A stretch of 64,000 nucleotides of DNA, taken from positions 1,209 through 65,208 of the forward strand of contig JBGOXX010000001.1 of the NCBI GenBank assembly GCA_041479345.1. The letters run 5' to 3'. The position numbers and the translations under genes are program-made. The stretch comes from Alphaproteobacteria bacterium. Its GTDB lineage: Bacteria; Pseudomonadota; Alphaproteobacteria; DATDPM01. Positions 1 through 64,000 of the stretch are shown one piece after another. The notes under the pieces are model-generated. The model saw only the letters and a list, made by a program, of their open reading frames with translations. It was not told the DNA's origin and made no database searches. The number at the start of each line of letters is the position of its first letter. The stretch's first letter is position 1.

Positions 1-207
1 GATTGCGGTCACCGGATCGCCGGATTGGCGGCTTGCCTCGCCGACGCGAATAAGAGCCGCAACCGATCCGGCCGGAGCGCCCGGGTGATTGGCGACATCC
101 TCCGGAGTGGGCCGGAGCGAGTCGGTAATCGGATCGGTGGCGCAGCCGATGAGCAAGAAAGCGGCCGCGATCAAAGCCAGAAAGGCGAGGCGGTAAGAAC
201 TCAGCAT
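1..207 (-). CDS. putative lipoprotein, N-terminal part only; the gene runs off the left edge of the window
   Basis: Reverse-strand ATG at 207-205 gives MLSSYRLAFLALIAAAFLLIGCATDPITDSLRPTPEDV..., i.e. a signal peptide plus lipobox L-I-G-C. The frame stays open to position 1. It is absent from the ORF track because it has no stop inside the window. Confidence 0.4.
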   Translation of the reverse strand, partial: MLSSYRLAFLALIAAAFLLIGCATDPITDSLRPTPEDVANHPGAPAGSVAALIRVGEASRQSGDPVTAI

Positions 208-320
208 CGTGCGCGCTACTCCGGTTATCTTCCGGTTTAAGCACACCGTTTTAGGGTCGCATGGTTAACCCAAGGTTAAGTGGGACTATGTTCGTAAAAA
301 TGACACAGCATGCGCCCTCA

Positions 321-350
321 ATTCCCGCTCGCGTTATTCCCGCTCGCGTT
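321..350. repeat. perfect tandem duplication of the 15-bp unit attcccgctcgcgtt
   Basis: Read directly: attcccgctcgcgtt at 321-335 and again at 336-350, in the region downstream of the SET-domain gene. Confidence 0.8.
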
Positions 351-412
351 TGGGCGGCGGTGCATTTCGAGCGTCAGAAAGCAGGCGAGAGTCGTGCGCT
401 AATGAATTGCCG

Positions 413-838
413 TCAAAGGACGCATTTCGGCTCTTCGCACCAACACGGAATACCCTGTGGCACGAGATCGGTTTCCCGGTAATCCCACTTCAGTTCCGTG
501 CCTTTCGGGATCATTCGCTTGGCACGAACGACCAAAGTGCGTTCGATATAGCAATTGGGCTCGCAGGAATGATTCATGAAATCGACGCCGCCGATATCGT
601 CGGGGGTAATCGGGGACAGGGCGAAGAACTTCCCGTCCTGGACCGCCAAGTGGATCAACATATGCGGATTTTCGCTGCCGTAGTCGACGGTTCCGTCGGG
701 CTTGATATCGAGGGCCACGGCGCGGCCGTCGAAGATCGCCACCACGGCGTCCTTGGGGATGTCGGTGCGGCTGAACACACCGTGCTCCCCGCCCGGCAGC
801 TTCCGGATTTCCACATAATCGTAATTGGTCCAGCTCAT
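413..838 (-). CDS. SET domain-containing protein (putative protein-lysine N-methyltransferase), 141 aa
   Basis: Contains the SET signatures NHSCEPNC and ELKWDY together with an upstream GxG-type stretch. It is a compact, minimal SET domain. Confidence 0.8.
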   Translation of the reverse strand: MSWTNYDYVEIRKLPGGEHGVFSRTDIPKDAVVAIFDGRAVALDIKPDGTVDYGSENPHMLIHLAVQDGKFFALSPITPDDIGGVDFMNHSCEPNCYIERTLVVRAKRMIPKGTELKWDYRETDLVPQGIPCWCEEPKCVL

Positions 839-1108
839 TGCCTCGTCTCCCGCGGCCGCCAGCGGCTGGCGGCGATGCCCGCGATAATCCGCTGGCCGCC
901 CGTGGCCAGCTGCGCCCAGTTTCCCAATGTCATGGATAAGTCCCGATGGGGACTACAGCAAGGGTCGTCGCCCACAACTTCTTTGTCGAACCGTTTCTTA
1001 GTGAGTTGTTTTCGCCCGAACCGCCATTGGTCAAATCGGCGTCGACCGATTGACCGTCGTTTTCAGTATCGATTAGTTCCAAAATCAGGGCAAGTCCAAG
1101 CTGTCTAA

Positions 1109-1140
1109 CCTTCAACGCGTTTGGCCTTCAACGCGTTTGG
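1109..1140. repeat. perfect tandem duplication of the 16-bp unit ccttcaacgcgtttgg
   Basis: Read directly: copies at 1109-1124 and 1125-1140, in the intergenic region between the SET gene and the PilZ-like ORF. Confidence 0.8.
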
Positions 1141-1219
1141 CTCGACGGCGGAGGCGGTTTATGGTTACAACCGAACGCAACTTGTGGTTATAACCGGACA
1201 CGGGCGCATCGGGGGGAGC

Positions 1220-1549
1220 ATGCTGCGCGGCATATTGGGGAAGCTGTTCCGGCGTTCGGAACGGCGGCGTGGGCAGCGCGAAGAGGTGTCGCTCGGCACC
1301 GTCGAAATCGACGGACGCGGTTTCCGGGTCAGGAATTGGAGCTCAACCGGCTTTCTTGCCTCTCCTTGCGATTGCGGCCGCAAAGAAGGCGACAGCGTCG
1401 ACATCCTGTTCGATGTTCAAGCAGCCGGCCAGACCCTTCGCTTCGCCTGCAAAGCCATCGTGGTCCGAGTTGGAAACGGCGAGCTTGCCGGTGTATTCAC
1501 CATGATGGACCGGGATACCCGCATGGCCGTCGCCAATTATTTCCAATAA
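1220..1549 (+). CDS. candidate PilZ-domain (c-di-GMP binding) protein, about 109 aa
   Basis: ATG at 1220 is preceded by the GGGGGGAG Shine-Dalgarno at 1211-1218. The product MLRGILGKLFRRSERRRGQREEVSLGTVEIDGRGFRVRNWSSTGF... carries RxxxR motifs followed about 18 aa later by N-x-S-x-x-G, which is the PilZ RxxxR...(D/N)xSxxG pattern. It fills an otherwise empty 700-bp gap, but competing antisense ORFs exist. Confidence 0.4.
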   Translation: MLRGILGKLFRRSERRRGQREEVSLGTVEIDGRGFRVRNWSSTGFLASPCDCGRKEGDSVDILFDVQAAGQTLRFACKAIVVRVGNGELAGVFTMMDRDTRMAVANYFQ

Positions 1550-1553
1550 TTTC

Positions 1554-2579
1554 GTGACACTAGCGGATGACGCTGCGTATCCGGTTTTGGTCGAGGTCAG
1601 CCGCGGCGCAATGGTCGAAAGCCGTCACCGCGGCGCCGTAGCAGTCGTCGAATCCTCGGGATCATTGGTCCTCGGCAAAGGCGTCGTCGGCACGGAAATC
1701 TTTCCGCGCTCGGCCATCAAGCCGCTTCAGGCATTGCTGCTGATCGAAAGCGGTGCTGCCGACCGCTTCGGCATCACCCCGGAAGAGATCGCCCTGGCCT
1801 GCGCCAGCCACACCGGTGAGCCAAGGCATCTTTCGCTCATTGAACGCTGGCTGACGAAAATTGGTTGCAGCGCCGCCGATCTCGAATGCGGTCCGGAGCC
1901 GCCGCGGACCCCCGAAGATTTGCGCAACATGGTGCGAGACGGGGGCAAACCAACCCCGCTTCACAATAATTGCTCGGGCAAGCATGCCGGGTTCTTGACC
2001 GTCGCCAAACATCTCGGCGTGCCGACACGGGGGTACATTGAATACGATCATCCCGTGCAGCAGTATCTTCGCAAGATTCTCTCGGAAGTGTTTGAAACCG
2101 ATCTCGAAAGAGCCCCGCGCGGAATCGATGGCTGCGGCATCCCGGTCTTGGCAGTCCGGCTGGATAGACTGGCGCGCGGAATGGCCAGACTTGCCGATCC
2201 GTCGCTGGAACCCGAAAAGCGCCAGGCGGCAATGCTGCGAATTCGGCAAGCAATGGCGGCCCACCCTTTCCTGGTCGCCGGGACCGGCCGGTTCACGACC
2301 GCCGTGACCGAAATCACCAAGGACCGCGCGCTCCTGAAGGGCGGAGCGGAGGGCGTTTTTTGCGCGGCATTGCCGCAGCAAAAACTCGGGATCGCGATCA
2401 AGATCGAGGATGGTGCCGGCCGCGCCGCGGAGGTCGCGGCGGGCGCGTTGCTGCTGCGCTTTGGCGCGATTGGCGAGGCCGAAGCCGCGGCTCTCGCCAA
2501 TGTTTTAGAGCCCAGGATCGTCAATTGGGCGGGGGCGGTAGTGGGACAGATTCGCCCCGCCGAAAACCTGAGAGCCTAA
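1554..2579 (+). CDS. asparaginase family protein (L-asparaginase II-like, PF06089-type)
   Basis: GTG start at 1554. The HNNCSGKHAGFL motif and overall length of about 340 aa are typical of the Rhizobium-type asparaginase family. Confidence 0.8.
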   Translation: MTLADDAAYPVLVEVSRGAMVESRHRGAVAVVESSGSLVLGKGVVGTEIFPRSAIKPLQALLLIESGAADRFGITPEEIALACASHTGEPRHLSLIERWLTKIGCSAADLECGPEPPRTPEDLRNMVRDGGKPTPLHNNCSGKHAGFLTVAKHLGVPTRGYIEYDHPVQQYLRKILSEVFETDLERAPRGIDGCGIPVLAVRLDRLARGMARLADPSLEPEKRQAAMLRIRQAMAAHPFLVAGTGRFTTAVTEITKDRALLKGGAEGVFCAALPQQKLGIAIKIEDGAGRAAEVAAGALLLRFGAIGEAEAAALANVLEPRIVNWAGAVVGQIRPAENLRA

Positions 2580-2603
2580 CCAAGCCGCACAAAACGTTGA
2601 GTC

Positions 2604-4067
2604 ATGCAGTATCCCAAAGGCTTGCCAGGCGAAAGCGAACCCGGCAGAGTGCCGCCTATGTCCGATCAGGCGGCAGCTGGATTCTTCGGCCGAACCCGAA
2701 GCGCCTTCGTCAATACCTGGCGCGACATTTTGGGCGCGGCCAAACACAAGCTTTCGGGCGCCGTCCATCCCGACCTGCCGCCGGACGATCTCGACCGCCT
2801 GCGCCAGCAGATCGAGGAGTGCTTGACCGCCCGCGGCGGCGAGGTTTCGGCACGGGCGCGGGCCGCCGATCTGGGCACCACCTATCTTGGCTTAAACGAT
2901 GCGGGCCGTATCCGTTTTCTCGGGCTTCTGGCCCGCGACTACGGCTTCGACCGGCGGATGGTGGAAACTACCATCGCCAATCTGCACAAAGCACCGGATG
3001 CATCGCGCTATGCCGCCGCCGCCGGCGAATTGCGCCAGGCCTTGGTTCCGCTGCGGCTGAAGTTATTGCGTCAGTTCAGCGCGTTGGGGGAGGGAATTAA
3101 ATTTCTCTCTGATCTTCGTGCGGACGTCATGCGTTACGCCAAATCCGATCCGACCCTGGTTTCCCTGGACGCCGAACTTAGAGACCTTCTGGCCTCCTGG
3201 TTCGATATTGGGTTCCTGGATCTGCGGCGCATCACTTGGGATTCGCCGGCAGCCCTTCTCGAAAAGCTCATCGACTACGAGGCGGTGCATGAGATCCAGT
3301 CTTGGGCGGACCTTAAGAACCGGCTCGATTCGGACCGGCGCTGCTATGCCTTCTTTCATCCCCGGATGCCGAATGAGCCCCTGATCTTTATCGAGGTCGC
3401 TCTGGTTTCCGGAATGGCGGACAATGTCCAGACCTTGCTCGATGAATTGGCGCCTCACCAGGACCCGAAGACCGCCGACAGCGCCATCTTCTATTCGATC
3501 TCGAATGCCCAAAAAGGTCTGGCCGGGGTGAGCTTCGGGGGCTTTCTCATCAAGCGGGTGGTGGACGATCTCGCCCATGATTTTCCAAACCTCAAGATCT
3601 TCGCGACCCTGTCGCCAATCCCAGGCTTCAGAGCTTGGCTTGAAGAGCAAATCGGCGTCGACCGGCCGGTATTGGCGATGCCGGAAGCCCATGACATCGC
3701 TCACGCCCTTGGCACCGAAAACGCGGATACGGCGCTTCTCGACCTGTTATGCCAACCCGGCTGGGCCGAGGATCCGGAAAAAGCGGAGATCATACGGCCG
3801 GTCCTGCTGCGGCTTTGTGCCCGCTATCTCCTGGTCGAGAAAAGGGGAAGCCAGCCGCTCGACCCGGTGGCCCGTTTCCATCTGAGCAATGGCGCGCGGG
3901 TGGAGCGGCTCAACTGGCTGGCCGACAAGTCGCCTAGGGGCCTTCGCCAATCTGCCGGCATCATGGTGAATTACCGGTACAAGCTCGAAGAGATCGAGGC
4001 CAATCATGAGGCTTATACCGGCGAGGGCCGGATCGCCGCGGCACCTGGCGTCCGCGGCCTGCTCTAG
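2604..4067 (+). CDS. malonyl-CoA decarboxylase (MCD family)
   Basis: About 470-487 aa with MCD-family regions (FFHPRMPNEPLIFIEVAL, SFGGFLIKRVV, FATLSPIPGFRAWL). An alternative start lies at 2658 (MSDQAAAGFF). Confidence 0.85.
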   Translation: MQYPKGLPGESEPGRVPPMSDQAAAGFFGRTRSAFVNTWRDILGAAKHKLSGAVHPDLPPDDLDRLRQQIEECLTARGGEVSARARAADLGTTYLGLNDAGRIRFLGLLARDYGFDRRMVETTIANLHKAPDASRYAAAAGELRQALVPLRLKLLRQFSALGEGIKFLSDLRADVMRYAKSDPTLVSLDAELRDLLASWFDIGFLDLRRITWDSPAALLEKLIDYEAVHEIQSWADLKNRLDSDRRCYAFFHPRMPNEPLIFIEVALVSGMADNVQTLLDELAPHQDPKTADSAIFYSISNAQKGLAGVSFGGFLIKRVVDDLAHDFPNLKIFATLSPIPGFRAWLEEQIGVDRPVLAMPEAHDIAHALGTENADTALLDLLCQPGWAEDPEKAEIIRPVLLRLCARYLLVEKRGSQPLDPVARFHLSNGARVERLNWLADKSPRGLRQSAGIMVNYRYKLEEIEANHEAYTGEGRIAAAPGVRGLL

Positions 4068-4100
4068 CCCCTGTCTAGCCGGGGCGCCTAAATCCAAGCC

Positions 4101-4598
4101 TCAAGCCCCGCGGGCTTCGAGCACTTTGTCTTCGGTCCGGATGCGGAACCACAGCACCACCGCGTTGAGGATCGAGAAAACCACCGCGATTTTCCACGCA
4201 CCCAGAATGAGCGGCGCAACCGCAATCTCGGCCACGACCACCACGTAATTGGGATGGCGGATGAATCGGTACGGCCCGCGTTTGACCAAAGGCGCGCCCG
4301 GCAGAGTGACGATTCGTGCACACCAATACCGGCCAAGACTGGCCATCACCCAAATCCGGAAGGCGAGCAGGGCAAGATAAAGGAACAGAAAGCGGAAATG
4401 GATGAAGGCTTCGGCCGGAATCAGAAACGCCATCGCCGCCAGCCAGCCCGCGTGAACGGCAATAATCCACGCATAGACCGGCTCATCGATGACCAGCGCC
4501 CCCTGCGCAACGAGACGCTGGAGATTGCGCCGGGAATAGATCAACTCGGCCAATCGCTGGAGAACGAGAAACCCCACGACGACGATATGCGGATTCAT
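4101..4598 (-). CDS. isoprenylcysteine carboxyl methyltransferase (ICMT/PEMT) family membrane methyltransferase
   Basis: Multi-TM protein with the RHPNY motif and a downstream conserved acidic residue (FIRHPNYVVVVAEIA). Its start codon overlaps the PKS stop by 1 nt at 4598. Confidence 0.8.
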   Translation of the reverse strand: MNPHIVVVGFLVLQRLAELIYSRRNLQRLVAQGALVIDEPVYAWIIAVHAGWLAAMAFLIPAEAFIHFRFLFLYLALLAFRIWVMASLGRYWCARIVTLPGAPLVKRGPYRFIRHPNYVVVVAEIAVAPLILGAWKIAVVFSILNAVVLWFRIRTEDKVLEARGA

Positions 4599-5638
4599 CA
4601 GGCGGTTCCCAAAACCAGGAACCCGGCGGTGAACCCGGGACCGAGCGACGACATCAGCTTTCGACCGCCAAGCGCCGCATCCAGCGTACGCCGCAGGACG
4701 AACATGATGGTTGCCGCCGACATATTTCCGAAGTCGCGCAACACGTCGCGGCCGAGAATCATGCCTCCGGGAGCGAGACCAAAGGCCTCTTCCAAAGCGT
4801 CGATCACCTTGGCGCCGCCGGGATGACAGACGAAATTGGCGATATCGGACAGCGCCAGCTTATGGCCGGACAGAAAGTTCTCCGCGGCAGCCCGCAGATC
4901 CGAACGGACCAAGGCCGGAATATTTCGGGAGAACACGACGCCAAGGCCGTCGTCCTCCACCTCCCAGCCCATGACATCGAGGGAATCGGGCCAGCAATAC
5001 TCGCCCCAGGCGGAAATTTCCGGGCCGTCGCCCTCGCAACTGACAATCGCCGCGGCGGCACCGTCACCAAACAAGGCGGTGGCAATGATGTTGCTTTTCG
5101 ATTGATCGGCGCGCCGGAAGGTGAGGGAACACAATTCGACCACGAGATAGAGAATTTTATGTTGGGGCGCGGCTTTCGCCATTGCCGCCGCCCGGGCCAA
5201 ACCGAGGACGCCGCCGGCGCAGCCGAGGCCAAATACCGGCAACCGCCAGACATCGCGCCGCATTCCCATGCGTTCCATGATCAGGGCATCGAGGCTGGGA
5301 GTCGCAATCCCGGTGGTGGACACGGCGACGATCCCATCGATGTCCTCAACGGCGAGACCGGTTTGGTCCAGGACCTGACGCGCCGCGCGTTCGAGAAGAT
5401 CGACGGCGTTCTCGAGGAAAAGCCGGTTCTTCTCCCCCCAGCCATGGGGCTTCTCGTACCAGTCGAGGGGGACGCAGGAATACCGGCACTCGATGCCGGC
5501 ATTGCCGTATATCCCCATCATGCGCTCGATCTCGCTCGAATTGTGGGCGAAGACCCGTCTGACGCGGGCCATCACGTCGGACTGAGTCATACGATAGCGC
5601 GGGACGACAGTGGTCAGGCCAAGCAAATGGGGGGTCAT
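4598..5638 (-). CDS. type III polyketide synthase (chalcone/stilbene synthase family)
   Basis: The catalytic triad context is present: Cys in FGLGCAGGV, His in FVCHPGGAKV, Asn in FGNMSAATIMF. Length is 346 aa. Confidence 0.9.
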   Translation of the reverse strand: MTPHLLGLTTVVPRYRMTQSDVMARVRRVFAHNSSEIERMMGIYGNAGIECRYSCVPLDWYEKPHGWGEKNRLFLENAVDLLERAARQVLDQTGLAVEDIDGIVAVSTTGIATPSLDALIMERMGMRRDVWRLPVFGLGCAGGVLGLARAAAMAKAAPQHKILYLVVELCSLTFRRADQSKSNIIATALFGDGAAAAIVSCEGDGPEISAWGEYCWPDSLDVMGWEVEDDGLGVVFSRNIPALVRSDLRAAAENFLSGHKLALSDIANFVCHPGGAKVIDALEEAFGLAPGGMILGRDVLRDFGNMSAATIMFVLRRTLDAALGGRKLMSSLGPGFTAGFLVLGTA

Positions 5639-5844
5639 CCGGGACTCCGGTTGGGGCAGCTCAATTTCGACGGCAAGGCCCAGATTGCCAGGAGTAGGGG
5701 GATTGCCAATGGCCCAGGCAGGCCTTCACGCTATTGTGACCTGCCGTCTCACCTTAATATTCCAAATATTCCAGGTTTTTGCGTTGCCGTTGCGCGGACG
5801 GCGAAGATCATGGTGTCATCCCGCCGGCAATAAATCGGGTTCTC

Positions 5845-6624
5845 ATGGCTAAATCCAAATCCAAGAAAAACAAACCACAGACCCAAGACTCGCTGCCTCT
5901 CGGAAACTCCGGTCCTGCCGGCCAGACAACCCCGCACCGCGGCGGCCTTGTAGGGCGGCTTCGCAACTATTTCCTCGCCGGGATCGTCGTCACGGCGCCT
6001 ATCGGCATTACCGCCTATCTGGTCTCGACTTTCGTCAGCATCGTCGACGGCTGGGTCACGCCGCTCATTCCCCCCCGTTATAGTCCCGAAACCTATCTGC
6101 CGTTCGGCATTCCTGGCTTCGGCCTGATTTGCGCCATCGTCGGCCTGATCTTGGTCGGCGCGCTGACCGCCAATGTGGTGGGACGGTTGTTGCTCCATGC
6201 CGGCGACAGGCTCATGGCCGCCATGCCGGTGGTGCGCGGCGTCTATGGTGCGGTCAAGCAATTGACCGAAACCGTGCTCGGCAAGCAATCCGCCGCCTTT
6301 CGCGAGGTGGTGCTGCTCGAATATCCGCGCCGGGGCATTTGGAGTCTCGGCTTCATCACCGGGATCACCGAAGGCGAGATTCAGGATCTGACCGAGGACG
6401 AGGTATTGAACGTCTTCGTGCCGACAACGCCCAATCCGACTTCGGGTTTCCTCCTCTTCGTGCCGCGGCGCGAACTGGTCGTTCTCGACATGTCGGTGGA
6501 AGAAGGGATCAAGATGGTCATCTCGGGTGGAATCGTAACGCCCCCCGACCGCCGTTCGGTCGAGAAGAAATCCCGTCAGCGCGGCCTTGCGGTTTCCCAT
6601 GAAGGCGGCAGCGGCCAGTCTTGA
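5845..6624 (+). CDS. DUF502 family membrane protein
   Basis: RLRNYFLAGIVVTAPIGITAYLV followed by a conserved DUF502 core (PVVRGVYGAVKQL, GIWSLGFITG, TTPNPTSGFLLFVPR). ATG at 5845; the ORF track starts earlier at 5779. Confidence 0.7.
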   Translation: MAKSKSKKNKPQTQDSLPLGNSGPAGQTTPHRGGLVGRLRNYFLAGIVVTAPIGITAYLVSTFVSIVDGWVTPLIPPRYSPETYLPFGIPGFGLICAIVGLILVGALTANVVGRLLLHAGDRLMAAMPVVRGVYGAVKQLTETVLGKQSAAFREVVLLEYPRRGIWSLGFITGITEGEIQDLTEDEVLNVFVPTTPNPTSGFLLFVPRRELVVLDMSVEEGIKMVISGGIVTPPDRRSVEKKSRQRGLAVSHEGGSGQS

Positions 6625-6634
6625 TCGGAAACAC

Positions 6635-7867
6635 TCATTCATATCGCAAGGCTTCGATCGGAAGAAGATGCGAGGCTTTGCGTGCCGGATAGAACCCGAA
6701 AAAGATTCCGACCGCCGCCGAGAACCCGACCGCAAGGAAAATGGCTTCGCCCCTAAGCTGAGTTTGCCAGCCTGCCCAATGGCCGATGGCTAGCGAGGCC
6801 GCTGCACCAAGCACAATGCCGGCCGCGCCGCCGACCAGGGAAAGCGTCGTTGCTTCAACCAGAAACTGGCTCAGGATTTCTTTGCCTCGGGCGCCGACCG
6901 CCATTCGCAACCCGATCTCCCGCGTCCGCTCGGTGACCGAGACCAGCATGATGTTCATGATTCCGATGCCGCCCACGACCAGCGATACCGAGGCGATGGC
7001 GGCCAGCAACATCGTCAAGGCGCGGGAAGAGGCCTGCTGCGCTTCCAAAATCTCGGAAAGATTGCGCAGCCAGAAGTCATCGTCTTGGCCGGGCTGAATT
7101 CGGTGCCGCTGGCGCAGCAGCAACTGAATCTGTTTCTGCGTCGCTTCGAGGTCGACGCCATTTTCCATTTTCACAAGTATAGCGCCGACGGCCCGGCGGT
7201 TTGCCTCGCTCGCCCCAAGAACCCGATTGCGCGCGGTGGTCAGCGGCATGATGACCACGTCATCCTGGTCCTGGCCTTGGAGGCTCTGGCCCTTGCGGTC
7301 GAGGATGCCGATGATGGTGAACGGAACCTTCTTGACCCGGATCATCTTTCCGACCGGATCGGTATCGCCGAAAAGCGTGTGCGCCGTGGTCTGGCCGAGC
7401 AAGGCGACTTTCGCCGCCTTTTCCAACTCGGCGTGTCCGAAGGGACGCCCCTCCACCACATCCCATTCCCGAGCCACGAAAAAATCGGGCGTCGTTCCGA
7501 ATACGACCGTTGACCAGTTGATGTCGCCATAGATGACTTGCGCGGCGCCGCGCATGCCGGGTGCGGCCACCCGGGTGCCGAACACATCGCGTTGGATGGC
7601 CAGCGCATCGTCTTCGGACAGCGTCAACTGGGTGCCGAAGCCGAGCCGAACGCCGCCGGAGGTAATGGCCCCGGACACGACGATGATGAGATTGGACCCG
7701 AGCGTGCGGATCTGGTCGGCAACCTGGGATTCGGCGCCCGATCCGACCGCAATCATCGTAATCACCGAACCAACACCGATCACGATCCCGAGCATGGTGA
7801 GCGTGCTCCGCAAGACGTTGAGCCGGAGTGCTTCCAGGGCGATGCGAATGCTGGCGAGAAGATTCAT
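6635..7867 (-). CDS. ABC transporter permease, FtsX/MacB-type (periplasmic domain plus 4 TM)
   Basis: N-terminal TM, a large periplasmic domain and a C-terminal FtsX-like TM bundle. The start overlaps the ATPase stop with an ATGA motif at 7864-7867. Confidence 0.85.
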   Translation of the reverse strand: MNLLASIRIALEALRLNVLRSTLTMLGIVIGVGSVITMIAVGSGAESQVADQIRTLGSNLIIVVSGAITSGGVRLGFGTQLTLSEDDALAIQRDVFGTRVAAPGMRGAAQVIYGDINWSTVVFGTTPDFFVAREWDVVEGRPFGHAELEKAAKVALLGQTTAHTLFGDTDPVGKMIRVKKVPFTIIGILDRKGQSLQGQDQDDVVIMPLTTARNRVLGASEANRRAVGAILVKMENGVDLEATQKQIQLLLRQRHRIQPGQDDDFWLRNLSEILEAQQASSRALTMLLAAIASVSLVVGGIGIMNIMLVSVTERTREIGLRMAVGARGKEILSQFLVEATTLSLVGGAAGIVLGAAASLAIGHWAGWQTQLRGEAIFLAVGFSAAVGIFFGFYPARKASHLLPIEALRYE

Positions 7868-8610
7868 GCCGCCGAACCGATGGATGAGAGCCGCGACAAG
7901 ACCTCGGCGGCGCGCCGCGGCGAGGGAACCGGGTTGTCGTTCACCAACCGGCCGTCCCGGAAACTCAAGATGCGGCGGGTAAAGGCCGCGACATCGGCCT
8001 CGTGGGTGACGACGACGACGGTGATGCCCTTGTCGTTCAATTGCTGGAACAGGCCCATGACTTCGACGCTGGTGCGGGAATCGAGAGCCCCGGTCGGTTC
8101 ATCCGCCAAAATCAGGATCGGATCGTTGGCGAGCGCCCGGGCGATCGCCACGCGCTGCTGCTCGCCGCCGGAAAGCTGCGACGGCTGATGATAAGCGCGT
8201 TCGGCGAGACCCACTTCCCGCAGCCGAGCCAAGGCTTTCGCCCGTCTGACGGCCGACGGGACGCCGGCGTAAATCAACGGCAGCTCGACATTTTCGATCG
8301 CCGTCATCCGCGGCAGAAGATTGAAATGCTGAAAGACGAAGCCGATCCGCCGATTGCGGATTCGGGCCAAAGCATCGCCGTCGAGTCGCGAAACATCTTC
8401 TCCGGCGAGAAAGTAACGGCCCGCCGTCGGGCTATCGAGACAGCCGAGAAGATTCATGAAGGTGGATTTGCCGGAGCCCGACGGCCCCATGATGGCAACC
8501 AACTCGCCCGGATCTATTTTGACCGAGACGTCGCGGACCGCAAGCAGCGGCCGATCGCCCATCCGGTATTCCTTGAAAAGATTGTCGGTCTCGATCAGCG
8601 GTCCGGCCAT
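7864..8610 (-). CDS. ABC transporter ATP-binding protein (MacB-like ATPase)
   Basis: Walker A GPSGSGKST, signature LSGGEQQRVAIARAL, Walker B ILILADEPTGALD. ATG at 8610 (MAGPLIETDNLFKEY) lies 1 nt after the adaptor stop; the ORF track extends spuriously to 8733. Confidence 0.9.
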   Translation of the reverse strand: MAGPLIETDNLFKEYRMGDRPLLAVRDVSVKIDPGELVAIMGPSGSGKSTFMNLLGCLDSPTAGRYFLAGEDVSRLDGDALARIRNRRIGFVFQHFNLLPRMTAIENVELPLIYAGVPSAVRRAKALARLREVGLAERAYHQPSQLSGGEQQRVAIARALANDPILILADEPTGALDSRTSVEVMGLFQQLNDKGITVVVVTHEADVAAFTRRILSFRDGRLVNDNPVPSPRRAAEVLSRLSSIGSAA

Positions 8611-8611
8611 C

Positions 8612-10153
8612 TTAGAACCTTGGGCCGCCAAATCCGGGCAGGGAATTGGACGCGTTTGCAGCGCCCGATGGTATTTCGCCGATGACCAGTTGTTGGCCTT
8701 CCTTAAGATCTCCGTCGGCAATCTCCGTGGCATTGCCGTCGGTAATGCCGAGCTTGACCGCGACCGGTTTTACGGCGCCTACGGAATCGATCGCATAAAC
8801 CTGGGGGCTTTTCGCAGCGTTCGCATCCTTGGCCGCCTGCAATTGGCCGTAGCGCAAGGCGCCATTCGGCACCAATAGGGCATTGTCCCTTTTCGCCGTC
8901 ACGACGCGAACATTTGCCGTAAGACCGGGCAAGAGAAGCAAATCGGGATTCGGCGCCGAAATCACCACATCGTAAGTCACGACGTTTTGCACCACCTGAG
9001 GCGCCTTGCGGACCTGAACGACATTACCTTCGAAGGTGATGTCGGGATGGGCATCGACGGTGAAGAAGACTTTTTGGCCGTCTTTGATGGCGCCCACATC
9101 CGCTTCGTCGATCGAGGCATCGACCTGCATCGCCCGAAGGTCTTGGGCGATGGTGAAGAGGACGGGGGCCTGGAGGCTGGCCGCCACCGTCTGGCCGACA
9201 TCGACATTGCGCAAGATCACCGTGCCGTCGACTGGTGCTCGGATATAGGTGTGGTCGAGATCGACTTGGGCAGCGCGCTCGGCCGCTTCTTTTTGCGCGA
9301 CTTGGGCCTGCGCCGTCTCCACATTCGCCGCCGCCGTTCGAATTTGGGCTTCGGCCGAGCGGATCGCCGCGCTCTGGCTCAATTCGAGGGCCTCGGTGCT
9401 TCCCAATTCGGCCTGGGCTTGGTCGAAGACGGACTGGGCCTTGTCTCTATCGGCGAGCGTTCCAGCGCCCGTTTGGGACAGCTTCAGTTTCCGGTCGTAA
9501 TCGCGGGTGGCATCGACCAGAGCTGCTTTCGCCTTGGCCTTTTGCGCCCCCGCAGAGACATGGTTGGAGCGGGTCGATTCCAGATCCGCCTGCGCGCGCT
9601 CAAGGCTGGCTTGCTGCATCGAGACCGACGCTTTGGCGACCGCAACATCGGCTTGCGCCTGGGCGAGCCGGGTTTCGAACGTATCCGGATCGATTCGGGC
9701 GATAAGTTGGCCTTTGGTCACCTCGGTGTTGAAATCGGCGTCGAGCTCCTTGATCTGGCCCGAAACCTGGGAACCGACCTGAACCGTGATCACCGCATTG
9801 ACCGTTCCCGAGGCAATGACCGTCGCCGTGACCGGCCCGCGCGTCGCGGCGCCCATCCGATAAGTAGGCGCGGCAGCCGGAGCGACCCAATGCCGGTAGC
9901 CAAACCAGGCCACGGCAACAATCGATATGGCTACGAGGCCAACCCAAACGACCCGTCGGCGGAGTTGGGAAGATCCAGCAAGAGATTTTCCGGCCGCGGC
10001 ATCGGAGGCCGCACCATCAGATGAGGGTGGCGTTGGCTTTAAATCCGGAGCAAGGCTCATCGCGGCTCGGTCGTTCATGGGGCCATGGCCTTTATATGGG
10101 GTGCAGCAGGAGTAATGCATAGTAACGCGTAACGCCGCTTTGACCTGGGTCAA
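8612..10153 (-). CDS. HlyD-family periplasmic adaptor subunit (MacA/DevB-like)
   Basis: Single N-terminal TM (VVWVGLVAISIVAVAWFGY), a long Ala/Gln-rich coiled coil, and beta-barrel/lipoyl-like segments. The start is uncertain (alternative M at 10078). Confidence 0.8.
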   Translation of the reverse strand: MTQVKAALRVTMHYSCCTPYKGHGPMNDRAAMSLAPDLKPTPPSSDGAASDAAAGKSLAGSSQLRRRVVWVGLVAISIVAVAWFGYRHWVAPAAAPTYRMGAATRGPVTATVIASGTVNAVITVQVGSQVSGQIKELDADFNTEVTKGQLIARIDPDTFETRLAQAQADVAVAKASVSMQQASLERAQADLESTRSNHVSAGAQKAKAKAALVDATRDYDRKLKLSQTGAGTLADRDKAQSVFDQAQAELGSTEALELSQSAAIRSAEAQIRTAAANVETAQAQVAQKEAAERAAQVDLDHTYIRAPVDGTVILRNVDVGQTVAASLQAPVLFTIAQDLRAMQVDASIDEADVGAIKDGQKVFFTVDAHPDITFEGNVVQVRKAPQVVQNVVTYDVVISAPNPDLLLLPGLTANVRVVTAKRDNALLVPNGALRYGQLQAAKDANAAKSPQVYAIDSVGAVKPVAVKLGITDGNATEIADGDLKEGQQLVIGEIPSGAANASNSLPGFGGPRF

Positions 10154-10171
10154 GCTGGTGCGAGCCGGTAC

Positions 10172-12265
10172 TCAGCCCGAGTGCAGGGTCGCGATTACCG
10201 CGTCCCGCTCGAAGAGGTAAAGAAGGATGCGGAGGGCATCTCCCCGCCCGGACGAAAGTTCCGGATCACGGTTCAAGATAAGCTCGGCGTCGTCGCGGGC
10301 GGCGGCGAGCAGAATTTCGTGGCGGGCAATATCGGCGAGCTGGAATTCGGGCAGACCGCTTTGCCGGGTTCCGAGCAATTCGCCCGCACCCCGGAGCCGC
10401 AAGTCCTCTTCGGCGATCCGAAAGCCGTCATCGGTCTCGCGCAGAATCGAAAGACGGGCCCGCGCGTTCTCGGTCAAGGGCGGCGCATAGAGCAGAAGAC
10501 ACGTCGATGGCCGGTCCGATCGCCCGACGCGGCCGCGCAGTTGATGAAGCTGAGCCAGGCCGAACCGTTCCGCATGTTCGATCACCATGACGGTGGCCTC
10601 GGGCACATCGACGCCGACTTCGATCACCGTGGTCGCGACCAGAATATCGAGATCGCCGGCCGCGAAGGCGGCCATGGCTTTGTCTTTGTCCACGCCTTTC
10701 ATCCGGCCGTGAACGAGACCGACTCGCGCACCGAACCGTTTGGCGAGTGCGGCATGGCGTTCTTCGGCCGCCGCCAGATCGAGCGCTTCGGATTCGGCCA
10801 CCAGCGGACAGACCCAATAGACCCGCGCCTGATTCGCGATCGCCCGGGCGACTGCCGCAATCACTTCTTCCAAGCGTTCCAGCGGAAGGGCCCGAGTATC
10901 GATCGGTTTGCGTCCGGCCGGTTTTTCGGTCAGGCGCGAGACATCGAGATCGCCATAGACCGTCAGCATCATGGTGCGCGGAATGGGGGTCGCGGTCATC
11001 ACCAGCACATCCGCACCTTCCGCCCCGCTGGCCCCTTTTTCCGCCAGCGCCAGCCGTTGGTGCACGCCGAAGCGGTGTTGCTCATCGACGACGGCGAGCG
11101 CCAGATCGGCGAATTCCACGTCTTCTTGAAAGAGCGCGTGGGTGCCGACGGCAAGCTTCACCTCGCCGCTTTTCAGTCCGTCGTAGATGGCACTTCTAGC
11201 CTTGCCTTTCTCGCGGCCGGTCAGCAACGCCACCGAAACCCCGGCCGCAGTCGCCAAAGATTCGATCGTCTTCATATGCTGGCGGGCGAGGATTTCGGTC
11301 GGCGCCATCAGGGCTGCTTGGTGGCCCGCTTCGACCGCCGTCAGCATGGCCAGGAATGCCACGACGGTTTTGCCGCTGCCGACGTCGCCTTGAAGCAGGC
11401 GAAGCATGCGGGTGGGGGCCGCCATATCGCGGCGAATTTCCTCCAAGCTTTGCGTTTGCGAAGCGGTCAGCTGAAAGGGCAGGGCCGCCAATACTCGGCC
11501 GCTCAAATGGCCATCGCCGGCAATACTGCGGCCCGGCAATTTTCGCTGACGCGCTCGGATCATCGCCAGCGCCAATTGGTTGGCGAGAAGCTCGTCATAG
11601 GCCAAGCGCGAGCGCGGGTCTGTGCCGGGATCGAGATCCGAATCGCTTTGCGGGGCGTGAGCCATGCTGAGGCTTTCCCGCCAGGATTTCCAGCTTCGAT
11701 CTTTCAGAAACGCCGGCTCGATCCATTCCGGCAGATCGGGTGCGCGCTCGATCGCCGCGCGAATAGCCTTCAGAAGCGGTTTGGCGGTCAAACCCGCGGT
11801 CATCGCGTAAACCGGCTCCACAATCTGGAGCCGGGAAAGTTCCGCCGGCGTGCCGATGTGATCCGGGTGGGTCATCTGCAGCGCCTCGCGGAAACGCTCG
11901 ATCTTTCCGCTGACCACCCGTTGCTCGCCAATGGGCAGCGCTTTGCGCAGGTAATCGTCGTGGCCATGGAAAAACACCAGGGTCAGCTCATCGCTGCCAT
12001 CGCTGACGCGCACTTTATAGGGGAGGCGGCGGTTGGGCGGCGGAATATGAGCCACCACCGTCACCGTCACGGTGGCGATCCGGTCCGGTTGCGCATCGGC
12101 TAGTTTGGGGGCATAGCGGCGGTCGATGATCCCGACCGGCAGGTGCCAGAGCAAATCGGCCACCCTCGGCCCCGTCAATTTTTCGACCAGCTTGGACAGC
12201 CGCGGGCCGATGCCGGGAAGGGCGGTCACCGGGGCGAAGAGGGGATTCAGGATCGGGGGGCGCAA
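10172..12265 (-). CDS. recG: ATP-dependent DNA helicase RecG
   Basis: Walker A GDVGSGKT, DEQHRFGV motif, length of about 697 aa, and an N-terminal wedge region. Confidence 0.95.
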   Translation of the reverse strand: MRPPILNPLFAPVTALPGIGPRLSKLVEKLTGPRVADLLWHLPVGIIDRRYAPKLADAQPDRIATVTVTVVAHIPPPNRRLPYKVRVSDGSDELTLVFFHGHDDYLRKALPIGEQRVVSGKIERFREALQMTHPDHIGTPAELSRLQIVEPVYAMTAGLTAKPLLKAIRAAIERAPDLPEWIEPAFLKDRSWKSWRESLSMAHAPQSDSDLDPGTDPRSRLAYDELLANQLALAMIRARQRKLPGRSIAGDGHLSGRVLAALPFQLTASQTQSLEEIRRDMAAPTRMLRLLQGDVGSGKTVVAFLAMLTAVEAGHQAALMAPTEILARQHMKTIESLATAAGVSVALLTGREKGKARSAIYDGLKSGEVKLAVGTHALFQEDVEFADLALAVVDEQHRFGVHQRLALAEKGASGAEGADVLVMTATPIPRTMMLTVYGDLDVSRLTEKPAGRKPIDTRALPLERLEEVIAAVARAIANQARVYWVCPLVAESEALDLAAAEERHAALAKRFGARVGLVHGRMKGVDKDKAMAAFAAGDLDILVATTVIEVGVDVPEATVMVIEHAERFGLAQLHQLRGRVGRSDRPSTCLLLYAPPLTENARARLSILRETDDGFRIAEEDLRLRGAGELLGTRQSGLPEFQLADIARHEILLAAARDDAELILNRDPELSSGRGDALRILLYLFERDAVIATLHSG

Positions 12266-12334
12266 AATACCTTGCCGGGTTTGATCGAGGACGACGGGAG
12301 CCTTATATCGTAGGGCAACTTACCTGGGACCGGA

Positions 12335-12592
12335 ATGAGCGACGATATCCGCCGCAAGCGTTTGCGTTACCGAAGCTGGCACCGTGGCACCAAGGAGTTG
12401 GACCTGCTCTTGGGCGGTTTTGCCGACCGGCATCTGGCCGAATTTTCGCCGGTCCAGCTTGACCGGTTCGAGGCTCTGCTTCAGAACAGCGACCCGGACA
12501 TCTATCTCTGGATTAGCGGCCGGGAGCCCATTCCCGAAGCCCATGACGACGACGTTATGGCGCTGTTACGGAACTTCAAAATCAAGACCTAA
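12335..12592 (+). CDS. sdhE: FAD assembly factor SdhE (DUF339)
   Basis: 85 aa with RLRYRSWHRGTKELDLLLG...F motifs of the SdhE/Sdh5 family. It sits between recG and mfd, as is typical in alphaproteobacteria. Confidence 0.8.
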   Translation: MSDDIRRKRLRYRSWHRGTKELDLLLGGFADRHLAEFSPVQLDRFEALLQNSDPDIYLWISGREPIPEAHDDDVMALLRNFKIKT

Positions 12593-12597
12593 GGCCC

Positions 12598-15500
12598 TTG
12601 GAAAACCTAAGGAAATTCTTCGAGACGCCCGGGCGCGTCATGATCGCGGGCGCGCCCGAGGGCTTCGACGCGCAAGTTGTTTCGCGGCTCGCCAAGAAGC
12701 ACGGCGCGGAAAGGCCGCGGCCGATTCTTCATGTCGCCGAGGACGAGGCGCGCATGGAGAGAATGGCCGAATGTCTCCGCTTCTATGCGCCGGGTCTCGA
12801 AACGCTGACCTTTCCGGCCTGGGACTGCCTGCCTTACGACCGGGTGTCGCCCAATGGCGAGGTAGTGGCTCGGCGGATCGAAACCTTGGCCAAGCTGGCC
12901 GGGGGCATCGGCGAAGGTGAACCGCTTGTTGTCGTCACTACCGTCAGTGCTGTTCTGCAGCGGGCACCGCCCCGGGATCTCTTCCGCGAGGCGATCTTCG
13001 CCGCCGGATTGGGTGACCGGCTTTCCCTCGACGACCTCGCGGGCTATCTCGCCCGGAACGGCTATAACCGGGCCGATACGGTTCGGGAGCCGGGGGAATA
13101 TGCTCTGCGAGGCGGCATCGTCGATCTGTTCCCGCCGGGAAGCGAGGAGCCTCTCCGTCTCGATCTTTTCGGCGATGCGATCGAGGCGATCCGCAGCTTC
13201 GATCCCGTCACCCAGCGTTCGGATAAGAGGCTGGAGCGGTTTTCTCTGAAGCCGGTGAGCGAAGTCCTGCTCACCGAAGAGTCGATCGGCCGATTCCGTT
13301 CCGGCTACCGCGATCTGTTCGGCGCCGCCAGACGCGACGATCTCCTTTACGAGGCGGTGAGCGCCGGGCGGCGATACAGCGGCATGGAGCATTGGCTGCC
13401 GCTGTTCTACGAGCGCATCGAAACCTTGTTCGATTACCTGCCGGATGCGGCGGTGACCCTCGATCCCAATGCGGAAGACGCGGTCAAAGCGAGGCTCGAT
13501 ACGATCGCCGATTATTACGCGGCGCGGGTCGCCCCCAGTCCTAGCGACGGCGAAGCGCCTTACCGGCCGCTTCCGCCCGACCGTCTTTATCTTGGGGAAG
13601 CCGAATGGGCGGATCTTGTGGCGCCGCGGCCGGTCGGCGTCTTCTCGCCCTTTGCGGCACCGGAACACGCGGCCGGATTTGTCGATGCCGGGGGCCGGCC
13701 CGGCCGGGACTTTGCCGATGTGCGGGCACGGCCGGACGCGAATGTTTTCGATGCGCTGCGCGATTTATTGACCGCCGAAGCGAAAAACGGCCGCCATTCC
13801 ATCGTCGCCTGTTACAGCGACGGATCGCGGGAGCGATTCTTGGGATTGTTGCGCGACCACGGAATCAACGGCGCCACCCTTTGCGCCAGCTGGCACCAGG
13901 TGGGCCATCTCGCCAAGGAATCGGTTGCTCTGGTCATCTTGCCGATCGAGCACGGCTTTGCCGCGCCCGATGCTTTCGTCGTCACCGAACAGGATATTTT
14001 GGGCGACCGGTTGGCGCGGCCGCCGCGCCGCCGCCGTCATGCCGAGGCGTTCATTGCCGAGGCCTCAAATTTGGGCGAAGGCGATTTTGTCGTCCATGTC
14101 GAGCACGGCATCGGCCGTTACGAGGGACTCGAGACCCTCGACGTCGGCGGCGCGCCTCATGATTGCCTGAAGCTCATCTACAGGGACGGCGATAAGCTTT
14201 ATGTGCCGGTCGAAAGCATCGAAGTGCTGTCGCGCTACGGCTCGGAAGGAAGTGCGGCCGAGCTCGACAAACTGGGCGGGGCAGGGTGGCAGGCGCGAAA
14301 GGCCCGGGTCCGCAAACGGATCAAGGACATCGCCGACCAGCTTCTGCGCATCGCCGCGGCGCGCGAGCTGCATGACGCGCCGGTGCTGACGCCGCCGGAA
14401 GGACTCTATGACGAATTCGCAGCGCGCTTTCCTTATGCCGAAACCGACGATCAGCTGACGGCCATTGCCGACAGCATAGCGGATTTGGCTTCGGGCCGGC
14501 CGATGGACCGGCTGATTTGCGGCGATGTCGGCTTCGGCAAAACCGAAGTGGCGCTGCGCGTCGCCTTCACCGCCGTGATGTCCGGCGTTCAAGTTGCCGT
14601 CGTGACGCCGACCACGCTGCTGGCGCGCCAGCACCTCATCACGTTCCGCCGTCGATTCGAGGGATTGCCGGTGCGCATCGGATCGCTGTCGCGACTGAGT
14701 TCGGCGACCGAGGCGGCCAGCGTGAAGCAGGGATTGGCGAATGGCAGCGTCGACATCGTGGTCGGAACCCATGCCTTGCTCGCCAAGGACCTGGCGTTCC
14801 GCAATCTCGGTCTGCTGATCGTCGACGAGGAACAGCATTTTGGCGTGGTCCAAAAGGAGCGCCTGAAACAGCTTCGCGCCAATATTCACGTGCTGACACT
14901 GACGGCAACACCCATTCCGCGCACGCTGCAGATGGCGCTGGCCGGCGTCAAGGAAATGAGCCTCATTGCAACGCCTCCCGTCGATCGGCTCGCGGTCCGG
15001 ACTTTCGTCTTGCCCTTTGATCCCGTGGTGGTGCGTGAGGCGATTTTGCGCGAGCACTACCGGGGCGGACAGACTTTCTATGTGTGTCCCAGGATCGAGG
15101 ACCTAGCGGGGGTCGCCGAACGAATTAAAAAGCTGGTGCCGGAAATCCGGATTGCGACCGCCCACGGAAAATTGGCGGCGCGCCAACTTGAAACCGTCAT
15201 GTCCGAATTCTATGACGGAAAATTCGACCTTCTCATCTCGACCAACATTATCGAATCCGGACTCGACATTCCGTCGGCGAACACGCTGATCGTCCACCGC
15301 GCCGATATGTTCGGCTTGGCCCAACTCTATCAATTGCGCGGGCGCATCGGCCGTTCCAAGCAACGCGCCTATGCGTATCTGACCTTGCCGCCGGGCCGGG
15401 TCTTGAATCCGACCGCCCAGCGCCGCCTCGAAATTCTCCATGCGCTCGATTCGCTTGGCGCCGGATTCAGTTTGGCGAGCCACGATCTGGATATCCGGGG

Positions 15501-16110
15501 CGCCGGGAATCTTTTAGGCGACGAGCAATCGGGACATATCCGGGAAGTCGGCATCGAGCTCTATCAGAGTATGCTGGAACAGGCGGTCGCCGAAGTGCGC
15601 GGCGGCGGGCAAGCGGCGGAGGAATGGACGCCGCAGATTTCGATCAGCATGCCGGTTCTCATTCCGGAAAGCTACGTGGCCGATCTTGGTGTGCGGCTTG
15701 GGCTTTACCGGCGCATCGCCAATCTTCAGGAAGAATCCGAAATCGAGGCCTTTGCCGCCGAAATGATCGACCGCTTCGGGCCACTCCCGGCCGAGGCGGA
15801 AAATCTGTTTAGCGTGGTTGCCCTGAAGCGGCTATGCCGCGACGCCAATGTCGAAAAGATCGAGGCGGGGCCCCGGGGCGCCGTGCTGACCTTCCGCGAC
15901 AATCATTTCGCCAATCCCGCCGGGCTCATCGATTTCATCGCCCGCCACGCCGGGACGGTGAAGCTGCGCCCCGACCACAAACTGGTCGTTCAGCGGACCT
16001 GGGATACCGGAACGGACCGCGCCGCAGGCTTGCGCCAAATCCTCCGCGACATTGCGGCGATTGCCGCGCGGGCCAATTCCGTGGAAAAGAAGGGAGCAAA
16101 AGTCAGTTAG
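12598..16110 (+). CDS. mfd: transcription-repair coupling factor Mfd
   Basis: 1170 aa with GDVGFGKTEVA, DEEQHFGV, a UvrB-homology N-terminus and a TRG motif region. Confidence 0.95.
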   Translation: MENLRKFFETPGRVMIAGAPEGFDAQVVSRLAKKHGAERPRPILHVAEDEARMERMAECLRFYAPGLETLTFPAWDCLPYDRVSPNGEVVARRIETLAKLAGGIGEGEPLVVVTTVSAVLQRAPPRDLFREAIFAAGLGDRLSLDDLAGYLARNGYNRADTVREPGEYALRGGIVDLFPPGSEEPLRLDLFGDAIEAIRSFDPVTQRSDKRLERFSLKPVSEVLLTEESIGRFRSGYRDLFGAARRDDLLYEAVSAGRRYSGMEHWLPLFYERIETLFDYLPDAAVTLDPNAEDAVKARLDTIADYYAARVAPSPSDGEAPYRPLPPDRLYLGEAEWADLVAPRPVGVFSPFAAPEHAAGFVDAGGRPGRDFADVRARPDANVFDALRDLLTAEAKNGRHSIVACYSDGSRERFLGLLRDHGINGATLCASWHQVGHLAKESVALVILPIEHGFAAPDAFVVTEQDILGDRLARPPRRRRHAEAFIAEASNLGEGDFVVHVEHGIGRYEGLETLDVGGAPHDCLKLIYRDGDKLYVPVESIEVLSRYGSEGSAAELDKLGGAGWQARKARVRKRIKDIADQLLRIAAARELHDAPVLTPPEGLYDEFAARFPYAETDDQLTAIADSIADLASGRPMDRLICGDVGFGKTEVALRVAFTAVMSGVQVAVVTPTTLLARQHLITFRRRFEGLPVRIGSLSRLSSATEAASVKQGLANGSVDIVVGTHALLAKDLAFRNLGLLIVDEEQHFGVVQKERLKQLRANIHVLTLTATPIPRTLQMALAGVKEMSLIATPPVDRLAVRTFVLPFDPVVVREAILREHYRGGQTFYVCPRIEDLAGVAERIKKLVPEIRIATAHGKLAARQLETVMSEFYDGKFDLLISTNIIESGLDIPSANTLIVHRADMFGLAQLYQLRGRIGRSKQRAYAYLTLPPGRVLNPTAQRRLEILHALDSLGAGFSLASHDLDIRGAGNLLGDEQSGHIREVGIELYQSMLEQAVAEVRGGGQAAEEWTPQISISMPVLIPESYVADLGVRLGLYRRIANLQEESEIEAFAAEMIDRFGPLPAEAENLFSVVALKRLCRDANVEKIEAGPRGAVLTFRDNHFANPAGLIDFIARHAGTVKLRPDHKLVVQRTWDTGTDRAAGLRQILRDIAAIAARANSVEKKGAKVS

Positions 16111-17519
16111 CGCAAACTGTGCCGGGCGCGTTCGATGAGGCTCGCCGAGGTGTCGCCGGGAACGAAGTCGGCGCAGCCGGCTTGAAGCCAAACGGTGACC
16201 GCATCCTTCCCGCCATTGATGCCGAACTGAGTATTGAGGAGCACGCCGGAAATCCTATGCGCGACAATATCGGCGTCTTCCATTGCGGTTTCGGGAAGAA
16301 CGACGCAAAACTCTTTGTCACCAACCCGCGCCACCATGTCTTCGCTACGGACCAGCACCGAAATCCATTCCGCGACTTGGCGCAGGAGATCGTTAGCGGC
16401 GGCGGCACCGAAATCGCGGGCGACCCAGGCCAGGTTCTGGACCTGGAATGAGACCAAGGACAAATGCTTGCGCCAGGATGTGGACGCGGAAATCAAGCGA
16501 TCGAGATGAGCGAGCAAAAAGTCGCGGCCATAGACGCCGCCGGCCTCATGGATACCGGCCTTGCTCTGAATAGCCGCCAATTGATCGCGGATCGAAAGCC
16601 GCAGCTTTTGACGGTGCACCAGGGATTCGATCGCGGTATGAATTTCGGTTTGATCGAGCGGGCGAAGAATCAAGACGCTGGCGCCGCTCATATAAGGTTC
16701 TTCCACGCTGTCGAAAGCGCCGCGGTCGGCGATCAACAGGGCCGGAAGATTGAAAAGCCGGGTGTTGTTACGAATTTGGCCGCAGAGATAGAGCGCGTCT
16801 TCCGCATTGCCATCGATGACGATGACCAGGGCGTCATAGGATTCGCGATGGAGGAGGGATGCCGCGGCAAAAACATCCGGCGCGGTCACGAGGTCGAAAT
16901 CGCGACCGAGCGCTTTTTTGACATCGTCCAATTCTCGGTTGGCCGCCCCGGTGACGAGGATACGGCTGACTTCACCGGCCCGTGGCGCCGCAATCTTGCC
17001 GTCGATCTTCAAACCGAGAGCGCGGGCGGTGGCAATCCGATGCTCCAATTCCGTCCGCATGATCGCAAGCCGCACCAGCGGCTTGAGACGCAGAAGCAAG
17101 ATCGTCTCGCTGAAGGGTCCGATGACGACGTCATCGACGCCGGCATTCAGGGCCCGCCGCCGAAATGCCGGGGGAGCCAGTTCCGCCACCATGACGACGG
17201 GAATATGGGCGGTCTCGCCGCTCTTGAGGGAATGGGCAAGTTTGACGGCTTTTTCGCCGCCATCGCTGGCATCGATGAGAGCCAGGTCCGGATGTTCGTC
17301 CCGGCCCAGCTTGCGGGCGGTGACCGAGAAATCGCTGGCGGACGTGGCGTAACCCTGGCCGCGCAGCATTTTGGCAAGCTGACGCGCGCGGTTTTGGTCT
17401 TCGCTCAAAATCAAGATACGGGCGAGGCAGGCACCCGCAACCGCGGGCGCATTCGCGACGGTGCTGCGCGATGCTCCTTCACACGGAGTAAGACCGTCCG
17501 ATTTTCCCCAGAGACCCAT
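16107..17519 (-). CDS. PleD/PopA-like response regulator: REC-REC-GGDEF with a degenerate A-site
   Basis: Two receiver domains followed by a GGDEF fold. The active-site motif reads RVGDKEF instead of GG(D/E)EF, while an RxxD I-site (RSED) is kept 5 residues upstream. ATG at 17519. Confidence 0.8.
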   Translation of the reverse strand: MGLWGKSDGLTPCEGASRSTVANAPAVAGACLARILILSEDQNRARQLAKMLRGQGYATSASDFSVTARKLGRDEHPDLALIDASDGGEKAVKLAHSLKSGETAHIPVVMVAELAPPAFRRRALNAGVDDVVIGPFSETILLLRLKPLVRLAIMRTELEHRIATARALGLKIDGKIAAPRAGEVSRILVTGAANRELDDVKKALGRDFDLVTAPDVFAAASLLHRESYDALVIVIDGNAEDALYLCGQIRNNTRLFNLPALLIADRGAFDSVEEPYMSGASVLILRPLDQTEIHTAIESLVHRQKLRLSIRDQLAAIQSKAGIHEAGGVYGRDFLLAHLDRLISASTSWRKHLSLVSFQVQNLAWVARDFGAAAANDLLRQVAEWISVLVRSEDMVARVGDKEFCVVLPETAMEDADIVAHRISGVLLNTQFGINGGKDAVTVWLQAGCADFVPGDTSASLIERARHSLR

Positions 17520-17694
17520 GCTAGGACATATCCCCGAAATTGGTTACCAAATCGTGAGCAAATCCGCAGAAGCAAAAGATTTTTCAGGGAATTCTCCCCT
17601 GAATGATGGCTTAAAAATGCACCCCTTTAGCGGCCGCCGCCGGAAGGCTATTTTGATGGCTAGATTTCACGGAATTCGAATGAGGATTTGTGCA

Positions 17695-18225
17695 ATGCAA
17701 AAACGAAATGTCATTGCGCTTTGCCTGGCAACGATGCTGGCCATTCCAAGATTGGCGGTTGCGGCGGATTGTGCGGCGGGGATGCAGGATCAAGTCTATG
17801 CCGCATACGTCCGCACCGCACAACTGGAGCTCAATCTCCACGGTTACGATGCCGGGACCCCTGATGGAATGCCAAGTCCAAAGCTCGAATCAGCGGTCCG
17901 CGACTACCAGAAGGACGCCAAGCTTCCCGAGGACGGCTGCGTCAGTAAGGGCTTGGTGGATCATCTTGAATTCGTCTTGCCCCGGGTCGAGAAGGCGCGC
18001 AACCCGCGCGCCGAATCGGCGGTCGGGGAGGTGCAAAAGCTGTTGATGCAGCGCGGCTATTACAGGGGCACGGTGGACGGCATGAACGGATTGCAGACCC
18101 GCGATGCCATAAGGCGATTCGAAAAAGACGCCAACCTGCCGCTCACCGGCAAGGTCGACGAATCGCTGATCGCGAAAATCCAGGCGGCGGATCCGTCAAT
18201 TCGCGGCGATAAGACAGCTCCGTAA
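17695..18225 (+). CDS. secreted protein with two peptidoglycan-binding (PG_binding_1) repeats
   Basis: ATG at 17695 follows the GAGGA Shine-Dalgarno at 17682-17686. A signal peptide (MQKRNVIALCLATMLAIPRLAVA) precedes two LxxxGY..DG..G..T..AI..FQ/E...LP.TG repeats. Confidence 0.7.
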   Translation: MQKRNVIALCLATMLAIPRLAVAADCAAGMQDQVYAAYVRTAQLELNLHGYDAGTPDGMPSPKLESAVRDYQKDAKLPEDGCVSKGLVDHLEFVLPRVEKARNPRAESAVGEVQKLLMQRGYYRGTVDGMNGLQTRDAIRRFEKDANLPLTGKVDESLIAKIQAADPSIRGDKTAP

Positions 18226-18343
18226 TCCTTCAAATAAAAAGGATTTTCCCGCTGTAGAACCGCCGGCATTAACCGGATTTTAAGCATGACTAGCTCAACT
18301 GGGGGCTGTAGCTGGCGCTCCAGCGCGGGCGCTGGCGGGGGAT

Positions 18344-19453
18344 TTGCGGCATCGTGCCGCAATCGCGATAAGGCGGGCCACGACCGTGGCGGTTGCAGAC
18401 GTACTCACATCGCGCCGCATTTCCGCGGGCGCGGGAATTTCGCCGGAACCCGGATGGTTGACGCGCGGCCTCATTGCGCTCGACCGCCCCGGCCTGATCG
18501 CCGCCGTCAGCGTCGTCTCCATCGTCTTTTCGGAAATTATCGCAGGCATCATCAGCCTCACGATGCAGGGCACGATACCGGCGGTCGTCGTGGTAGCCGC
18601 CATCGTGACGCCGGGCATCGTGGCGCCGCTGGCGTCACTGCTGCTGGTCGCCGTCATCGATCACTTGAAACGTGAGGTCGACGACCGGAAGCGCGCCGAA
18701 GATGCGCTACGAATGGCCATTGAGATGGCCGAGCAGGCCAATCGCACGAAATCGACCTTTCTGGCCAATACCAGCCACGAATTGCGGACGCCGCTCAATG
18801 CCGTCATCGGCTTTTCCGATATGATTCGGGACGGCATGGGCAGCGGCGTTTCCTCCGACAAGCTGATCGAATACGCAACTCACATCAACGACTCCGGCCG
18901 TCATCTGCTGGCCGTGCTCAATGACATTCTCGATCTTTCAAAAGTTGAGGCCGGCAAGGTCGACCTCTTCGAGGAAGAAATCAATGTGGGCGCGATCATT
19001 CGCTCCTCCACGGCCCTGATGCGCGAGCGCGCCGATCACGGTTCCGTCGTGTTGGCGGCGGAGGTGCCGACAACCTTGCCGATGCTGTGGGCGGATCCCC
19101 GCAAACTCCGGCAGGTTCTGTTGAACCTGCTCTCGAACGCGATCAAATTCACCGCCGCCGGCGGCCAAGTGACGGTGGAAGCCGTCGCCGATTCGACCGG
19201 CGCCGTTTTCATTTCGGTGGCCGACACCGGCATCGGCATTGCCGCCAAGGATATCGCGCTGGCGCTTGCCCCCTTCAGCCAAGTCGACAGCGCACTCAAT
19301 CGCAAATTCGAAGGAACAGGGCTCGGTCTTCCCCTTGCCAAGGCCCTGGTCGAACTTCATCAAGGCCGGTTCGAGTTGGAAAGCGAGCCGGGCGTGGGGA
19401 CGACCGTCACCATATCGTTTCCGGCGGCGCGCGCCCGCCAGCGCGCGGCGTAA
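18344..19453 (+). CDS. membrane-bound sensor histidine kinase (HisKA + HATPase_c), PleC/DivJ/CckA-like core
   Basis: Two TM helices are followed by the H-box [24 protein letters not shown]1/G2 boxes and GTGLGLPLAKALVELHQG. The start is uncertain: TTG at 18344, with no early ATG. Confidence 0.85.
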   Translation: MRHRAAIAIRRATTVAVADVLTSRRISAGAGISPEPGWLTRGLIALDRPGLIAAVSVVSIVFSEIIAGIISLTMQGTIPAVVVVAAIVTPGIVAPLASLLLVAVIDHLKREVDDRKRAEDALRMAIEMAEQANRTKSTFLANTSHELRTPLNAVIGFSDMIRDGMGSGVSSDKLIEYATHINDSGRHLLAVLNDILDLSKVEAGKVDLFEEEINVGAIIRSSTALMRERADHGSVVLAAEVPTTLPMLWADPRKLRQVLLNLLSNAIKFTAAGGQVTVEAVADSTGAVFISVADTGIGIAAKDIALALAPFSQVDSALNRKFEGTGLGLPLAKALVELHQGRFELESEPGVGTTVTISFPAARARQRAA

Positions 19454-19507
19454 GATCCCGACGGTTTTTGCCCAACGGTTTCTGAGCGAAACTCACGCCC
19501 AAAATGA

Positions 19508-19543
19508 AAAGCCCGCGCGGCTTATGCCGCGCGGGCTTTTGCA
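19508..19543. terminator. bidirectional intrinsic terminator between the convergent kinase gene and cspA
   Basis: Perfect 11-bp GC stem gcccgcgcggc / gccgcgcgggc (19511-19521 and 19526-19536) with the 4-nt loop ttat. It is flanked by aaaa upstream and tttt downstream. Confidence 0.6.
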
Positions 19544-19579
19544 TCGACGGCTCCCACTGAGGGAGCCGAGAAACCGATA

Positions 19580-19792
19580 TTAGTCGGCAGGTCCGAGATC
19601 GACGGCCTTTGCACCGCGCGGCTCGTTCAGCACTTGGTAGGTCACGCGTTGACCTTCCATGAGCGAGCGCATGCCTGCACGTTCGACGGCCGTGATATGG
19701 ACGAACACATCCTTATCGCCCTGACCGGCGTCTGGGGTGATGAAGCCGTAGCCCTTGGTGGCATTGAACCACTTAACTGTTCCGGTAGCCAT
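19580..19792 (-). CDS. cspA: cold-shock protein, CspA family
   Basis: 70 aa with GTVKWFNATKGYGFITPD and the RNP motifs KGYGFI / VFVHI. Confidence 0.9.
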   Translation of the reverse strand: MATGTVKWFNATKGYGFITPDAGQGDKDVFVHITAVERAGMRSLMEGQRVTYQVLNEPRGAKAVDLGPAD

Positions 19793-20092
19793 GATTACTC
19801 CTTAATTTAACAAACAACAAAAACGCCGGCCGAGAGCGGCCGACGTTGTACGGGTCTCACAATTTCGGGAAGTAACCAGGCTAGGCCGGTTAGCTTTTAT
19901 GCATGGGCTCTGGAGCACGGTACGCCGATAACTTGTGTGACTTCGGGCCTTATATGGGCGGTTCTTTGCCGCCGCGCAACAAAAATCGACGATTATTAAC
20001 CGAGAACACCACAAGAACTCCCCGGGAAATCTGCGATTCGCGCGGGTAGCGGCGGGTTTCGCAAGAGCGTATGATTTTGGTGACGAGGGGCC
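19793..20092. promoter_or_regulatory. 300-bp divergent leader/promoter region, probably a long cspA 5' UTR
   Basis: Non-coding gap between the cspA start (19792) and the divergent CBS gene (20093). Cold-shock genes typically carry long structured 5' UTRs. Only spurious antisense ORFs cover it. Confidence 0.4.
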
Positions 20093-20536
20093 ATGAAGCA
20101 CAGAACCGTTTCGGAATTTGTGCGCGACCAAGTCGTCGCCGAACTTCCCCCCACCGCCACGGTGCGGGAAGCGGTTAGACTCATGGCCGACCGCCATATC
20201 GGCGCCGTCACGGTCACCGAAACGGGACGTCTGTCCGGCATCTTTACCGAACGCGACATGGTGAGCCGGGTCGCGGCACCGGGAAAGGACCCCGACCGCA
20301 CCACGCTCGCCGCCGTCATGACCGGGCATCCCCAGACGATTGCCGCGGATGCCTCGACCATCGAGGCTCTCCGGATAATGCAGGCGGGCGGGTTCCGTCA
20401 TTTGCCGGTCGTACATCACGGCAAACTTGTCGGCGTCTTGTCCTTGCGTGATTTCACCGGCACCGATTTGATCGAGATCGAACGCGCCTCCGATATCGAG
20501 CGGGCGGTGGCCGAAGGCGGGATACTCCACGACTGA
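20093..20536 (+). CDS. CBS domain-pair protein
   Basis: ATG at 20093 with a GACGAGGGG Shine-Dalgarno. Two CBS motifs are present (HIGAVTVTE...LSGIFTERD and RHLPVVHHGKLVGVLSLRD). Confidence 0.85.
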   Translation: MKHRTVSEFVRDQVVAELPPTATVREAVRLMADRHIGAVTVTETGRLSGIFTERDMVSRVAAPGKDPDRTTLAAVMTGHPQTIAADASTIEALRIMQAGGFRHLPVVHHGKLVGVLSLRDFTGTDLIEIERASDIERAVAEGGILHD

Positions 20537-20650
20537 CCGCCGGCCGCGGCTCGCCGGCTCCGCCGTTTTTCCTAATATTTCAATAAAATCCGCCGCCTCC
20601 AAATCAGGCAGTTTGTCTGCACATTAACGGCATCTTTACCGTCCGGAACG

Positions 20651-22903
20651 ATGATCCGCTGGGGGCAGACGCTCCGGCATCCCCCACAGGGTCCGGGGCC
20701 AGGCAGACGAGACGTTAACGTGCGAAAACAAACCGCGGAGCTCCGCGAAAATATCCGGGAGCCGGCTGATGCAGCCGCGCTCCCCATCGGTGTTCCGGAT
20801 TCATCGGCGGCCATGGCGGGCACCGAACGGATTCGCGACTTCGCGGAACTGGCCTCCGAATGGTTTTGGGAGACCGGGCCGGACCTCCGCTTTACCTTTC
20901 TGTCGGAGCGCTTCGAACAGATCACCGGACTTTCTCGCGACTCGGTCCTCGGCCATACCATCCTTGAAGCCGCCCGTGCCGATCTGCGCGATCCGCGTTG
21001 GCAGCGCCATCTTGAAGATTTCTTAGCTCAGCGCCCGTTTCACGATTTCCAATTCGCGACCCAGCTGCCATCCGGAGAAACCCGGCAGTTGCGGGTCAAC
21101 GGCAAGCCCTACCACGATACCCAGGGACGGTATCTCGGCTATCGCGGAACCGGTTCCGATGTGACCGATTCCGAGCGCACTCATGAAAGCCTGTTTGCGG
21201 TCAAAGCGCGGCTCGAACATCTGCTCAACACCAGCCCCGCGATGATCTACAGCTTCAAGGCAGGCGACAATCACGCCGCGACGTTTGCCAGTAACAACAT
21301 CAAGACACAGCTCGGCCACGACCCCCACGAATTCCTCGACGACCCCGGATTCTGGACTCAGCACATCCATCCCGAGGATGCGCCGCGCGTGTTCGCCGAT
21401 ATGGCGAAGTTGTTCAAAAACGGCCGCCATTCTCAAGAATACCGGTTCCGTCACAAGGACGGCAGCTACCGTTGGATGCGCGACGAGTTGGTTCTCGTCG
21501 AAGACAATGACGGAACACCGTTGGAGGTTGTCGGCTATTGGGTCGACATCACCGACCGCAAGCGGGCCGAAGAGGCAGTCCGGGAGAGCGAAAAGGCGCT
21601 GAAGCGGACGAACCGCGCCCTGCAAGCCGTCAGCGAATGCAACGAGGCGCTGGTTCGAATCACCAACGAATCGGAACTCTTGCGCGAGGTGTGCCGTATC
21701 ATCGTCCAATCCCGCAATCATCGTATGGCTTGGGTCGGCCTGACGGAAAATGACGAGGCAAAGACGGTCAGGCCCGCCGCGAACTGGGGTTCGGACGACG
21801 GCTATCTGAGCGAAATCAAGGTGAGTTGGGACGATCACGCGAAGGACCTGGGCCCGGTCGCCCGCGCGATCGTGACCGGCAAGCCTTATGTCGTCCGGGA
21901 CACGGCGAGCGATTCGAATTTCGCGGCGTGGCGCGACGCGGCCTTGAAGCGCGGATTCCTTTCGGTCATCGCCCTGCCGCTGCAAGTCAACGATCGGCCG
22001 ATCGGCTGCTTGGCCATTTATGCGCCCGCCTCCGATGCCTTCGATGACGTGGAAGTCAGGCTCTTGGCCGGCCTCGCCGACAATCTCGCCTATGGCATTT
22101 CCACGATCCGGACGCGCGCCGACCGGGCCCGGGCCGAAGACGCCGTCCGGGAATATGCCGAAAAGCTCGAACGAAGCAATCGCGAGCTCCAGGATTTCGC
22201 CTATGTGGCATCGCACGATCTTCAGGAGCCGCTGCGGAAGATCGAAGCCTTCGGCGACCGGCTCAAAACGAAATGCTCCAGTACTCTTGGCGAAGACGGT
22301 CAGCTTTACCTCGATCGCATGCAACGCGCATCCGCGCGCATGCGGGCTCTGATCAATAGCTTGCTCACCTATTCCCGCATCACGACGAAAGCTCAACCCT
22401 TCGAAGTCCTGAACTTGACCGAGGCGGCGAAGGACGCGGCGTCCGATCTTCAGATGCGCATCGAGAAAGAAAACGGGCGTGTCGAAATCGCCGACATGCC
22501 GACGATCGATGCCGATGCGACGCAAATGCGGCAGCTCTTCCTCAACCTGATCGGCAACGGCCTCAAATTCCATAAGGCGGAGGAAGCCCCGGTCGTTCGC
22601 GTTTCGGCCGAACTCTGCGGCCGCGACGGCGGCCCGATCGACGGCGCCGATCCGCAGGATCAGTGGTGCCGCATTGCCATCGCCGACAACGGAATCGGCT
22701 TCGACGAAAAATACACCCACCGAATCTTCAGCATGTTTCAGCGGCTGCATGGCCGCAACGAATACGAAGGCACGGGGATCGGACTTGCGACCTGCCGCAA
22801 AATTGTCGAGCGGCATGGTGGCTCGATCACCGCCAAGACGGCGCCTGGAATGGGTGCCACGTTCATTGTGCTAGTTCCGGCACGTCAGGCCCATAAGGAG
22901 TAA
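20651..22903 (+). CDS. PAS-PAS-GAF sensor histidine kinase (phytochrome-type HisKA with the ASHDLQEPLR H-box)
   Basis: PAS repeats, a GAF domain, the H-box YVASHDLQEPLRKI, and an HATPase_c region (IADNGIGFDEKYTHRIF, GTGIGLATCRKIVERHGG). An alternative start lies at 20813. Confidence 0.85.
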   Translation: MIRWGQTLRHPPQGPGPGRRDVNVRKQTAELRENIREPADAAALPIGVPDSSAAMAGTERIRDFAELASEWFWETGPDLRFTFLSERFEQITGLSRDSVLGHTILEAARADLRDPRWQRHLEDFLAQRPFHDFQFATQLPSGETRQLRVNGKPYHDTQGRYLGYRGTGSDVTDSERTHESLFAVKARLEHLLNTSPAMIYSFKAGDNHAATFASNNIKTQLGHDPHEFLDDPGFWTQHIHPEDAPRVFADMAKLFKNGRHSQEYRFRHKDGSYRWMRDELVLVEDNDGTPLEVVGYWVDITDRKRAEEAVRESEKALKRTNRALQAVSECNEALVRITNESELLREVCRIIVQSRNHRMAWVGLTENDEAKTVRPAANWGSDDGYLSEIKVSWDDHAKDLGPVARAIVTGKPYVVRDTASDSNFAAWRDAALKRGFLSVIALPLQVNDRPIGCLAIYAPASDAFDDVEVRLLAGLADNLAYGISTIRTRADRARAEDAVREYAEKLERSNRELQDFAYVASHDLQEPLRKIEAFGDRLKTKCSSTLGEDGQLYLDRMQRASARMRALINSLLTYSRITTKAQPFEVLNLTEAAKDAASDLQMRIEKENGRVEIADMPTIDADATQMRQLFLNLIGNGLKFHKAEEAPVVRVSAELCGRDGGPIDGADPQDQWCRIAIADNGIGFDEKYTHRIFSMFQRLHGRNEYEGTGIGLATCRKIVERHGGSITAKTAPGMGATFIVLVPARQAHKE

Positions 22904-22908
22904 CCTCG

Positions 22909-23376
22909 ATGAAAGCCAATGGAAAACCCATCATCATCCTGATGGCGGATGATGATTCCGACGACCGCATGCTGGTCAAGGACGCGTTCGAAGAAAGCCG
23001 CCTCAACAACGATTTGCACTTCGTCGAGGACGGCGAGCAGCTCATCGATTACCTGTACCGTCGCGGAAATTTTGCCCACCTCAAGGGCCAGCCTTATCCG
23101 GGCCTCATCCTTCTCGACCTCAACATGCCGAAGAAAGACGGACGCGAGGCCTTGGCGGAAATCAAGAGCGATCCGGACCTACGCCGCATCCCGATCGTGA
23201 TTCTGACGACCTCGCGGGCGGAAGAAGACATTCTGCGGACCTACGATCTCGGCGCGAACTCCTTCATCACCAAGCCGGTGACGTTCGAAAGCCTGGTTCA
23301 GGTGGTGCAGGTTCTCGGCAATTATTGGGTCGAGATCGTCGAGCTTCCTTCGATCTGCGCGCCGGCGGCCGCGTAA
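22909..23376 (+). CDS. single-domain response regulator (CheY/Rcp1-like receiver)
   Basis: ATG at 22909 is preceded by the AAGGAG Shine-Dalgarno at 22895-22900. Receiver motifs are ILMADDDSDD, ILLDLNMPKKDG and a T...K pattern. Confidence 0.9.
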   Translation: MKANGKPIIILMADDDSDDRMLVKDAFEESRLNNDLHFVEDGEQLIDYLYRRGNFAHLKGQPYPGLILLDLNMPKKDGREALAEIKSDPDLRRIPIVILTTSRAEEDILRTYDLGANSFITKPVTFESLVQVVQVLGNYWVEIVELPSICAPAAA

Positions 23377-23397
23377 ACCAAACCGATAACCGAACCG

Positions 23398-24597
23398 ATG
23401 CCGGCCGCACCCATCCGCATCCTGCTCGTTGAGGACGATGAGGACGATTACCTCATCACCCGCGATCTCCTGTCCGAGATCGCGGACGTCCAATACGACA
23501 TCAAATGGGCGCCGACGTTCGACGACGGTTTGGCCGCACTTGACTGCGACGCCGACAGCCCGCCGACCTTTGACATTTGCTTGATCGATTACCGGCTCGG
23601 CGAAAAGAGCGGCATCGATCTGCTGCGCACGACCGTTCAGCGCGGATGCCTGATGCCGGTCATTTTGCTGACCGGGGCCGGCGACCGGGATATCGATATG
23701 GCGGCGATGGAAGCCGGCGCCGCGGACTTCCTCGACAAGACGACGTTGACCGCCCCGTTGCTGGATCGTTCGATCCGTTATGCGATCGCCCAGTCACGGG
23801 ATCGCCGGGCGCTGATCGAGAAATCCCATTCGCTGTCTTCGGCGAAGGAACAAGCCGAGATCGCCAATCGCGCCAAGTCGGAATTCCTCGCCAATATGAG
23901 TCACGAGCTGCGCACGCCGCTCAACGCCATCATCGGGTTTTCCGAGATCATGAAGGACGAGCTCTCGGGACCGATCAACAATCCCTATTACCGCGAATAT
24001 GTGCGCGACATTTACGCCAGCGCCAACCATCTGCTCGAAGTCATCAACGACATCCTCGACGTGTCGAAGGTCGAAGCCGGCAAAATCGAGCTTCAGGAAT
24101 CGCCGGTCGAAATCGATTCGACGATTCAAGCGGCGGTGCGGCTGGTCATCGAGCGCGCCCGCGAAGCCGATATCCGCGTCGATGTGACTTTGCCGCAGCC
24201 CTTGCCCCGGCTTTACGCCGATGCCCGCCGCGTCAAGCAGATGATGCTCAATTTACTGTCGAACGCCGTGAAATTTACGCCGGCGGGCGGAAGCGTCAAA
24301 GTCAACGCCCATGCCGACGATACCGGGCTTTCGATCTCGGTGGCCGATACCGGCATCGGCATCGCCGAAGACAAGATCGCGCTGGTCTTCACGCCGTTCG
24401 CGCAAGTCGACGGTTCGTTGAAGCGCCGCTATGAAGGCACCGGCCTCGGCTTGTCGCTAACCAAGGGATTGATCGAGATGCATGGCGGAACGATCGTGAT
24501 GGAAAGCGCGCCGGGGCAGGGGACCACGGTCACGCTGTGGTTCCCCCGTGAGCGCCTGGTTTCCGAAACGGCAGTCCCGGCGGCGCGCACCGCGTAA
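23398..24597 (+). CDS. hybrid REC-HisKA-HATPase histidine kinase (N-terminal receiver)
   Basis: Receiver domain ([10 protein letters not shown]...LIDYRLG) followed by the H-box [21 protein letters not shown] and an HATPase_c region [18 protein letters not shown]. Confidence 0.9.
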
Positions 24598-24661
24598 CGC
24601 CGGTACTGCCATATCCAACGCTTGAGGGTTCCCGGCCCTCGCGCCGTTGAAAGGACGGCAA

Positions 24662-26593
24662 ATGGCCCATTCCGGCTACGATGTCATGGCGAACTTCGCC
24701 GACGCGCAATCGACGGAACCATTTGGCGCGCTCTTCGACAACGACTTCCAGCCGATGCTCCTGATCGACCCGGAAACGACGGCGATCGTCGACGCCAACA
24801 GCGCAGCCTGCGCATTTTACGGGTACAGCCGAGCCGAGTTCGTCCGTCTCAAGAAGACGAACATCAACGTGGCGCCGGAATCCGAGATAAGAGACCTGGT
24901 CAAGAACGCGGTCGTGGGCCACCACACGCGATCTCAACTCCAACATCGTCTGGCCAATGGCGATATCCGCGACGTCGAAGACTGGATCGGGATCGTCGCC
25001 GTCGGCCGGCGGCAACTGCTCTGCTCGATCGTCCGGGACGTCACGGACCAGCGGCGCACCGAAGCGGCGTTGCGGGCGAGCCAGGTGATGCTCGCCACGG
25101 CCGAGCGCATCGCCCAAGTCGGCAGCTGGGATTGGGATATTGCTGGAAATACCTTGGTCTGGTCCGAGGAACAGTGCCGCTTGTTCGGCTACGCGCCGGA
25201 GGACTTCAACGAAAAGTACGAAGGCTGGATGGTGTGCATCCATCCCGACGACCGGAAACGCGTGCAGGAGGCGATCGACGCCGCGGTGGCCGGCCAGAAG
25301 GTCTACGACATCGAATATCCGATCATCGGCCCGGGCGGCACCAAGCGATTCATTCACGCCAGAGGCGAAGTGTTCCAGGACAAGGACGGCAAATCGGTTC
25401 GCATGGTGGGGACCTGCCACAACATTACCGAGCGCCGGTCCGCCGAGGAAACGCTCCGTCAATCGCAAAAGCTCGAATCGGTCGGCCAATTGACCGGCGG
25501 CATCGCCCACGATTTCAACAATCTGCTGGGTGTCATTATCGGCAATCTGGACCTGATCCTCGACCGGAGGAAGCTCGACGCCGGTCTCAAAAAATTAGTC
25601 CAGGCCGCCCTCGATGCCGCGTTGCGCGGCGGCGATCTCACCCAGCGCCTGCTCGCGTTTTCGCGCAAGCAAACCCTGCAATCCAAAGTCATTTATCTCG
25701 GCGAGCGGTTGATTCAGGCCGGCACCTTGTTGCGGCGGACGCTGGGCGAGCAGATCACCGTGAAGGTCCGCGCCGCACCCGATCTCTGGCCCGTGGTCGC
25801 GGATTCCTCGCAAATCGACAATGTGATTCTCAATTTGGCGATCAATGCCCGCGACGCGATGCCCAAAGGCGGGGCCATCACCATCGACGTGTCCAATGTC
25901 CGGTTCGACGCGGACTATGCCGCCCGGAATGTCGAAGTCATTTTGGGCGATTACGTCCTTCTTGCCGTCACCGATACCGGCGAGGGCATGCCGCCGGACG
26001 TGCTCGAGCGCGTCTTCGAGCCGTTTTTCACGACCAAAGAGGTCGGCAAGGGATCGGGTCTTGGCCTCAGCATGGTCTACGGCTTCGTCAAGCAATCGAA
26101 CGGGCACATCAAGATCGAGAGCGCGGTTGGCCACGGCACGAGTGTGAACATCTACTTGCCGCGCGCCGCTGCGGCCGCCGCCGCCGAGGCGGCGCCCGAA
26201 AATCGAAATGTGAATCTATCCGCCAATGGCGAAGTGATCCTGGTGGTCGAAGACAATGACAGCGTGCGCGCCGTCGCCGTCAATCAACTGGCCAGTCTCG
26301 GCTATCGGACGTTGAAGGCGGAAAGCGGCGAAGCGGCTCTCGCCTTGCTCGACAAGCATCCCGAAATCGATCTGATGTTCTCGGACGTGGTCATGCGCGG
26401 CGGAATGAACGGCTATGAGCTGGCGCTCGAAGCCTGCAAGCGCCGCCCCGGCCTCAGGGTTCTTCTGACCTCCGGCTGTGAAATGAAATCCGCCGACGGC
26501 CTCGACGGTGTCGAGAAATTCGAACTGCTGAAAAAACCCTATCGCAAGCGCGATCTCGCCCAAATGCTCTGCCACCTTCTGGCGCTGAATTAG
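24662..26593 (+). CDS. PAS/PAC sensor hybrid histidine kinase with a C-terminal receiver
   Basis: ATG at 24662 with an AAGGA Shine-Dalgarno; the ORF track starts at TTG 24647. Two PAS/PAC domains, the H-box [14 protein letters not shown], HATPase_c, and a C-terminal REC ([11 protein letters not shown]...[13 protein letters not shown]). Confidence 0.85.
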
Positions 26594-26637
26594 ACTCCGG
26601 ACAGTCCTGCTCTTGCTGCGTTCGCGGTTCGTGAAAC

Positions 26638-26727
26638 TGGCGGATGGGGTGAGATTTGAACTCACGGAACCCTTGCGGGTTCTCCGGTTTTCAAGACCGG
26701 TGCCTTAAACCGCTCGGCCACCCATCC
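26638..26727 (-). tRNA. tRNA-Ser (anticodon TGA), type II with a long variable arm, CCA encoded
   Basis: Reverse strand: GGATGGG acceptor / CCCATCC, D-arm GCCGAGCGGTTTAAGGC, anticodon stem CCGGT/ACCGG with loop CTTGAAA (UGA anticodon), an 18-nt variable arm, T-arm GTGAG TTCAAAT CTCAC, discriminator G and CCA. Confidence 0.85.
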
Positions 26728-27002
26728 CGCTTGTCGAGCCATGGCTTAACAATTCCGGCGCAGGCAGGGAAGGGGCGATTGGCTGCGTTACCGATTGAGA
26801 AGAGCGTAGGAATAGGGAGAATTGTTGGTTGGTGATCCGGCAATGGGTCGATGCGGCCCAGATTTCGGCGCTCACTCGCGCGCCACAAGCAGACGCGAAT
26901 AGCGCTCGACCGCGCAATCGGTCGCGGTAGGTCATGGGGGTGAGTGCTACAGCTACACCTCTGTTATAAGTGATTCTTCGAATCCCGGCGGGGCCAATTA
27001 CC

Positions 27003-27662
27003 ATGCCATCCAGACCGGCGGCTGCCGCCGAACCTATTCCGATCGAGCAGCTTGAGACCAAGCGGCTTCAGGTCAAACGCCTTTCGCGCCGGAGCCTGCC
27101 ACGAGATACGGCCGCGCTGGCACGTTTCCTCATCGGCAAGACGCTGGTTCACGACAGCGCCGAGGGAAGAATGAGCGGCCGCATCGTCGAAACCGAGGCC
27201 TATCCGCCCGGCGATTCCAGCGGCCACGCCTTCATCGGCCCGACCACGCGGAACCGCTCGCTGTTCCTCAAACACGGCCACGCTTACGTCTATTTGGGCT
27301 ACGGCGTTTGGTTTTTGCTCAACGTATCGAGCGAATCCCCTGGTGTGGGCGCCGGCGTTCTGCTGCGCGCCGTCGAACCCCTGGAAGGAATCGAATTGAT
27401 GCAGCGCCATCGCGGCACCCTGCGGCTGCGGGATTTGGCGCGCGGCCCCGGCCGGCTTGCCGCGGCGTTTGGGATCGACCGAAAATTCGACGGCACGGAT
27501 TTATGCGGGAAGGGACCGCTCTGGCTCGGCACGGCGGTGGCTCCTGTCGGCCGCATCGGCGCCAGCCCGCGCATCGGCATCTCGCGGGAGATCAACCGGC
27601 GCTTACGTTTTTATGAGCGCGGCAATCCCCATGTGAGCGGACCGAAGCGGCTGACAGTCTGA
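27003..27662 (+). CDS. DNA-3-methyladenine glycosylase (Mpg/AAG family)
   Basis: LPRDTAALARFLIGKTLVH...GRIVETEAYPPGDSSGHAF...LFLKHGHAYVY is the typical Mpg family core. ATG at 27003; the ORF track starts at GTG 26970. Confidence 0.8.
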   Translation: MPSRPAAAAEPIPIEQLETKRLQVKRLSRRSLPRDTAALARFLIGKTLVHDSAEGRMSGRIVETEAYPPGDSSGHAFIGPTTRNRSLFLKHGHAYVYLGYGVWFLLNVSSESPGVGAGVLLRAVEPLEGIELMQRHRGTLRLRDLARGPGRLAAAFGIDRKFDGTDLCGKGPLWLGTAVAPVGRIGASPRIGISREINRRLRFYERGNPHVSGPKRLTV

Positions 27663-27704
27663 ATTACGCTGATTGCGCCGCGACGACGATGCGGCGGCGT
27701 GAAC

Positions 27705-28133
27705 TTACGATCGGGCTAGCTTGGCGGGGAGGCTCCCGGCATTTTCCACGCCGCCTTCGGCCAGCCAAACCAATGCCTGTTCGCAGGTATTGAAGGTCGC
27801 GAAATTGTGCGTTTTGAAATGAACGGCGATAGCCTTGACGACCTGGTCCGTCCATTCGTCGCGCGAAACAATGGCGATGCGTTTGCCGTTATCGTTTTTT
27901 CCGTTGGCAAACTCATACCATCGGTTCGAAATTTCTCTGACATCGTCAATTCCGATGGAGCCCGTATACAGCGTTTGGTCGGTGAGGCAATTGTAGGTAA
28001 GAACTTCCGGGTGCCGGCGCCAGATTTCCGGAATCTGCGAAACCGCCATCTCTCCGGTCACGTCCCCAGTGTAACGAGTGGTCAGCAGACGGCGCTGATG
28101 ATCAATCTCCCAGGTAATCTCCGACACTGGCAT
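27705..28133 (-). CDS. hypothetical protein, weakly STAS/SpoIIAA-like (DUF3478-like)
   Basis: The C-terminal pattern RIAIVSRDEWTDQVVKAIAVHFKTHNFATF...ALVWL resembles the SpoIIAA-like DUF3478 family from memory. No enzymatic motifs were found. The start is uncertain (28133 or 28163). Confidence 0.45.
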   Translation of the reverse strand: MPVSEITWEIDHQRRLLTTRYTGDVTGEMAVSQIPEIWRRHPEVLTYNCLTDQTLYTGSIGIDDVREISNRWYEFANGKNDNGKRIAIVSRDEWTDQVVKAIAVHFKTHNFATFNTCEQALVWLAEGGVENAGSLPAKLARS

Positions 28134-28283
28134 CCCCCGAAGCACAGACAGAGCGGCACACAATCTAACGGTGCCAGCACCGGCGGACCAGCTAAGAAAT
28201 CAGTTGAGTAAAATATGATAAGTCGGTTGTATTTTTAGAAGTTTTCCAGCCGGAACCTATGACCGGCAGGGGCCGGCGCGATG

Positions 28284-28481
28284 TCAACCATTGCGGTTCG
28301 CGTCTATAGGCACGCAATCGTGGCGGCCGGACAAAAAGCAATCTTGAACCTTCCTATCCGCAGCTAAGTTTTGAACCTGCCGGTAGCCGCCGAGGATCAA
28401 CAGCAAGACGATGATCGCGGCCCCGATATTGGCCGCAACGACAGATCGATCGTCGTTGCGGCCGTTTCGGTCATCGGACAT
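28284..28481 (-). CDS. possible small single-TM membrane protein (65 aa)
   Basis: ATG at 28481 with an AGGAA-like Shine-Dalgarno. One hydrophobic helix (AAIIVLLLILGG). It lies downstream of, and co-oriented with, the secreted His-rich protein gene. Support is weak. Confidence 0.2.
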   Translation of the reverse strand: MSDDRNGRNDDRSVVAANIGAAIIVLLLILGGYRQVQNLAADRKVQDCFLSGRHDCVPIDANRNG

Positions 28482-28525
28482 TTTCCTGATCGCGTTTCCG
28501 GTCGCGCGCCATGCAAACGGCTGGG

Positions 28526-28933
28526 CTACATCGCGCCCTTAAGAGCCGCCGCGGAATCGGCGGCGTCTTTTTTCGCTTCGGTCAGATCGTTCGAGGCGAG
28601 GCCCGCCACGGCTCTCTGCAAGCCGTCGTTCAACGCCTTCTTTTTCGCGGCATCCGCGGTGTCCGGAATGGCGCCGCTACCCATGCCGTCACAAGGGTTC
28701 ATCTGTTTGGCGTCGAAACCTTCGCCTTTCGGCCCGACCAGACAATTCACGGCATGATGCAGATGCGCATGAACCGTATCGATGATCGTGGCCTGAGCGG
28801 CAAGTCCTGCATGCTGTGCCGCGGTCGCCGCTTCCTTGGCGGCGTCGGCCGCCCACGCCGGCGAGGCCGCCAGCGTTACGGCCGTGACAAGAACGAGACA
28901 ATGCTGCATCGCGGATATGGATTTGTTCCTCAT
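28526..28933 (-). CDS. secreted/periplasmic Ala-rich protein with a His cluster and a Cys pair (135 aa)
   Basis: ATG at 28933 with an AGGGAG Shine-Dalgarno. The signal peptide is MRNKSISAMQHCLVLVTAVTLAASPAWA. The mature part contains HAHLHH and NCLVGPKGEGFDAKQMNPCDGMGSG. Confidence 0.55.
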   Translation of the reverse strand: MRNKSISAMQHCLVLVTAVTLAASPAWAADAAKEAATAAQHAGLAAQATIIDTVHAHLHHAVNCLVGPKGEGFDAKQMNPCDGMGSGAIPDTADAAKKKALNDGLQRAVAGLASNDLTEAKKDAADSAAALKGAM

Positions 28934-29133
28934 GCTGGGTCTCCCTGATTGATGGGTGCATGCGCCGGCATTACCGGGGCTGCCTATAGACCGGTGCCGC
29001 CCGGCCTTCATTCCATAGCCTTCAATTTCCGGGCCTTTATCGGACCCGGCCGAGCGGTCGGTTAAGGCCGTTTAACAAACCGTATACCTATTTGCTGTCT
29101 AATCGAGGGCGTTTCCAGCCACTCCAAAAGGCC

Positions 29134-30366
29134 ATGATTTCTGCCCGTTCCGTCACACCAGGCTACGCCGAACTTGCCGGCGGGACGCCGCTGAACGACT
29201 GGACGACGCCGGCGGCGGCGCTTGGCCCGCAATCGACCTGCGCGGAAGCTTCCGATGTCTTTTCCGAAAACCCCGAGCTGACGGCGCTCGCCGTTGTCGA
29301 CGGCTCCCGAATCGTCGGCCTCGTGACCCGCAGCGAGCTGTTCGCGGCGCTTTCCGACCGGTTCGCGGTCGCCGCGGCGGCCGACGAGCCGGTCGCAAAA
29401 ATTATGAATCGCCGGCCCCTCGTTATCGAAGCGAGCTGCGATTTTGAAAAACTGATCGACATGGTCGCATCCAAACGCTCCGACGCCTTCGCCGCCGGAT
29501 TTATCGTGACGCAAAACGGCGTCTATCGCGGCATCGGGGTCGTCCGATTGCTGATGGGTGCCGCCGCCGACCGGCTCGCCCAGCGGCATACCGAAATCCA
29601 GCGCGCACAGATGGAAGCCGAGCAGTCGAGCAAGAGCAAGGCGCAATTCCTTGCCGCGGTCAGTCACGAACTGCGCACGCCCTTGAACGCCATCATTGGA
29701 TTTTCGCAGATCATTGCCGAAGGCACTTTCGGTCCGAATGACTTCGAACGCTATCGCGGCTATGCCGCGGATATTCAAAATAGCGGCGAGCATCTGCTGG
29801 AGATCATCAACGACATTCTCGATATCTCCAAAATCGAATCCGGCAAATTGGTCTTGCACGAGGAATTCCTGGACATCGAACCTCTCGTCGACGTCACGCT
29901 GCGCCTGGTGCGCCAACGCGCCTTGGAAAATCAGGTGGCGCTCGCCGTTCAGGTCGGTGGGCCGCCCTTCCGCCTGCGCGGCGACAAGCGGTTGCTTCGC
30001 CAGCTCCTGCTGAACCTTGTCGCCAACGCCGTAAAATTCACGCCCCCCACCGGCAAGGTGACGGTCTCCGCCCATCGAACACCGGATGGCGGTTTGTCCG
30101 TCGTCGTCGAAGATACCGGCATCGGAATCGCCAGCGAAGACATCCCGAAGGCGATGATGCCATTCGGGCAAGTGGATAGCCGGTTGGGACGCAAATACGA
30201 AGGCACCGGGCTCGGCCTTCCGTTGGCCAAGGCAATGGCGGAAGCCCATGGCGGTACGCTCAAATTGGAAAGCCAGCTCGGCGTTGGAACGATGGTGACG
30301 GTGCGGCTGCCCGCCGAACGCTTGATCGAATTGCCGGAAGACGGACTCGGGAGCGAAGCGGTATGA
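29134..30366 (+). CDS. cytoplasmic CBS-domain sensor histidine kinase
   Basis: ATG at 29134 with an AAAGG Shine-Dalgarno; the ORF track starts at TTG 29092. An N-terminal CBS pair precedes the H-box [21 protein letters not shown] and HATPase_c GTGLGLPLAKAMAEAHGG. No TM segment. Confidence 0.85.
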   Translation: MISARSVTPGYAELAGGTPLNDWTTPAAALGPQSTCAEASDVFSENPELTALAVVDGSRIVGLVTRSELFAALSDRFAVAAAADEPVAKIMNRRPLVIEASCDFEKLIDMVASKRSDAFAAGFIVTQNGVYRGIGVVRLLMGAAADRLAQRHTEIQRAQMEAEQSSKSKAQFLAAVSHELRTPLNAIIGFSQIIAEGTFGPNDFERYRGYAADIQNSGEHLLEIINDILDISKIESGKLVLHEEFLDIEPLVDVTLRLVRQRALENQVALAVQVGGPPFRLRGDKRLLRQLLLNLVANAVKFTPPTGKVTVSAHRTPDGGLSVVVEDTGIGIASEDIPKAMMPFGQVDSRLGRKYEGTGLGLPLAKAMAEAHGGTLKLESQLGVGTMVTVRLPAERLIELPEDGLGSEAV

Positions 30367-31724
30367 GCCATCGGCCGATCGCCGCCATTCTGCAAATTGC
30401 GGCAGTCGCCGCGATCACCATCCTCGCAACGGAATCGTCGGTGGGCGCCGAATCGTCGATTCTCGATTACGACAGCGGCGGCCATCTACGGAAATTGCAC
30501 GACGTGGCGCCCGAAACGCCGCGCACATCCGGCCAGACCCAATCCGGACAGACCCAATCCGGACAAGCGTCCGACGCGGCGGCGGCCCCGGAATTCGACC
30601 CCGACACATGGTTCGAGCCGGATCAGGTGCTGATCGCCAATCCCCCGGCAAATTTCGAGGATACGGTCAGGTTCGAAGGCTTCCACGTTCTCCAAAAGGT
30701 GCCGCTCAAAGCCCTGGCGATGGAGGTCTGGCGCGTCCACACCCCCGATAAGATCGGCGTCGGCGATGCGGTTGCCCAGCTGCGGCAGGAATTCCCGGGT
30801 TTACTTGTCGATGCCGATCACCTCTACCGGCAAAGCGCTGGACCGGCCTCTGCGGCGACGGCGAGTCAAGCGCGGGCGATCATCGGCTGGAGCGATCTCG
30901 ATCCCGGCTGCGGCACCGGCATCAAGATCGGCATGGTCGATACGCCGGTTGATGTGACCCATCGCGCCTTGGCCGGTCAGAAAATCGTCTATCGCTCCTT
31001 CATTCTGCCCTCACGCACACCGGCACCGGCCGATCATGGAACCGCCATCGCCGCGATGCTGGTCGGCAAGCCGGGAAATGACGGCTTCGGCGGTCTCTTG
31101 CCGGGGGCGGAGCTGCTGGCCGGGAATATCTTCACCTTCAACGATCAGGGCGCTGAAATGGCCGATGTGGTGGCACTTCTGCGCGCCCTCGACTGGCTGA
31201 CCGCCGAGAAAGTACAGGTCGTGAATCTCAGCATGGCGGGCGCCGACAATCAGCTGATGCACCATGTGGTCGAGCAAGCGGGGGCCCGCGGCATGGTCCT
31301 CGTGGCCGCGGTCGGCAATTGGGGCACGACCGACCGGCCGGCCTATCCGGCGGCCTATGCCCAGGCCATCGGGGTTACCGCCGTCGACGCCAACGACTCT
31401 ATTTATTCCTATGCAAACCGCGGTTCCTATGTCGCCTTTGCCGCACCCGGCGTCCAGATCTGGACCGCGGTGCCGGGGGGCGGCCGGTTCCAAAGCGGAA
31501 CATCGTTCGCGGTGCCTTATTTGACGAGCGTCATTGCGACCGAAATGGCGGCGGGGCGGGCACCTTCGGCCGAACGCATTCGCGACCTCCTGAGTCACGA
31601 AGCGGTCGATCTCGGCCCGCCGGGCAAGGACAATACTTTCGGTTGGGGGCTCATCAGAACGCCGCCTTTGTGCAACCAAGGCGGCGCGCCGCAGAATCCC
31701 GATGCGGCCGATGCCGCTCACTAA
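30363..31724 (+). CDS. secreted S8-family serine peptidase (subtilisin-like)
   Basis: A signal peptide precedes the Asp region GMVDTPVD, His DHGTAIAAML, oxyanion Asn VVNLSMAG and Ser GTSFAVPY. The start overlaps the kinase stop (ATGA, 30363-30366). It contains an SGQTQSGQTQSGQ micro-repeat. Confidence 0.85.
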   Translation: MSHRPIAAILQIAAVAAITILATESSVGAESSILDYDSGGHLRKLHDVAPETPRTSGQTQSGQTQSGQASDAAAAPEFDPDTWFEPDQVLIANPPANFEDTVRFEGFHVLQKVPLKALAMEVWRVHTPDKIGVGDAVAQLRQEFPGLLVDADHLYRQSAGPASAATASQARAIIGWSDLDPGCGTGIKIGMVDTPVDVTHRALAGQKIVYRSFILPSRTPAPADHGTAIAAMLVGKPGNDGFGGLLPGAELLAGNIFTFNDQGAEMADVVALLRALDWLTAEKVQVVNLSMAGADNQLMHHVVEQAGARGMVLVAAVGNWGTTDRPAYPAAYAQAIGVTAVDANDSIYSYANRGSYVAFAAPGVQIWTAVPGGGRFQSGTSFAVPYLTSVIATEMAAGRAPSAERIRDLLSHEAVDLGPPGKDNTFGWGLIRTPPLCNQGGAPQNPDAADAAH

Positions 31725-31818
31725 TCGGCTTCTAGGGAAGGCTTCGGAAGAGAGCGCGTTGCGGGAATCGTCTTGCTGTGGCAAAAATCGCCGCCGTGAT
31801 TGAAATCGCCGGTCGCCC

Positions 31819-32841
31819 GTGAACCTTCCGATCCGACTTGCCCGTGCGCTGTGCGGTTTGCTGGCCTTGTTTTGGGCCGGGACTGCCTTGGCCGATGACG
31901 TTTCCCCAGCCGACAATGACGCCTTTGCCGCCTGGCTTACCGATCTGCGCGCCGAAGCGGTCGCTCGCGGGATCTCCCAGCAGACGGTCGATTTGGCGCT
32001 TGCCGATGTCACGCCGCTCGAACGCGTGATCGAGCGCGATCGTACACAGCCGGAATTCACCCAGACCCTGGATCAGTACTTAAATAAGCGGGTAACGGAG
32101 GACTTGGTCTCACAAGGGCAACAACTGGTCCAAGAGAACCGGGCCCTGCTCGAACGCGATTACAAGAAATACGGGGTTCAGCCGCGCTTCGTCGTGGCGT
32201 TGTGGGGGATAGAAACCAAGTATGGGCGCTATACCGGCGGTTTCGGGGTCGTTCAGGCGCTCGTGACGCTCGCCTATGACGATCGGCGCAAGGACAAGTT
32301 CCGTGAGGAGTTGTTCTTCGCCCTTAAGATTCTGGATGAAGGCGATATCGAGCTTCCCAACATGACCGGGTCGTGGGCCGGTGCTATGGGCCAGAGCCAG
32401 TTCATGCCGTCGGTGTTCTTCAAATATGCGGTCGACGGCGACGGCGATGGCAAACGCGATATCTGGACCGACAAGGCGGACATCTTCGCGTCGGCCGCCA
32501 ATTACCTCTCCCAGTCGGGATGGAAAGGCGACCAAACTTGGGGCCGCGAAGTTCAGCTGCCGCCGGATTTCGACGCCTCCCTGGCGGATCCCTTCGACAA
32601 ACAAAGCGATCACGAGAAGCTGCGCAAGCCGCTGAGCGAATGGCAGAAGCTTGGCGTGCGCCGCGCCGATGGGGGACCGTTGCCTGCCCGCGATCTCGAG
32701 GCGGCACTCATCCTGCCCGATGGGCGGGACGGCAAGGCCTATCTCGTCTACGATAATTTCCGCGTTTTGCTGACCTGGAATCCGGCATTCCTGTTCGCCG
32801 TTACGGTGGGCACGCTTGCCGATAAGCTGGATGACGAATAA
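31819..32841 (+). CDS. mltB: lytic murein transglycosylase (MltB family)
   Basis: GTG start at 31819, signal peptide, and the catalytic WGIETKYG motif within an SLT_2 domain. Confidence 0.85.
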   Translation: MNLPIRLARALCGLLALFWAGTALADDVSPADNDAFAAWLTDLRAEAVARGISQQTVDLALADVTPLERVIERDRTQPEFTQTLDQYLNKRVTEDLVSQGQQLVQENRALLERDYKKYGVQPRFVVALWGIETKYGRYTGGFGVVQALVTLAYDDRRKDKFREELFFALKILDEGDIELPNMTGSWAGAMGQSQFMPSVFFKYAVDGDGDGKRDIWTDKADIFASAANYLSQSGWKGDQTWGREVQLPPDFDASLADPFDKQSDHEKLRKPLSEWQKLGVRRADGGPLPARDLEAALILPDGRDGKAYLVYDNFRVLLTWNPAFLFAVTVGTLADKLDDE

Positions 32842-32873
32842 GCTTGCGCCGATTTCGGCTGCGGGGGAGCCGC

Positions 32874-33872
32874 ATGCTCGCTTCTAGGCGCTGGATCGCG
32901 CCCTGTCTGATGGCCGCGTCGGGGCTCATGCTGGCTTCCTGTGCGGAAACCGCAATCGTTGCCAATACCACCAAAGAAATCACCCAGGCTTCGACTCCGG
33001 CGGCGAAATCGTCTCCGGTCTATAAGGTCGGCAAGCCCTATCAGGTGGACGGCGTTTGGTATTACCCCGGCGCCGACTACAGTTACGTCGCGACCGGCAT
33101 CGCTTCGTGGTATGGGCCGGATTTCCACGGCAAGCTCACGGCGAACGGCGAAGTCTTCGACATGAACGAAGTGACCGGCGCGCACAAGACCCTGCCGCTG
33201 CCGACCATCGCCCGCGTCACCAATCTGGACAACGGCCGTTCGATCATGGTGCGAATCAACGATCGCGGACCGTTCGTGAACGGACGGATCATCGACCTTT
33301 CGCGCCGCGCGGCGCAGCTTTTAGGCTTCGAGCAGGCCGGAACCGCCAAGGTCCGGGTTGAGGTGGAGGCCGATCAAAGCCGGCAACTGGCTCTGTCCCT
33401 GCCGCACGATTCGAACGAGGCCGTGCCGGCGCCCGCCGTCATTGCGGCGCCGCGTGCCCCCGTCGAAGCCCAGGCCTTGCCGCCGCCCGGGCAATCGGCC
33501 CTGGCGAGCCCGCCGCCCGCCGCTCCATCTCCGGCTCCGGCTCCGGCGAAACCAGCTCCGCTCCTCCAGGCGGCCGCGGATCCGCCGCCGGCGGCCATCA
33601 AAGCGCCGCCACCCGTCGTCACCCAAGGCGCGCCCGGGCCGACCAATGTCTATGTTCAGGCCGGGGCGTTCAGCCAATTCGACAATGCCAATCGTTTGCG
33701 TGCCCAATTGTCGCCCCTTGGCGATGCCAAGATTTCGCCGGTCTTGGTCAACAATCAACAAATGTTCCGGGTGCGGCTGGGACCGCTCAATAATGTCGGC
33801 GCCGCCGATCAGTTGTTGGATCGGATCATCAAGGCGGGCTATAAGAACGCCGAATTGGTCGTTGCCGAATAG
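32874..33872 (+). CDS. rlpA: septal ring lytic transglycosylase RlpA family lipoprotein (DPBB + SPOR)
   Basis: ATG at 32874 with a GGGGGAG Shine-Dalgarno and lipobox LASC. DPBB core (WYGPDFHGKLTANGEVFD...RINDRGPF), a Pro/Ala-rich linker, and a C-terminal SPOR domain (VYVQAGAFSQFDNANRL). Confidence 0.85.
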   Translation: MLASRRWIAPCLMAASGLMLASCAETAIVANTTKEITQASTPAAKSSPVYKVGKPYQVDGVWYYPGADYSYVATGIASWYGPDFHGKLTANGEVFDMNEVTGAHKTLPLPTIARVTNLDNGRSIMVRINDRGPFVNGRIIDLSRRAAQLLGFEQAGTAKVRVEVEADQSRQLALSLPHDSNEAVPAPAVIAAPRAPVEAQALPPPGQSALASPPPAAPSPAPAPAKPAPLLQAAADPPPAAIKAPPPVVTQGAPGPTNVYVQAGAFSQFDNANRLRAQLSPLGDAKISPVLVNNQQMFRVRLGPLNNVGAADQLLDRIIKAGYKNAELVVAE

Positions 33873-33917
33873 CGCCCCGAAGCCGCGCCCGAACGCCTGC
33901 AAAGTAAGAAGGAAACG

Positions 33918-35081
33918 ATGATCCATAGGCACGCCATCGATTTTGTTCCCGGTATTTTTCGCGCTTCCGCCGCCGGGTTGCTCACCCTCGTCCTGCTGGC
34001 CGGTCCGGCGCGGGCGATCGATACGGAAGCCAAGCAAGCCTTCATTGTCGATTACGACACCGGCACCGTCCTGCTGGAAAAGAGCGCCGACGAGCAAATG
34101 CATCCCTCGTCCATGAGCAAGCTGATGACGCTCTACGTGCTCTTCGATCACCTGAAGAGCGGAAGCGTCAAGCTCGATGACGAACTGCCGGTCAGCGACA
34201 AAGCGTGGAAGATGGGCGGCAGCAAGATGTTCGTCCCTAACGGCGGCAAGGTGAAGGTCGAGGATTTGATCCGCGGGATCGCGATTCAGTCCGGCAACGA
34301 CGCCTGCGTCGTCGTCGCCGAAGGCATCGCCGGAAGCGAAGACGCCTTCGCCGATCAGATGAACCAGAAGGGCAAGCAGATCGGCTTAACGAATTCGACA
34401 TTCAAGAATGCCACCGGCTGGCCCGATCCCGGGCATTTGATGACGGCGCGCGATCTCGCCATCCTGGCGCGCCACCTCATTGCCGACTTTCCCGAGTACT
34501 ATCACTATTTCAGCGAGATCGACTTCACCTACAACGGAATCAAACAGGGCAACCGCAATCCCCTCCTTTACAAGAATCTGGGGGCCGACGGCCTGAAGAC
34601 CGGTCACACCGATGAAGGGGGATATGGAGAAGTAGGCTCCGCCAAACGCGGAGACCGGCGGCTCATCGTCGTCCTCAACGGCATGGAAACCATGAAATTC
34701 CGCGCCGAGGAATCCGAAAAGCTCATCGACTGGGGCTTCAACGAGTACAACAATTACGCCTTGCTCAAGGCCGGCGACACGATAAGCGACGCCGAAGTCT
34801 GGCTCGGCAATGCGCCGACGGTGCCCTTGGTCATGCCATCGAATGTGGTCGTCACCTTGCCGCGCAAGGCGCGCCGGGGGATGAAAGTCACCGTTTCATA
34901 CGACGGCCCCATCCCGGCACCCATCGCCAAAGGCGCGCCGATCGCGAAACTCGTGGTGACGGCACCCGACATCGATCCGATACAAATCCCGCTCGTCGCC
35001 GGTGCGGATGTCGGTACCCTCGGCTTCACAGGCCGCATCACCGCCGCACTCGAACACGTCATCTGGGGCCAGACAAAGTGA
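33918..35081 (+). CDS. dacC: D-alanyl-D-alanine carboxypeptidase (S11, PBP5/6 class)
   Basis: Signal peptide, SxxK (SMSK), SGN (QSGND) and KTG (LKTGHTD) motifs. A strong Shine-Dalgarno (AAGAAGGAAACG) precedes the start. Confidence 0.9.
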   Translation: MIHRHAIDFVPGIFRASAAGLLTLVLLAGPARAIDTEAKQAFIVDYDTGTVLLEKSADEQMHPSSMSKLMTLYVLFDHLKSGSVKLDDELPVSDKAWKMGGSKMFVPNGGKVKVEDLIRGIAIQSGNDACVVVAEGIAGSEDAFADQMNQKGKQIGLTNSTFKNATGWPDPGHLMTARDLAILARHLIADFPEYYHYFSEIDFTYNGIKQGNRNPLLYKNLGADGLKTGHTDEGGYGEVGSAKRGDRRLIVVLNGMETMKFRAEESEKLIDWGFNEYNNYALLKAGDTISDAEVWLGNAPTVPLVMPSNVVVTLPRKARRGMKVTVSYDGPIPAPIAKGAPIAKLVVTAPDIDPIQIPLVAGADVGTLGFTGRITAALEHVIWGQTK

Positions 35082-35121
35082 TCGCCGCGCGACCGCCCGG
35101 TTTTCCAGGAGCGGCGCATTA

Positions 35122-35751
35122 GTGTCCCGATTCATCACGCTCGAAGGGGGAGAGGGCGCCGGCAAATCGACGCAAATCCGCCTTCTTGCCGAATGGCTAC
35201 GTGCCGGCGGCATTGACGTCATCACCACCCGAGAACCCGGCGGATCGCCGGGCGCCGAAGAAATCCGCGCCCTCCTGGTTGACGGCGAAACCCATCGCTG
35301 GGATGCCCTGACCGAAGCGATGCTTCATTGCGCCGCCCGGCGCGATCACCTCGCCAATACGGTCGAACCGGCATTGCGCTCCGGGCGTTTCGTGATTTCC
35401 GACCGCTTCGCGGATTCGACGCTGGCTTATCAAGGTTACGGGCTCGGCCTCGACAGCGAAACGATCGCGGCGCTGAACAAGATTGCAACCGGCGGCCGCA
35501 GCCCCGATCTGACGATCATCCTCGACGTGCCGGTGGAGGAGGGATTGAAACGCGCGAACGCGCGGGGGGGCAGCGCGCGCTACGAACGCATGGGTAGCGG
35601 TTTTCACGAGCGGCTGCGAAAAGGCTTTCTCGAAATCGCCAAACGCGAACCCCAGCGCTGTGCCGTCGTCAATGCTTGGCTGTCCGTTCCCGAGGTCGAA
35701 AGCGCGATCCGCGACGTGGTACGGGCGCGCCTGAAATTGAAACTTCCGTGA
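35122..35751 (+). CDS. tmk: dTMP kinase
   Basis: GTG start at 35122 (VSRFITLEGGEGAGKST P-loop). The ORF track start at 35002 would overlap dacC and is unlikely. Confidence 0.85.
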   Translation: MSRFITLEGGEGAGKSTQIRLLAEWLRAGGIDVITTREPGGSPGAEEIRALLVDGETHRWDALTEAMLHCAARRDHLANTVEPALRSGRFVISDRFADSTLAYQGYGLGLDSETIAALNKIATGGRSPDLTIILDVPVEEGLKRANARGGSARYERMGSGFHERLRKGFLEIAKREPQRCAVVNAWLSVPEVESAIRDVVRARLKLKLP

Positions 35752-35758
35752 GCATCCC

Positions 35759-36823
35759 GTGAGCGACGACGAGAAATCCTGGCCGGAACCTCGCGCGAAT
35801 CGTGATCTCGTCGGCCACGAGGCGGCGGAAACCGCACTCCTCGACTCCTTGCGGTCGGGCCGGATGCCCCATGCCTGGTTGTTCTGTGGACCGGAAGGGA
35901 TCGGGAAGGCGACGCTGGCCTTCCGCTTTGCGCGCTATTTGCTGGCCGGCGCCGCATCCCGTGCCGGATTGTTCGGTGAAACGAACGGACTTGATCTCGA
36001 TCCCGCGAACCCCGCCTTCAAACGGGTTGCCGCGGGAAGTCACGCCGACTTGCTGACCGTCAGCATCGGCCGCAACCCCGACACCGGCAAGATGCGCAGC
36101 GAAATCGTGGTCGAAGACGTGCGCGGCGTCTCGAACTTCTTGCACATGACCCCCGCCGAAGGCGGTTATCGCGTGGTTGTCATCGACAGCGTCGATGCGA
36201 TGAATCGCAATGCCGCCAACGCGCTTCTGAAAATTTTGGAAGAGCCGCCGGCTCAAGCCGTGCTGCTTCTCGTTAGCCATGCGCCGGGCCGGCTGCTGGC
36301 CACCATCCGATCGCGCTGCCGCAAGCTCGTCTTGCATCCCCTCGGCGCACAGCCCATGGATGCGCTGTTGGCCCGCTATCTGCCCGAATTGCCGCAAGCA
36401 GACCGGCTGTCGATCGCCGAACTCGCCGAGGGCTCTCCGGGCAAGGCATTGACCCTTGCCAGCCACGGCGGCCTCGAACTCTATAAGGAGATGATGACCC
36501 TGATCGCGAAGGGGAACGGAACGGCGATTGCCAAGTTCTGGGAGCGGACCGGCAGGGACGAAGAGGGATTTCGGACCGCCGCTTCGCTTTATCTTTGGTG
36601 GCTGGCCCGCGCCATTCGCGGCGCCGCATCGGGCAACGCGCAAGAGATCGTCCCGGGGGAAGCGGCAGCACTCGCCCGCATTGCGGAGGCCCGCAGCCTT
36701 GATCGCCTGGTCGAGCTATGGGAAAAATCGGGCCGGCTTTTCGCCCGGACGGAAAGCATCAATCTGGAGCGCAAGCAGGTGGGGTTGAGCGCCTTCCTCG
36801 CCTTCGAGAGCGCCTTAAACTAA
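35759..36823 (+). CDS. holB: DNA polymerase III subunit delta-prime
   Basis: GTG start. HAWLFCGPEGIGKATLA P-loop-like motif and a clamp-loader fold. It sits in the tmk-holB-metG synteny. Confidence 0.85.
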   Translation: MSDDEKSWPEPRANRDLVGHEAAETALLDSLRSGRMPHAWLFCGPEGIGKATLAFRFARYLLAGAASRAGLFGETNGLDLDPANPAFKRVAAGSHADLLTVSIGRNPDTGKMRSEIVVEDVRGVSNFLHMTPAEGGYRVVVIDSVDAMNRNAANALLKILEEPPAQAVLLLVSHAPGRLLATIRSRCRKLVLHPLGAQPMDALLARYLPELPQADRLSIAELAEGSPGKALTLASHGGLELYKEMMTLIAKGNGTAIAKFWERTGRDEEGFRTAASLYLWWLARAIRGAASGNAQEIVPGEAAALARIAEARSLDRLVELWEKSGRLFARTESINLERKQVGLSAFLAFESALN

Positions 36824-36898
36824 AATCCAATCCACGATCTGAAGCCGCGCCTTTCTTCCGGCGCGGCCAGCCAGGCAAGGCGGGCCAAACAGGTACGA

Positions 36899-38473
36899 AT
36901 GTCCAAACCGTATTTCATCACCACGCCGATCTATTACGTGAACGATGCGCCGCATATCGGCCATGCGTATACGACGCTGTCTTGCGACGTGCTGGCGCGG
37001 TTCATGAGGCTCGACGGACGCCGGGTCATGTTTTTGACCGGCACCGACGAGCACGGGCAAAAAGTGGAGAAAGCGGCGGCCCTCGCCGGCAAGGATCCGC
37101 AAAGCTTTGCCGACGAGGTTTCCCAGAATTTCCGCCGGCTGACCAAGGTCATGAATTTCAGCAATGACGATTTCATCCGCACCACCGAGCCGCGGCATAA
37201 ACTGGCGATTCAGGCGCTGTGGCGCGAAATGGCGACCCGCGGGCATATTTATCGCGGCAGCTATGCCGGTTGGTACGCCGTGCGCGACGAAGCGTTCTAC
37301 GCCGAATCGGAGCTCACCGCCGGCCCCGGTGGCAAAAAACTGGCGCCCTCCGGCGCCGAGGTCGAATGGGTGGAAGAGCCGAGCTATTTCTTCGATCTCT
37401 CAAAATGGCAAGAGCCGCTGCTGAAATTCTACGCCGACAATCCCGATTGCATCGGACCGGAATCGCGGCGGAACGAGGTCATTAGCTTCGTCAAATCGGG
37501 CTTGCGCGATCTGTCGATCTCGCGCACCACCTTCAAATGGGGAATCCCGGTTCCCGACGATCCCGACCACATCATGTATGTGTGGCTCGACGCGCTCGGC
37601 AACTACATCACCGCCGTCGGCTATCCGGATATTCAGGGCGAAACGTTCTCGACCTTCTGGCCCGCCAATCTTCACATGGTGGGGAAAGATATTTTGCGCT
37701 TCCACGCGGTTTATTGGCCGGCCTTTCTGATGGCCGCGGGCCTGAATCCGGCCAAGCGGGTCTTTGCCCATGGCTGGTGGACCAATGAGGGGCAGAAGAT
37801 TTCAAAATCGGTCGGCAATATCATCGATCCCTTCGCCTTGGTCGAAAGATACGGGCTCGATCCGGTGCGCTATTTCTTGATGCGTGAGGTGCCGTTCGGG
37901 CTCGACGGCGATTTTTCCCATCGCGCCATGATCCATCGCACCAACAGCGATCTTGCCAACGACTACGGCAATCTGGTGCAGCGCGTGCTGTCCATGATCA
38001 ACAAGAATTGCGGCGCGCAAATTCCGGAATTCGGAACCTTCACGCCGGAAGACGAAGCCATGCTGACGGCCATTCCCAAGGCGCTCGATTCCTTGCGCCG
38101 GGCGATGAGTGCCCAGGCCTTCAACGACGTGCTCGATCAGGTCTGGGCGGTGATCAGAGCCGGCAATCGCTATGTGGACGAGCAAGCGCCTTGGGCGCTG
38201 AAGAAATCCGACGCCAAGCGCATGGGAACGGTTCTTTACGTGCTGGCGGAGACGATCCGTCACATCGCGATTCTGACCCAGCCCTTCGTGCCGGCCGCAT
38301 CCGCCAAAATTCTCGATCAGCTCGCGGTGCTTCAGGAGCGCCGCACGCTGTCGCATCTCGATCCCGCCTACCGTCTGTCGTCCGGCGCGCCTTTGCCCAA
38401 ACCGGAAGGCGTTTTCCCGCGCTATGTCGAAAGCGAACCGGCGCCGGAATCGGAATCCAATTCCGATCGATAA
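36899..38473 (+). CDS. metG: methionine--tRNA ligase
   Basis: HIGHAYT and KISKS motifs; 524 aa. Confidence 0.95.
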   Translation: MSKPYFITTPIYYVNDAPHIGHAYTTLSCDVLARFMRLDGRRVMFLTGTDEHGQKVEKAAALAGKDPQSFADEVSQNFRRLTKVMNFSNDDFIRTTEPRHKLAIQALWREMATRGHIYRGSYAGWYAVRDEAFYAESELTAGPGGKKLAPSGAEVEWVEEPSYFFDLSKWQEPLLKFYADNPDCIGPESRRNEVISFVKSGLRDLSISRTTFKWGIPVPDDPDHIMYVWLDALGNYITAVGYPDIQGETFSTFWPANLHMVGKDILRFHAVYWPAFLMAAGLNPAKRVFAHGWWTNEGQKISKSVGNIIDPFALVERYGLDPVRYFLMREVPFGLDGDFSHRAMIHRTNSDLANDYGNLVQRVLSMINKNCGAQIPEFGTFTPEDEAMLTAIPKALDSLRRAMSAQAFNDVLDQVWAVIRAGNRYVDEQAPWALKKSDAKRMGTVLYVLAETIRHIAILTQPFVPAASAKILDQLAVLQERRTLSHLDPAYRLSSGAPLPKPEGVFPRYVESEPAPESESNSDR

Positions 38474-38582
38474 TCGGCAATGGCGCTCTGGTTGCGGCCA
38501 CTAAGGCATAACCGCCTTGACGCATGCGGTTCCGGCGATATGTTCGCGCCAGGATCGCAGCAATTTTGGGTAACCGAAGACC

Positions 38583-39368
38583 ATGCTGGTCGATAGCCAT
38601 TGCCATCTCGATTTTCCCGACTTTGCGCCCGAGCGCGACGACGTGGTGGCGCGCGCCCGCAACGCCGGGGTTAAGACGATGCTCACGATCTCCACAAAGC
38701 TCAGCACCTTTTCGGGCGTGCGCGAGGTGGCGGATTCCTATCCCGATGTTTTCTGCACGGTCGGCGTCCATCCCCACGAAGCGGACAAAGAGGAGGGGGC
38801 GAAGGACGCAAGGAAACTGGCGGAGCTCTGCAATCACCCCAAGGTCGTCGGCTTGGGCGAATCGGGTCTCGACTATTATTACGGCCACAGCAGCCGCGAC
38901 AATCAACGCGGCGCCTTCACCGCCCATATGGAGGCCGCGCGCGATACCGGCTTACCCATCGTCGTGCATAGCCGCGATGCCGATTCCGATACCGTCGAGC
39001 TGCTCGCCGCGCAATCGGCAAAGGGAGGCCTTACCGGTCTCATCCATTGCTTTACCGGAACTCGCCTGCTCGCCGAAGGCGCCCTCGATCTCGGCTTCTA
39101 TATTTCTTTTTCCGGGATCATCACGTTCAAGAACGCCGAGGAATTGCGCGAGATCGCCGGCCGCGTGCCCTTAGAACGTATTTTGGTCGAAACCGATGCG
39201 CCCTATCTGGCGCCCATTCCCAATCGCGGCAAGCGGAATGAACCTGCTTTCGTCGTCCACACGGCGGCCCTTCTTGCCAAGCTCAAAGGGATTTCGCCGG
39301 AAGAATTGGCACAGGCGACCACCGATAATTTCTTCCGCCTGTTCGCCAAGGCGCAGAGGCCGTCATGA
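38583..39368 (+). CDS. tatD: TatD family hydrolase
   Basis: MLVDSHCHLDF... with conserved His/Glu/Asp metal ligands. Confidence 0.9.
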   Translation: MLVDSHCHLDFPDFAPERDDVVARARNAGVKTMLTISTKLSTFSGVREVADSYPDVFCTVGVHPHEADKEEGAKDARKLAELCNHPKVVGLGESGLDYYYGHSSRDNQRGAFTAHMEAARDTGLPIVVHSRDADSDTVELLAAQSAKGGLTGLIHCFTGTRLLAEGALDLGFYISFSGIITFKNAEELREIAGRVPLERILVETDAPYLAPIPNRGKRNEPAFVVHTAALLAKLKGISPEELAQATTDNFFRLFAKAQRPS

Positions 39369-40132
39369 GGGTGACGATTCTCGGTTGCGGCGGGTCCGGC
39401 GGCGTACCGCTCATCGGCGACTACTGGGGCGCGTGCAATCCCCGGAACCCGAAAAACCGCCGGCTTCGGGTTTCAATTCTGGTAGAGGAGGGGGGGACCA
39501 CCATCTTGGTCGACACCTCACCCGATCTGCGTCAGCAGGCCCTGGCCGCAAGGCTCAGCAAATTGGACGCCGTTCTTTTCACCCATGCCCATGCCGATCA
39601 TTTGAACGGGATCGACGATTTACGGCCGGTCAACCGGCTGATCGACCGGCCGCTCGATGTCTATGGCAGCCCAGAGACCATGCGTGAAATCAGAGAACGC
39701 TTTGGCTATGTCTTCGAGCCGGCCCATCCCGGGTTCGGCTTCTATAAGCCGGTTCTCAAACCCCATGAGGTGACAGAGCCGTTTTCCGTCGGGCCGGTCC
39801 CGGTCAGACCCTTCGAACAGGATCACGGGTTCACCACGACCACCGGTTACCGGATCGGAAACATCGCTTATTCCACCGACGTCGTTGATCTGCCGGGAGC
39901 GTCATTCGCCGCCCTCGAAAATCTCGATCTCTGGATCGTCGATTGCCTCCGTTTCGATCCCCATCCAACCCACGCCCATTTGGACAAAGCCCTGGACTGG
40001 ATTACCTACGTGAAACCGAAGCGCGCCGTGCTGACCCATATGAACCAGAGCCTCGATTACGACGAGGTCGCTAACCGCTGTCCGTCAGGCGTCGAACCGG
40101 CTTTCGACGGCATGGTGATCGAGACCGGATAG
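39365..40132 (+). CDS. MBL-fold metallo-hydrolase
   Basis: HAHADH motif. The start overlaps the tatD stop by 4 nt. Confidence 0.8.
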   Translation: MRVTILGCGGSGGVPLIGDYWGACNPRNPKNRRLRVSILVEEGGTTILVDTSPDLRQQALAARLSKLDAVLFTHAHADHLNGIDDLRPVNRLIDRPLDVYGSPETMREIRERFGYVFEPAHPGFGFYKPVLKPHEVTEPFSVGPVPVRPFEQDHGFTTTTGYRIGNIAYSTDVVDLPGASFAALENLDLWIVDCLRFDPHPTHAHLDKALDWITYVKPKRAVLTHMNQSLDYDEVANRCPSGVEPAFDGMVIETG

Positions 40133-40254
40133 AGCTCGCCGCTGTTTCCCAAATTTTCGCCGAGCACCAGAAATCTCGATCTTCTTCAGCTTCCTACGCA
40201 CTTAAACATACGTCCTTAAGGCATTGAGGATGCATGCACATCCAATCGCGCCGG

Positions 40255-40310
40255 CTTGGCAATTCCGATATTTTATATTTTCCATAATATATATTATGCG
40301 ACATATCCAG
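40255..40310. promoter_or_regulatory. strongly AT-rich stretch in an otherwise GC-rich genome, promoter-like, upstream of the SDR gene
   Basis: The run ttttatattttccataatatatattatgcgacatatcc is about 80% AT. Near-palindromes attgaggatgcatgcacatccaat (40223-40246) and cttaa...ttaag (40201-40220) lie just upstream. Confidence 0.4.
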
Positions 40311-40427
40311 ATGGCCGCTGCATAGCAGATCGGGCGCTGTGCTAGTCTTGCCTTCATGTAAATCTATGGCGAGACCGCGGTCGTCACCGGCGCCTCGAGC
40401 GGCATCGGGGCCGAGACCGCCAAGGCG

Positions 40428-41150
40428 TTGGCGGCCCGAGGGGCGCGAGTCGTCCTGCTCGCCCGCCGCAAGGACGCCCTCGACCAGTTGGCATCTGAAA
40501 TCCGCGCGGCCGGCGGAATCGCCTTCGTCTATGCGATCGACCTCGGCGACGCGAAGGCGGTGGCCCGCATCGCCGAGGCCATCAAATCCGATGTCGGGGT
40601 TCCCGGCATCCTGGTGAACAATGCCGGCTCGGGCGTCTGGCGGTTCATCGACGAGACCAGCCCGGAAGAGGCGGTGGCGATGATGACCCTGCCCTATTTC
40701 GCCGCCTTCTATGTCACCCGCGCCTTCCTGCCGGAGATGCTCCGGCGGAACCGCGGGTTCATCGTCAATGTGAACTCGCCGGCCTCGCAATTCACCTGGC
40801 CCGGGGCCAGCGCCTATACCGCGGCGCGCTGGGCACTTCGCGGCTTCACCGAATCGCTCCGCTCCGATCTTTACGGAACCTCGCTTCGGGTGATGCATTT
40901 CGTCGCCGGACATACCAAGTCCGGTTACTGGCAAGCCAATCCCGGAAGCGAAGAACGAGTCCCAAAGATCGCCAAGCTCGTTCCCACCTTGACCCCACAA
41001 CAGGCGGCCGCGGCCCTGGTGCGGGGAATCGAGCAAGACCGCCGCGAAGTCGTGGTGCCGTTCATGATGCGGCTTTTCTATATCCAGCACGCCCTCTTCC
41101 CCTGGGCGGTGGAATGGATGTTGCGGGTAACGGGTTATCGGCGGCGTTGA
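40428..41150 (+). CDS. short-chain dehydrogenase/reductase (SDR) family oxidoreductase; N-terminus disrupted or non-canonical
   Basis: Classical SDR body (NNAGSG...; Y...K catalytic region). The Rossmann motif TGASSGIG is encoded in the same frame at 40386-40409, but no ATG/GTG/TTG separates the upstream stop (40359-40361) from it. The nearby ATG at 40366 is in the +1 frame. Confidence 0.6.
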   Translation: MAARGARVVLLARRKDALDQLASEIRAAGGIAFVYAIDLGDAKAVARIAEAIKSDVGVPGILVNNAGSGVWRFIDETSPEEAVAMMTLPYFAAFYVTRAFLPEMLRRNRGFIVNVNSPASQFTWPGASAYTAARWALRGFTESLRSDLYGTSLRVMHFVAGHTKSGYWQANPGSEERVPKIAKLVPTLTPQQAAAALVRGIEQDRREVVVPFMMRLFYIQHALFPWAVEWMLRVTGYRRR

Positions 41151-41231
41151 TTAGCTCTGGCTGGTCTCATTGCCCGGCTTCTCGAAGCTGCTAATCTCCG
41201 CCCCACCGCCATAGCCACCACGGAACCTCCG

Positions 41232-42047
41232 ATGACAAACCCGGATTCACACCGCGATCCCATGTCGCGGCTGCTCGAGATCATGGCCCACCTGCGCGAT
41301 CCCCGATCGGGATGCCCTTGGGACAAGGAACAGAGCTTTCGCACCATCGCGCCCTACACCATCGAAGAGGCCTATGAGGTGGCGGATGCGATCGAGCGCG
41401 AGGATTGGCCTGCCTTGCGCGAGGAACTCGGCGATCTGTTGTTTCAAGTCGTGTTCTACGCCCAGATGGGCCGGGAAAAAGGCTGGTTTGACTTCGGTGA
41501 TATTGCCCGCGACATCGCCGGCAAGATGGAGCGACGCCACCCCCATGTTTTCGGCGACGCCAAAATCGAAACCGCCGAAGACCAGACCAGGGCCTGGGAA
41601 AATCATAAGGCGGCCGAACGGGGCGCCAAGGCCATCGGCATTGCCGAGCACAGCGCCTTGGATGGCGTGCCGCTTGCCCTGCCCTCCCTCACCCGCGCCG
41701 AGAAGCTTCAGAAACGCGCGGCCCGGGTCGGTTTCGACTGGCCGGAGGCGGCCCAGGTCCTCGATAAAATCGAAGAAGAGATCGCCGAGCTGCGTGCCGA
41801 ACTAAAAGTTGGATCGAAGCCCGGTCCAGGCACCGAGGACGAGTTGGGCGATTTGCTGTTCGCTCTGGTCAATCTGGCGCGCCATCTCGGCCATGACGCG
41901 GACCAAGCGCTCCGCGGGACCAATGCCAAATTCGAGCGCCGCTTCCGCTTTATCGAGGCCGAATTGGCCAAAGCCGGCAGGCGGCCGGATCAAGCCAGCC
42001 TGGACGAGATGGAAGCCCTGTGGCAGCGGGCAAAGAAGGCGGAATAG
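41232..42047 (+). CDS. mazG: nucleoside triphosphate pyrophosphohydrolase MazG
   Basis: Tandem MazG domains (CPWDKEQSFRTIAPYTIEEAYEVADAI; EELGDLLFQVVF). Confidence 0.85.
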   Translation: MTNPDSHRDPMSRLLEIMAHLRDPRSGCPWDKEQSFRTIAPYTIEEAYEVADAIEREDWPALREELGDLLFQVVFYAQMGREKGWFDFGDIARDIAGKMERRHPHVFGDAKIETAEDQTRAWENHKAAERGAKAIGIAEHSALDGVPLALPSLTRAEKLQKRAARVGFDWPEAAQVLDKIEEEIAELRAELKVGSKPGPGTEDELGDLLFALVNLARHLGHDADQALRGTNAKFERRFRFIEAELAKAGRRPDQASLDEMEALWQRAKKAE

Positions 42048-42149
42048 CGTTTCATTTCAGAAATTTACGAACCGGCTTGCCGCGCCCTTTGTGCGTTGCA
42101 CCTAAATGAAGTATCAAAACGCCTCCGAATTTTTAGGCCGGGAGCCGCC

Positions 42150-43031
42150 ATGACCGAAACCGTCGCTTTCATCGGATTGGGAACCATGGGCTTTCCCATG
42201 GCCGGGCATCTCGCCCGCGCCGGCCACCAGGTTACGGTTTTCAATCGCACCCAGACCGTCGCCGAGGCCTGGGCCAAGAATTATTCCGGCCGCTCCGCCG
42301 CCACCCCCGCCGAGGCCGCCCGGGGTGCTGGATTCGTATTCGTCTGTGTCGGCAATGACGACGATCTGCGGCAAGTCGTGCTTGGCGAGGACGGCGCTTT
42401 CGCCGGCATGAACCCCGACGCGGTTCTGACCGATCACACCACCGCCTCCGCCAAGATTGCCCGCGAACTCGCAGGCATAGCGCGCGAAGGCGGAATTCAT
42501 TTCCTCGACGCCCCGGTTTCGGGCGGCCAATCCGGCGCCGAGAACGGCGCGCTCACCATCATGGCCGGCGGCGATGAGGCGCCTTTCGAAAAGGCCCGTC
42601 CCGTCATTGAGGCTTACGCCAAGGCCGTGACCCTGATGGGCCCGTCCGGCTCCGGCCAGCTCACCAAGATGGTGAATCAAATCTGCATTGCCGGTCTCAT
42701 TCAAGGCCTGGCCGAGGGTCTCAATTTCGCGGCAAAAGCCGGGCTGGACGCCAAGCTGGCCGTCGACGTGATCTCGAAGGGTGCGGCCCAATCCTGGCAA
42801 ATGGACAACCGCGCCAAGACCATGCTGGAGAACCGCTTCGATTTCGGCTTTGCCGTCGACTGGATGCGAAAAGACATCGCCATATGTTTGGACGAAGCGC
42901 GGGCCTGCGGCGCCGCCATTCCGGTCACCGCCCTGGTCGATCAATTCTATGCCCGGGTGCAGGCCAAAGGCGGCGGGCGCTTCGATACCTCGAGCTTGAT
43001 CACCGTGTTGCGGGATCCTCACGATGTCTAG
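42150..43031 (+). CDS. NAD(P)-dependent beta-hydroxyacid dehydrogenase (3-hydroxyisobutyrate / 2-hydroxy-3-oxopropionate reductase family)
   Basis: ATG at 42150 with a GGAG Shine-Dalgarno. FIGLGTMG Rossmann motif, a catalytic Lys region and the conserved C-terminal domain. Confidence 0.85.
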   Translation: MTETVAFIGLGTMGFPMAGHLARAGHQVTVFNRTQTVAEAWAKNYSGRSAATPAEAARGAGFVFVCVGNDDDLRQVVLGEDGAFAGMNPDAVLTDHTTASAKIARELAGIAREGGIHFLDAPVSGGQSGAENGALTIMAGGDEAPFEKARPVIEAYAKAVTLMGPSGSGQLTKMVNQICIAGLIQGLAEGLNFAAKAGLDAKLAVDVISKGAAQSWQMDNRAKTMLENRFDFGFAVDWMRKDIAICLDEARACGAAIPVTALVDQFYARVQAKGGGRFDTSSLITVLRDPHDV

Positions 43032-44451
43032 ACCCTTAAGCCGGAGCGAATTGGAAGCGGGCGACGCCGAACTCGCAGCCAGCTTGGTGGCGCGCGGCCG
43101 CGCCGCCATGGCCGAATTCGAAAACGCCGGCCAAGCCGTATTGGATGAAGCGGTCACCGCGCTGGCTTGGTCCCATTACCGGCCGGAAAACGCGCGGGAG
43201 CTCGCCGAAACAGCCGTGCGCGCCACCGGCCTTGGCAATGTTTCCGACAAGATCGAGAAAATCCGGCGCAAGACCTTCGGTACGCTCCGCGATCTCTCGC
43301 GGGTCAAATCGACCGGTGTGATCGAGGAAATTCCCGAACGCGGCCTCGTCAAATTCGCCAAGCCGGTCGGTGTCGTCGCCGCAATTTGCCCCAGCACCAA
43401 TCCGGCCTCGACCGCGGCCAACAAGGCGATGATGGCCATCAAGGGCGGCAATGCGATCGTGCTGGCCCCCTCGCCTCTCGGCTGGACCGCGACCGCCCGC
43501 TCGGCCGAGCTGATGCGCGAGGAATTGGCGAGGACAGGGAAGCCCGCGGATTTGGTTCAGATCTTACCGCAACCGGTCATCAAATCCCGCACCGAGGCGC
43601 TGATGAGCGCCTGCGATCTCGTCGTTGCGACCGGGTCATCGGATAGCGTGCGCCGTGCCTACAAAAGCGGGAAGCCGGCGATTGGCGTCGGCACCGGCAA
43701 TGTTCCGGTCATCATCGATTCCAGCGCCGACCTCAAAGACGCGGCGCGGAAGATCGCCGCCTCGAAAACCTTCGACAATGGGACGTCCTGCGCCGCCGAA
43801 AACGCGGTGATCATTCTGGACGATGTCTACCGGCCAGCCATCGAGGCGCTCGTCGCCGAAGGCGGATATCTCGCCGACGACATCGAAAAGCGTTTGATCG
43901 CGGCAAAGTTCTGGATCAACGGCCACCTCAGCCGCGAACTGATTGCCCGCGATGCGGATGTCTTCGCCCGCGCCTGTAATCTCGGCCCCCAGGCCAGGCA
44001 AGCGCGGTTCTTCATGGTCGAAGAAACCGGTGTCGGTCCCGGATTTCCATTTTCGGGAGAAAAACTATCCCTCGTGCTGGCGGTGTATCGGGCGGAGACT
44101 TTTGACCAGGCCGTTGGGCTTGCCCGCGCCATTCTCGATTTCCAAGGCAAGGGCCACTCCTGCGGTATTCACACCAGGGACATGGCCCATGCTCGCGAGC
44201 TCGCCGCCAAGGCCGAGGCGGTGCGGGTGCTGGTCAATCAGTCCCATGCGTTCGGTGGCGGGGGCGGCTTTGACAACGGGTTGAATTTCACGCTGTCCCA
44301 AGGCTGCGGAACCTGGTCCGGCAACAGCATTTCGGAAAATCTCAACTACCGGCATTTCCTGAACATCACCCATCTCTCCGTGCCGATCCCGGAAGACCGG
44401 CCGGCGGAAAACGATCTGTTCGGCGATTATTGGGAGCGGTTTGGGCGTTAG
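43024..44451 (+). CDS. CoA-acylating aldehyde dehydrogenase (EutE/PduP-like ALDH)
   Basis: Catalytic Cys context TFDNGTSCAAENAVII matches the acylating ALDH (EutE/PduP) class. The start overlaps the preceding dehydrogenase gene by 8 nt. Confidence 0.75.
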   Translation: MSRPLSRSELEAGDAELAASLVARGRAAMAEFENAGQAVLDEAVTALAWSHYRPENARELAETAVRATGLGNVSDKIEKIRRKTFGTLRDLSRVKSTGVIEEIPERGLVKFAKPVGVVAAICPSTNPASTAANKAMMAIKGGNAIVLAPSPLGWTATARSAELMREELARTGKPADLVQILPQPVIKSRTEALMSACDLVVATGSSDSVRRAYKSGKPAIGVGTGNVPVIIDSSADLKDAARKIAASKTFDNGTSCAAENAVIILDDVYRPAIEALVAEGGYLADDIEKRLIAAKFWINGHLSRELIARDADVFARACNLGPQARQARFFMVEETGVGPGFPFSGEKLSLVLAVYRAETFDQAVGLARAILDFQGKGHSCGIHTRDMAHARELAAKAEAVRVLVNQSHAFGGGGGFDNGLNFTLSQGCGTWSGNSISENLNYRHFLNITHLSVPIPEDRPAENDLFGDYWERFGR

Positions 44452-45764
44452 TGTATCCGCTTGTTCTCGAACTTCGCGAGATCGGCGGGGAGAAGACCGA
44501 CGCGGATATGGGCAAATTCTTGATCGTCGCGCCGGCTGAGGACTTGGCCGTGACGATAGAGCCAGGCGATCGCCGCACCGTCCGCGAGATCCACAGCCAA
44601 TTCGACAATATCCCTCGCGCTTTGGACGCGGGCCGCAATCGCCTCCATCAGATGATCAACACCCTCCCCCGTCGCCGCCGAAATAAGAATCTGGTTCGGA
44701 TTGCGCGCCGCCTGATTGGCGAGATGGATGCGCGTGGGCTTGTCCAAAAGATCGATCTTGTTCAACGCCTCGATCATTCCGGCATCGACGGCGGCACTGA
44801 GACCCAGATCGCGCAAGACTTCTTCCACGTCCTGCTTCTGGCTATCGGTATCGGGATGGGCGACGTCGCGGACGTGAACGATGATGTCGGCGGCTAGCAC
44901 TTCTTCGAGGGTCGCGCGGAAGGCGGCGACCAGATCGGTCGGGAGATCGGAGATGAATCCGACGGTGTCGGACAAAATCGCCTTCGGCCCACCCGGCAAT
45001 TTGACCGCCCGCATGGTCGGATCGAGGGTCGCGAACAGGAGATCCTGGGCGAAGACCTTCGATTCCGTCAGCCGGTTGAACAGCGTCGATTTACCGGCGT
45101 TGGTGTAGCCAACAAGCGCCACGATCGGATAAGGCACGCGCTTTCGCGCCTCGCGATGCAGGCCGCGGGTACGCTTGACGTCCTGCAGCTCGCGCTTGAG
45201 CCGGATGATTCGATCGCCGATCTGCCGCCTATCGGATTCGATCTGGGATTCACCGGGTCCGCCCAAGAAACCGAAACCGCCGCGTTGCCGTTCCAAGTGG
45301 GTCCAGGACCGGACCAATCGGCTTTTCTGGTAAGTCAGCGACGCCAGCTCGACCTGCAGCCGGCCTTCGCTGGTTCGCGCCCGGTCGCCGAAGATTTCGA
45401 GAATGAGCCCGGTGCGATCGATGACCTTGCACTTCCAGGCCCGCTCCAGATTGCGCTGCTGAACCGGCGACAGCGTTCCGTCGACGACGGCAACACCGAC
45501 ATCGTTTTCCGCGATGGTGAGGCCGAGCCTGTCCACCGCACCTTTGCCGAGCAGTGTTGCCGGCTTCGGATGGTCGAGGCGCACCGCTTCGGCGTCGATA
45601 ACATTCAGGCGAATAGCGGCGGCAAGGCCCGTCGCTTCGGCGAGCTTGGCCTCGGTGTCGCGCTCGTTGGCGCTGTGGCGCAGCAGCGGGCAGACGACGA
45701 GCGCCCGCCCGGTTGAATTGGCGGCATGGCCGTTTGCGCCGGCGGCGCCGTTCTTAAGCGTCAT
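44448..45764 (-). CDS. hflX: GTPase HflX
   Basis: G1 GYTNAGKST and the HflX N-terminal domain. The probable start ATG at 45764 (MTLKNG...) overlaps the hfq 3' end by 11 nt; the ORF track extends to 45854. Confidence 0.85.
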
Positions 45765-46005
45765 CCCCCTCCTTGGAGGACTCGAAGAGCTGAATGGGCC
45801 CAGCGGGCATAACGGTTGAGATCGCGTGCTTGTAAACGAGCTGCGATTGCGCATCGCGGCGCAGCAGCACGCAGAAATTATCGAAAGCCGTGATGATCCC
45901 CTGAAGCTTCACGCCATTGACCAAAAAAATGGTAACTGCCGTTTTGTTTTTCCGGATGTTATTGAGAAAAACATCCTGGATATTTTGTGATTTCTCCGTC
46001 GACAT
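45754..46005 (-). CDS. hfq: RNA chaperone Hfq
   Basis: Sm1/Sm2 motifs ([19 protein letters not shown]; YKHAI); 83 aa. Confidence 0.95.
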
Positions 46006-46176
46006 GGGATAACCCCCATTATTTTTTATTGTCCCCCCGGTCGCCTGCTGTTTCCCGCTTGTCTATTCGCATCGCGACCGCCCGCTGAGTTGAGCACATT
46101 GCTCCCCAGTTTAATGTCCCAATATAACAGAAAAACGTCGGAATTCTAAGGCGTAAGCGGGCCGGGCTCGGGTGTT

Positions 46177-46839
46177 CTAACCTTCCGAATCGAGGACCAG
46201 GGCCTCGAGTTCGGCAAATCCGCGAACGTGGCAAAATGGCGGATAACTGCCGAATTCTCCGGGTTTGGGGGACATTTCGCGGAGCAGCACCGCGACGCAA
46301 TGGGCCCGATGGGCGCATTCCATGTCGGATTGCCCGTCCCCCACCAGCCAGACGCCGGGGCCGGGCGAGATGCCGGATTTGGCCAAGGCCTGAAGGGCGG
46401 GAGCCGGGTCCGGCTTGTCTGCCGGAGCGTCGGTGGCGCCCACAATCGCGCCGAAATGTCCGGCCCAGCCGAGATGCGCCGCCTCCCGGCGCAGATAGTC
46501 GCCGGTCTTGTTGCTGATCACCGCGAGATAGAGTCCCGATTTCTTGAGCCGCAGAATGGCGTCTTCCGCGCCGCGATGCGGCTTCAGAAATTGAAGGTGA
46601 TTCTCGGCGAAGTGACGATAAAAAATTCCCCGCGCTTCCTCCCAGCGGTCGCCGAACAATTCGGGGAAACTATTGCGCAACGACCGGCGCGCTTCAAATT
46701 TCGTCTGTTCGATCGTCCAAACCGGTTTGCCCATCGCCTCGAGTGTCGCGTTCATCGCGGCGTGAATCGATTCCCAATTGTCGACAAGGGTGTCATCCCA
46801 ATCGAAGAGAATGGCCCGCGGCCGGCGCGTGCCCGTCAA
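46177..46839 (-). CDS. HAD-IA family hydrolase (phosphatase-like)
   Basis: DWDDTLVD motif I, the ISNK motif and a DG..D motif IV region. Confidence 0.75.
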   Translation of the reverse strand: MTGTRRPRAILFDWDDTLVDNWESIHAAMNATLEAMGKPVWTIEQTKFEARRSLRNSFPELFGDRWEEARGIFYRHFAENHLQFLKPHRGAEDAILRLKKSGLYLAVISNKTGDYLRREAAHLGWAGHFGAIVGATDAPADKPDPAPALQALAKSGISPGPGVWLVGDGQSDMECAHRAHCVAVLLREMSPKPGEFGSYPPFCHVRGFAELEALVLDSEG

Positions 46840-47699
46840 GCCGCGGCTCCCTCGCTTGTCGCGTAGTCGCGGTAGAGTTCTTGAAGCCGGCGCGTGACGG
46901 GGCCGGGGGCTCCGTCGCTGACGGAATCACCGTCGATTTTCACCACCGGCGTCACATAGGCGGTGGTGCTGGTCAAAAAGGCTTCGCGCGCGGCTTTGGC
47001 TTCGGCGACGGTGAATGGGCGCTCGACCAGTTTCACTTGGGCTTCGTGAGCGATTTTGACCAACGAGTTGCGGGTAACGCCGCTTAAGATCGTTTGATCG
47101 GTTTTGCGGGTGATGAGCTCCCCCGCCGCGGTCACGATCCAAACATTGGTCGAGGTCCCCTCGGTCACATACCCATCGTCGCCGACCATCAAGGCCTCGA
47201 ACACGCCGGCCTCGGCCGCCTGCTGCTTGCCCAGCACATTGGGCAGCAAAGCGACGGTCTTGATGTCGCAGCGCTTCCAGCGGATGTCGGGAATCGTAAT
47301 GACGGCAACGCCCTTGCGCTGGGCCGCCTCGCTCGCCGGCTTCGATCGTTTTGCGGTCACCACCAGGGAGGGTGCAACCCCTTTGGGAAAGACATGATCG
47401 CGGGGCGCCACGCCGCGATTGACTTGAAGATAGACGATGCCGTTGTGTACGCCATTGCGCCGCAATACTTCACGCACGATCTGGCGCAGCGCGGTGCGCG
47501 CCACCGGCCAGGCGATCGAAAGCGCCTTCAGCGAGCGGTCAAGCCGGTCCCAATGCGGCTCTTCATCGAGCAAATTACCGCTCGAAACGCCGACGACTTC
47601 ATAAACGCCGTCGGCAAATTGGAATCCGCGATCTTCGATATGAACCTGGGCGTGGCGGTGCGGCACGTAGCGGCCGTTCACATAAGCGATGCGCGACAT
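46836..47699 (-). CDS. class IV aminotransferase (D-amino-acid / branched-chain aminotransferase fold)
   Basis: EDRGFQFADGVYEV motif and a PLP-Lys region. It overlaps the HAD start by 4 nt. Confidence 0.8.
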   Translation of the reverse strand: MSRIAYVNGRYVPHRHAQVHIEDRGFQFADGVYEVVGVSSGNLLDEEPHWDRLDRSLKALSIAWPVARTALRQIVREVLRRNGVHNGIVYLQVNRGVAPRDHVFPKGVAPSLVVTAKRSKPASEAAQRKGVAVITIPDIRWKRCDIKTVALLPNVLGKQQAAEAGVFEALMVGDDGYVTEGTSTNVWIVTAAGELITRKTDQTILSGVTRNSLVKIAHEAQVKLVERPFTVAEAKAAREAFLTSTTAYVTPVVKIDGDSVSDGAPGPVTRRLQELYRDYATSEGAAA

Positions 47700-47714
47700 G
47701 AGATTTCCGATTGA

Positions 47715-49091
47715 TTAGAAATATTCGAGCCTGACCGAGAACATTTTTTCGATCTTCTTCACCGCCTCGGCCCCGGCAAAGAGCACGATGCGATCCCCCG
47801 TCTTGATCACCGTATCGCCGCGCGGGATGATCACGTCCTCGCCGCGCACCAAAGCGCCGATGACGACGCCGATCGGAAGATCGATGTCTTTGAGCGGATT
47901 GCCGACCAGCGGCGAAGTCTCAAGCGCATCGCCTTCGATGACTTCGCCAACCCCTTCGCCCAGGGAATGCACGGAACGGATGCGGCCGCGCCGGACGTGC
48001 TGAAGAATCGTCGAGACGGTGATCGCCCGCGGACTGACCGCGACATCGATACCGAGATTCGTAATCAGCGGCCCAAACACCGGATTGTTGATCAGCGCCA
48101 CCGCCCGCCGGCATCCCTGGCGCTTCGCAAGCAGTGCTGCCAGCACATTGACCTCGTCGTCGTTGGTAACGAGGACGATGGTTTCGGCGTTATGCACATT
48201 CGCTTCGGCAAGAATATTGGAGTCGAGCACGTCGCCGACCAAGACCGTGGTCCGCGACAGCGCTTGGCTGGCTCGCTCCGCCGCCAACCGATTCGATTCG
48301 ACGACCTTCACATTGGCGCCCGGCTGGCTGGCTTCGATCGATTGGGCGAGGAAAATGCCGATATTGCCGGCGCCGACGATGACCACCCGGCGCGCCTCGG
48401 GCTCTTCATGTCCAAATGCCGCCATCACCCGCGACACGTGTTCGCTATCGACCGCAAAATAGACGTCGTCGCCAGCCAGCATCTGGGATTCGCCGCTGAC
48501 AAAAAGCGGCTGGCCTTGGCGCAAAATGACGAGGATCGCGATGTTGAGATCCGGAAACAGGCCGGTCAATTGCCGCAGCGGCGTGTTGATGAGCGGACAA
48601 TCCGCGCCGCAACGCACGCCGATCACCCGCACCTTGCCGTCAATCAGCGGAATCATTTCGAACGAACCCGGAGCTTGAAGGCGGCGGGCGATGGCGCGCG
48701 CGATTTCGATCTCGGGCGAAATAATCACGTCGATCGCCATGTGATCGCGGCTGAACAAATTGCCCCATGCCGGATCCAAATAGCTTTGATGCCGGACGCG
48801 GGCGATCTTCGTCGGCACGTTGAACAAGGAATGGGCGACCTGACAGGCCACCATATTGATTTCATCGTCCTTGGTGACGGCAATCAGCATGTCGGCGTCG
48901 GCGGCACCGGCCCGTTCCAAGACTTCGGGATGGGAAGCGAAGCCGACGATCCCCTGCACATCGAGCGAATCGCCGATCTTGCCGATCAGTTCGGGCGACT
49001 GGTCAATCACGACGACGTCGTTCTCTTCGGCAGCCAAATGGCGCGCAATGCTGGTGCCGACCTGTCCGGCCCCGCAAATGATGAATTTCAT
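47715..49091 (-). CDS. trkA: Trk system potassium uptake protein TrkA (two tandem RCK/NAD-binding modules)
   Basis: MKFIICGAGQVG Rossmann start, duplicated RCK_N/RCK_C architecture, 458 aa. Confidence 0.9.
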   Translation of the reverse strand: MKFIICGAGQVGTSIARHLAAEENDVVVIDQSPELIGKIGDSLDVQGIVGFASHPEVLERAGAADADMLIAVTKDDEINMVACQVAHSLFNVPTKIARVRHQSYLDPAWGNLFSRDHMAIDVIISPEIEIARAIARRLQAPGSFEMIPLIDGKVRVIGVRCGADCPLINTPLRQLTGLFPDLNIAILVILRQGQPLFVSGESQMLAGDDVYFAVDSEHVSRVMAAFGHEEPEARRVVIVGAGNIGIFLAQSIEASQPGANVKVVESNRLAAERASQALSRTTVLVGDVLDSNILAEANVHNAETIVLVTNDDEVNVLAALLAKRQGCRRAVALINNPVFGPLITNLGIDVAVSPRAITVSTILQHVRRGRIRSVHSLGEGVGEVIEGDALETSPLVGNPLKDIDLPIGVVIGALVRGEDVIIPRGDTVIKTGDRIVLFAGAEAVKKIEKMFSVRLEYF

Positions 49092-49182
49092 GACCTGTGC
49101 TCTTTCGGCAAGTTTCGTTCGATGGCCGTCAATTCGGCGGGATTAGGCCCTTGGTAGCGCAAGCGGTTCAACCGTTCAAACT

Positions 49183-50589
49183 CTAACTATTCAAATTTTG
49201 CGGCCGTTCGGCCTGGTGGAGGCCGAGCGATTTGAGCTTGCGATGGAGCGCGGACCGTTCCATGCCGACAAAGGCCGCGGTACGCGAGATATTACCGCCA
49301 AAGCGCATGACTTGCGCGGTCAGATATTCGCGCTCGAAGACTTCGCGGGCTTCCCGCAAGGGGAGCGTCATGATCTCGCTGCCCCGCTCCCATTGCAGGA
49401 CCGTCGGGGTTATGCCGCTGATTTCAGGCGGCAGCATATCGCTGCGAATCGGCTCCGTCGCATCCCCCGGCGCCATGATGAGCAGCCAATCGATGACATT
49501 GCGCAGCTGCCGGACATTTCCTTTCCACTCATAACTTTGCAGCGCCGCCATCGCATCTTCGCCGATCTCGCGTGCCGGCATTCCCGCCGCCTCCGCCGAA
49601 CGGCGCATGAAATGGCGCGCCAGCAAAGGGATATCCTCGCGCCGGTCGGTCAAGGCCGGGACGCGGATCGGGACGACGCTTAACCGGTAAAACAGATCCT
49701 CGCGGAAATTGCCCTGAGCCATCTCCTCGGTCAGATCGCGATTGGACGACGAAATAACCCGCACATCGACCTCCACGGCATCGGTTCCTCCGACCCGCTG
49801 AAAAGTTTGCTCCTGAAGCGCACGCACGATCTTGCCTTGGGTTTCCAGCGGCATGTCGGCGACTTCGTCCAGGAAAAGCGTCCCGCCATGCGCTTGTTCG
49901 AAAGTGCCGATCTTGCGCGGCGATTCGGGACCTTCGACTCCGGCCTCGATCCCGAAGAGCTCCTGCTCCAATCGATCGGGCCTCATCGTTGCGCAATTCA
50001 ACACGACGAACGGGCCCGAAGCGCGTTTGGACCGGGTATGAAGCATGCGCGCGACGACCTCTTTACCGGCACCCGCCAGACCGGTAATGAGAACCCGGCT
50101 TCCGGTCGGAGCCACGCGCTCCACCATTTGTCGCAGTTGATTGATCGCCGAAGATTGACCGATCAATTCCGCTTCCGCGCCGACGCGGAGCCGGAGCTCC
50201 TCATTTTCGCGCCGAAGCCTTGCCGCCTCGATGGCGCGCTCGACAACCAGAAGCAGCCGGTCCGCCTTGAAGGGTTTTTCGATGAAATCGTAAGCGCCCT
50301 TCTTGATGGCGGCGACCGCGGTTTCGATCGTTCCGTGACCGCTGATCATCACCACGGGCACGGCCGGGTGTTCTTTTTTAATCACGTCCAGAAGTTCGAT
50401 GCCGTCGAGCTCGCTGCCTTGCAGCCAAATATCGAGAATGACCAGGCTGGGCCGCTGGGAGCGGATGGCAGCGAGTGCGCTCGTACTGTCCGCCGCTTCC
50501 CGCGTCTCGAATTCCTCGTCGGCGAGCACGCCCGACATCAAGATGCGATTGTCGGACTCGTCGTCAACGATAAGAATGTCATGAGCCAT
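49183..50589 (-). CDS. ntrX: sigma-54-dependent response regulator NtrX
   Basis: REC (ILIVDDESDNR), AAA+ (GLAGAGKE, EQELFGIEAG) and a C-terminal HTH. Located in the ntrYX-trkA synteny. Confidence 0.85.
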   Translation of the reverse strand: MAHDILIVDDESDNRILMSGVLADEEFETREAADSTSALAAIRSQRPSLVILDIWLQGSELDGIELLDVIKKEHPAVPVVMISGHGTIETAVAAIKKGAYDFIEKPFKADRLLLVVERAIEAARLRRENEELRLRVGAEAELIGQSSAINQLRQMVERVAPTGSRVLITGLAGAGKEVVARMLHTRSKRASGPFVVLNCATMRPDRLEQELFGIEAGVEGPESPRKIGTFEQAHGGTLFLDEVADMPLETQGKIVRALQEQTFQRVGGTDAVEVDVRVISSSNRDLTEEMAQGNFREDLFYRLSVVPIRVPALTDRREDIPLLARHFMRRSAEAAGMPAREIGEDAMAALQSYEWKGNVRQLRNVIDWLLIMAPGDATEPIRSDMLPPEISGITPTVLQWERGSEIMTLPLREAREVFEREYLTAQVMRFGGNISRTAAFVGMERSALHRKLKSLGLHQAERPQNLNS

Positions 50590-52903
50590 GAGCGGCGGTC
50601 CTCAAGGATTCCGGCCTTTGGGAATCGGCTTGTTCGCTCTCGCCGGCTTCCGCCAATCTGGCAAAAACCATACGGACTCGGGCGCCGCCGCCGTCGCGAT
50701 CGGAGAGGATCAAATCGCCCCCGTGATCCTCCATGATCTTCTTCACGATCGCGAGACCAAGCCCCGTGCCCTTCGCCCGCGTCGTGACATAAGGTTCGGT
50801 CAAGCGCTCGCGATGGGCGGCTGGGAAACCCGGCCCGTTATCCTCGATGTCCACGATCATGCGTCCGCCTTCCCGCGCGATATGCAGCCAAACCCGGCCG
50901 TCGCGTTCGCCTTGGCCTGCCCCCTCGAGGGCTTCCGCCGCGTTCTGCAAAAGATTGGTAAGCGCCTGGCCGATTTGGCGGCCGTCACAGCGGACCGAGA
51001 CCGATTCTTCGGGAATGTCGCAGGAAAACGCGATCTTCGGATAGGCGTTCTGTTGCAGAAACACGGCGCGCCGGCACATATCCGCCAAATCCGATTCCTC
51101 CATGACCGGTGCCGGCATCCGGGCAAAGGACGAAAACTCGTCGACCATCCGCCCGATGTCGCCCACCTGGCGGACGATCGTATCGGTGCAGATGATGAAA
51201 GTTTCCGGATCCGATTTGATTTCGCGCAGGTATTTGCGTTTCAGCCGCTCCGCCGACAATTGAATGGGCGTCAGCGGGTTCTTGATCTCGTGGGCGATGC
51301 GCCGCGCAACATCGGCCCAGGCGGCCTTGCGCTGGGCCGACAGCAATTCGGTCACGTCGTCGAAGGTGACAACGAAGCCTTTGACGACGCCGTCGGCTTT
51401 TTCGGTTGCGATGCGCACCAGGAGCGTCCGCACCCGCCCGCCCGGCATGACGGTGATCTGGGATTCCGCGATGCGGTCCGAGCGGCGCTTCGCCTTACGG
51501 AGCAACCCTGCCATTTCCGGAACGACTTCGGAAAGGTCTGCCCCGATTTTCCGGTCCAATGGAATGCCCAGCAATTTCGAGGCCGAGCGATTCGGAAGAT
51601 TGATGCGCCCATCCTTGTCCAAGCCGATGACGCCGGCCGAAACGCCGGATAGCACCGTTTCCGTAAATCGGCGCCGCATATCGAGCTGGCTGTTCGCTTC
51701 GACCAATTCGGTGCGCTGCTCTTCGAGCTGGCTGGTCATGCGATTGAATGCGCGGCTGAGCGTTCCAAGTTCATCGTTCTGCGGCCCTTCATCAACACGC
51801 GCGGTCAAATCTCCCGACCGCACCTGTTCGGCCGCGGTCACCAAGCGCGTGATCGGGCGCGCCAATTGGGTCGCCAGCATCAGGCCGACGAGCACCGCGG
51901 CCAACAAAATCAGCAACGCGACGACGACGAAGATCATGACGAAGGTCAATTGCAAACCCGAACGCTGCCCTTCCAATTTCTGGTATGTGCTGACCGCGCT
52001 TTGGGTCGCCTGCATGTGGGCGATGACCTTCGGATCGACGAAGCGGCCGACATAAAGATACATGTCATTGACCTGGTTGAGTTTGACCAGCGCCCGCACG
52101 CGATCGTCGCTGGCGCCGGTCAGGATGGCCACGTCTCGGGTGTTGGCGGTGTCGATCGCATCATAAGGTGGCTGTTCGAATTCGAGGGCGAAGCTGAAGC
52201 CCGCATGGGCGATCACATGCCCGTTGCCGTTGTAGTAGTAGAATACCACCGCCTCGGAGAGCGACCGCAGCGACGCTTCTTCGTTCAGGACTTGAGTCAG
52301 CGCTTTCGGGCTCCCCAACAGGGTCGGCTCACGACCGATGAGATCGGCGATCGAGAGAACGTCAGAGCGGATATTTTCTTTGTGTTCGCGAAGATAAGCC
52401 TCGGCCACCGCGAGCGATTCGTTGACCGCCGTGCTCACCCTCTTGTCGAACCAGGATTGAACGCCAAGATCGAAAAACAGCGCGAAGAAGACCGACATGA
52501 TGATGGCCGGCGTTGCCGCGACCAAGCCGAACATCAAGACAAGACGGGTGTGCAGCCGCGACCCCGCGGAGCCCCGTCGCCGCGCCGCCCAGATCGCAAC
52601 GATGCGTCTCGCCACGACAATGGCAAGCACCAGGAGAAGAACGAGATCGGCAATCAAGATGCCGAGCACCAGACTCGGATCGGTCTCGGAGAGCCCTGAG
52701 CTGGTGAAGACGGCATAGGTAGCGATACCCATGCCGGCAGCCGCCAGCATCAAGAAGAACATGAATTTGCGGGCGAGTCCGATGCGCTCCGCCCAAGCCT
52801 CGAGGCGGCGCAACCATAACCAGATGCGCGAGGCTCCCCCCGCTTCGTCCGTGGTACCGCTCATCATCGCATAATCCGGAATCGCGCGCCCGGGTTGAAA
52901 CAA
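50579..52903 (-). CDS. ntrY: sensor histidine kinase NtrY
   Basis: N-terminal TM region, HAMP, PAS, the H-box [12 protein letters not shown] and HATPase_c. Its 3' end overlaps the ntrX start by 11 nt. Confidence 0.85.
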   Translation of the reverse strand: MFQPGRAIPDYAMMSGTTDEAGGASRIWLWLRRLEAWAERIGLARKFMFFLMLAAAGMGIATYAVFTSSGLSETDPSLVLGILIADLVLLLVLAIVVARRIVAIWAARRRGSAGSRLHTRLVLMFGLVAATPAIIMSVFFALFFDLGVQSWFDKRVSTAVNESLAVAEAYLREHKENIRSDVLSIADLIGREPTLLGSPKALTQVLNEEASLRSLSEAVVFYYYNGNGHVIAHAGFSFALEFEQPPYDAIDTANTRDVAILTGASDDRVRALVKLNQVNDMYLYVGRFVDPKVIAHMQATQSAVSTYQKLEGQRSGLQLTFVMIFVVVALLILLAAVLVGLMLATQLARPITRLVTAAEQVRSGDLTARVDEGPQNDELGTLSRAFNRMTSQLEEQRTELVEANSQLDMRRRFTETVLSGVSAGVIGLDKDGRINLPNRSASKLLGIPLDRKIGADLSEVVPEMAGLLRKAKRRSDRIAESQITVMPGGRVRTLLVRIATEKADGVVKGFVVTFDDVTELLSAQRKAAWADVARRIAHEIKNPLTPIQLSAERLKRKYLREIKSDPETFIICTDTIVRQVGDIGRMVDEFSSFARMPAPVMEESDLADMCRRAVFLQQNAYPKIAFSCDIPEESVSVRCDGRQIGQALTNLLQNAAEALEGAGQGERDGRVWLHIAREGGRMIVDIEDNGPGFPAAHRERLTEPYVTTRAKGTGLGLAIVKKIMEDHGGDLILSDRDGGGARVRMVFARLAEAGESEQADSQRPESLRTAAHGS

Positions 52904-52946
52904 TCGCCCAATCCCGCGGAAATCCGCGGGCGGGCGCTAAAGAGGC

Positions 52947-54392
52947 TTATTTTATGCCTCGTACGACGCGGATGTCCAATTCGCGAATCCGCTTGCGCAG
53001 GGTATTGCGGTTGACGCCCAGCAATTGCGCGGCCTTGATTTGGTTTCCGCGCGTTGCCTCCAACGTCAAGGAAATGAGCGGGCGCTCCACTTCCTTCAGA
53101 ATACGGCCGTGGAGACCGGCCGCCGGCAAGGCATTTTTATGCGCGCCGAAATAGTCGCGGAGGTGGCGTTCGACCGCGGCGCCGAGGGAATCCGCTTCGA
53201 TGGCGCCTGCCGGCCGGATCGGCGGCAAGGCTTCGGCAAGCTCCGCTTCGATGGCATCCACCCCGATGACTTCCTGCGAATAGAGTGCCGCCAAACGGCG
53301 CACCAGGTTTTCGAGTTCGCGGACATTACCCGGCCAGCGATAGCTCCGCAGCCGCTCGAGCGCCGCTCCGTCGAGCCTCTTTGACGGCAATCCTTCGGCC
53401 AACGCTTGCGCCAAGAAGTGACGGACCAGGGCGGGAATGTCATCGGTCCGTTCGCGCAAGGGTGGCACGCGAATCGGCACGACATTGAGGCGATAGAATA
53501 AATCTTCGCGGAACAGTCCCTGATCGATGAGCTGCCGCAGATCGCGGTGGGTGGCAGCGATGATGCGCACATTGGCCCGGATCGGCGTGCGCCCGCCCAC
53601 GGTCATGTACTCGCCGGACTGCAGAACGCGCAGCAGCCGGGTTTGCGCATCGAGCGGCATGTCGCCGATCTCATCGAGGAATAGCGTTCCGCCCTCGCCT
53701 TGCTCGAAGCGTCCCGAACTGCGGGAAGCAGCGCCGGTGAACGCGCCCTTCTCGTGGCCGAACAGTTCGCTCTCGATCAGCTCGCGGGGAATCGCCGCCA
53801 TATTGACCGCAATAAAGGGCCCATTGCGCCGCTTGCCGTAATCATGGAGCGCCCGGGCGACCAATTCTTTGCCCGTTCCCGATTCTCCGGCGATCATTAC
53901 GGTCAAGTCGGTTCCCATCAACCGCGCCAAGACCCGGTAGATTTCCTGCATCGCCGGCGAGCGGCCGATCAGCGGCAGCTGCTCTTCGCCTTCTTCGCGG
54001 TCCATTTCCTCTTCGGCGGAGGGCCGCCGCTCGGTGAGTGCTCGCCGCACCATGCCGATGAGCTCGTTCAGATCGAAGGGTTTCGGCAAATATTCAAAGG
54101 CCCCGCGCTCGGTCGCCTTGACCGCCGTCAGCAGCGTGTTCTGCGCGCTCATCGCGATGATGCGTAGGTCCGGCCGGATCTTGCGGATGCGCGGAATAAG
54201 ATCGAGGCCGTTCTCGTCCGGCATGATGACGTCGGTGATGACGAGATCGCCCTGCCCGTCGGCAATCCAGCGCCACAAGGTTGCGGCATTGCCGGTGGTC
54301 CGCACTTCGTAACCGACCCGCGCCAGCGCCTGTTCGAGAACGGTCCGGATCGCGCGATCGTCGTCGGCAATCAAAATCGTGGCTGTACTCAT
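52947..54392 (-). CDS. ntrC: nitrogen regulation protein NR(I) NtrC
   Basis: REC, sigma-54 AAA+ ([23 protein letters not shown]) and a Fis-type HTH. Confidence 0.9.
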
Positions 54393-55537
54393 TGCGCCCC
54401 GCCTTGCTCGACAAACATCGGCAGCCGCACGCGGAAGATGGTGCGGCGCGGCTGGCTGTCGAATTCAATAACACCGCCGTGGTCGTTGATGATCTTGGCG
54501 ACGAGCGCCAAGCCGAGCCCAGTTCCTCCGGCCTTGGTGGTCACGAAGGCATCGAACAGGCAGGAATGCAGATCGTCGGGAATTCCGTCGCCGTTGTCCT
54601 GAACGCTGACCATCAGCGGCAGATCCATTCGCGTCGCACTTCCGGGCACGGCCATCCGCACGCCGTGCTGATAGGCCGTCGACAGCACGATCTCGCCGCC
54701 CTTTTTCGGCGCCGCCTCGGCCGCGTTCTTGACCAGATTGAGAAGGACTTGGATCAATTGGTCCCGGTTGCCGTGCACCGGCGGCAGCGAAGGGTCGTAG
54801 TTCTCGATGAAGCGCATGCCGCGGGCAAACCCGGATTCGCCGAGCCGGCGAACATGTTCCAGCACGCGATGAATGTTTACCGCCCCCCGTTCGATGCCGC
54901 GCTTTTCGGAAAACACTTCCATCCGATCGACCAGCGCACAAATCCGATCCGCCTCGTCACAAATGAGCTCGGTCAGTTTCTTGTCCGGCGCCGGCGCGTT
55001 CTGTTCGAGGAGCTGGGCAGCGCCCCGGATGCCGGAGAGTGGATTTTTGATTTCATGAGCCAAAACCGCCGCCATGCCGGTCACCGACCGGGCGGCGCTG
55101 CGATGGGTCAATTGATGATCGATCTTGTCCGTAATCGACCGTTCGCGGAGAGTCACGATGACGGAATCGGGCATCTCTGGCACCGGCGAAACCTGGATCG
55201 TCACGAAGCGGTCACCGATTCGCGGCGTTGCGATCGTCACGCCATATTCGAAGACGCTGTGCCCCCCTTCATGCACTTGCGAAACCAGGGACAGAAGCGG
55301 GCTGTCGGACGGGACGAGATCTTGAAGCTGCTTGGCGCATAATTGCTCGGCGCTCGCCGCAAAGAAATTTTCCGCGGCGAAATTGGCGTATTGAACGGCG
55401 CCGGCCTCGCCGACCACCAGCACCGGATCGGGAAGCGCGTTGAGAATGGAGAGAATATTCGACCCCGGCAAATCGCCGCGCAGTCGCCGGCCGAATGGCG
55501 TGATCGTGCTCGCCCTGACGCCGTTTCGAGCCATCAC
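54389..55537 (-). CDS. ntrB: nitrogen regulation protein NR(II) NtrB histidine kinase
   Basis: PAS domain, the H-box [19 protein letters not shown] and HATPase_c. It overlaps ntrC by 4 nt. Confidence 0.85.
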
Positions 55538-56517
55538 GCGGCCTCGCGCGCCAAAGGTTCGAAGAAATCCGCAATCTTCCGTTTCAATGCCGCCGCTTCG
55601 CCGATGGCATTGACCTCAGCCCGGAACTCGGCCGAGCCGGGCAGGCCCTTGCAGTACCAGCCGATATGCTTGCGGGCGATTCGCACCCCGGTGTGCTCGC
55701 CGTAATGGCTCAGCATGTCGTCGAGATGGCTGCGTAAGATTTGGTATTGCTCGGCGAGGGGCGGATCGGCCAGGCGCTCGCCGGTTTCCAGAAACCGGCT
55801 CACTTGCTTCAGAAACCAGGGCCGGCCATAGGCGCCGCGCCCGATCATCACGCCGTCCGCACCGGATTGTTCGAGGCAGGCTTTGGCTTCTTCGAGAGTC
55901 GTGATGTCGCCATTGGCGATCACCGGAATTGAAACCGATTCTTTGACTTCGCGAATGAAACTCCAATCGGCGCGGCCCTGATACATCTGGCAGCGCGTGC
56001 GGCCGTGAACCGTCAGCATTTTGATGCCGGAGGCTTCGGCGATTTTCGCGAGCTTCGGCGCGTTGCGATTCTGGTCGTCCCATCCGGTGCGCATTTTCAG
56101 CGTCACCGGCAGAGTCACCGCATTCACCGTCGCTTCGAGGATTCGCGCCGCCTTGAGTTCGTCGCGCATCAAGGCGGAGCCGGCTTCGCCGTTCACCACC
56201 TTTTTCACCGGGCAGCCCATATTGATATCGATCAGAGCCGCCCCCCGGTCCGCGTTGAGTTTGGCGGCGGTACCCATCACGTCCGGCTCGCAACCGGCGA
56301 GTTGCACCGCCATCGGAAATTCTTCCGGCTCATTGGCGGCCATGCGAAGCGTCTTGGCGTTCTGGCGAACCATCGCCTCGCTCGCGATCATCTCGGAAAC
56401 CACCAACGCGGCGCCCTGGCGCTTCACCAGACGCCGGAACGGCAGGTCGGTGACGCCGGACATCGGCGCAAGGATTACCCCATTGGTTAGGCGCAAGGGC
56501 CCGACCGCAATGCTCAT
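55534..56517 (-). CDS. dusB: tRNA-dihydrouridine synthase B (NifR3)
   Basis: Dus TIM-barrel motifs ([23 protein letters not shown]). Located upstream of ntrBC, as is classic. Confidence 0.9.
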
Positions 56518-56770
56518 TTTTAAGGCTCTCGGTGATGCCTGATTACGGAATAGGCAGTGTACCCTGGCTGATAGGCCAGTTTCAACCGCCCGTCGACTTT
56601 ATCCGAAATCAGGCATTGCCAGGCGGAAAGATCCAGGATGGGCGGGCCCTCCGGCCAAAAACATCCGGGAAAAACAAGGGTCAATACCCTTTGGCAGGGC
56701 CTGGCACCCCTTGGCAAGGATCGGAGGGATGTCTAGGTTGGGCGCCCGAACATTTCTTGCAGGATTCGCA

Positions 56771-57925
56771 ATGCCCGGAAACGTGGCTCTCGTGGTCGCC
56801 GCCGGCCGCGGCCAGAGGCTCGGTTCTTCTACTCCGAAGCAGTATCTGCCGCTCGCCGGCGAACCTCTCTTGCGCTACAGCCTCGCTGCCTTTGCCTCCC
56901 ATCCGTCGATTGCGGCGGTTGCGGCGGTGATCGCACCGGAAGACCGCGCCCTTTATGACCGTGCCGCCGACGGACTGACGCTGTTGCCGCCGGTCATGGG
57001 CGGCGCCACACGGCAGGAATCGGTGCGCAACGGCCTCGAAGCGCTGAGCCAGCGCGACCCCGAACGTATTCTCATTCACGACGCCGCCCGGCCCTTCATC
57101 GATCACGACACCATTGGCCGGGTCTTGGACGCGCTTGATTCGGCGGCGGCGGCGATTGCCGCGGTCCCCGTTGCCGACACCTTGAAGCGCGGCGAAAACG
57201 GTCGGGTCGCCGGGACCGTCGAACGGAACGGGCTTTGGCGCGCCCAAACGCCCCAAGGTTTTCATTATCGCGCTATTCTCGAAGCGCATCGGCGATTTTC
57301 ACAATCCGAAGCGACCGATGACGCGATGCTGGCGGAAAAAGCCGGAATGGCGGTAGCGCTGGTCATGGGAAGCGAGGAGAATTTCAAAGTGACGACGAGT
57401 GATGATTTACGCCGCGCCGAACGTTTCGCCTCGGCCGGCGACGTGCGCACGGGGCTTGGGTTCGATGCCCATCGGTTTTCGCCCGGCGATCATCTTTGGC
57501 TTTGTGGAATCAAAATTCCTTTCGACCGCACGCTATCGGGGCACTCCGACGCGGATGTCGGATTGCATGCCGCGACCGACGCCCTTCTCGGCGCCATTGG
57601 TGCTGGCGATATCGGGGTGCATTTCCCGCCCAGCGACGATAAATGGCGCGGGGCGCCCTCACACAAATTCCTGCGCTTTGCCGCGGACAAAATTGCGGAG
57701 CAAGGCGGCTCGATTCTCAATCTCGATGTGACGCTCATCTGCGAACAGCCGCGCATCGGGCCGCACCGCGACGCCATGGTTTCGCGCATCGCGGAAATCC
57801 TCGGCGTTCCGGCGGCGCGAGTCAGCGTCAAGGCCACGACGACCGAGGGCATGGGCTTTACCGGAAGGGGCGACGGCATCGCCGCACAAGCGGTCGCCGC
57901 GGTGCGCCTGCCCTTTCCGCGATGA
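56771..57925 (+). CDS. ispDF: bifunctional 2-C-methyl-D-erythritol 4-phosphate cytidylyltransferase / 2,4-cyclodiphosphate synthase
   Basis: IspD motif VVAAGRGQRLG and IspF motif GHSDADVGLHA. ATG at 56771. Confidence 0.9.
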   Translation: MPGNVALVVAAGRGQRLGSSTPKQYLPLAGEPLLRYSLAAFASHPSIAAVAAVIAPEDRALYDRAADGLTLLPPVMGGATRQESVRNGLEALSQRDPERILIHDAARPFIDHDTIGRVLDALDSAAAAIAAVPVADTLKRGENGRVAGTVERNGLWRAQTPQGFHYRAILEAHRRFSQSEATDDAMLAEKAGMAVALVMGSEENFKVTTSDDLRRAERFASAGDVRTGLGFDAHRFSPGDHLWLCGIKIPFDRTLSGHSDADVGLHAATDALLGAIGAGDIGVHFPPSDDKWRGAPSHKFLRFAADKIAEQGGSILNLDVTLICEQPRIGPHRDAMVSRIAEILGVPAARVSVKATTTEGMGFTGRGDGIAAQAVAAVRLPFPR

Positions 57926-58443
57926 CTCCGCGGCCGCCTACCGGCATAGCGGTGCTCCATCCGGCATGGCTGTTGGCAACCTGGTTCGGCGCCGGACTCG
58001 TTCCCAAAGCGCCGGGAACACTCGCCTCACTTGCCGCGTTGCCTTTCGCCTGGGTCATTCAATCGCAATTCGGCGCGACCGGTTTAACGGCCGCCGCCGT
58101 CATCGCGACCGCGATCGGATTGTGGGCCTGTAGCCGGCTCATCACGCCCACGAGCACCGACGATCCCGGGCACGTCGTGATCGATGAAGTGGCCGGGCAA
58201 TGGCTGACTCTTGCACCGGTGGCGGCAATGGCGCCGCTGCCGGATTACGTGTCTTATGCGACGGGGTTCGTATTGTTCCGCCTCTTCGATATCTTGAAGC
58301 CCTTCCCCGTGGGTTGGGCCGAGCGGCGATTTAAGGGTGCGCTTGGCATCATGGCGGACGATATCTTCGCCGCGGTTTATGCCGGCATCGGGACCGGTTT
58401 CATCTATGCTTATTCCCATGGCCTCGGACCTTTTTCCGCATAA
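57922..58443 (+). CDS. pgpA: phosphatidylglycerophosphatase A
   Basis: PgpA core (GAGLVPKAPGT...DE...G). The ATGA overlap with the ispDF stop is at 57922-57925. Confidence 0.8.
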   Translation: MTPRPPTGIAVLHPAWLLATWFGAGLVPKAPGTLASLAALPFAWVIQSQFGATGLTAAAVIATAIGLWACSRLITPTSTDDPGHVVIDEVAGQWLTLAPVAAMAPLPDYVSYATGFVLFRLFDILKPFPVGWAERRFKGALGIMADDIFAAVYAGIGTGFIYAYSHGLGPFSA

Positions 58444-58921
58444 CCTCGTCGAGCTGGCGCGCTCGCTCGTGACAAGCTGCCGGGAAAGGCATCTCGGCCT
58501 CGTCACCGCCGAATCGTGCACCGGCGGATTGATCGCCGCCTGCCTCACCGAAATTCCCGGAGTCTCGCAAGTCTTTCGCGGCGGCTTCGTCACCTACGCC
58601 AATGAGGCCAAGACCACGGAGCTCGGTGTGCCGGTCGATCTGCTGCAAAAAGTCGGCGCGGTGAGCGAAGAAGTTGCCCGGGCCATGGCGGAAGGCGCCC
58701 TGAAGCGGCTCGATGCCGATCTTGCCGTTTCGGTCACGGGAATTGCCGGGCCGGATGGGGGAACGCCGGCCAAACCCGTCGGCCTCGTTCACATCGCGGC
58801 CGCGCGCAAGGGCAAGCCGACCTTGCACGAGAGTTATCAATTTCCCGGCGGCCGGCAGGCGGTGCGGCTTTCATCCGTCGAAGCCGCGCTAAAACTCGCG
58901 CTGTGCGCCGCCCATGCTTGA
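58418..58921 (+). CDS. CinA-family C-terminal domain protein (nicotinamide-nucleotide amidohydrolase PncC-like)
   Basis: LVTAESCTGGLIAACLTEIPGVS...GGFVTYANEAK. The start ATG at 58418 or 58406 overlaps the pgpA 3' end. Confidence 0.8.
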   Translation: MASDLFPHNLVELARSLVTSCRERHLGLVTAESCTGGLIAACLTEIPGVSQVFRGGFVTYANEAKTTELGVPVDLLQKVGAVSEEVARAMAEGALKRLDADLAVSVTGIAGPDGGTPAKPVGLVHIAAARKGKPTLHESYQFPGGRQAVRLSSVEAALKLALCAAHA

Positions 58922-59660
58922 CGGTCCCGTAATTCAGCCGGCGGGCAAACCCCTCGCGTTCCTCGACATCGTGCTGACTTGCGGCGTCGCCGCAACGATT
59001 GCGCTGCTTGGCTTTTTTTCGCTTTATGTCGCCGCCGCGCTAAATCCCCAAGGCCCGGAAAATTCCCCGAGCGTTCAGATCGCGGTCTTTCTTCTTCTCG
59101 AACCGGTGGCGATTTTCGGGGCGGTGTTCGGCGTCCTGATCTATCGCCGCGGCTTTTCCTGGGCGGATCTCGGCGTGCGGCCGATCCACCGCAAATGGGT
59201 GCTGCCCGCCATTCTCGCGGCGTTCGGCGGCCTTTTCGCCGCGGGAGCGATCTCCCAGATCACCGAACGGTACTTCAACACGCCGATGATGGACCAATAC
59301 ATGTCGGAGCTGGTTCCCGGCGGGATTACCTGGCAGCGCGCCGTGGCTTTGATTGTAACGATCGGAATCCTGGTGCCGATCGCGGAGGAACTGCTTTTTC
59401 GCGGCGTGCTTTACACCTGGCTGCGGCAACGTCTGTCGATCCTTCCCTGCGTTCTTATCAGCGCGGCGCTCTTCGCTTTGGCCCACGGCAACCGGCAAAT
59501 GGTGGTTCAGATCTTTATCGTTGGAATCGTTTTGGCGCTGATTTACGAAAAGAGCCGCTCGATTCTTGTCTCCGGCCTCGTGCACATGACGGTCAACACG
59601 TTCTCGCTCGCCGTCATTTTTTACTATGCCGGTGCCGCCCCCGGCGTCGCCGCGCCGTAG
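58914..59660 (+). CDS. CPBP family intramembrane glutamic endopeptidase (CAAX protease/Abi)
   Basis: EELLFRG motif 1 and FxxxH motifs (FALAHGN, LVHMTVN), with multiple TM segments. Confidence 0.75.
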   Translation: MLDGPVIQPAGKPLAFLDIVLTCGVAATIALLGFFSLYVAAALNPQGPENSPSVQIAVFLLLEPVAIFGAVFGVLIYRRGFSWADLGVRPIHRKWVLPAILAAFGGLFAAGAISQITERYFNTPMMDQYMSELVPGGITWQRAVALIVTIGILVPIAEELLFRGVLYTWLRQRLSILPCVLISAALFALAHGNRQMVVQIFIVGIVLALIYEKSRSILVSGLVHMTVNTFSLAVIFYYAGAAPGVAAP

Positions 59661-60097
59661 ACCTGGCGGGCGCGGGATTCGAAGGCGGCGACCATCCGCC
59701 GCACCGCCTCGTTGAAGAACGCCCCCATGATCCGCTGCAGAAAAGCCGAACGGAATTCGAAGTCGATATAAAAATCGATCTTGCAGGCGCCGGCGCCGGC
59801 CGGTTCAAAGGCCCAGTGATTGTCGAGCCTGCGGAAGGGACCGTTCAAATAAGTGACGTCGATGCGGCCCGAGCCGCGTTCGCCGGGCGGCGTCAGCGTT
59901 ACCTTTGACGTGAATTTCTCGCGAACCATTTTGTAGCCGACGACGAGATCGGCATAGATGGCGTTTTCCTCGCGCTTGGTTATCCGCGCGGCGATGCACC
60001 AGGGCAAAAACTCCGGATAGCGTTCGATATCGGCGACGAGATCGAAGAGCTGACGCGGTGCATAGGGAAGAACGCGTTGTTCGGCGTGAGTCGGCAA
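59624..60097 (-). CDS. SRPBCC family protein (RatA/COQ10-like START-domain protein)
   Basis: A polyketide_cyc2-like fold typical of the gene downstream of lipA in alphaproteobacteria. Its 3' end overlaps the convergent CPBP gene by 37 nt. Confidence 0.75.
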   Translation of the reverse strand: MPTHAEQRVLPYAPRQLFDLVADIERYPEFLPWCIAARITKREENAIYADLVVGYKMVREKFTSKVTLTPPGERGSGRIDVTYLNGPFRRLDNHWAFEPAGAGACKIDFYIDFEFRSAFLQRIMGAFFNEAVRRMVAAFESRARQVYGAATPGAAPA

Positions 60098-60100
60098 GGG

Positions 60101-61066
60101 TTACCTGGCGATCGTTGCCGGCATGTCGCGGCGCAGCGCCCGCAATTTAGCGAAATCTTCGCCCGCATGATAGGACGAGCGGGTGAGCGGCGACGCGGCA
60201 ACGAGCAGAAACCCCTTGCCCGTCCCCAGCGCTTTGTATTCGGCGAATTCCTCCGGCGGCACGTAACGCGCGACCGCGATGTGCGCGGGCGTCGGACGCA
60301 AATATTGGCCGATGGTCAGAAAATCCACTTCGGCGGCGCGAAGATCGTCCATCGTTTGCGCAACCTCATCCGCCGTTTCCCCCAAGCCAACCATGATCCC
60401 CGACTTGGTGAACATTTGCGGCGCCAATTCCTTGACCCGGGCGAGAAGCGCCAGCGAGTGCGCATACTTGGCACCCGGCCGCACCTCGCGATACAGCCGC
60501 TTCACGGTTTCGAGATTGTGGTTGAACACATCGGGCGCAGCGGCCGCCACCATTTCCGCGGCACCTTCCTTGTGCAGAAAATCGGGGGTGAGAATTTCGA
60601 TCGTGGCTTCCGGCGCGCGGGCGCGGATTTCTTCGATGCAATGGACGAAGTGGCGCGCCCCGCCGTCGTCGAGATCGTCGCGATCGACCGAGGTGATGAC
60701 GATATGCTTAAGCCCAAGGGTTGCGACCGCTTGCGCCACCCGTTCGGGCTCGTGCGGATCGAGCTTGTCGGGCCGTCCCGTCGCCACATTGCAAAAGGAA
60801 CAAGCGCGGGTGCAAACCGAGCCTAAGACCATGACCGTCGCATGGCGCTTCGACCAGCACTCGCCGATATTGGGACAAGCGGCTTCTTCGCACACCGTGT
60901 TGAGGCGAAGCTCGTGCATCAGCGCGCGCGTTTCATCATAAGCGCTCTTGGTCGAGGCACCTGGGGTCGAGGTGCCGGGGGTCGAGGCGCTGGAGGCGGG
61001 CATCCGCGCCCTGATCCAGGACGGTTTGGCGAGTGGTTCGGAGAGCATCGTTGTCGCTTTGGCCAA
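60101..61066 (-). CDS. lipA: lipoyl synthase
   Basis: [13 protein letters not shown] and the radical-SAM CSFCNV cysteine clusters. Confidence 0.95.
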
Positions 61067-61112
61067 GGAGTGCCTTCTGGTTTATCCCGGTCCCACTTAA
61101 CCGGAAGTAAAT

Positions 61113-61478
61113 CTAGCGGCGGTCCGCCGGCGCGGTATCGGGCGCCGCTGGGGCCTGCGCCCCTAGCGCCGGTTCCAGGATCATGACTTCGTCCGGCCGT
61201 GCCAAGTTGAGCATGGCGTGGGCGCGCTCGTCCAACAGATCGGGATCGAGCTTGTCGTTGCCCAACAGCGATACGCGATGCTCCAACGCTTCGCGCTCGC
61301 CGTGAACGCGGTCATAGGTCGCGTTGGCGTATTTGAGCTGCTGCGTCACCTGCCACCAGGCGATCAAGCCGCGATCGCCCTCCACCGCGTGGTAGCCGAA
61401 ATAGCCGGCCACGGCCACCATGAGCACCGGCCCGGCCACGTCGCGGGCGCGGCGGCGAATTTCTGCTAACAGCGCCAT
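61113..61478 (-). CDS. septum formation initiator family protein (FtsB/DivIC-like)
   Basis: 121 aa with an N-terminal TM (VLMVAVAGYFGY) and a coiled coil. It lies immediately downstream of eno, as in many alphaproteobacteria. Confidence 0.6.
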   Translation of the reverse strand: MALLAEIRRRARDVAGPVLMVAVAGYFGYHAVEGDRGLIAWWQVTQQLKYANATYDRVHGEREALEHRVSLLGNDKLDPDLLDERAHAMLNLARPDEVMILEPALGAQAPAAPDTAPADRR

Positions 61479-61530
61479 AATCCGATGGAATCACGGGCGA
61501 GTCAGGCGGTCAACGGGAAACAGCGGAGGG

Positions 61531-62826
<1,296 letters not shown>

Positions 62827-62895
62827 TCAAAAAGCCCGGCAACAGATAGCTGGGCAAGCAGCGTTTACGCAAGGAAAAGGGCTAACGAATGGGAC

Positions 62896-63750
62896 TTAGG
62901 CAACCGGCCGGGATTTGGCGATCCGGTCGAATTGCAGGAGCTCAGTGAGCAAATCTTCCATACGATCAAGCCGCATCATGGTCGGGCCGTCGGAAGGCGC
63001 ATGGTCCGGATCCTGATGGGTTTCGATGAAAAGCCCGGCAACGCCAACCGCAACCGCGGCCCTTGCCAACACGGATACGAATTCCCGCTCCCCGCCGCTC
63101 TTATTACCCATACCCCCTGGTTGTTGAACCGAGTGGGTCGCATCGAAGATCACGGGACAGCCGGTGCGCGCCAATATCGGCAGCGCCCGCATATCGGAAA
63201 CCAGCGTGTTATAGCCGAAGGAAACGCCGCGCTCGGTCAGCAGGACGTTTCGATTGCCCCCCTCCTCCATCTTGGCCACCACATTCGCCATGTCCCAGGG
63301 TGCCAGAAATTGACCCTTCTTGATGTTGACGACACGGCCGGTTTTCGCCGCCGCCAGCAGAAGATCGGTCTGGCGGCAAAGAAAGGCCGGGATTTGGAGA
63401 ATATCGACGGCCTCGGCGACAATCGCGCATTGTTCCGGCGTGTGGACATCGGTCAAAACCGGGCAGCCGGTTTTCTCGCGGATTTCGGCCAGTATCGGCA
63501 AAGCCTTTTCAAGTCCGATCCCGCGCGGGCTTTTGCTGCTGGTCCTATTCGCCTTATCGAACGACGTTTTGTAGACGAGCCCGATTTTGAGTTTGTCCGT
63601 AATCGCCTTGAGCGCGGACGCCATCTCAAGCGCGTGGGCACGGGATTCGAGCGCGCAAGGTCCGGCAATCAGCGCCATCGGCAGATCGTTGCCGAAAGTG
63701 ACTTTGCCGACGGCGATATGGCGGCTTGCTGGCATGCGTCCTTCCGGCAT
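62896..63750 (-). CDS. kdsA: 3-deoxy-8-phosphooctulonate synthase
   Basis: KdsA core (LIAGPCALES, the KTSFDKANRTS region); 284 aa. Confidence 0.9.
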   Translation of the reverse strand: MPEGRMPASRHIAVGKVTFGNDLPMALIAGPCALESRAHALEMASALKAITDKLKIGLVYKTSFDKANRTSSKSPRGIGLEKALPILAEIREKTGCPVLTDVHTPEQCAIVAEAVDILQIPAFLCRQTDLLLAAAKTGRVVNIKKGQFLAPWDMANVVAKMEEGGNRNVLLTERGVSFGYNTLVSDMRALPILARTGCPVIFDATHSVQQPGGMGNKSGGEREFVSVLARAAVAVGVAGLFIETHQDPDHAPSDGPTMMRLDRMEDLLTELLQFDRIAKSRPVA

Positions 63751-64000
63751 CAGACGAGACGCGACTGATCGAGCGCCGCTTTGATGAAGGAAACGAAAAG
63801 CGGATGCGGGTCGAAGGGCTTGGATTTCAGCTCGGGATGGAATTGCACGCCGATGAACCAGGGATGGTCCGGAATCTCGACCATTTCGGGAAGCGTGCCA
63901 TCCGGCGATTTGGCGGAAAAGATCATGCCGTGTTTGGCGAGCCGATCCTCGTAAGCGAGGTTCACTTCATAGCGGTGGCGGTGGCGCTCGCTGATGCGGT
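63750..64000 (-). CDS. pyrG: CTP synthase, C-terminal (glutamine amidotransferase) end only; the gene continues beyond the right edge
   Basis: ...[31 protein letters not shown] is the PyrG C-terminus. Its stop shares 1 nt with the kdsA start (TGATG at 63748-63752). Confidence 0.85.

What the first reader, a model, noticed from the sequence alone, without database searches (positions are those of the whole stretch)
413..838. Minimal bacterial SET-domain protein flanked by two tandem micro-duplications
A 141-aa ORF carries canonical SET signatures (NHSCEPNC, ELKWDY). SET-domain lysine methyltransferases are mainly eukaryotic; bacterial ones are sporadic and sometimes act as host-targeting effectors or nucleoid-protein modifiers. 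The gene sits between two unrelated perfect tandem duplications, a 15-bp unit at 321-350 and a 16-bp unit at 1109-1140. It is also next to a candidate PilZ ORF, in a region with atypical organisation.
Basis: partly seen in the sequence, partly recalled or inferred. Interest (0 to 1): 0.5.

Follow-up and report, generated by a model that had tools for sequence, protein, structure and literature searches.

The report
Native bacterial SET-domain lysine methyltransferase gene
A small gene in an uncultured soil alphaproteobacterium encodes a real, intact SET-domain protein methyltransferase that is an old, strongly conserved resident of this chromosome region, not a foreign insert, and the two short duplications beside it are harmless strain-level copying slips.

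Summary
Window 413-838 (-) encodes a 141-aa protein that passes Pfam SET (48.3 bits against a cutoff of 22.4). It folds confidently (pLDDT 93.5) into a SET domain closest to MLL1/SETD2/Set2. Both perfect tandem duplications exist (15 bp x2 at 321-350; 16 bp x2.1 at 1109-1141).

The gene is not sporadic or atypically organised here. GC3 and codon usage are native. The block PKS-ICMT-MCD-asparaginase II-PilZ-like-SET-TPR/SPOR keeps its order in relatives down to 70% SET identity. SET divergence tracks that of its neighbours, and SET is the most conserved gene of the block (0 nonsynonymous against 18-22 synonymous changes between strains).

The duplications are carried by the window and by two contigs with near-identical flanking DNA. 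Five other contigs that encode the same or a 96%-identical protein lack them, and those carry different micro-indels in the same spacers.

The most likely function is SAM-dependent lysine methylation of an endogenous, unidentified protein. This is a new member of a known, already annotated kind. Interest is low.

The parts
413..838 (-). SET-domain plus post-SET protein gene (141 aa, 15.9 kDa, pI 5.0)
   Evidence: Pfam SET at 48.3 bits against a cutoff of 22.4. PDB sequence hits to Set2, MLL and SETD2 SET domains. AF2 pLDDT 93.5. Foldseek gives probability 1.0 to MLL1, SETD8, SETD2, ASH1L, EHMT1 and vSET. dN/dS is about 0 between strains.
551..574 (-). NHSCEPNC motif (residues 89-96): SAM-binding and pseudoknot motif; C92 is also the first zinc ligand of the post-SET cluster
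   Evidence: N89, H90, C92 and N95 are invariant in 49 family members. The motif aligns to NHSCSPNA of Set2 and NHSCEPNC of MLL1.
479..496 (-). ELKWDY motif (residues 115-120) with catalytic Tyr120; Trp118 sits at the Phe/Tyr-switch position
   Evidence: Y120 is present in 48 of 49 and D119 in 45 of 49 members. Position 118 is W in 15, L in 9, I in 7 and F in 7. The motif aligns to EEITFDY of Set2 and EELTYDY of MLL1.
422..445 (-). post-SET CxCx4C motif (CWCEEPKC, residues 132-139)
   Evidence: C132 is present in 49 of 49, C134 in 48 of 49 and C139 in 48 of 49 members. The motif aligns to CYCEEPNC of Set2 and CNCGAKKC of MLL1.
839..1219 (.). 381-bp divergent intergenic region between SET (-) and the PilZ-like gene (+): SET leader with three hairpins (about 850-960), a GGGAGA ribosome-binding site, and an indel-prone stretch
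   Evidence: Alignment of the spacer from ten related contigs (L001-L006, L009-L011) with the window and the L045 sequence. No Rfam family matches. No sigma-70 consensus promoter was found.
1109..1141 (.). 16-bp perfect tandem duplication (CCTTCAACGCGTTTGG x2.1), a strain-level polymorphism about 80-110 bp upstream of the PilZ-like start
   Evidence: TRF. Two copies in the window, L001 and L005. One copy or a variant in L002, L003, L004, L006 and L045.
321..350 (.). 15-bp perfect tandem duplication (ATTCCCGCTCGCGTT x2) in the spacer between the SET stop and the next gene, a strain-level polymorphism
   Evidence: TRF. Two copies only in the window, L001 and L005. A single or degenerate copy elsewhere.
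1220..1549 (+). 109-aa PilZ-like protein gene, divergently transcribed from SET
   Evidence: Invariant R16-x3-R20 and N39-W-S-x-x-G44 in 7 orthologues. Four of the seven orthologues hit PF07238 weakly, best E 6.5e-4; the window copy does not. No PDB sequence hit to PilZ. dN/dS is 0.19-0.36.
264..279 (-). CtrA-box consensus TTAACCTTGGGTTAAC, 57 nt upstream of the next gene; it belongs to that gene's promoter, not to SET
   Evidence: It is the only TTAA-N7-TTAAC match in the window, where 0.03 is expected. It is conserved in relatives.
1..207 (-). 5' end of the downstream lipoprotein gene (signal peptide ending ...LLIGC); the full-length orthologue is a 1022-aa TPR + SPOR protein
   Evidence: Translation. 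Pfam families of the orthologue in L009.

Best explanation
Window 413-838 (-) encodes a catalytically intact, single-domain SET + post-SET S-adenosylmethionine-dependent protein-lysine N-methyltransferase. It is a vertically inherited, chromosomal gene of an uncultured, high-GC, apparently free-living soil and sediment alphaproteobacterial lineage. Shown: family membership, fold, conservation of every catalytic and zinc-binding residue, native composition, fixed position in the clade, and very strong purifying selection. Inferred mechanism: the NHSC and ELKWDY motifs come together in the SET pseudoknot. SAM binds on one face. A substrate lysine enters the channel that the post-SET zinc cluster (C92, C132, C134, C139) closes. 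Tyr120 helps deprotonate and align the epsilon-amine for methyl transfer. The bulky Trp118 at the Phe/Tyr-switch position probably limits the number of methyl groups added. Also inferred: the substrate is an endogenous cytoplasmic protein, not a host histone. The acidic enzyme (pI 5.0) would suit a basic target. The only experimental precedents for endogenous targets of prokaryotic SET enzymes are DNA-compacting proteins (chlamydial Hc1, archaeal MC1-alpha), so a nucleoid- or nucleic-acid-associated protein is the leading guess, but it is unproven. The two tandem duplications are neutral replication-slippage polymorphisms in indel-tolerant spacers and have no demonstrated connection to the gene.
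For: Family and fold:
- Pfam SET at 48.3 bits against a cutoff of 22.4.
- phmmer against PDB: Set2 at 6.5e-10 and MLL1 and SETD2 at 1e-6 to 1e-4, with motif-for-motif alignment that includes the post-SET region.
- AF2 with a 49-sequence alignment: pLDDT 93.5, pTM 0.85.
- Foldseek against PDB: 312 hits at E<=1e-3, and all 50 listed top hits are SET domains.
- Catalytic and zinc residues are invariant or nearly so in 49 homologues of 25-86% identity.

Native and vertically inherited:
- GC3 and codon adaptation lie within or above the window's range.
- The gene lies in a core chromosomal context.
- Gene order is identical in L001-L006, L009-L014, L045, L046 and L048-L050.
- SET / MCD / asparaginase / PilZ-like identities fall together: 98/95/91/84, 96/94/83/81, 84/72/62/65, 79/69/66/65, 72/63/61/42 and 70/59/59/37.

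Selection:
- 22 synonymous against 0 nonsynonymous differences (L003) and 18 against 0 (L004).
- omega is 0.05 for L012 and 0.14-0.15 at dS>1. Neighbouring genes have omega 0.04-0.36.

Duplications are polymorphisms:
- Other strains carry different micro-duplications in the same spacer: CGGTTCGACA x2 in L004 and L006, an extra AAG in L003, and TTTGTCGAA x2 in L045.

Literature:
- SET genes are widespread in free-living bacteria (PMC3980110).
- Endogenous targets are known for cpnSET (Hc1) and Go1-SET (MC1-alpha) (PMC10117894).
Against: - No activity, cofactor-binding or substrate data exist.
- Gene neighbourhood gives no consistent clue to the substrate. Three clades have three different contexts.
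- The motif-I 'GxG' is atypical (G17-E-H-G20, and G20 is not invariant).
- Trp at the switch position is unusual among characterised enzymes, so product specificity, and even the preference for lysine, is an extrapolation.
- Only 64 kb of the genome was seen, so secretion systems or a host-associated lifestyle cannot be excluded.
- Some related MAGs carry the label 'Candidatus Odyssella', an amoeba-symbiont genus, although their 64-68% GC makes that label doubtful.
Confidence: 0.7

Rival explanations
1. The protein is a secreted host-targeting effector (a nucleomodulin like RomA/LegAS4, NUE, BtSET or BaSET) that methylates eukaryotic histones.
For: The closest sequence and structure matches are eukaryotic histone methyltransferases (Set2, SETD2, MLL1). 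All experimentally characterised bacterial SET proteins listed in PMC10117894 act on host histones. Some MAGs in the sister clade are labelled Candidatus Odyssella, a genus of Holosporales amoeba symbionts.
Against: - There is no signal peptide, N-terminal extension, ankyrin domain or other accessory domain. The protein is only the 141-aa catalytic core.
- dN/dS is about 0 and SET is the most conserved gene of its block. This is unlike genes engaged in host-pathogen conflict.
- Codon usage is native.
- The window encodes many PAS/GAF histidine kinases, GGDEF, NtrBC/NtrYX, efflux pumps and a type III PKS, which is typical of a free-living bacterium.
- The 'Odyssella' loci have 64-68% GC, which from my own knowledge does not fit AT-rich Holosporales genomes.
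- No secretion-system genes lie in the 64 kb.
Confidence: 0.07
2. The gene is a recent horizontal acquisition or mini-cassette, and the two tandem duplications are footprints of its insertion or excision.
For: Two of the only three perfect tandem duplications with a unit of at least 10 bp in 64 kb lie in the two spacers flanking this gene. Both repeats contain or abut the 9-mer CCAAACGCG in the same orientation, which occurs 6 times in the window where 1.7 are expected. At deep levels the subfamily is patchily distributed across phyla (Alphaproteobacteria, Acidobacteriota, Actinomycetota, Cyanobacteria, Myxococcota, Zetaproteobacteria), so transfers did occur at some time.
Against: - The repeat units are unrelated to each other, and each is a head-to-tail local duplication. 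They are not a pair of direct repeats that bracket the gene.
- The four contigs L002, L003, L004 and L006, which encode the 100%-identical protein, and L045 (96%) lack the duplications but have the gene at the same place.
- Synteny and co-divergence hold down to 70% identity.
- Composition is native.
- There is no integrase, transposase or tRNA gene nearby.
Confidence: 0.03
3. SET works as a pair with the divergently transcribed PilZ-like protein. In this reading methylation is controlled by, or targets, a c-di-GMP receptor.
For: The divergent PilZ-like / SET arrangement with a shared 381-bp regulatory region is kept in all 17 loci of the clade that have enough flank. The c-di-GMP-binding motifs of the small protein are invariant. 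A GGDEF response regulator is encoded at 16107-17519. In distant relatives, SET genes sit next to another cyclic-nucleotide-binding protein, MFS-HEAT-cNMP.
Against: - The whole 8-gene block is conserved, so this adjacency is not specific.
- The pair is absent from the sister clade (metC-like - hisI - SET) and from the clade at about 40% identity.
- The PilZ-like protein evolves far faster than SET: 37-42% against 70-72% identity, and omega 0.19-0.36 against about 0.
- PilZ membership itself is below Pfam threshold.
Confidence: 0.1
4. The SET fold is retained but the protein does not methylate protein lysines. It might methylate another nucleophile or a small molecule, or act mainly by binding.
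For: Trp118 at the switch position and the atypical motif I distinguish it from characterised enzymes. No substrate clue emerges from context. The N-terminal MSWTN motif is conserved and of unknown role.
Against: All residues needed for SAM binding and lysine methyl transfer are conserved under strong selection (N89, H90, Y120 and the zinc-binding Cys4). Every biochemically characterised SET-domain enzyme known to me is a protein lysine methyltransferase.
Confidence: 0.08

Closest known systems
Eukaryotic SET2/SETD2 and SET1/MLL catalytic cores (SET + post-SET)
   Same: These are the best sequence matches in the PDB (yeast Set2 at E 6.5e-10; MLL1 and SETD2 at 1e-6 to 1e-4) and the best fold matches. 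The query shares NHSCxPNC, ELxxDY and the post-SET CxCx4C zinc motif.
   Different: The query has no AWS/pre-SET region, no SET-I insertion of comparable length, and no partner-binding or reader domains. It is 141 aa in total. It has Trp where Set2 has Phe and MLL1 has Tyr at the product-specificity switch. It is bacterial and chromosomal. Identity is only 20-30%.
vSET of Paramecium bursaria chlorella virus 1 (119 aa, H3K27 methyltransferase; PDB 3kma)
   Same: It is a minimal stand-alone SET domain of similar size, and a structural match (Foldseek rank 31, target-normalised TM 0.66).
   Different: From my knowledge of the protein, vSET lacks the post-SET zinc cluster and works as a dimer on host histone H3. 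It does not appear among the 60 PDB sequence matches listed.
Prokaryotic SET enzymes with endogenous chromatin-protein substrates: Chlamydia cpnSET (Hc1) and Methanosarcina Go1-SET (MC1-alpha)
   Same: They are small prokaryotic SET proteins shown to methylate the organism's own DNA-compacting proteins (PMC10117894, PMC3980110). This is the functional precedent for the proposed endogenous role.
   Different: The chlamydial enzyme is also secreted into the host. No Hc1 or MC1 homologue was looked for or seen in the window.
Secreted bacterial SET effectors RomA/LegAS4, NUE, BtSET and BaSET
   Same: The catalytic superfamily is the same (PMC10117894).
   Different: Those are effectors of pathogens, delivered by T3SS or T4SS, often with NLS or ankyrin modules (PMC10653858). 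The present protein has no such modules, shows housekeeping-like conservation and sits in a free-living-type genome.
Database entries 'SET domain-containing protein [Alphaproteobacteria bacterium]' (for example MFZ0694760.1, MGB8274460.1, MBL8662095.1)
   Same: They belong to the same subfamily or the same 90% cluster and are already annotated as SET-domain proteins in public MAGs.
   Different: They carry only an automatic domain-level name. No NCBIfam family matches, and I found no functional study of this subfamily.

Membership tests
SET-domain protein lysine methyltransferases (Pfam PF00856) | Score above the curated Pfam gathering threshold | tested here: met
   48.3 bits against 22.4, E 1.5e-12, profile positions 2-104 of 105
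SET-domain protein lysine methyltransferases (Pfam PF00856) | NHxCxPN motif (SAM binding, pseudoknot) | tested here: met
   N89-H-S-C-E-P-N95. N89, H90, C92 and N95 are invariant in 49 homologues
SET-domain protein lysine methyltransferases (Pfam PF00856) | ELxF/YDY motif with catalytic tyrosine | tested here: met
   E115-L-K-W-D-Y120. Y120 is present in 48 of 49 members. The motif aligns to Set2 and MLL1
SET-domain protein lysine methyltransferases (Pfam PF00856) | N-terminal GxG motif I contacting SAM | tested here: inconclusive
   G17-E-H-G20 aligns to KGYG of Set2 with a one-residue offset. G17 is present in 28 of 49 and G20 in 36 of 49 members
SET-domain protein lysine methyltransferases (Pfam PF00856) | SET beta-fold with knot-like C-terminal threading | tested here: met
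   The AF2 model has pLDDT 93.5. Foldseek gives probability 1.00 and query-normalised TM 0.55-0.65 to many solved SET domains. Knot topology itself was not inspected.
SET-domain protein lysine methyltransferases (Pfam PF00856) | post-SET Cys cluster (C of NHSC plus CxCx4C) binding zinc | tested here: met
   C92, C132, C134 and C139 are conserved in 48-49 of 49 members. Zinc binding itself is not testable here.
SET-domain protein lysine methyltransferases (Pfam PF00856) | SAM-dependent methyl transfer to a protein lysine | not testable with these tools
   Needs biochemistry
Secreted bacterial SET nucleomodulins (RomA/LegAS4, NUE, BtSET, BaSET) | Secretion or translocation signal, NLS or accessory host-targeting domains | tested here: not met
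   The protein is the 141-aa catalytic core only. Pfam finds no other domain. The N-terminus MSWTNYDYVEIRKL has no signal-peptide character. T3SS and T4SS signals cannot be scored with these tools.
Secreted bacterial SET nucleomodulins (RomA/LegAS4, NUE, BtSET, BaSET) | Host-associated organism with a dedicated secretion system | tested here: inconclusive
   No secretion-system genes lie in the 64-kb window, and the gene content is typical of a free-living bacterium. The rest of the genome was not seen.
Genomic island / recent horizontal acquisition | Atypical composition, mobility genes, and variable presence among close relatives | tested here: not met
   GC3 is 0.754 against 0.719 (sd 0.062) and the CAI-like score is 0.80 against 0.715 (sd 0.066). 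There is no integrase or tRNA gene nearby. The gene is present at the same site in all 17 related loci that have enough flank.
PilZ c-di-GMP-binding domain (PF07238), for the neighbouring ORF 1220-1549 | Pfam gathering threshold | tested here: not met
   The window copy gets no hit. Four of seven orthologues hit weakly, best E 6.5e-4. There is no PDB sequence hit.
PilZ c-di-GMP-binding domain (PF07238), for the neighbouring ORF 1220-1549 | RxxxR and (D/N)xSxxG c-di-GMP-binding motifs | tested here: met
   R16-R-G-Q-R20 and N39-W-S-S-T-G44 are invariant in 7 orthologues of 41-90% identity.

The most novel reading that the evidence does not exclude
This could be the catalytic core of an undescribed bacterial lysine-methylation signalling system. 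It is a housekeeping-grade SET + post-SET enzyme, the most conserved gene of its block. Its distant subfamily members occur as tandem SET1-SET2 gene pairs (and many representative-library hits of 310-400 aa contain two SET-matching stretches) next to a 1030-aa MFS-HEAT-cNMP-binding membrane protein. In the window's clade it sits next to a PilZ-like c-di-GMP receptor. If so, cyclic-nucleotide signalling and protein lysine methylation would be coupled in free-living bacteria. The Set2/MLL-like post-SET architecture would then represent a prokaryotic relative, or even a forerunner, of the eukaryotic SET1/SET2 enzymes.
Probability: 0.12. Interest if true: 0.65.

Novelty: new member of a known kind. 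Interest (0 to 1): 0.22.

Why it matters
Bacterial SET-domain proteins have been studied almost only as effectors that pathogens inject into host cells. What they do in the hundreds of free-living bacteria that carry them is still unknown. This gene is a clean example of the second kind. It has a minimal catalytic core, is vertically inherited, is under stronger constraint than the metabolic genes around it, and is not part of a mobile element. That makes it, and its relatives in the tandem-SET / MFS-HEAT-cNMP clusters, a reasonable entry point for finding an endogenous bacterial substrate of SET methylation. Beyond that it is an ordinary, already annotated domain family, and the duplications that drew attention to it have no apparent biological meaning.

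Tried and rejected
1. A riboswitch or known RNA in the long SET leader or 3' spacer. Rfam at E<=5 over 1-1700 gave only chance-level hits.
2. Sigma-70 promoters and intrinsic terminators. No promoters were found, and terminator-like sites were at chance level. MFE folds of the 3' spacer with and without the 15-bp duplication showed no terminator created or destroyed.
3. Small upstream ORFs.
   - ORF 930-1115 (-) is broken by a 10-bp indel in L004 and L006.
   - ORF 835-975 (-) ends in an ATGA overlap with the SET start, but its differences between strains are mostly nonsynonymous and it is not alignable in L009-L011. I rejected both as conserved coding sequences.
4. The first AF2 run on 17 close homologues gave pLDDT 64 and was not usable. 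I repeated it with 49 sequences.
5. A PDB profile search for the PilZ-like protein gave only chance hits to exonuclease III and Crc.
6. Anti-phage defence. PADLOC gave no hits for SET, the PilZ-like protein or the SET2 partner.
7. NCBIfam has no family for SET.
8. A second SET gene or an MFS-HEAT-cNMP gene in the window. tblastn found none.
9. Literature on SET + cNMP/HEAT neighbourhoods, or on this subfamily. Nothing relevant was found. The Aravind 2011 review that discusses prokaryotic SET contexts is not in the library.
10. The shared 9-mer CCAAACGCG as a cassette boundary. I rejected this because relatives without the duplications keep the gene.
Full report
**1. Checking the observation**

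It matches Pfam PF00856 (SET) at 48.3 bits against a gathering cutoff of 22.4 (E 1.5e-12), covering almost the whole profile. No NCBIfam family matches.

NHSCEPNC is residues 89-96 and ELKWDY is residues 115-120. Together with Cys92 of NHSC, this motif forms the zinc cluster that closes the lysine channel in SET1, SET2 and SUV39-type enzymes.

phmmer against all PDB sequences gives yeast Set2 (E 6.5e-10), then MLL1-4, SETD2, ASH1L, NSD and EHMT1. The alignments pair all three motifs residue for residue.

Tandem Repeats Finder confirms both duplications as perfect: 321-350 (15 bp x 2.0) and 1109-1141 (16 bp x 2.1). A regex scan shows only three perfect tandem duplications with a unit of at least 10 bp in the whole 64 kb. 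The third is an in-frame 15-mer at 30534. So the clustering of two beside one gene is real, although that assessment is post hoc.

**2. Structure and active site**

A first AlphaFold run on 17 close homologues was poor (pLDDT 64). With 49 homologues of 25-86% identity (alignment A2), the model reached pLDDT 93.5 and pTM 0.85.

Foldseek against the PDB returned 312 hits at E<=1e-3. All 50 listed top hits are SET domains: MLL1, SETD8, SETD2, Set2, ASH1L, EHMT1, NSD2 and the viral vSET. Probability is 1.00 and query-normalised TM is 0.5-0.65.

Conservation across the 49 sequences:
- N89, H90, C92, N95 and C132 are invariant.
- Y120, C134 and C139 are each present in 48 of 49.
- D119 is present in 45 of 49.

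Every residue that established SET enzymology requires for SAM binding, lysine deprotonation and zinc binding is therefore present and under selection.

Two features are unusual:
- The position two residues before the catalytic Tyr is the Phe/Tyr switch that sets mono- versus di- or tri-methylation in DIM-5, G9a and MLL1 (my knowledge of the literature). Here it is Trp in the window's clade, and W, L, I or F in the wider family.
- The N-terminus MSWT(N/D) is conserved even at 40% identity. Its role is unknown.

The protein is acidic: pI 5.0, with a family median of 5.0.

**3. Is the gene foreign or sporadic here?**

It is not.

*Composition.* GC3 is 0.754 against 0.719 (sd 0.062) for 43 long ORFs of the window. 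A CAI-like index against the window's own usage is 0.80 against 0.715 (sd 0.066). The GC profile shows nothing unusual apart from AT-richer spacers.

*Chromosomal context.* The window is core alphaproteobacterial chromosome. It carries a MacB-type efflux system, recG, mfd, many PAS/GAF histidine kinases, a GGDEF response regulator, mltB, rlpA, dacC, holB, metG, tatD, mazG, hflX, trkA, ntrX/ntrY/ntrC/ntrB and dusB. The single tRNA gene is 26 kb away. There is no integrase or transposase near the gene.

*Presence in relatives.* The exact protein occurs on 13 public contigs, including NCBI MAGs GCA_041500845.1 and GCA_041485765.1. It is already labelled 'SET domain-containing protein' in its 90% cluster.

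*Synteny.* The gene order is DUF502 / type III PKS / ICMT-family methyltransferase / malonyl-CoA decarboxylase / asparaginase II / PilZ-like / SET / TPR-SPOR lipoprotein. This order is identical in L001-L006 and L009-L014.

*Independent test.* To avoid circularity I also searched metagenomes starting from the PilZ-like neighbour. Every locus of the clade with enough flank (L045, L046, L048, L049, L050) has SET at the same place.

*Co-divergence.* SET / MCD / asparaginase / PilZ-like identities to the window decline together:

| Locus | SET | MCD | Asparaginase II | PilZ-like |
|---|---|---|---|---|
| L012 | 98 | 95 | 91 | 84 |
| L045 | 96 | 94 | 83 | 81 |
| L048 | 84 | 72 | 62 | 65 |
| L013 | 79 | 69 | 66 | 65 |
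| L009 | 72 | 63 | 61 | 42 |
| L050 | 70 | 59 | 59 | 37 |

This is what vertical co-inheritance predicts. SET is the most conserved gene of the block in every comparison.

*Selection.* By Nei-Gojobori counts, the window against L003 shows 22 synonymous and 0 nonsynonymous differences, and against L004 shows 18 and 0. For L012 omega is 0.05, and at dS>1 it is 0.14-0.15. The neighbouring genes have omega 0.04-0.36.

Within this clade, it is.

**4. Wider distribution**

A profile search of 1.84 billion cluster representatives finds 2085 proteins at E<=1e-3. Only 92 reach 1e-10 and only 10 reach 1e-30. The top hits are nearly all 133-160 aa. This is therefore a small, distinct subfamily of minimal SET + post-SET proteins.

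In species-representative genomes the subfamily is found only in MAGs. That search relied on two peptide patterns, so it is not exhaustive. Three groups emerge:

- **Sister clade (58-65% identity).** It has a different but internally conserved context: metC-like - hisI - SET, with UPF0114 downstream and once a phage integrase. At least one relocation has therefore occurred. Several of these MAGs are labelled 'Candidatus Odyssella', a Holosporales genus. The loci have 64-68% GC, so I consider that label doubtful.
- **Group at about 40% identity.** These are Azospirillaceae, Parvibaculum, Rhodospirillales and 'Sulfotelmatobacter' MAGs. They share the MSWT N-terminus and the post-SET motif. The gene is followed directly by a second SET gene of about 120 aa without a post-SET motif (Pfam SET at 59-61 bits). 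In three loci a 1030-aa MFS-HEAT-cNMP-binding protein follows as well. The same large protein lies next to more distant SETs in three further loci.
- **More distant members.** They occur in Cyanobacteria, Actinomycetota, Myxococcota and Zetaproteobacteria. At deep levels the distribution is patchy.

The window itself has neither a second SET gene nor the MFS-HEAT-cNMP gene.

**5. The tandem duplications**

I aligned both spacers from the window with those of L001-L006, whose proteins are identical to the window's, and L009-L011. The two-copy state of both repeats occurs only in the window, L001 and L005, whose flanking DNA is essentially identical.

L002, L003, L004 and L006 encode the 100%-identical protein at dS 0.10-0.29, and L045 encodes a 96%-identical one. 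All five have one copy or a diverged version.

The same upstream spacer carries other micro-duplications in other strains: CGGTTCGACA x2 in L004 and L006, an extra AAG in L003, and TTTGTCGAA x2 in L045.

The two units are unrelated to each other, apart from abutting a common 9-mer, CCAAACGCG. That 9-mer occurs 6 times in the window where 1.7 are expected. Neither repeat brackets the gene as a target-site duplication would.

The 16-bp repeat lies 80-110 bp upstream of the conserved start (ATG 1220) of the PilZ-like gene. It creates the spurious 142-aa TTG-1121 extension called in one MAG. A 16-bp insertion is not a multiple of three, so that extension cannot be conserved in single-copy strains.

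The 15-bp repeat lies between the SET stop codon and the promoter region of the next gene. MFE folding with and without it shows no terminator gained or lost.

I conclude that both are recent replication-slippage polymorphisms in indel-tolerant spacers.

**6. Surroundings**

*Upstream neighbour.* ORF 1220-1549 (+) encodes 109 aa with invariant RxxxR and NxSxxG motifs. It is below Pfam PilZ significance in the window copy and only weakly positive in four of seven orthologues. It has no PDB sequence match to PilZ. It is plausibly a divergent PilZ protein, and it evolves quickly.

*Downstream neighbour.* The gene that starts at 207 (-) encodes a lipoprotein (signal peptide ...LLIGC). Its full-length orthologue has TPR and SPOR domains. 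Fifty-seven nt upstream of its start lies the only full CtrA-box consensus (TTAA-N7-TTAAC) in the window, where 0.03 is expected. It is conserved in relatives. This fits cell-cycle control of a septal peptidoglycan-binding protein and has no evident link to SET.

*SET leader.* It contains three hairpins (about 850-960). Their between-strain differences fall mainly in the loops or give G-U pairs; the hairpin next to the ribosome-binding site is remodelled in L004 and L006. No Rfam family matches.

**7. Mechanism and rivals**

*Best-supported explanation (confidence 0.7).* This is a native, constitutively needed, SAM-dependent protein-lysine methyltransferase that acts on an endogenous substrate. 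The catalytic part rests on sequence and model evidence. The 'endogenous' part rests on several observations: housekeeping-like constraint, native composition, the absence of any targeting module, and the free-living character of the genome fragment.

*Substrate.* It is unknown. Precedent points to basic DNA-compacting proteins (cpnSET with Hc1, Go1-SET with MC1-alpha; PMC10117894), and the acidic enzyme is compatible with that. This is inference only.

*Rivals.*
- Secreted histone-targeting effector: 0.07.
- Functional pairing with the PilZ-like neighbour or cyclic-nucleotide signalling: 0.10.
- Non-lysine or non-catalytic role: 0.08.
- Recent horizontal cassette with the duplications as footprints: 0.03, essentially refuted.

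**8. Comparison with what is known, and novelty**

Bacterial SET-domain genes have been catalogued since 2007. They were known in more than 500 genomes by 2014, including free-living species and Bradyrhizobium (PMC3980110, PMC10117894). Members of this very cluster are already annotated as SET-domain proteins.

The protein meets all the sequence and fold criteria of the SET family that I could test. The exception is motif I, which is inconclusive. It fails the criteria of the effector subgroup.

It is therefore a new, uncharacterised member of a known kind. The mildly interesting points are:
- its extreme conservation;
- its Set2/MLL-like post-SET architecture in only 141 residues;
- the Trp at the switch position;
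- the family-level association with tandem SET pairs and an MFS-HEAT-cNMP protein.

Interest: 0.22.

Noticed in passing
window 264-279 (-): This is the only full CtrA-box consensus (TTAACCTTGGGTTAAC, that is TTAA-N7-TTAAC) in the 64-kb window, where 0.03 is expected. It lies 57 nt upstream of the TPR/SPOR lipoprotein gene start (207, -) and is conserved in L001-L006 and L045. It suggests cell-cycle (CtrA) control of that putative septal peptidoglycan-binding protein.
   Followed up: partly
L024 5001-8923; also L022, L025-L029, L041, L043, L044: Distant (about 40% identity) members of the same MSWT / post-SET subfamily are followed directly by a second SET gene of about 120 aa without a post-SET motif. 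In L024, L026 and L028 a 1030-aa MFS-HEAT-cNMP-binding protein follows as well. The same large protein also lies next to unrelated SET genes in L041, L043 and L044. Many representative-library hits of 310-400 aa contain two SET-matching stretches. This could be a recurrent SET-pair / cyclic-nucleotide module. I found no literature on it.
   Followed up: partly
window about 850-960 (-), the 5' leader of the SET gene: There are three hairpins: AGTCCC-CATC-GGGACT, GCTGGCC-ACGGGC-GGCCAGC and GCCGCCAG-CCG-CTGGCGGC. Their between-strain differences fall mainly in loops or give G-U pairs, and the last one is remodelled in L004 and L006. That hairpin abuts the ribosome-binding site. No Rfam family matches.
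   Followed up: partly
window 485-487 (-), residue Trp118: Trp occupies the Phe/Tyr-switch position of the ELxF/YDY motif in the window's clade. Across 49 family members the position is W in 15, L in 9, I in 7 and F in 7. This is unusual among characterised SET enzymes and may restrict product methylation state.
   Followed up: partly
window 345-353, 1116-1124, 1132-1140 (-): Both tandem duplications contain or abut the same 9-mer, CCAAACGCG, in the same orientation. It occurs 6 times in the window where 1.7 are expected. No function is evident, and it is partly lost in relatives.
   Followed up: partly
window 2604-5638: A type III polyketide synthase (4598-5638, -) overlaps by its stop and start codons with an ICMT-family methyltransferase (4101-4598, -), next to a malonyl-CoA decarboxylase (2604-4067, +). 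From memory, the PKS-methyltransferase pair resembles phenolic-lipid (alkylresorcinol, Srs-type) clusters.
   Followed up: no
window 30527-30565: A 15-bp tandem repeat (2.6 copies, 95% match) lies in frame inside a Peptidase_S8 (subtilase) gene (30363-31724, +). It is the only other perfect duplication with a unit of at least 10 bp in the window.
   Followed up: no
window 58979-59908 (+): This 309-aa ORF has GC3 0.48 against a window mean of 0.72 and has no Pfam match. It is the clearest compositional outlier in the window and could be foreign or not a real gene.
   Followed up: no
L015, L017-L019 (record titles); GC for L015-L021: Four of these loci (L015, L017-L019) come from MAGs titled 'Candidatus Odyssella' (Holosporales, amoeba symbionts). 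The sister-clade loci L015-L021 have 64-68% GC and carry metC-like, hisI and ABC-transporter genes. The taxonomic label looks unreliable.
   Followed up: partly
L023 5001-5424: In a long-read MAG (1.56-Mb contig) the SET orthologue is split into two frames (residues 1-57 and 59-141). This is either a pseudogene or a homopolymer sequencing error.
   Followed up: no
window 44448-56517: The cluster dusB - ntrB - ntrC - ntrY - ntrX - trkA - (gap) - hflX is a typical alphaproteobacterial core cluster. The 322-bp 'non-coding' gap at 45855-46176 upstream of hflX is where hfq would be expected. I did not check it.
   Followed up: no

What the first reader, a model, noticed from the sequence alone, without database searches (positions are those of the whole stretch)
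4101..5638. Translationally coupled type III PKS plus ICMT-family methyltransferase operon: candidate phenolic-lipid (alkylresorcinol/alkylpyrone methyl ether) pathway
A chalcone-synthase-family type III PKS with an intact Cys-His-Asn triad ends 1 nt inside the start of a membrane ICMT/PEMT-family methyltransferase, so the two are coupled through an ATGA overlap at 4598. In Streptomyces (srsAB) and Azotobacter cyst-lipid loci, this pairing makes O-methylated alkylresorcinol or alkylpyrone lipids. No product is known for this lineage. The operon sits in an accessory-looking left region beside a malonyl-CoA decarboxylase, a DUF502 membrane protein and an ABC exporter.
Basis: partly seen in the sequence, partly recalled or inferred. 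Interest (0 to 1): 0.6.

Follow-up and report, generated by a model that had tools for sequence, protein, structure and literature searches.

The report
Type III polyketide synthase–methyltransferase lipid operon
This is a real two-gene operon, a type III polyketide synthase followed by a small membrane methyltransferase, of a well-known kind that makes methylated fatty pyrone or resorcinol lipids; it is an ordinary new member whose actual product has not been determined.

Summary
On the minus strand, a 346-aa type III PKS (5638..4598) and a 165-aa ICMT-family membrane methyltransferase (4598..4101) share one base. The motif is TGATG, not ATGA. The PKS has Cys140/His272/Asn305. Among solved structures it is closest to M. 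tuberculosis Pks11 (long-chain alkylpyrone synthase), well ahead of the RppA-type naphthalene synthase. It is about 40% identical to the PKS of Bacillus bpsAB-type and Streptomyces srsABC-type loci, and the methyltransferase is about 38% identical to their partners.

The pair is strongly conserved. In 78 of 80 related genomes the methyltransferase lies directly downstream, and in 53 of those the stop and start codons overlap. Three of three methyltransferase homologues looked up had the PKS directly upstream.

Three side claims fail. The region is core chromosome (mfd–recG–DUF502 synteny, flat GC), not accessory. The ABC exporter is lineage-specific, and the malonyl-CoA decarboxylase is a neighbour only in close relatives. 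The Azotobacter ars locus is not described as having this pairing; Bacillus bpsAB is the right second example.

JGI already names the exact protein 'alkylresorcinol/alkylpyrone synthase'. Verdict: a new member of a known kind, with the product (pyrone or resorcinol, chain length) unproven. Low interest.

The parts
4598..5638 (-). Type III polyketide synthase CDS (346 aa; ATG at 5638-5636, stop TGA at 4600-4598). Key residues: Cys140, Phe190, Trp225, Phe236, His272, Lys277, Asn305.
   Evidence: ORF. Pfam Chal_sti_synt_N/C and FAE1_CUT1_RppA. Best solved relative is Pks11 (2.4e-61), which is also the best fold match at TM 0.91. Key residues. The identical protein is in NCBI/JGI records under the JGI name 'alkylresorcinol/alkylpyrone synthase'.
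4101..4598 (-). ICMT-family integral-membrane SAM-dependent methyltransferase CDS (165 aa; ATG at 4598-4596, stop at 4103-4101). It has five predicted helices and the motif GPYRFIRHPNY...E124.
   Evidence: ORF. PF04140 at 3e-28. Ma-ICMT 4a2n matches at 1.8e-6 by sequence and is the top fold hit at TMq 0.64. The AF2 model has pLDDT 91.8. Invariant motif. Hydropathy.
4596..4600 (-). Stop/start junction TGATG. The PKS stop TGA and the methyltransferase ATG share base 4598, which suggests translational coupling.
   Evidence: Read directly from the sequence. In relatives, 53 of 78 junctions overlap: 47 by 4 nt, 5 by 1 nt and 1 by 8 nt.
5645..5648 (-). Shine-Dalgarno-like GGAG, 6 nt upstream of the PKS ATG.
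   Evidence: Sequence. The GAG is invariant in an alignment with three relatives, L088-L090.
5639..5845 (.). Divergent intergenic region between the PKS and the DUF502 gene, presumed to hold the operon promoter. No sigma-70 consensus was found.
   Evidence: Gene calls. The promoter scan found 0 sites. The region is poorly conserved apart from the RBS and a short GGTCACAA..GCGTGA block shared by the window, L088 and L089.

Best explanation
This is a two-gene bpsAB/srsAB-type operon for a methylated phenolic or pyrone lipid.

Inferred mechanism: the soluble homodimeric type III PKS loads a medium- or long-chain fatty acyl starter (as acyl-CoA or acyl-ACP) onto Cys140. It extends the starter with two or three malonyl-CoA units, with decarboxylation assisted by His272 and Asn305. 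It then releases the product either by lactonisation, giving a 4-hydroxy-6-alkyl-2-pyrone, or by aldol cyclisation, giving an alkylresorcylic acid or alkylresorcinol. The downstream five-helix ICMT-like membrane enzyme uses S-adenosylmethionine to O-methylate the free hydroxyl, yielding a more hydrophobic methyl ether that stays in the membrane. The 1-nt stop/start overlap would couple translation of the two proteins.

Shown here: domain identity, catalytic residues, fold, nearest characterised relatives, operon structure and its conservation. Inferred: starter, extender, ring type, site of methylation and physiological role.
For: Domains and triad.

Nearest solved relatives are long-chain acyl-primed enzymes. 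Pks11 is the top hit by sequence, profile and fold, followed by CylI and Pks18, with THNS well behind.

Identity to comparators: the PKS is 40% identical to the PKS of a Bacillus velezensis bpsAB-type locus and to that of a Streptomyces PKS-ICMT-FAD-monooxygenase (srsABC-type) locus. The methyltransferase is 38% identical to both partner enzymes, so the two genes have diverged in parallel.

Pair conservation: the methyltransferase is directly downstream on the same strand in 78 of 80 species-level genomes at 55-64% PKS identity, and 53 of those junctions overlap. Three of three methyltransferase homologues looked up had the PKS upstream. Cultured Azospirillum, Marinovum, Nitrobacter, Sphingomonas, Phyllobacterium and Denitrobaculum carry the same pair.

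Literature: BpsA makes alkylpyrones and alkylresorcinols and BpsB O-methylates them. [quoted passage not shown]

The methyltransferase scores 36 bits against a 160-bit cut-off for NCBIfam's true protein-prenylcysteine methyltransferase model. This fits a non-protein substrate.
Against: There is no chemistry for this clade. DquB, a homologous partner methyltransferase, gave no methylated product in E. coli (PMC9827899). Ring type cannot be predicted: the window has Trp225 at the position aligned with the Pks11/Bacillus 'MGW' Trp, yet DquA carries a Trp at the ArsB Trp281 position and makes only pyrones. The only characterised alphaproteobacterial enzyme, RpsA, uses methylmalonyl-CoA (PMC6274091), so the extender units could differ. 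I could not obtain the sequences of the biochemically characterised SrsA, BpsA, ArsB/C or RpsA proteins themselves; the comparators are inferred orthologues from annotated records. The AF2 loop at residues 224-238, which lines the active site, has low confidence (pLDDT below 50).
Confidence: 0.8

Rival explanations
1. Polyketide-quinone pathway, as in S. griseus srsABC or the M. smegmatis pks10 operon. The methylated alkylresorcinol would be hydroxylated and oxidised to an alkylbenzoquinone that serves as an alternative membrane electron carrier or envelope-protecting lipid.
For: The PKS is about as close to Pks11 and to the Streptomyces srsA-type PKS as it is to the Bacillus type. The literature links such operons to quinones (PMC5916927; PMC10896814). 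Azospirillum lipoferum has an SDR oxidoreductase directly after the pair.
Against: The defining third gene, an FAD-dependent monooxygenase, is absent. The operon ends at a convergent gene 33 nt downstream, and no such enzyme was found among the genes surveyed up to 43 kb. Close relatives also have only two genes. The Streptomyces comparator does have the monooxygenase.
Confidence: 0.1
2. RpsA-like chemistry. The PKS incorporates methylmalonyl-CoA to give methyl-branched alkylpyrones or alkylresorcylic acids, and the methyltransferase acts on these.
For: RpsA of Rhodospirillum centenum is the only alphaproteobacterial type III PKS characterised, and it behaves this way (PMC6274091). Pks11, the closest solved structure, is described as making methyl-branched alkylpyrones (title of PDB entry 4jap).
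Against: There is no sequence comparison with RpsA because its sequence was not obtainable here. No determinant of extender choice is known that could be read from the sequence. This is a variant of the main explanation rather than a true alternative.
Confidence: 0.07
3. The methyltransferase is functionally unrelated to the PKS (for example a phospholipid or protein-prenylcysteine methyltransferase) and the adjacency is incidental. Alternatively, the PKS is an RppA-type aromatic pigment synthase.
For: Pfam also matches PEMT (3e-8). RefSeq GO annotation on homologues says 'C-terminal protein methylation'.
Against: Adjacency holds in 78 of 80 loci, with overlapping codons in 53, and the reciprocal test gave 3 of 3. 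The NCBIfam prenylcysteine methyltransferase model scores far below its cut-off (36 against 160 bits). THNS is clearly more distant than Pks11. THNS has Tyr where the window has Trp225.
Confidence: 0.03

Closest known systems
Bacillus subtilis bpsA-bpsB (type III PKS BpsA plus ICMT-like methyltransferase BpsB; alkylpyrone and alkylresorcinol methyl ethers)
   Same: Both are two-gene operons with the PKS first and a small ICMT-family membrane methyltransferase directly downstream, and neither has a hydroxylase. The key residues are the same (C, F, W, F, H, K, N at window positions 140/190/225/236/272/277/305) in the B. velezensis bpsAB-type locus. Identity to that locus is 40% for the PKS and 38% for the methyltransferase.
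   Different: The phylum differs (Bacillota against Alphaproteobacteria) and sequence identity is only about 40%. bpsAB is tied to sporulation (PMC5686519), which this lineage is not known to do. The comparison used a B. velezensis locus that I infer to be orthologous, and its PKS is N-terminally disrupted in that record.
Dendrosporobacter quercicolus dquA-dquB (Sporomusaceae)
   Same: The same two-gene PKS/ICMT architecture is conserved across a whole family. The catalytic numbering is offset by one (DquA C141/H273/N306/F191/K278 against C140/H272/N305/F190/K277 here).
   Different: DquA makes only pyrones in E. coli, and DquB activity was not demonstrated. No direct sequence comparison was possible.
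Streptomyces griseus srsABC and the M. smegmatis pks10 operon (alkylresorcinol to methyl ether to alkylquinone)
   Same: The PKS is followed by an ICMT-like methyltransferase. A Streptomyces plasmid locus of this architecture is 40% identical in the PKS and 38% in the methyltransferase.
   Different: Those operons carry a third gene, an FAD-dependent monooxygenase, which is absent here.
Mycobacterium tuberculosis Pks11 (PDB 4jao/4jap)
   Same: It is the closest solved structure by sequence (36.6% identity, 208-211 bits), by profile (266 bits) and by fold (TM 0.91). It is a long-chain acyl-primed pyrone synthase.
   Different: I have no evidence of an ICMT partner at the pks11 locus. PMC5916927 states that an orthologous srs-type cluster is not present in M. 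tuberculosis.
Azotobacter vinelandii arsABCD (ArsB alkylresorcinol synthase, ArsC alkylpyrone synthase)
   Same: It belongs to the same enzyme superfamily and the same product class (phenolic lipids).
   Different: The cluster is described as two type III PKSs with type I PKS genes, and no ICMT-like methyltransferase is mentioned. Alphaproteobacterial homologues are reported at only about 29% identity to ArsC (PMC8776678). ArsC (3VS8) was not among the 60 best PDB matches.
RppA/THNS (1,3,6,8-tetrahydroxynaphthalene synthase, PDB 1u0m)
   Same: It has the type III PKS fold and triad.
   Different: Identity is 28.6% (150 bits) and it ranks 24th by fold. It has Tyr at the position of Trp225 and Arg at the position of Lys277. 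It is malonyl-CoA-primed.

Membership tests
Type III polyketide synthase (chalcone synthase superfamily) | Chal_sti_synt N- and C-terminal domains above Pfam gathering score; stand-alone protein of about 350 aa with the thiolase fold | tested here: met
   73.9 and 50.3 bits against a cut-off of 27. The AF2 model (pTM 0.88) superposes on type III PKS structures at TM 0.85-0.91.
Type III polyketide synthase (chalcone synthase superfamily) | Cys-His-Asn catalytic triad | tested here: met
   Cys140, His272 and Asn305 align to the Pks11 and THNS catalytic residues and are invariant in alignment A1.
BpsA/SrsA-type alkylresorcinol/alkylpyrone synthase | Closer to long-chain acyl-primed bacterial enzymes than to RppA, DpgA or other aromatic-product type III PKSs | tested here: met
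   Pks11 scores above THNS in all three comparisons. The DpgA equivalog model scores 155 bits against a 425-bit cut-off. Direct comparison with the biochemically characterised BpsA, SrsA, ArsB/C and RpsA sequences was not possible.
BpsA/SrsA-type alkylresorcinol/alkylpyrone synthase | ICMT-like methyltransferase gene directly downstream in the same operon | tested here: met
   1-nt overlap in the window. Present in 78 of 80 relatives.
BpsA/SrsA-type alkylresorcinol/alkylpyrone synthase | Product is a fatty-acyl-primed tri- or tetraketide pyrone or resorcinol | not testable with these tools
   This needs an enzyme assay or LC-MS. The Trp at the ArsB-281-type position is not predictive.
ICMT family (PF04140) membrane methyltransferase, BpsB/SrsB type | ICMT domain above gathering score, with the C-terminal RHPxY...E cofactor-binding motif | tested here: met
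   98.5 bits against a cut-off of 24. R114-H115-P116-N117-Y118 and E124 are invariant in 20 homologues and align to the RHPMY of Ma-ICMT.
ICMT family (PF04140) membrane methyltransferase, BpsB/SrsB type | Multi-helix integral membrane fold like Ma-ICMT | tested here: met
   The AF2 model (pLDDT 91.8) has five long helices. The top PDB fold hit is 4a2n at TMq 0.64 and probability 1.00, followed by eukaryotic ICMT.
Protein-S-isoprenylcysteine O-methyltransferase proper (NCBIfam NF040696) | Score above the equivalog cut-off | tested here: not met
   36.2 bits against a cut-off of 160. It shares the fold family but is not an orthologue of the protein-modifying enzyme.
srsABC / pks10-type polyketide-quinone operon | Third gene encoding an FAD-dependent monooxygenase (hydroxylase) | tested here: not met
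   The operon has two genes, bounded by a convergent malonyl-CoA decarboxylase gene and a divergent DUF502 gene. No such monooxygenase was found among the genes surveyed up to 43 kb. It is present in the Streptomyces comparator.
Azotobacter ars-type cyst-lipid cluster | Two type III PKSs with dedicated type I FAS/PKS genes supplying the starter | tested here: not met
   There is a single PKS and no type I synthase in the surveyed region. The cluster composition is taken from PMC5916927.

The most novel reading that the evidence does not exclude
This alphaproteobacterial clade of the PKS-methyltransferase pair is a vertically inherited, core-chromosome trait. It is found in at least 586 species-level genomes and often sits divergently beside a DUF502 membrane-protein gene next to recG. 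On this reading it makes a so-far undescribed housekeeping membrane lipid (a methylated alkylpyrone or alkylresorcinol). DUF502 would be a functional partner, for example in handling or localising the lipid. That would give the clade a product and DUF502 its first bacterial role.
Probability: 0.1. Interest if true: 0.5.

Novelty: new member of a known kind. Interest (0 to 1): 0.2.

Why it matters
If the product were determined, it would fill a gap. Type III PKS/ICMT pairs have been studied in Bacillota, Negativicutes and Actinomycetota. The large alphaproteobacterial clade, which is common in soil and freshwater metagenome-assembled genomes and is also present in cultured Azospirillum, Dongia, Denitrobaculum, Nitrobacter and Sphingomonas, has no known metabolite or phenotype. 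In other bacteria such lipids have been linked to dormancy, antibiotic tolerance and anaerobic respiration. As a genome-scan finding, however, it is a routine annotation that standard pipelines already make.

Tried and rejected
(1) Functional link to the malonyl-CoA decarboxylase: rejected. The gene is adjacent only in relatives at 78% PKS identity or more (L088, L089). It is three genes away at 70% (L090). It lies within 6 kb in just 2 of 80 distant loci, and there on the other side of the PKS.

(2) Link to the ABC exporter: rejected. The MacB/ABC/HlyD operon lies between recG and DUF502 only in the window lineage. L089 and L090 have nothing there, and L088 has an unrelated ABC-2 transporter.

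(3) Accessory island or horizontal transfer: rejected for this locus. GC is flat, there is no flanking tRNA (the only tRNA is at 26.6 kb), and the surrounding synteny is conserved core genes.

(4) Predicting pyrone or resorcinol from the ArsB Trp281 / ArsC Gly284 rule: abandoned, because DquA violates the rule.

(5) The promoter and terminator scan found nothing useful.

(6) Primary papers were not held by the paper tool: Satou 2013, Nakano 2009 and 2012, Anand 2015. As a result the characterised SrsA, BpsA, ArsB/C and RpsA sequences could not be aligned directly. I used annotated Bacillus and Streptomyces plasmid-collection loci as stand-ins.

(7) L040 (Eremiobacterota) and L075 (Caulobacteraceae) genuinely lack the methyltransferase. 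Three partial hits (L033, L037, L063) were not investigated further.
Full report
**Observation.** The six-frame ORF list gives two minus-strand ORFs exactly at the reported coordinates. One is 4598..5638 (346 aa, ATG start) and the other is 4101..4598 (165 aa, ATG start). Pfam places the first in the chalcone/stilbene synthase family: Chal_sti_synt_N 1.6e-20, Chal_sti_synt_C 3.4e-13 and FAE1_CUT1_RppA 6e-16. It places the second in the ICMT family (PF04140, 3e-28) with a weaker PEMT match. Read on the minus strand, the junction is ...GCC TGA TG AAT.... The PKS stop TGA occupies 4600-4598 and the methyltransferase ATG occupies 4598-4596, so the genes share one base. Its label 'ATGA overlap' is not, because the motif is TGATG. 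A GGAG lies 6 nt upstream of the PKS ATG and is conserved in relatives.

**The PKS.** Against PDB sequences, the best match by a wide margin is M. tuberculosis Pks11 (2.4e-61, 211 bits). Next come S. coelicolor THNS (RppA type) at 145 bits and the cyanobacterial resorcinol-forming CylI at 144 bits. A profile built from 18 family members gives the same order: 266, 201 and 196 bits.
- An AlphaFold model (pLDDT 83.6, pTM 0.88; the loop at residues 224-238 is low confidence) superposes best on Pks11 (TM 0.91). CylI and Pks18 follow, all enzymes primed with long acyl chains, and THNS ranks 24th.
- Cys140, His272 and Asn305 align with the catalytic triad. Phe190, Phe236, Trp225 and Lys277 are invariant in the family.
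- DquA numbering in PMC9827899 (C141, F191, H273, K278, N306) is offset by one from this protein. Lys277 therefore sits at the position that paper associates with ACP-delivered starters, although DquA also accepted acyl-CoA.
- NCBIfam's DpgA equivalog model scores far below its cut-off (155 against 425 bits).

**The methyltransferase.** It matches Methanosarcina Ma-ICMT (4a2n) by sequence at 1.8e-6, including the RHPxY motif. R114-H115-P116-N117-Y118 and E124 are invariant across 20 homologues. The AlphaFold model (pLDDT 91.8) has five long helices, and its best PDB fold match is 4a2n (TMq 0.64, probability 1.00), then eukaryotic ICMT. It scores only 36 bits against the 160-bit cut-off of NCBIfam's true protein-prenylcysteine methyltransferase model. 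It therefore shares the fold family but is not an orthologue of the protein-modifying enzyme.

**Conservation of the pair.** The identical PKS occurs in several NCBI metagenome-assembled genomes and a JGI metagenome with the same neighbours, and JGI already names it 'alkylresorcinol/alkylpyrone synthase'.
I analysed the best 80 loci, at 55-64% identity.
- tblastn found the methyltransferase directly downstream on the same strand in 78 of the 80. Four of these hits are cut by contig ends and three are partial internal hits. Two loci genuinely lack the gene.
- I assigned start codons heuristically. On that basis 47 junctions overlap by 4 nt, 5 by 1 nt and 1 by 8 nt, and most of the rest have gaps of 2-41 nt.
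One was from cultured Denitrobaculum tricleocarpae. All three have the PKS immediately upstream.
- In the plasmid collection the same pair occurs on replicons of Azospirillum, Marinovum, Sphingomonas, Nitrobacter, Phyllobacterium, Sulfitobacter and others. Rhizobium etli p42d carries a solo PKS at 42% identity.

**Relation to characterised systems.** The literature treats 'type III PKS plus ICMT-like methyltransferase' as a recognised two-gene unit. BpsA of B. subtilis makes long-chain alkylpyrones and some alkylresorcinols, and BpsB O-methylates them. dquA-dquB is the equivalent in Sporomusaceae (PMC9827899; PMC5686519). In S. griseus (srs operon) and M. smegmatis (pks10 operon), alkylresorcinols are O-methylated and oxidised to quinones (PMC5916927; PMC10896814).

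I could not obtain the characterised protein sequences themselves, so I used annotated stand-ins.
- The first is a B. velezensis record with the ICMT gene next to fbpC and a dynamin-family gene. I infer this to be the bpsAB locus. Its PKS is disrupted at the N-terminus.
- The second is a Streptomyces linear plasmid with PKS, ICMT and an FAD-dependent monooxygenase, which is the srsABC architecture.
- The window PKS is 40% identical to both, 36.6% to Pks11 and 28.6% to THNS. The window methyltransferase is 38% identical to both partner enzymes.
- In an NJ tree rooted on THNS, the window falls in an alphaproteobacterial clade beside the Pks11/srsA-type and Bacillus groups. THNS alone has Tyr in place of Trp225 and Arg in place of Lys277.

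**Context.**
- GC is flat across the window, 0.59-0.64, and 0.612 at the locus. The only tRNA is 21 kb away.
- The surrounding genes are core: recG, mfd, metG, holB, a D-Ala-D-Ala carboxypeptidase, tatD and others.
- Relatives at 70-78% PKS identity keep the order mfd - sdhE - recG - (variable) - DUF502 <> PKS - methyltransferase. In two of the three, the decarboxylase, asparaginase and SET-domain genes follow as in the window.
- The MacB/ABC/HlyD genes at 6635-10153 are present only in the window lineage. L089 and L090 have nothing at that position, and L088 has a different transporter.
- The malonyl-CoA decarboxylase is adjacent only in the closest relatives, and lies within 6 kb in 2 of 80 distant loci. 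Neither gene is a conserved partner.
- DUF502 lies immediately upstream and divergent in about 23 of the 80 distant loci and in all close relatives. I did not resolve whether that reflects function or inherited recG-DUF502 synteny.
The ars cluster is described as two type III PKSs plus type I PKS genes, with no ICMT partner mentioned.

**Mechanism and limits.** The best-supported model is that the PKS condenses a fatty acyl starter with malonyl units into an alkylpyrone and/or alkylresorcinol (or resorcylic acid). The membrane methyltransferase then O-methylates it with SAM, giving a membrane-resident methyl ether. I put 0.8 on this class-level statement. Four things remain open:
- Ring type. 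The Trp/Gly rule from ArsB and ArsC fails for DquA.
- Chain length.
- Extender choice. RpsA of Rhodospirillum centenum, the only characterised alphaproteobacterial enzyme, uses methylmalonyl-CoA.
- Physiological role.

A quinone end-product is less likely because the hydroxylase gene that defines srsABC-type operons is absent, both from the operon and from the genes surveyed up to 43 kb.

**Verdict.** This is a correct and carefully observed finding of an ordinary thing. It is a new, uncharacterised member of the established bpsAB/srsAB type of type III PKS-methyltransferase operon, already labelled as such by a standard annotation pipeline. Interest is low (0.2). The residual interest lies in the size and core-genome position of the alphaproteobacterial clade and the absence of any known product for it.

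Noticed in passing
window 5846-6624 (+); also L088-L090 and about 23 of loci L005-L084: A DUF502 membrane-protein gene lies divergently next to the PKS in the window, in all close relatives and in roughly a quarter of distant relatives, usually with recG beyond it. In the window an ABC operon has been inserted between recG and DUF502, not between DUF502 and the PKS. I did not resolve whether this is a functional link or inherited synteny.
   Followed up: partly
window 6635-10153 (-): A MacB-type permease, an ABC ATPase and a HlyD-family adaptor form a three-gene efflux operon with overlapping genes. It is present only in the window lineage at this position. Relatives have nothing there (L089, L090) or an ABC-2 transporter (L088).
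   Followed up: partly
L010, L012, L038, L070: These contigs come from metagenome-assembled genomes labelled Udaeobacter, Acidiferrales, Flavobacteriales and Sulfotelmatobacter. L010, L038 and L070 carry the alphaproteobacterial recG-DUF502-PKS synteny, with recG 59-68% identical to the window. L012 was flagged on its PKS-methyltransferase hits only, with no recG or DUF502 hit. They are probably mis-binned contigs.
   Followed up: no
L027, L035, L043, L052 (Eremiobacterota/Cybelea); L040: Eremiobacterota genomes carry the same PKS-methyltransferase pair at about 58% identity in a different gene context. One of them, L040, has lost the methyltransferase. This may be inter-phylum transfer.
   Followed up: no
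window 16107-30366: This stretch is dense in signalling genes: a response-regulator-GGDEF protein, four or five HisKA/HATPase histidine kinases (some with PAS and GAF domains or receiver domains), and a CBS-domain kinase.
   Followed up: no
window 413-838 (-): A small 141-aa SET-domain protein (PF00856, 1.5e-12) is conserved at the same relative position in L088 and L089.
   Followed up: no
window 4001-6000: This 2-kb bin has the highest AT skew in the window (+0.178). The coding strand of the two genes is unusually T-rich over A. This may reflect the hydrophobic methyltransferase, but I did not examine it.
   Followed up: no
L085 5645-6658 (Azospirillum lipoferum 4B plasmid AZO_p3): In Azospirillum an SDR-family oxidoreductase gene directly follows the PKS-methyltransferase pair. 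This suggests a three-gene variant with an extra tailoring step.
   Followed up: no
L096 (CP031730.1, labelled Stenotrophomonas rhizophila plasmid): This record carries fosB, rsgA, rpmG and a PKS-ICMT pair that groups with the Bacillus bpsA-type protein in the NJ tree. The record may be mislabelled or may be Bacillota-derived DNA.
   Followed up: no

Follow-up and report, generated by a model that had tools for sequence, protein, structure and literature searches.

A probable MacAB-type tripartite efflux pump at a variable junction next to a type III polyketide synthase block

Does a three-gene exporter encoded about 1 kb from a type III polyketide synthase (PKS) serve that synthase, or is the pump there for other reasons? 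We addressed this question for a cassette in a 64,000-nt stretch of alphaproteobacterial DNA (hereafter the window). The initial annotation had described a tightly coupled tripartite operon of the MacAB type, made up of an adaptor, an ABC ATPase and a separately encoded FtsX-type permease, and this description was supported. It had also proposed, marked as a hypothesis, that the operon exports the PKS-derived lipid, for which we found no comparative support, as the PKS is kept in relatives without the pump. We consider it probable that the cassette is genuine but unremarkable, a MacAB-type (type VII ABC) tripartite efflux pump encoded by a self-contained three-gene operon with no dedicated link to the PKS. 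The locus comprises the following features:

8612..10078, minus strand: MacA-like periplasmic adaptor (membrane fusion protein), 488 aa; start at 10078 as in gene callers
8608..8614, minus strand: adaptor stop TAA, one spacer base and ATPase ATG, read directly in the sequence
7864..8610, minus strand: ABC ATPase, nucleotide-binding half of a split MacB, 248 aa
7864..7867, minus strand: ATGA overlap of ATPase stop and permease start, read directly in the sequence
6635..7867, minus strand: MacB-type permease, 410 aa; TM1, periplasmic domain of about 240 aa, TM2-TM4
10079..10171, minus strand: recG-adaptor spacer, 93 nt, with a 6-2-6 inverted repeat TTGACC-CA-GGTCAA at 10153-10140

The layout of the locus was largely as annotated. 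Both the 1-nt gap between adaptor and ATPase (TAA at 8614-8612, spacer base at 8611, ATG at 8610-8608) and the ATGA overlap between ATPase and permease are present. The cassette converges with a DUF502 gene, the permease stop (6637-6635) lying 10 nt from the DUF502 stop (6622-6624), recG (12265-10172) is located directly upstream of the adaptor on the same strand, and the type III PKS starts at 5638, 1.0 kb from the permease end. The extent of 6635-10153 holds for the cassette genes, except for its upper end: 10153 is the TTG of the longest open reading frame, whereas gene callers chose the ATG at 10078 on four independent contigs, giving the 488-aa adaptor. The adaptor N-terminus conserved in two related loci (L115 and L130) agrees with this start.

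The three genes are real and not chance reading frames, as judged from their Pfam matches, their third-position GC, and the recurrence of their sizes and overlap in orthologues. Third-position GC is 0.69-0.75, similar to neighbouring genes, and the orthologues L131, L133, L135, L136 and L137 repeat the 248-aa and 410-aa sizes as well as the 4-nt overlap. Base composition showed no anomaly across the cassette (GC 0.616-0.619 vs 0.59-0.64 elsewhere). Scans of positions 5500-10400 returned no promoter-like site; none of the listed terminator-like sites fell in the recG-adaptor spacer and none was convincing in the intergenic spacers, a result that is neutral as to co-transcription with recG. Across the whole window, the only Rfam match was one tRNA, distant from the locus.

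Protein family assignments place all three products with MacAB. The adaptor matched HlyD_D23 (2.7e-17) and HlyD_3 in Pfam and exceeded the NCBIfam cut-off for RND_mfp (158 bits, cut-off 94.9). Its best solved relatives are MacA structures (9qgy, 1.7e-34; 5nik, 2.1e-33), and it carries one hydrophobic segment, which serves as an N-terminal membrane anchor (residues 39-57, approximately), plus an alpha-hairpin of some 150 aa. The ATPase matched ABC_tran (2.8e-34), with the N-terminal half of MacB as its best NCBIfam model (profile positions 3-235, 277.9 bits) and all motifs present (Walker A GPSGSGKS, signature LSGGE, Walker B ILILADEP, H-loop THE). As is characteristic of a MacAB-type pump, the cognate MacA-like adaptor is encoded in the same operon as the ATPase. 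For the permease, the Pfam matches were MacB_PCD (5.1e-49, residues 21-248) and FtsX (2.4e-16, residues 290-401), and the best NCBIfam model was again MacB (268.1 bits); the alignment to residues 258-646 of E. coli MacB (5nik, 5.3e-65) covers both the transmembrane and the periplasmic parts. Hydrophobic segments at about 24-42, 286-304, 344-362 and 377-395 give the four-helix topology, with the large periplasmic domain between TM1 and TM2, that marks MacAB permeases. The split of ATPase and permease onto separate polypeptides is a recognised layout for MacB-type pumps (PMC5985334). The equivalog cut-offs for E. coli MacB (NF007826; 277.9 and 268.1 bits vs 966) and MacA (NF008606; 156.9 bits vs 342, NCBIfam) were both missed, and therefore macrolide specificity should not be assumed. 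The cassette is an uncharacterised member of a well-known pump family; relatives of the permease are already labelled ABC transporter permeases in database sources.

The initial annotation had called the architecture DevBCA/MacAB-like and had named a grouping with LolCDE or FtsEX as evidence against its proposal. We placed the cassette relative to DevCA, LolCDE and FtsEX by scores against curated family models. The MacAB part of the claim held, the likeness to DevBCA is one at superfamily level only, and the grouping with LolCDE or FtsEX did not occur. That the cassette is a housekeeping type VII ABC system (LolCDE in lipoprotein release or FtsEX in cell division) or a true DevBCA orthologue is thus extremely improbable. 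The shared superfamily accounts for partial matches of the ATPase to LolD (219.9-223.8 bits), FtsE (209.1) and DevA (184.5), but all are under their cut-offs (307.75-360, 264.85 and 295.8, respectively). The adaptor likewise stays below the DevB cut-off (64.2 bits, cut-off 129), the permease reaches only 42.2 bits against LolC/E (cut-off 362.45) and 22.4 bits against FtsX (cut-off 255), and no DevC model was listed for it even at E <= 10 in NCBIfam, a library that may hold none. Additionally, the cassette has one permease gene where LolCDE has a LolC/LolE pair, includes a MacA-like adaptor that LolCDE and FtsEX lack, and encodes a periplasmic domain of about 240 aa, compared with the small one in FtsEX. 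Its absence or deletion in close relatives is incompatible with an essential system.

The closest well-described counterpart is the E. coli MacAB-TolC macrolide/enterotoxin pump (5nik, 5nil), to which permease, ATPase and adaptor all align as MacB and MacA. Shared features are the four-helix permease, the MacB-type periplasmic domain and the adaptor encoded immediately upstream. As in E. coli, no gene for an outer-membrane duct was found with the pump, among the ten window ORFs of 400-530 aa scanned. The window's cassette differs in its separate, 4-nt-overlapping ATPase and permease genes (MacB is fused in E. coli), in scores below the MacB and MacA equivalog cut-offs, and in an adaptor hairpin about twice as long as that of E. 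coli MacA. Spr0693-0695 of S. pneumoniae (5xu1, matched by the window's permease at 9e-39 over residues 129-410) and YknXYZ of B. subtilis also combine separate ATPase and permease with an adaptor; however, they are Gram-positive systems without an outer-membrane duct, and their sequences are further removed than that of E. coli MacB. DevBCA-HgdD, the heterocyst glycolipid exporter of Anabaena, shares the three-gene split architecture and the type VII ABC superfamily (PMC5985334), but it is cyanobacterial, whereas the window is alphaproteobacterial by gene content; the window's proteins fall below the DevA and DevB cut-offs with no DevC model matched, and the conserved gene context of the cassette has no link to lipid synthesis genes.

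No outer-membrane factor gene was present among ten scanned window ORFs of 400-530 aa, nor beside the orthologues L135-L137. In E. coli, tolC is unlinked to macAB. Assembly into a tripartite complex with an outer-membrane duct is inferred here. By homology with the solved MacAB-TolC, transport would proceed as follows. A dimer of the four-helix permease, each subunit with its large periplasmic domain, would bind the separate ATPase, itself a dimer. Cytoplasmic ATP binding and hydrolysis would be transmitted mechanically through stalk helices to the periplasmic domains, which would squeeze substrate, taken up from either the periplasm or the inner membrane's outer leaflet, into a channel made by the membrane-anchored MacA-like adaptor. 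Substrate would then leave through a TolC-like duct encoded elsewhere in the genome. MacB-type pumps load from the periplasm, and crossing the inner membrane needs another transporter (PMC5985334).

We then compared the junction between recG and the DUF502-PKS-ICMT block across relatives. Many metagenomic relatives keep recG-DUF502-PKS-ICMT synteny with recG abutting DUF502 and no pump, among them eight PKS-centred metagenomic loci (L089, L098, L100-L104, L110). At L086 (PKS 78% identical), the recG end is 24 nt from the DUF502 end. In the near relative L115, the PKS is 94% identical over the 185 residues on its contig and the recG C-terminus 95%. There, adaptor codons 1-30 are fused in frame to permease codons 351-410 at GCGGCCGG (ORF 468-821), and alignment of L115 380-900 with the window revealed a 3,171-nt in-frame deletion of the cassette with the PKS retained. 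The window holds both copies of the 8-nt microhomology, as seen in the L115/window alignment:

9990..9997, minus strand: GCGGCCGG, upstream copy of the microhomology at the L115 deletion
6819..6826, minus strand: GCGGCCGG, downstream copy of the same microhomology

Their spacing of 3,171 nt keeps the deletion in frame. Further, a tree built from four flanking proteins places the pump-less L087 within lineages that carry the pump (bootstrap 81 and 87). At least three diverged lineages have the cassette next to the PKS block, namely the window, L131/L132 and L133/L134, the latter two pairs with permeases 82% identical to that of the window and recG 78-80%. Persistence of the cassette at this site fits selection; a single ancestral insertion inherited vertically explains it equally well.

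Outside this junction, cassette orthologues at 72-79% identity, some on Azospirillum secondary replicons, occupy three unrelated neighbourhoods. L135 (79%), Azospirillum brasilense CP059451 (76%) and Azospirillum sp. TSA2s CP039647 (74%) represent these different settings, which are without PKS, recG and DUF502. A further 80 homologous loci at greater distance, spread over many phyla, mostly keep the adaptor-ATPase-permease order, and recG, ICMT or DUF502 was found near the cassette in none of these 80. The cassette has been lost from the recG/DUF502 junction in related lineages, and its orthologues are located at unrelated sites in other genomes. It is accessory gene content; the junction where it sits, with recG on one side and the conserved DUF502-PKS-ICMT block on the other, is variable. 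A protein search returned relatives at 72-98% identity, Azospirillum included, with all 8,000 of 8,000 scored candidate clusters at E <= 1e-60. A pattern-based contig scan had missed the closer relatives: its matches did not exceed 65% identity, and the best came from Methylomirabilota and Burkholderiales; recent transfer from another phylum was dropped as an explanation once the protein search gave the 72-98% relatives.

These comparisons bear directly on the proposal that the pump exports or relocates, in the fashion of DevBCA, the phenolic lipid that the adjacent type III PKS and ICMT-family methyltransferase produce. In its favour, pumps of the MacB family are known to transport lipids and secondary metabolites, DevBCA glycolipids and pyoverdine being examples (PMC5985334), pump and PKS are 1 kb apart both in the window and in L131-L134, and the same junction holds a second, DrrAB-like exporter in L087, L115 and L130. 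Against this, L086 and the eight more distant loci conserve the PKS block but have no exporter there, the PKS was kept in L115 when the pump was deleted, and the pumps at 72-79% identity and the 80 more distant ones have no linked PKS or ICMT gene, with two Opitutaceae loci as the only exceptions. In these two, a distant PKS-like gene (26-27%) is found upstream of the cassette; NIF3-like and NusG-like genes intervene, and we treat the arrangement as coincidence. Pump and PKS also belong to different transcription units: they cannot share a transcript because the opposite-strand DUF502 gene separates them. The conserved co-occurrence across lineages expected of a dedicated PKS-linked exporter was not found, and the co-localisation traces to one clade and hence to approximately one evolutionary event. 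The pump was never observed beside recG in a genome lacking the PKS, a situation that the initial annotation had named as counter-evidence. We regard export of the PKS lipid by this pump as unlikely.

Pseudomonas PvdRT-OpmQ and the MacAB homologues of toxin clusters sit in biosynthetic operons with their own outer-membrane factor gene. The window's pump is different: it belongs to a separate transcription unit, no outer-membrane factor gene was found linked to it, and it is not conserved together with the PKS. Like these pumps, it belongs to the MacB family, whose members there expel a secondary metabolite from the periplasm (PMC5985334). Pumps of the PvdRT-OpmQ type are a precedent for the PKS-lipid export hypothesis.

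The pump thus appears to have no dedicated link to the PKS. Nothing seems to tie it specifically to the polyketide genes, and the DrrAB-like coupling described below may leave some room for a link. This is a negative result: closeness to the PKS reflects a single lineage-specific placement at a variable junction. Comparison of the relatives keeps the pump from being assigned a wrong function and the PKS cluster from being drawn with wrong boundaries. MacAB-type pumps with split ATPase and permease are common, and the cassette matters little as a discovery.

An exporter beside the PKS is common in this clade, as L130, L115 and L087 carry the DrrAB-like exporter there. In L130 it follows the cassette, with a start codon overlapping the permease stop, and in L115 and L087 it is kept next to DUF502 and the PKS. 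This raises the alternative that the MacAB-like cassette and the DrrAB-like pair once formed one five-gene, two-step route, of which the window retains only the second step: the DrrAB-like pair would take the compound out of the inner membrane, after which its expulsion from the periplasm would fall to the MacAB-like pump. The requirement of periplasm-loading MacB-type pumps for a separate inner-membrane transporter (PMC5985334) is consistent with such a route, as are the five genes on one strand in L130 with the DrrA-like ATG overlapping the permease stop, and an Ignavibacteriales locus (L024) in which a DrrAB-like pair, 57% and 53% identical to that of L115, lies 1.5 kb downstream of the cassette. 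However, the halves persist apart, as cassette only in the window, L131 and L133 and as DrrAB-like pair only in L087 and L115, which is unexpected of obligate partners; L086 has neither, and just one of the 80 distant loci pairs the two. We consider the two-step route very unlikely.

Taken to its full extent, the same idea would posit an ancestral, translationally coupled five-gene array beside DUF502-type III PKS-ICMT, intact in L130, in which a methylated phenolic lipid would be drawn out of the inner membrane by the DrrAB-like pair and then carried through the outer membrane by the MacAB-like pump; we give this very little credence. If true, it would give bacterial alkylresorcinol or alkylpyrone lipids their first dedicated route of envelope export, and the later reciprocal losses would reflect partial redundancy. 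That every PKS-bearing lineage keeps at least one exporter at the junction, a pattern from which redundancy would follow, is ruled out by L086, in which recG abuts DUF502. Loss of the DrrAB-like pair in the window's lineage is suggested by its phylogenetic distribution only. Where the window's permease ends, ATGAATGA might be taken for a remnant of a DrrA-like start codon; it also forms the permease's own Tyr-Glu-stop codons and is not independent evidence. It is the DUF502 membrane protein, rather than the pump, that is consistently found with the PKS/ICMT pair, and this protein is the more durable lead.

The pump is encoded on the minus strand, where the sequence read directly shows three tightly packed genes within 6635-10153.

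Features of the pump and PKS region
12265-10172, minus strand: recG, immediately upstream of the adaptor on the same strand
10078-8612, minus strand: adaptor, with its TAA stop at 8614-8612
8611, minus strand: single base between adaptor and ATPase
8610-7864, minus strand: ATPase, ATG beginning at 8610
7867-7864, minus strand: ATGA in which the ATPase ends and the permease begins
7867-6635, minus strand: permease, ending 10 nt from the stop (6624) of the convergent DUF502 gene
5845-6624, plus strand: DUF502 membrane protein, divergent to the PKS-ICMT pair (4101-5638, minus strand)
5638-4598, minus strand: type III PKS, beyond DUF502 seen from the pump
4598-4101, minus strand: ICMT-family methyltransferase, also beyond DUF502

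The 1-nt gap, the ATGA overlap, the convergence with DUF502 and the upstream recG described in the initial annotation all hold, but its upstream end was revised. Position 10153 is a TTG that opens the longest adaptor ORF. On four independent contigs the gene callers instead chose the ATG at 10078, which gives an adaptor of 488 aa and agrees with the N-terminus conserved among relatives. The recG-adaptor spacer contains a 6-2-6 inverted repeat, TTGACC-CA-GGTCAA (10140-10153, minus strand). The related contig L130 has an identical copy and L115 a degenerate one; the repeat may be an operator or have arisen by chance. Matches to the window come from MAG contigs GCA_041500845.1, GCA_041485765.1 and GCA_041491565.1 and from two JGI metagenomes. 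Its recG-sdhE-mfd genes, its pair of NtrC-type sigma-54 response regulators with trkA and hflX behind them, and its fused ispDF make up a gene content typical of Alphaproteobacteria.

Pfam assigned HlyD-family domains to the adaptor, ABC_tran to the 248-aa ATPase, and MacB_PCD (5.1e-49) and FtsX (2.4e-16) to the 410-aa permease. The proposed MacAB-like class is supported: among NCBIfam models, E. coli MacB scored highest with the ATPase (277.9 bits over profile positions 3-235) and again with the permease (268.1 bits over positions 258-646), and solved MacA and MacB structures were matched as well. The permease alignment to E. coli MacB (5.3e-65) covered both transmembrane and periplasmic parts, and MacA chains were the closest structural relatives of the adaptor (1.7e-34). 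The adaptor exceeded the RND_mfp subfamily cut-off and scored 156.9 bits with the MacA model. Since neither the MacB nor the MacA equivalog cut-off is reached, macrolide specificity should not be assumed. Walker A, signature, Walker B and H-loop motifs are all intact in the ATPase, the permease has the expected layout (one hydrophobic segment, ~240 periplasmic residues, three further segments), and the adaptor has a single N-terminal anchor. The adaptor alpha-hairpin spans ~150 residues (protein residues ~132-285; gene 8612-10078, minus strand), about twice the length of that of E. coli MacA, and the HMM and PDB matches to the adaptor are therefore split into two stretches. Separate ATPase and permease polypeptides are a recognised layout in the MacB family (PMC5985334). 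A protein search also returned a fused ATPase-permease of 661 aa (P0025), 75% identical to the window permease, so that, barring an artefact of gene calling, fused and split forms interconvert between close relatives.

Scores against curated family models served as a proxy for a tree with DevCA, LolCDE and FtsEX. The analogy to DevBCA, the heterocyst glycolipid exporter, stands at the superfamily level only, with DevA (184.5 bits, cut-off 295.8) and DevB (64.2, cut-off 129) below cut-off and no DevC model matched in this search. The pump does not belong with the housekeeping LolCDE or FtsEX systems, as every score fell below cut-off: LolD models 219.9-223.8 (cut-offs 307.75-360), LolC/E 42.2 (362), FtsE 209.1 (264.85) and FtsX 22.4 bits (255). 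We therefore place the pump with MacAB, a well-known family of which it is an uncharacterised new member. By homology its mechanism would be that of MacAB-TolC: ATP-powered motion of the periplasmic domains would push a substrate, taken from the periplasm or the outer leaflet, into the adaptor channel and out through an unlinked outer-membrane duct. A scan of ten window ORFs of 400-530 aa revealed no gene for an outer-membrane factor.

The initial annotation suggested, as a hypothesis, that the pump may export the PKS-derived lipid. Persistence of the cassette at the recG-DUF502 site in several lineages would fit such a dedicated role, as would the second exporter common to this junction. However, pump and PKS belong to different transcription units because the opposite-strand DUF502 intervenes, and the PKS is often found without the pump. 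PKS relatives are encoded in 44 metagenomic loci (L086-L129), and the order mfd, sdhE, recG, DUF502, PKS, ICMT is conserved wherever the flank is long enough. In L089, L098, L100-L104 and L110 the recG end lies at most 70 nt from DUF502 and the pump is absent; in L086 (PKS 78%, recG C-terminus 83%) only 24 nt separate the two gene ends. The consistent partner of the PKS is DUF502, not the pump. Almost all metagenomic loci with a PKS of 53% identity or more have DUF502 divergently paired with PKS-ICMT, including L091, where recG is 3.9 kb away. DUF502 is not beside PKS homologues of at most 49% identity (L117, L118, L120, L123), nor in L109 and L113. One relative (L106, 1111-2412) has two tandem DUF502 genes between recG and PKS.

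The decisive case is contig L115, which matches the window at 94% identity over the 185 PKS residues it carries and at 95% over the recG C-terminus. Following recG, an ORF (468-821) joins the first 30 adaptor codons to permease codons 351-410 at the octamer GCGGCCGG. In the window the two copies of this octamer (9997-9990 and 6826-6819) lie 3,171 nt from each other, a spacing that keeps the fusion in frame. A DrrAB-like ABC-2 pair, DUF502 and PKS follow. The L115 lineage thus formerly carried the cassette and lost 3,171 nt by microhomology deletion while retaining the PKS.

The DrrAB-like exporter (296.8 bits with the drrA model, 140.9 with drrB) is absent from the window. It lies at 814-2437 in L115 and, in place of the pump, at 7320-8970 in L087 (recG 82%). 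In L130 (permease 89%, recG 93%) it follows the pump in a five-gene array (2371-7001), the DrrA-like ATG overlapping the permease stop. L131/L132 and L133/L134 (permease 82%, recG 78-80%) are arranged as the window. Neighbour joining on Mfd, RecG, PKS and DUF502 (2,153 ungapped columns) gave (window,(L133,(L131,L087))) with bootstraps of 81 and 87, so that pump-less L087 nests among pump-bearing lineages. In the simplest reading, the recG-DUF502 junction of the clade ancestor contained both exporters, and independent losses followed. Pump loss, recorded directly in L115, probably also occurred in L087, and the DrrAB-like pair was presumably lost in the window, L131 and L133. For L086, most simply, both exporters were lost or neither was ever there. 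All these lineages have the DUF502-PKS-ICMT block wherever the sequence extends to it.

Pump orthologues elsewhere likewise give a dedicated role no support. Of 80 homologous loci from a wide range of phyla (42-65% identity), the majority have the adaptor-ATPase-permease order and none has recG, ICMT or DUF502 nearby. The cassettes of metagenomic contig L135 (79%), Azospirillum brasilense CP059451 (76%) and Azospirillum sp. TSA2s CP039647 (74%) share gene sizes and the 4-nt overlap exactly, in three unrelated neighbourhoods. Among cultured bacteria, the permease has its closest orthologues in Azospirillum; the Azospirillum copies lie on secondary replicons of 700-863 kb and are annotated simply as ABC transporter permease and ATP-binding protein. 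Comparative evidence thus gives no support to export of the PKS product, an unlikely but still possible role. The pump is a self-contained accessory cassette at a variable junction, and its proximity to the PKS reflects about one placement event inherited in one clade.

On the 863-kb replicon of A. brasilense (L136, 7786-16926), a P-type cation ATPase follows the cassette and an IS66 element lies ~3 kb downstream. In two Opitutaceae MAGs (L030, 3105-11218, and L051), a homologous pump has a distant type III PKS-like gene, of 26-27% identity, on its strand a few kb upstream. An FAD oxidoreductase precedes the PKS-like gene, and NIF3-like and NusG-like genes separate that gene from the pump. In the window, malonyl-CoA decarboxylase (2604-4067, plus strand) and asparaginase II (1554-2579, plus strand) come after the ICMT gene, as in L087, L088, L131 and L133; L112 has the decarboxylase only. 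It is curious that the PKS lies beside a decarboxylase that consumes its extender unit.
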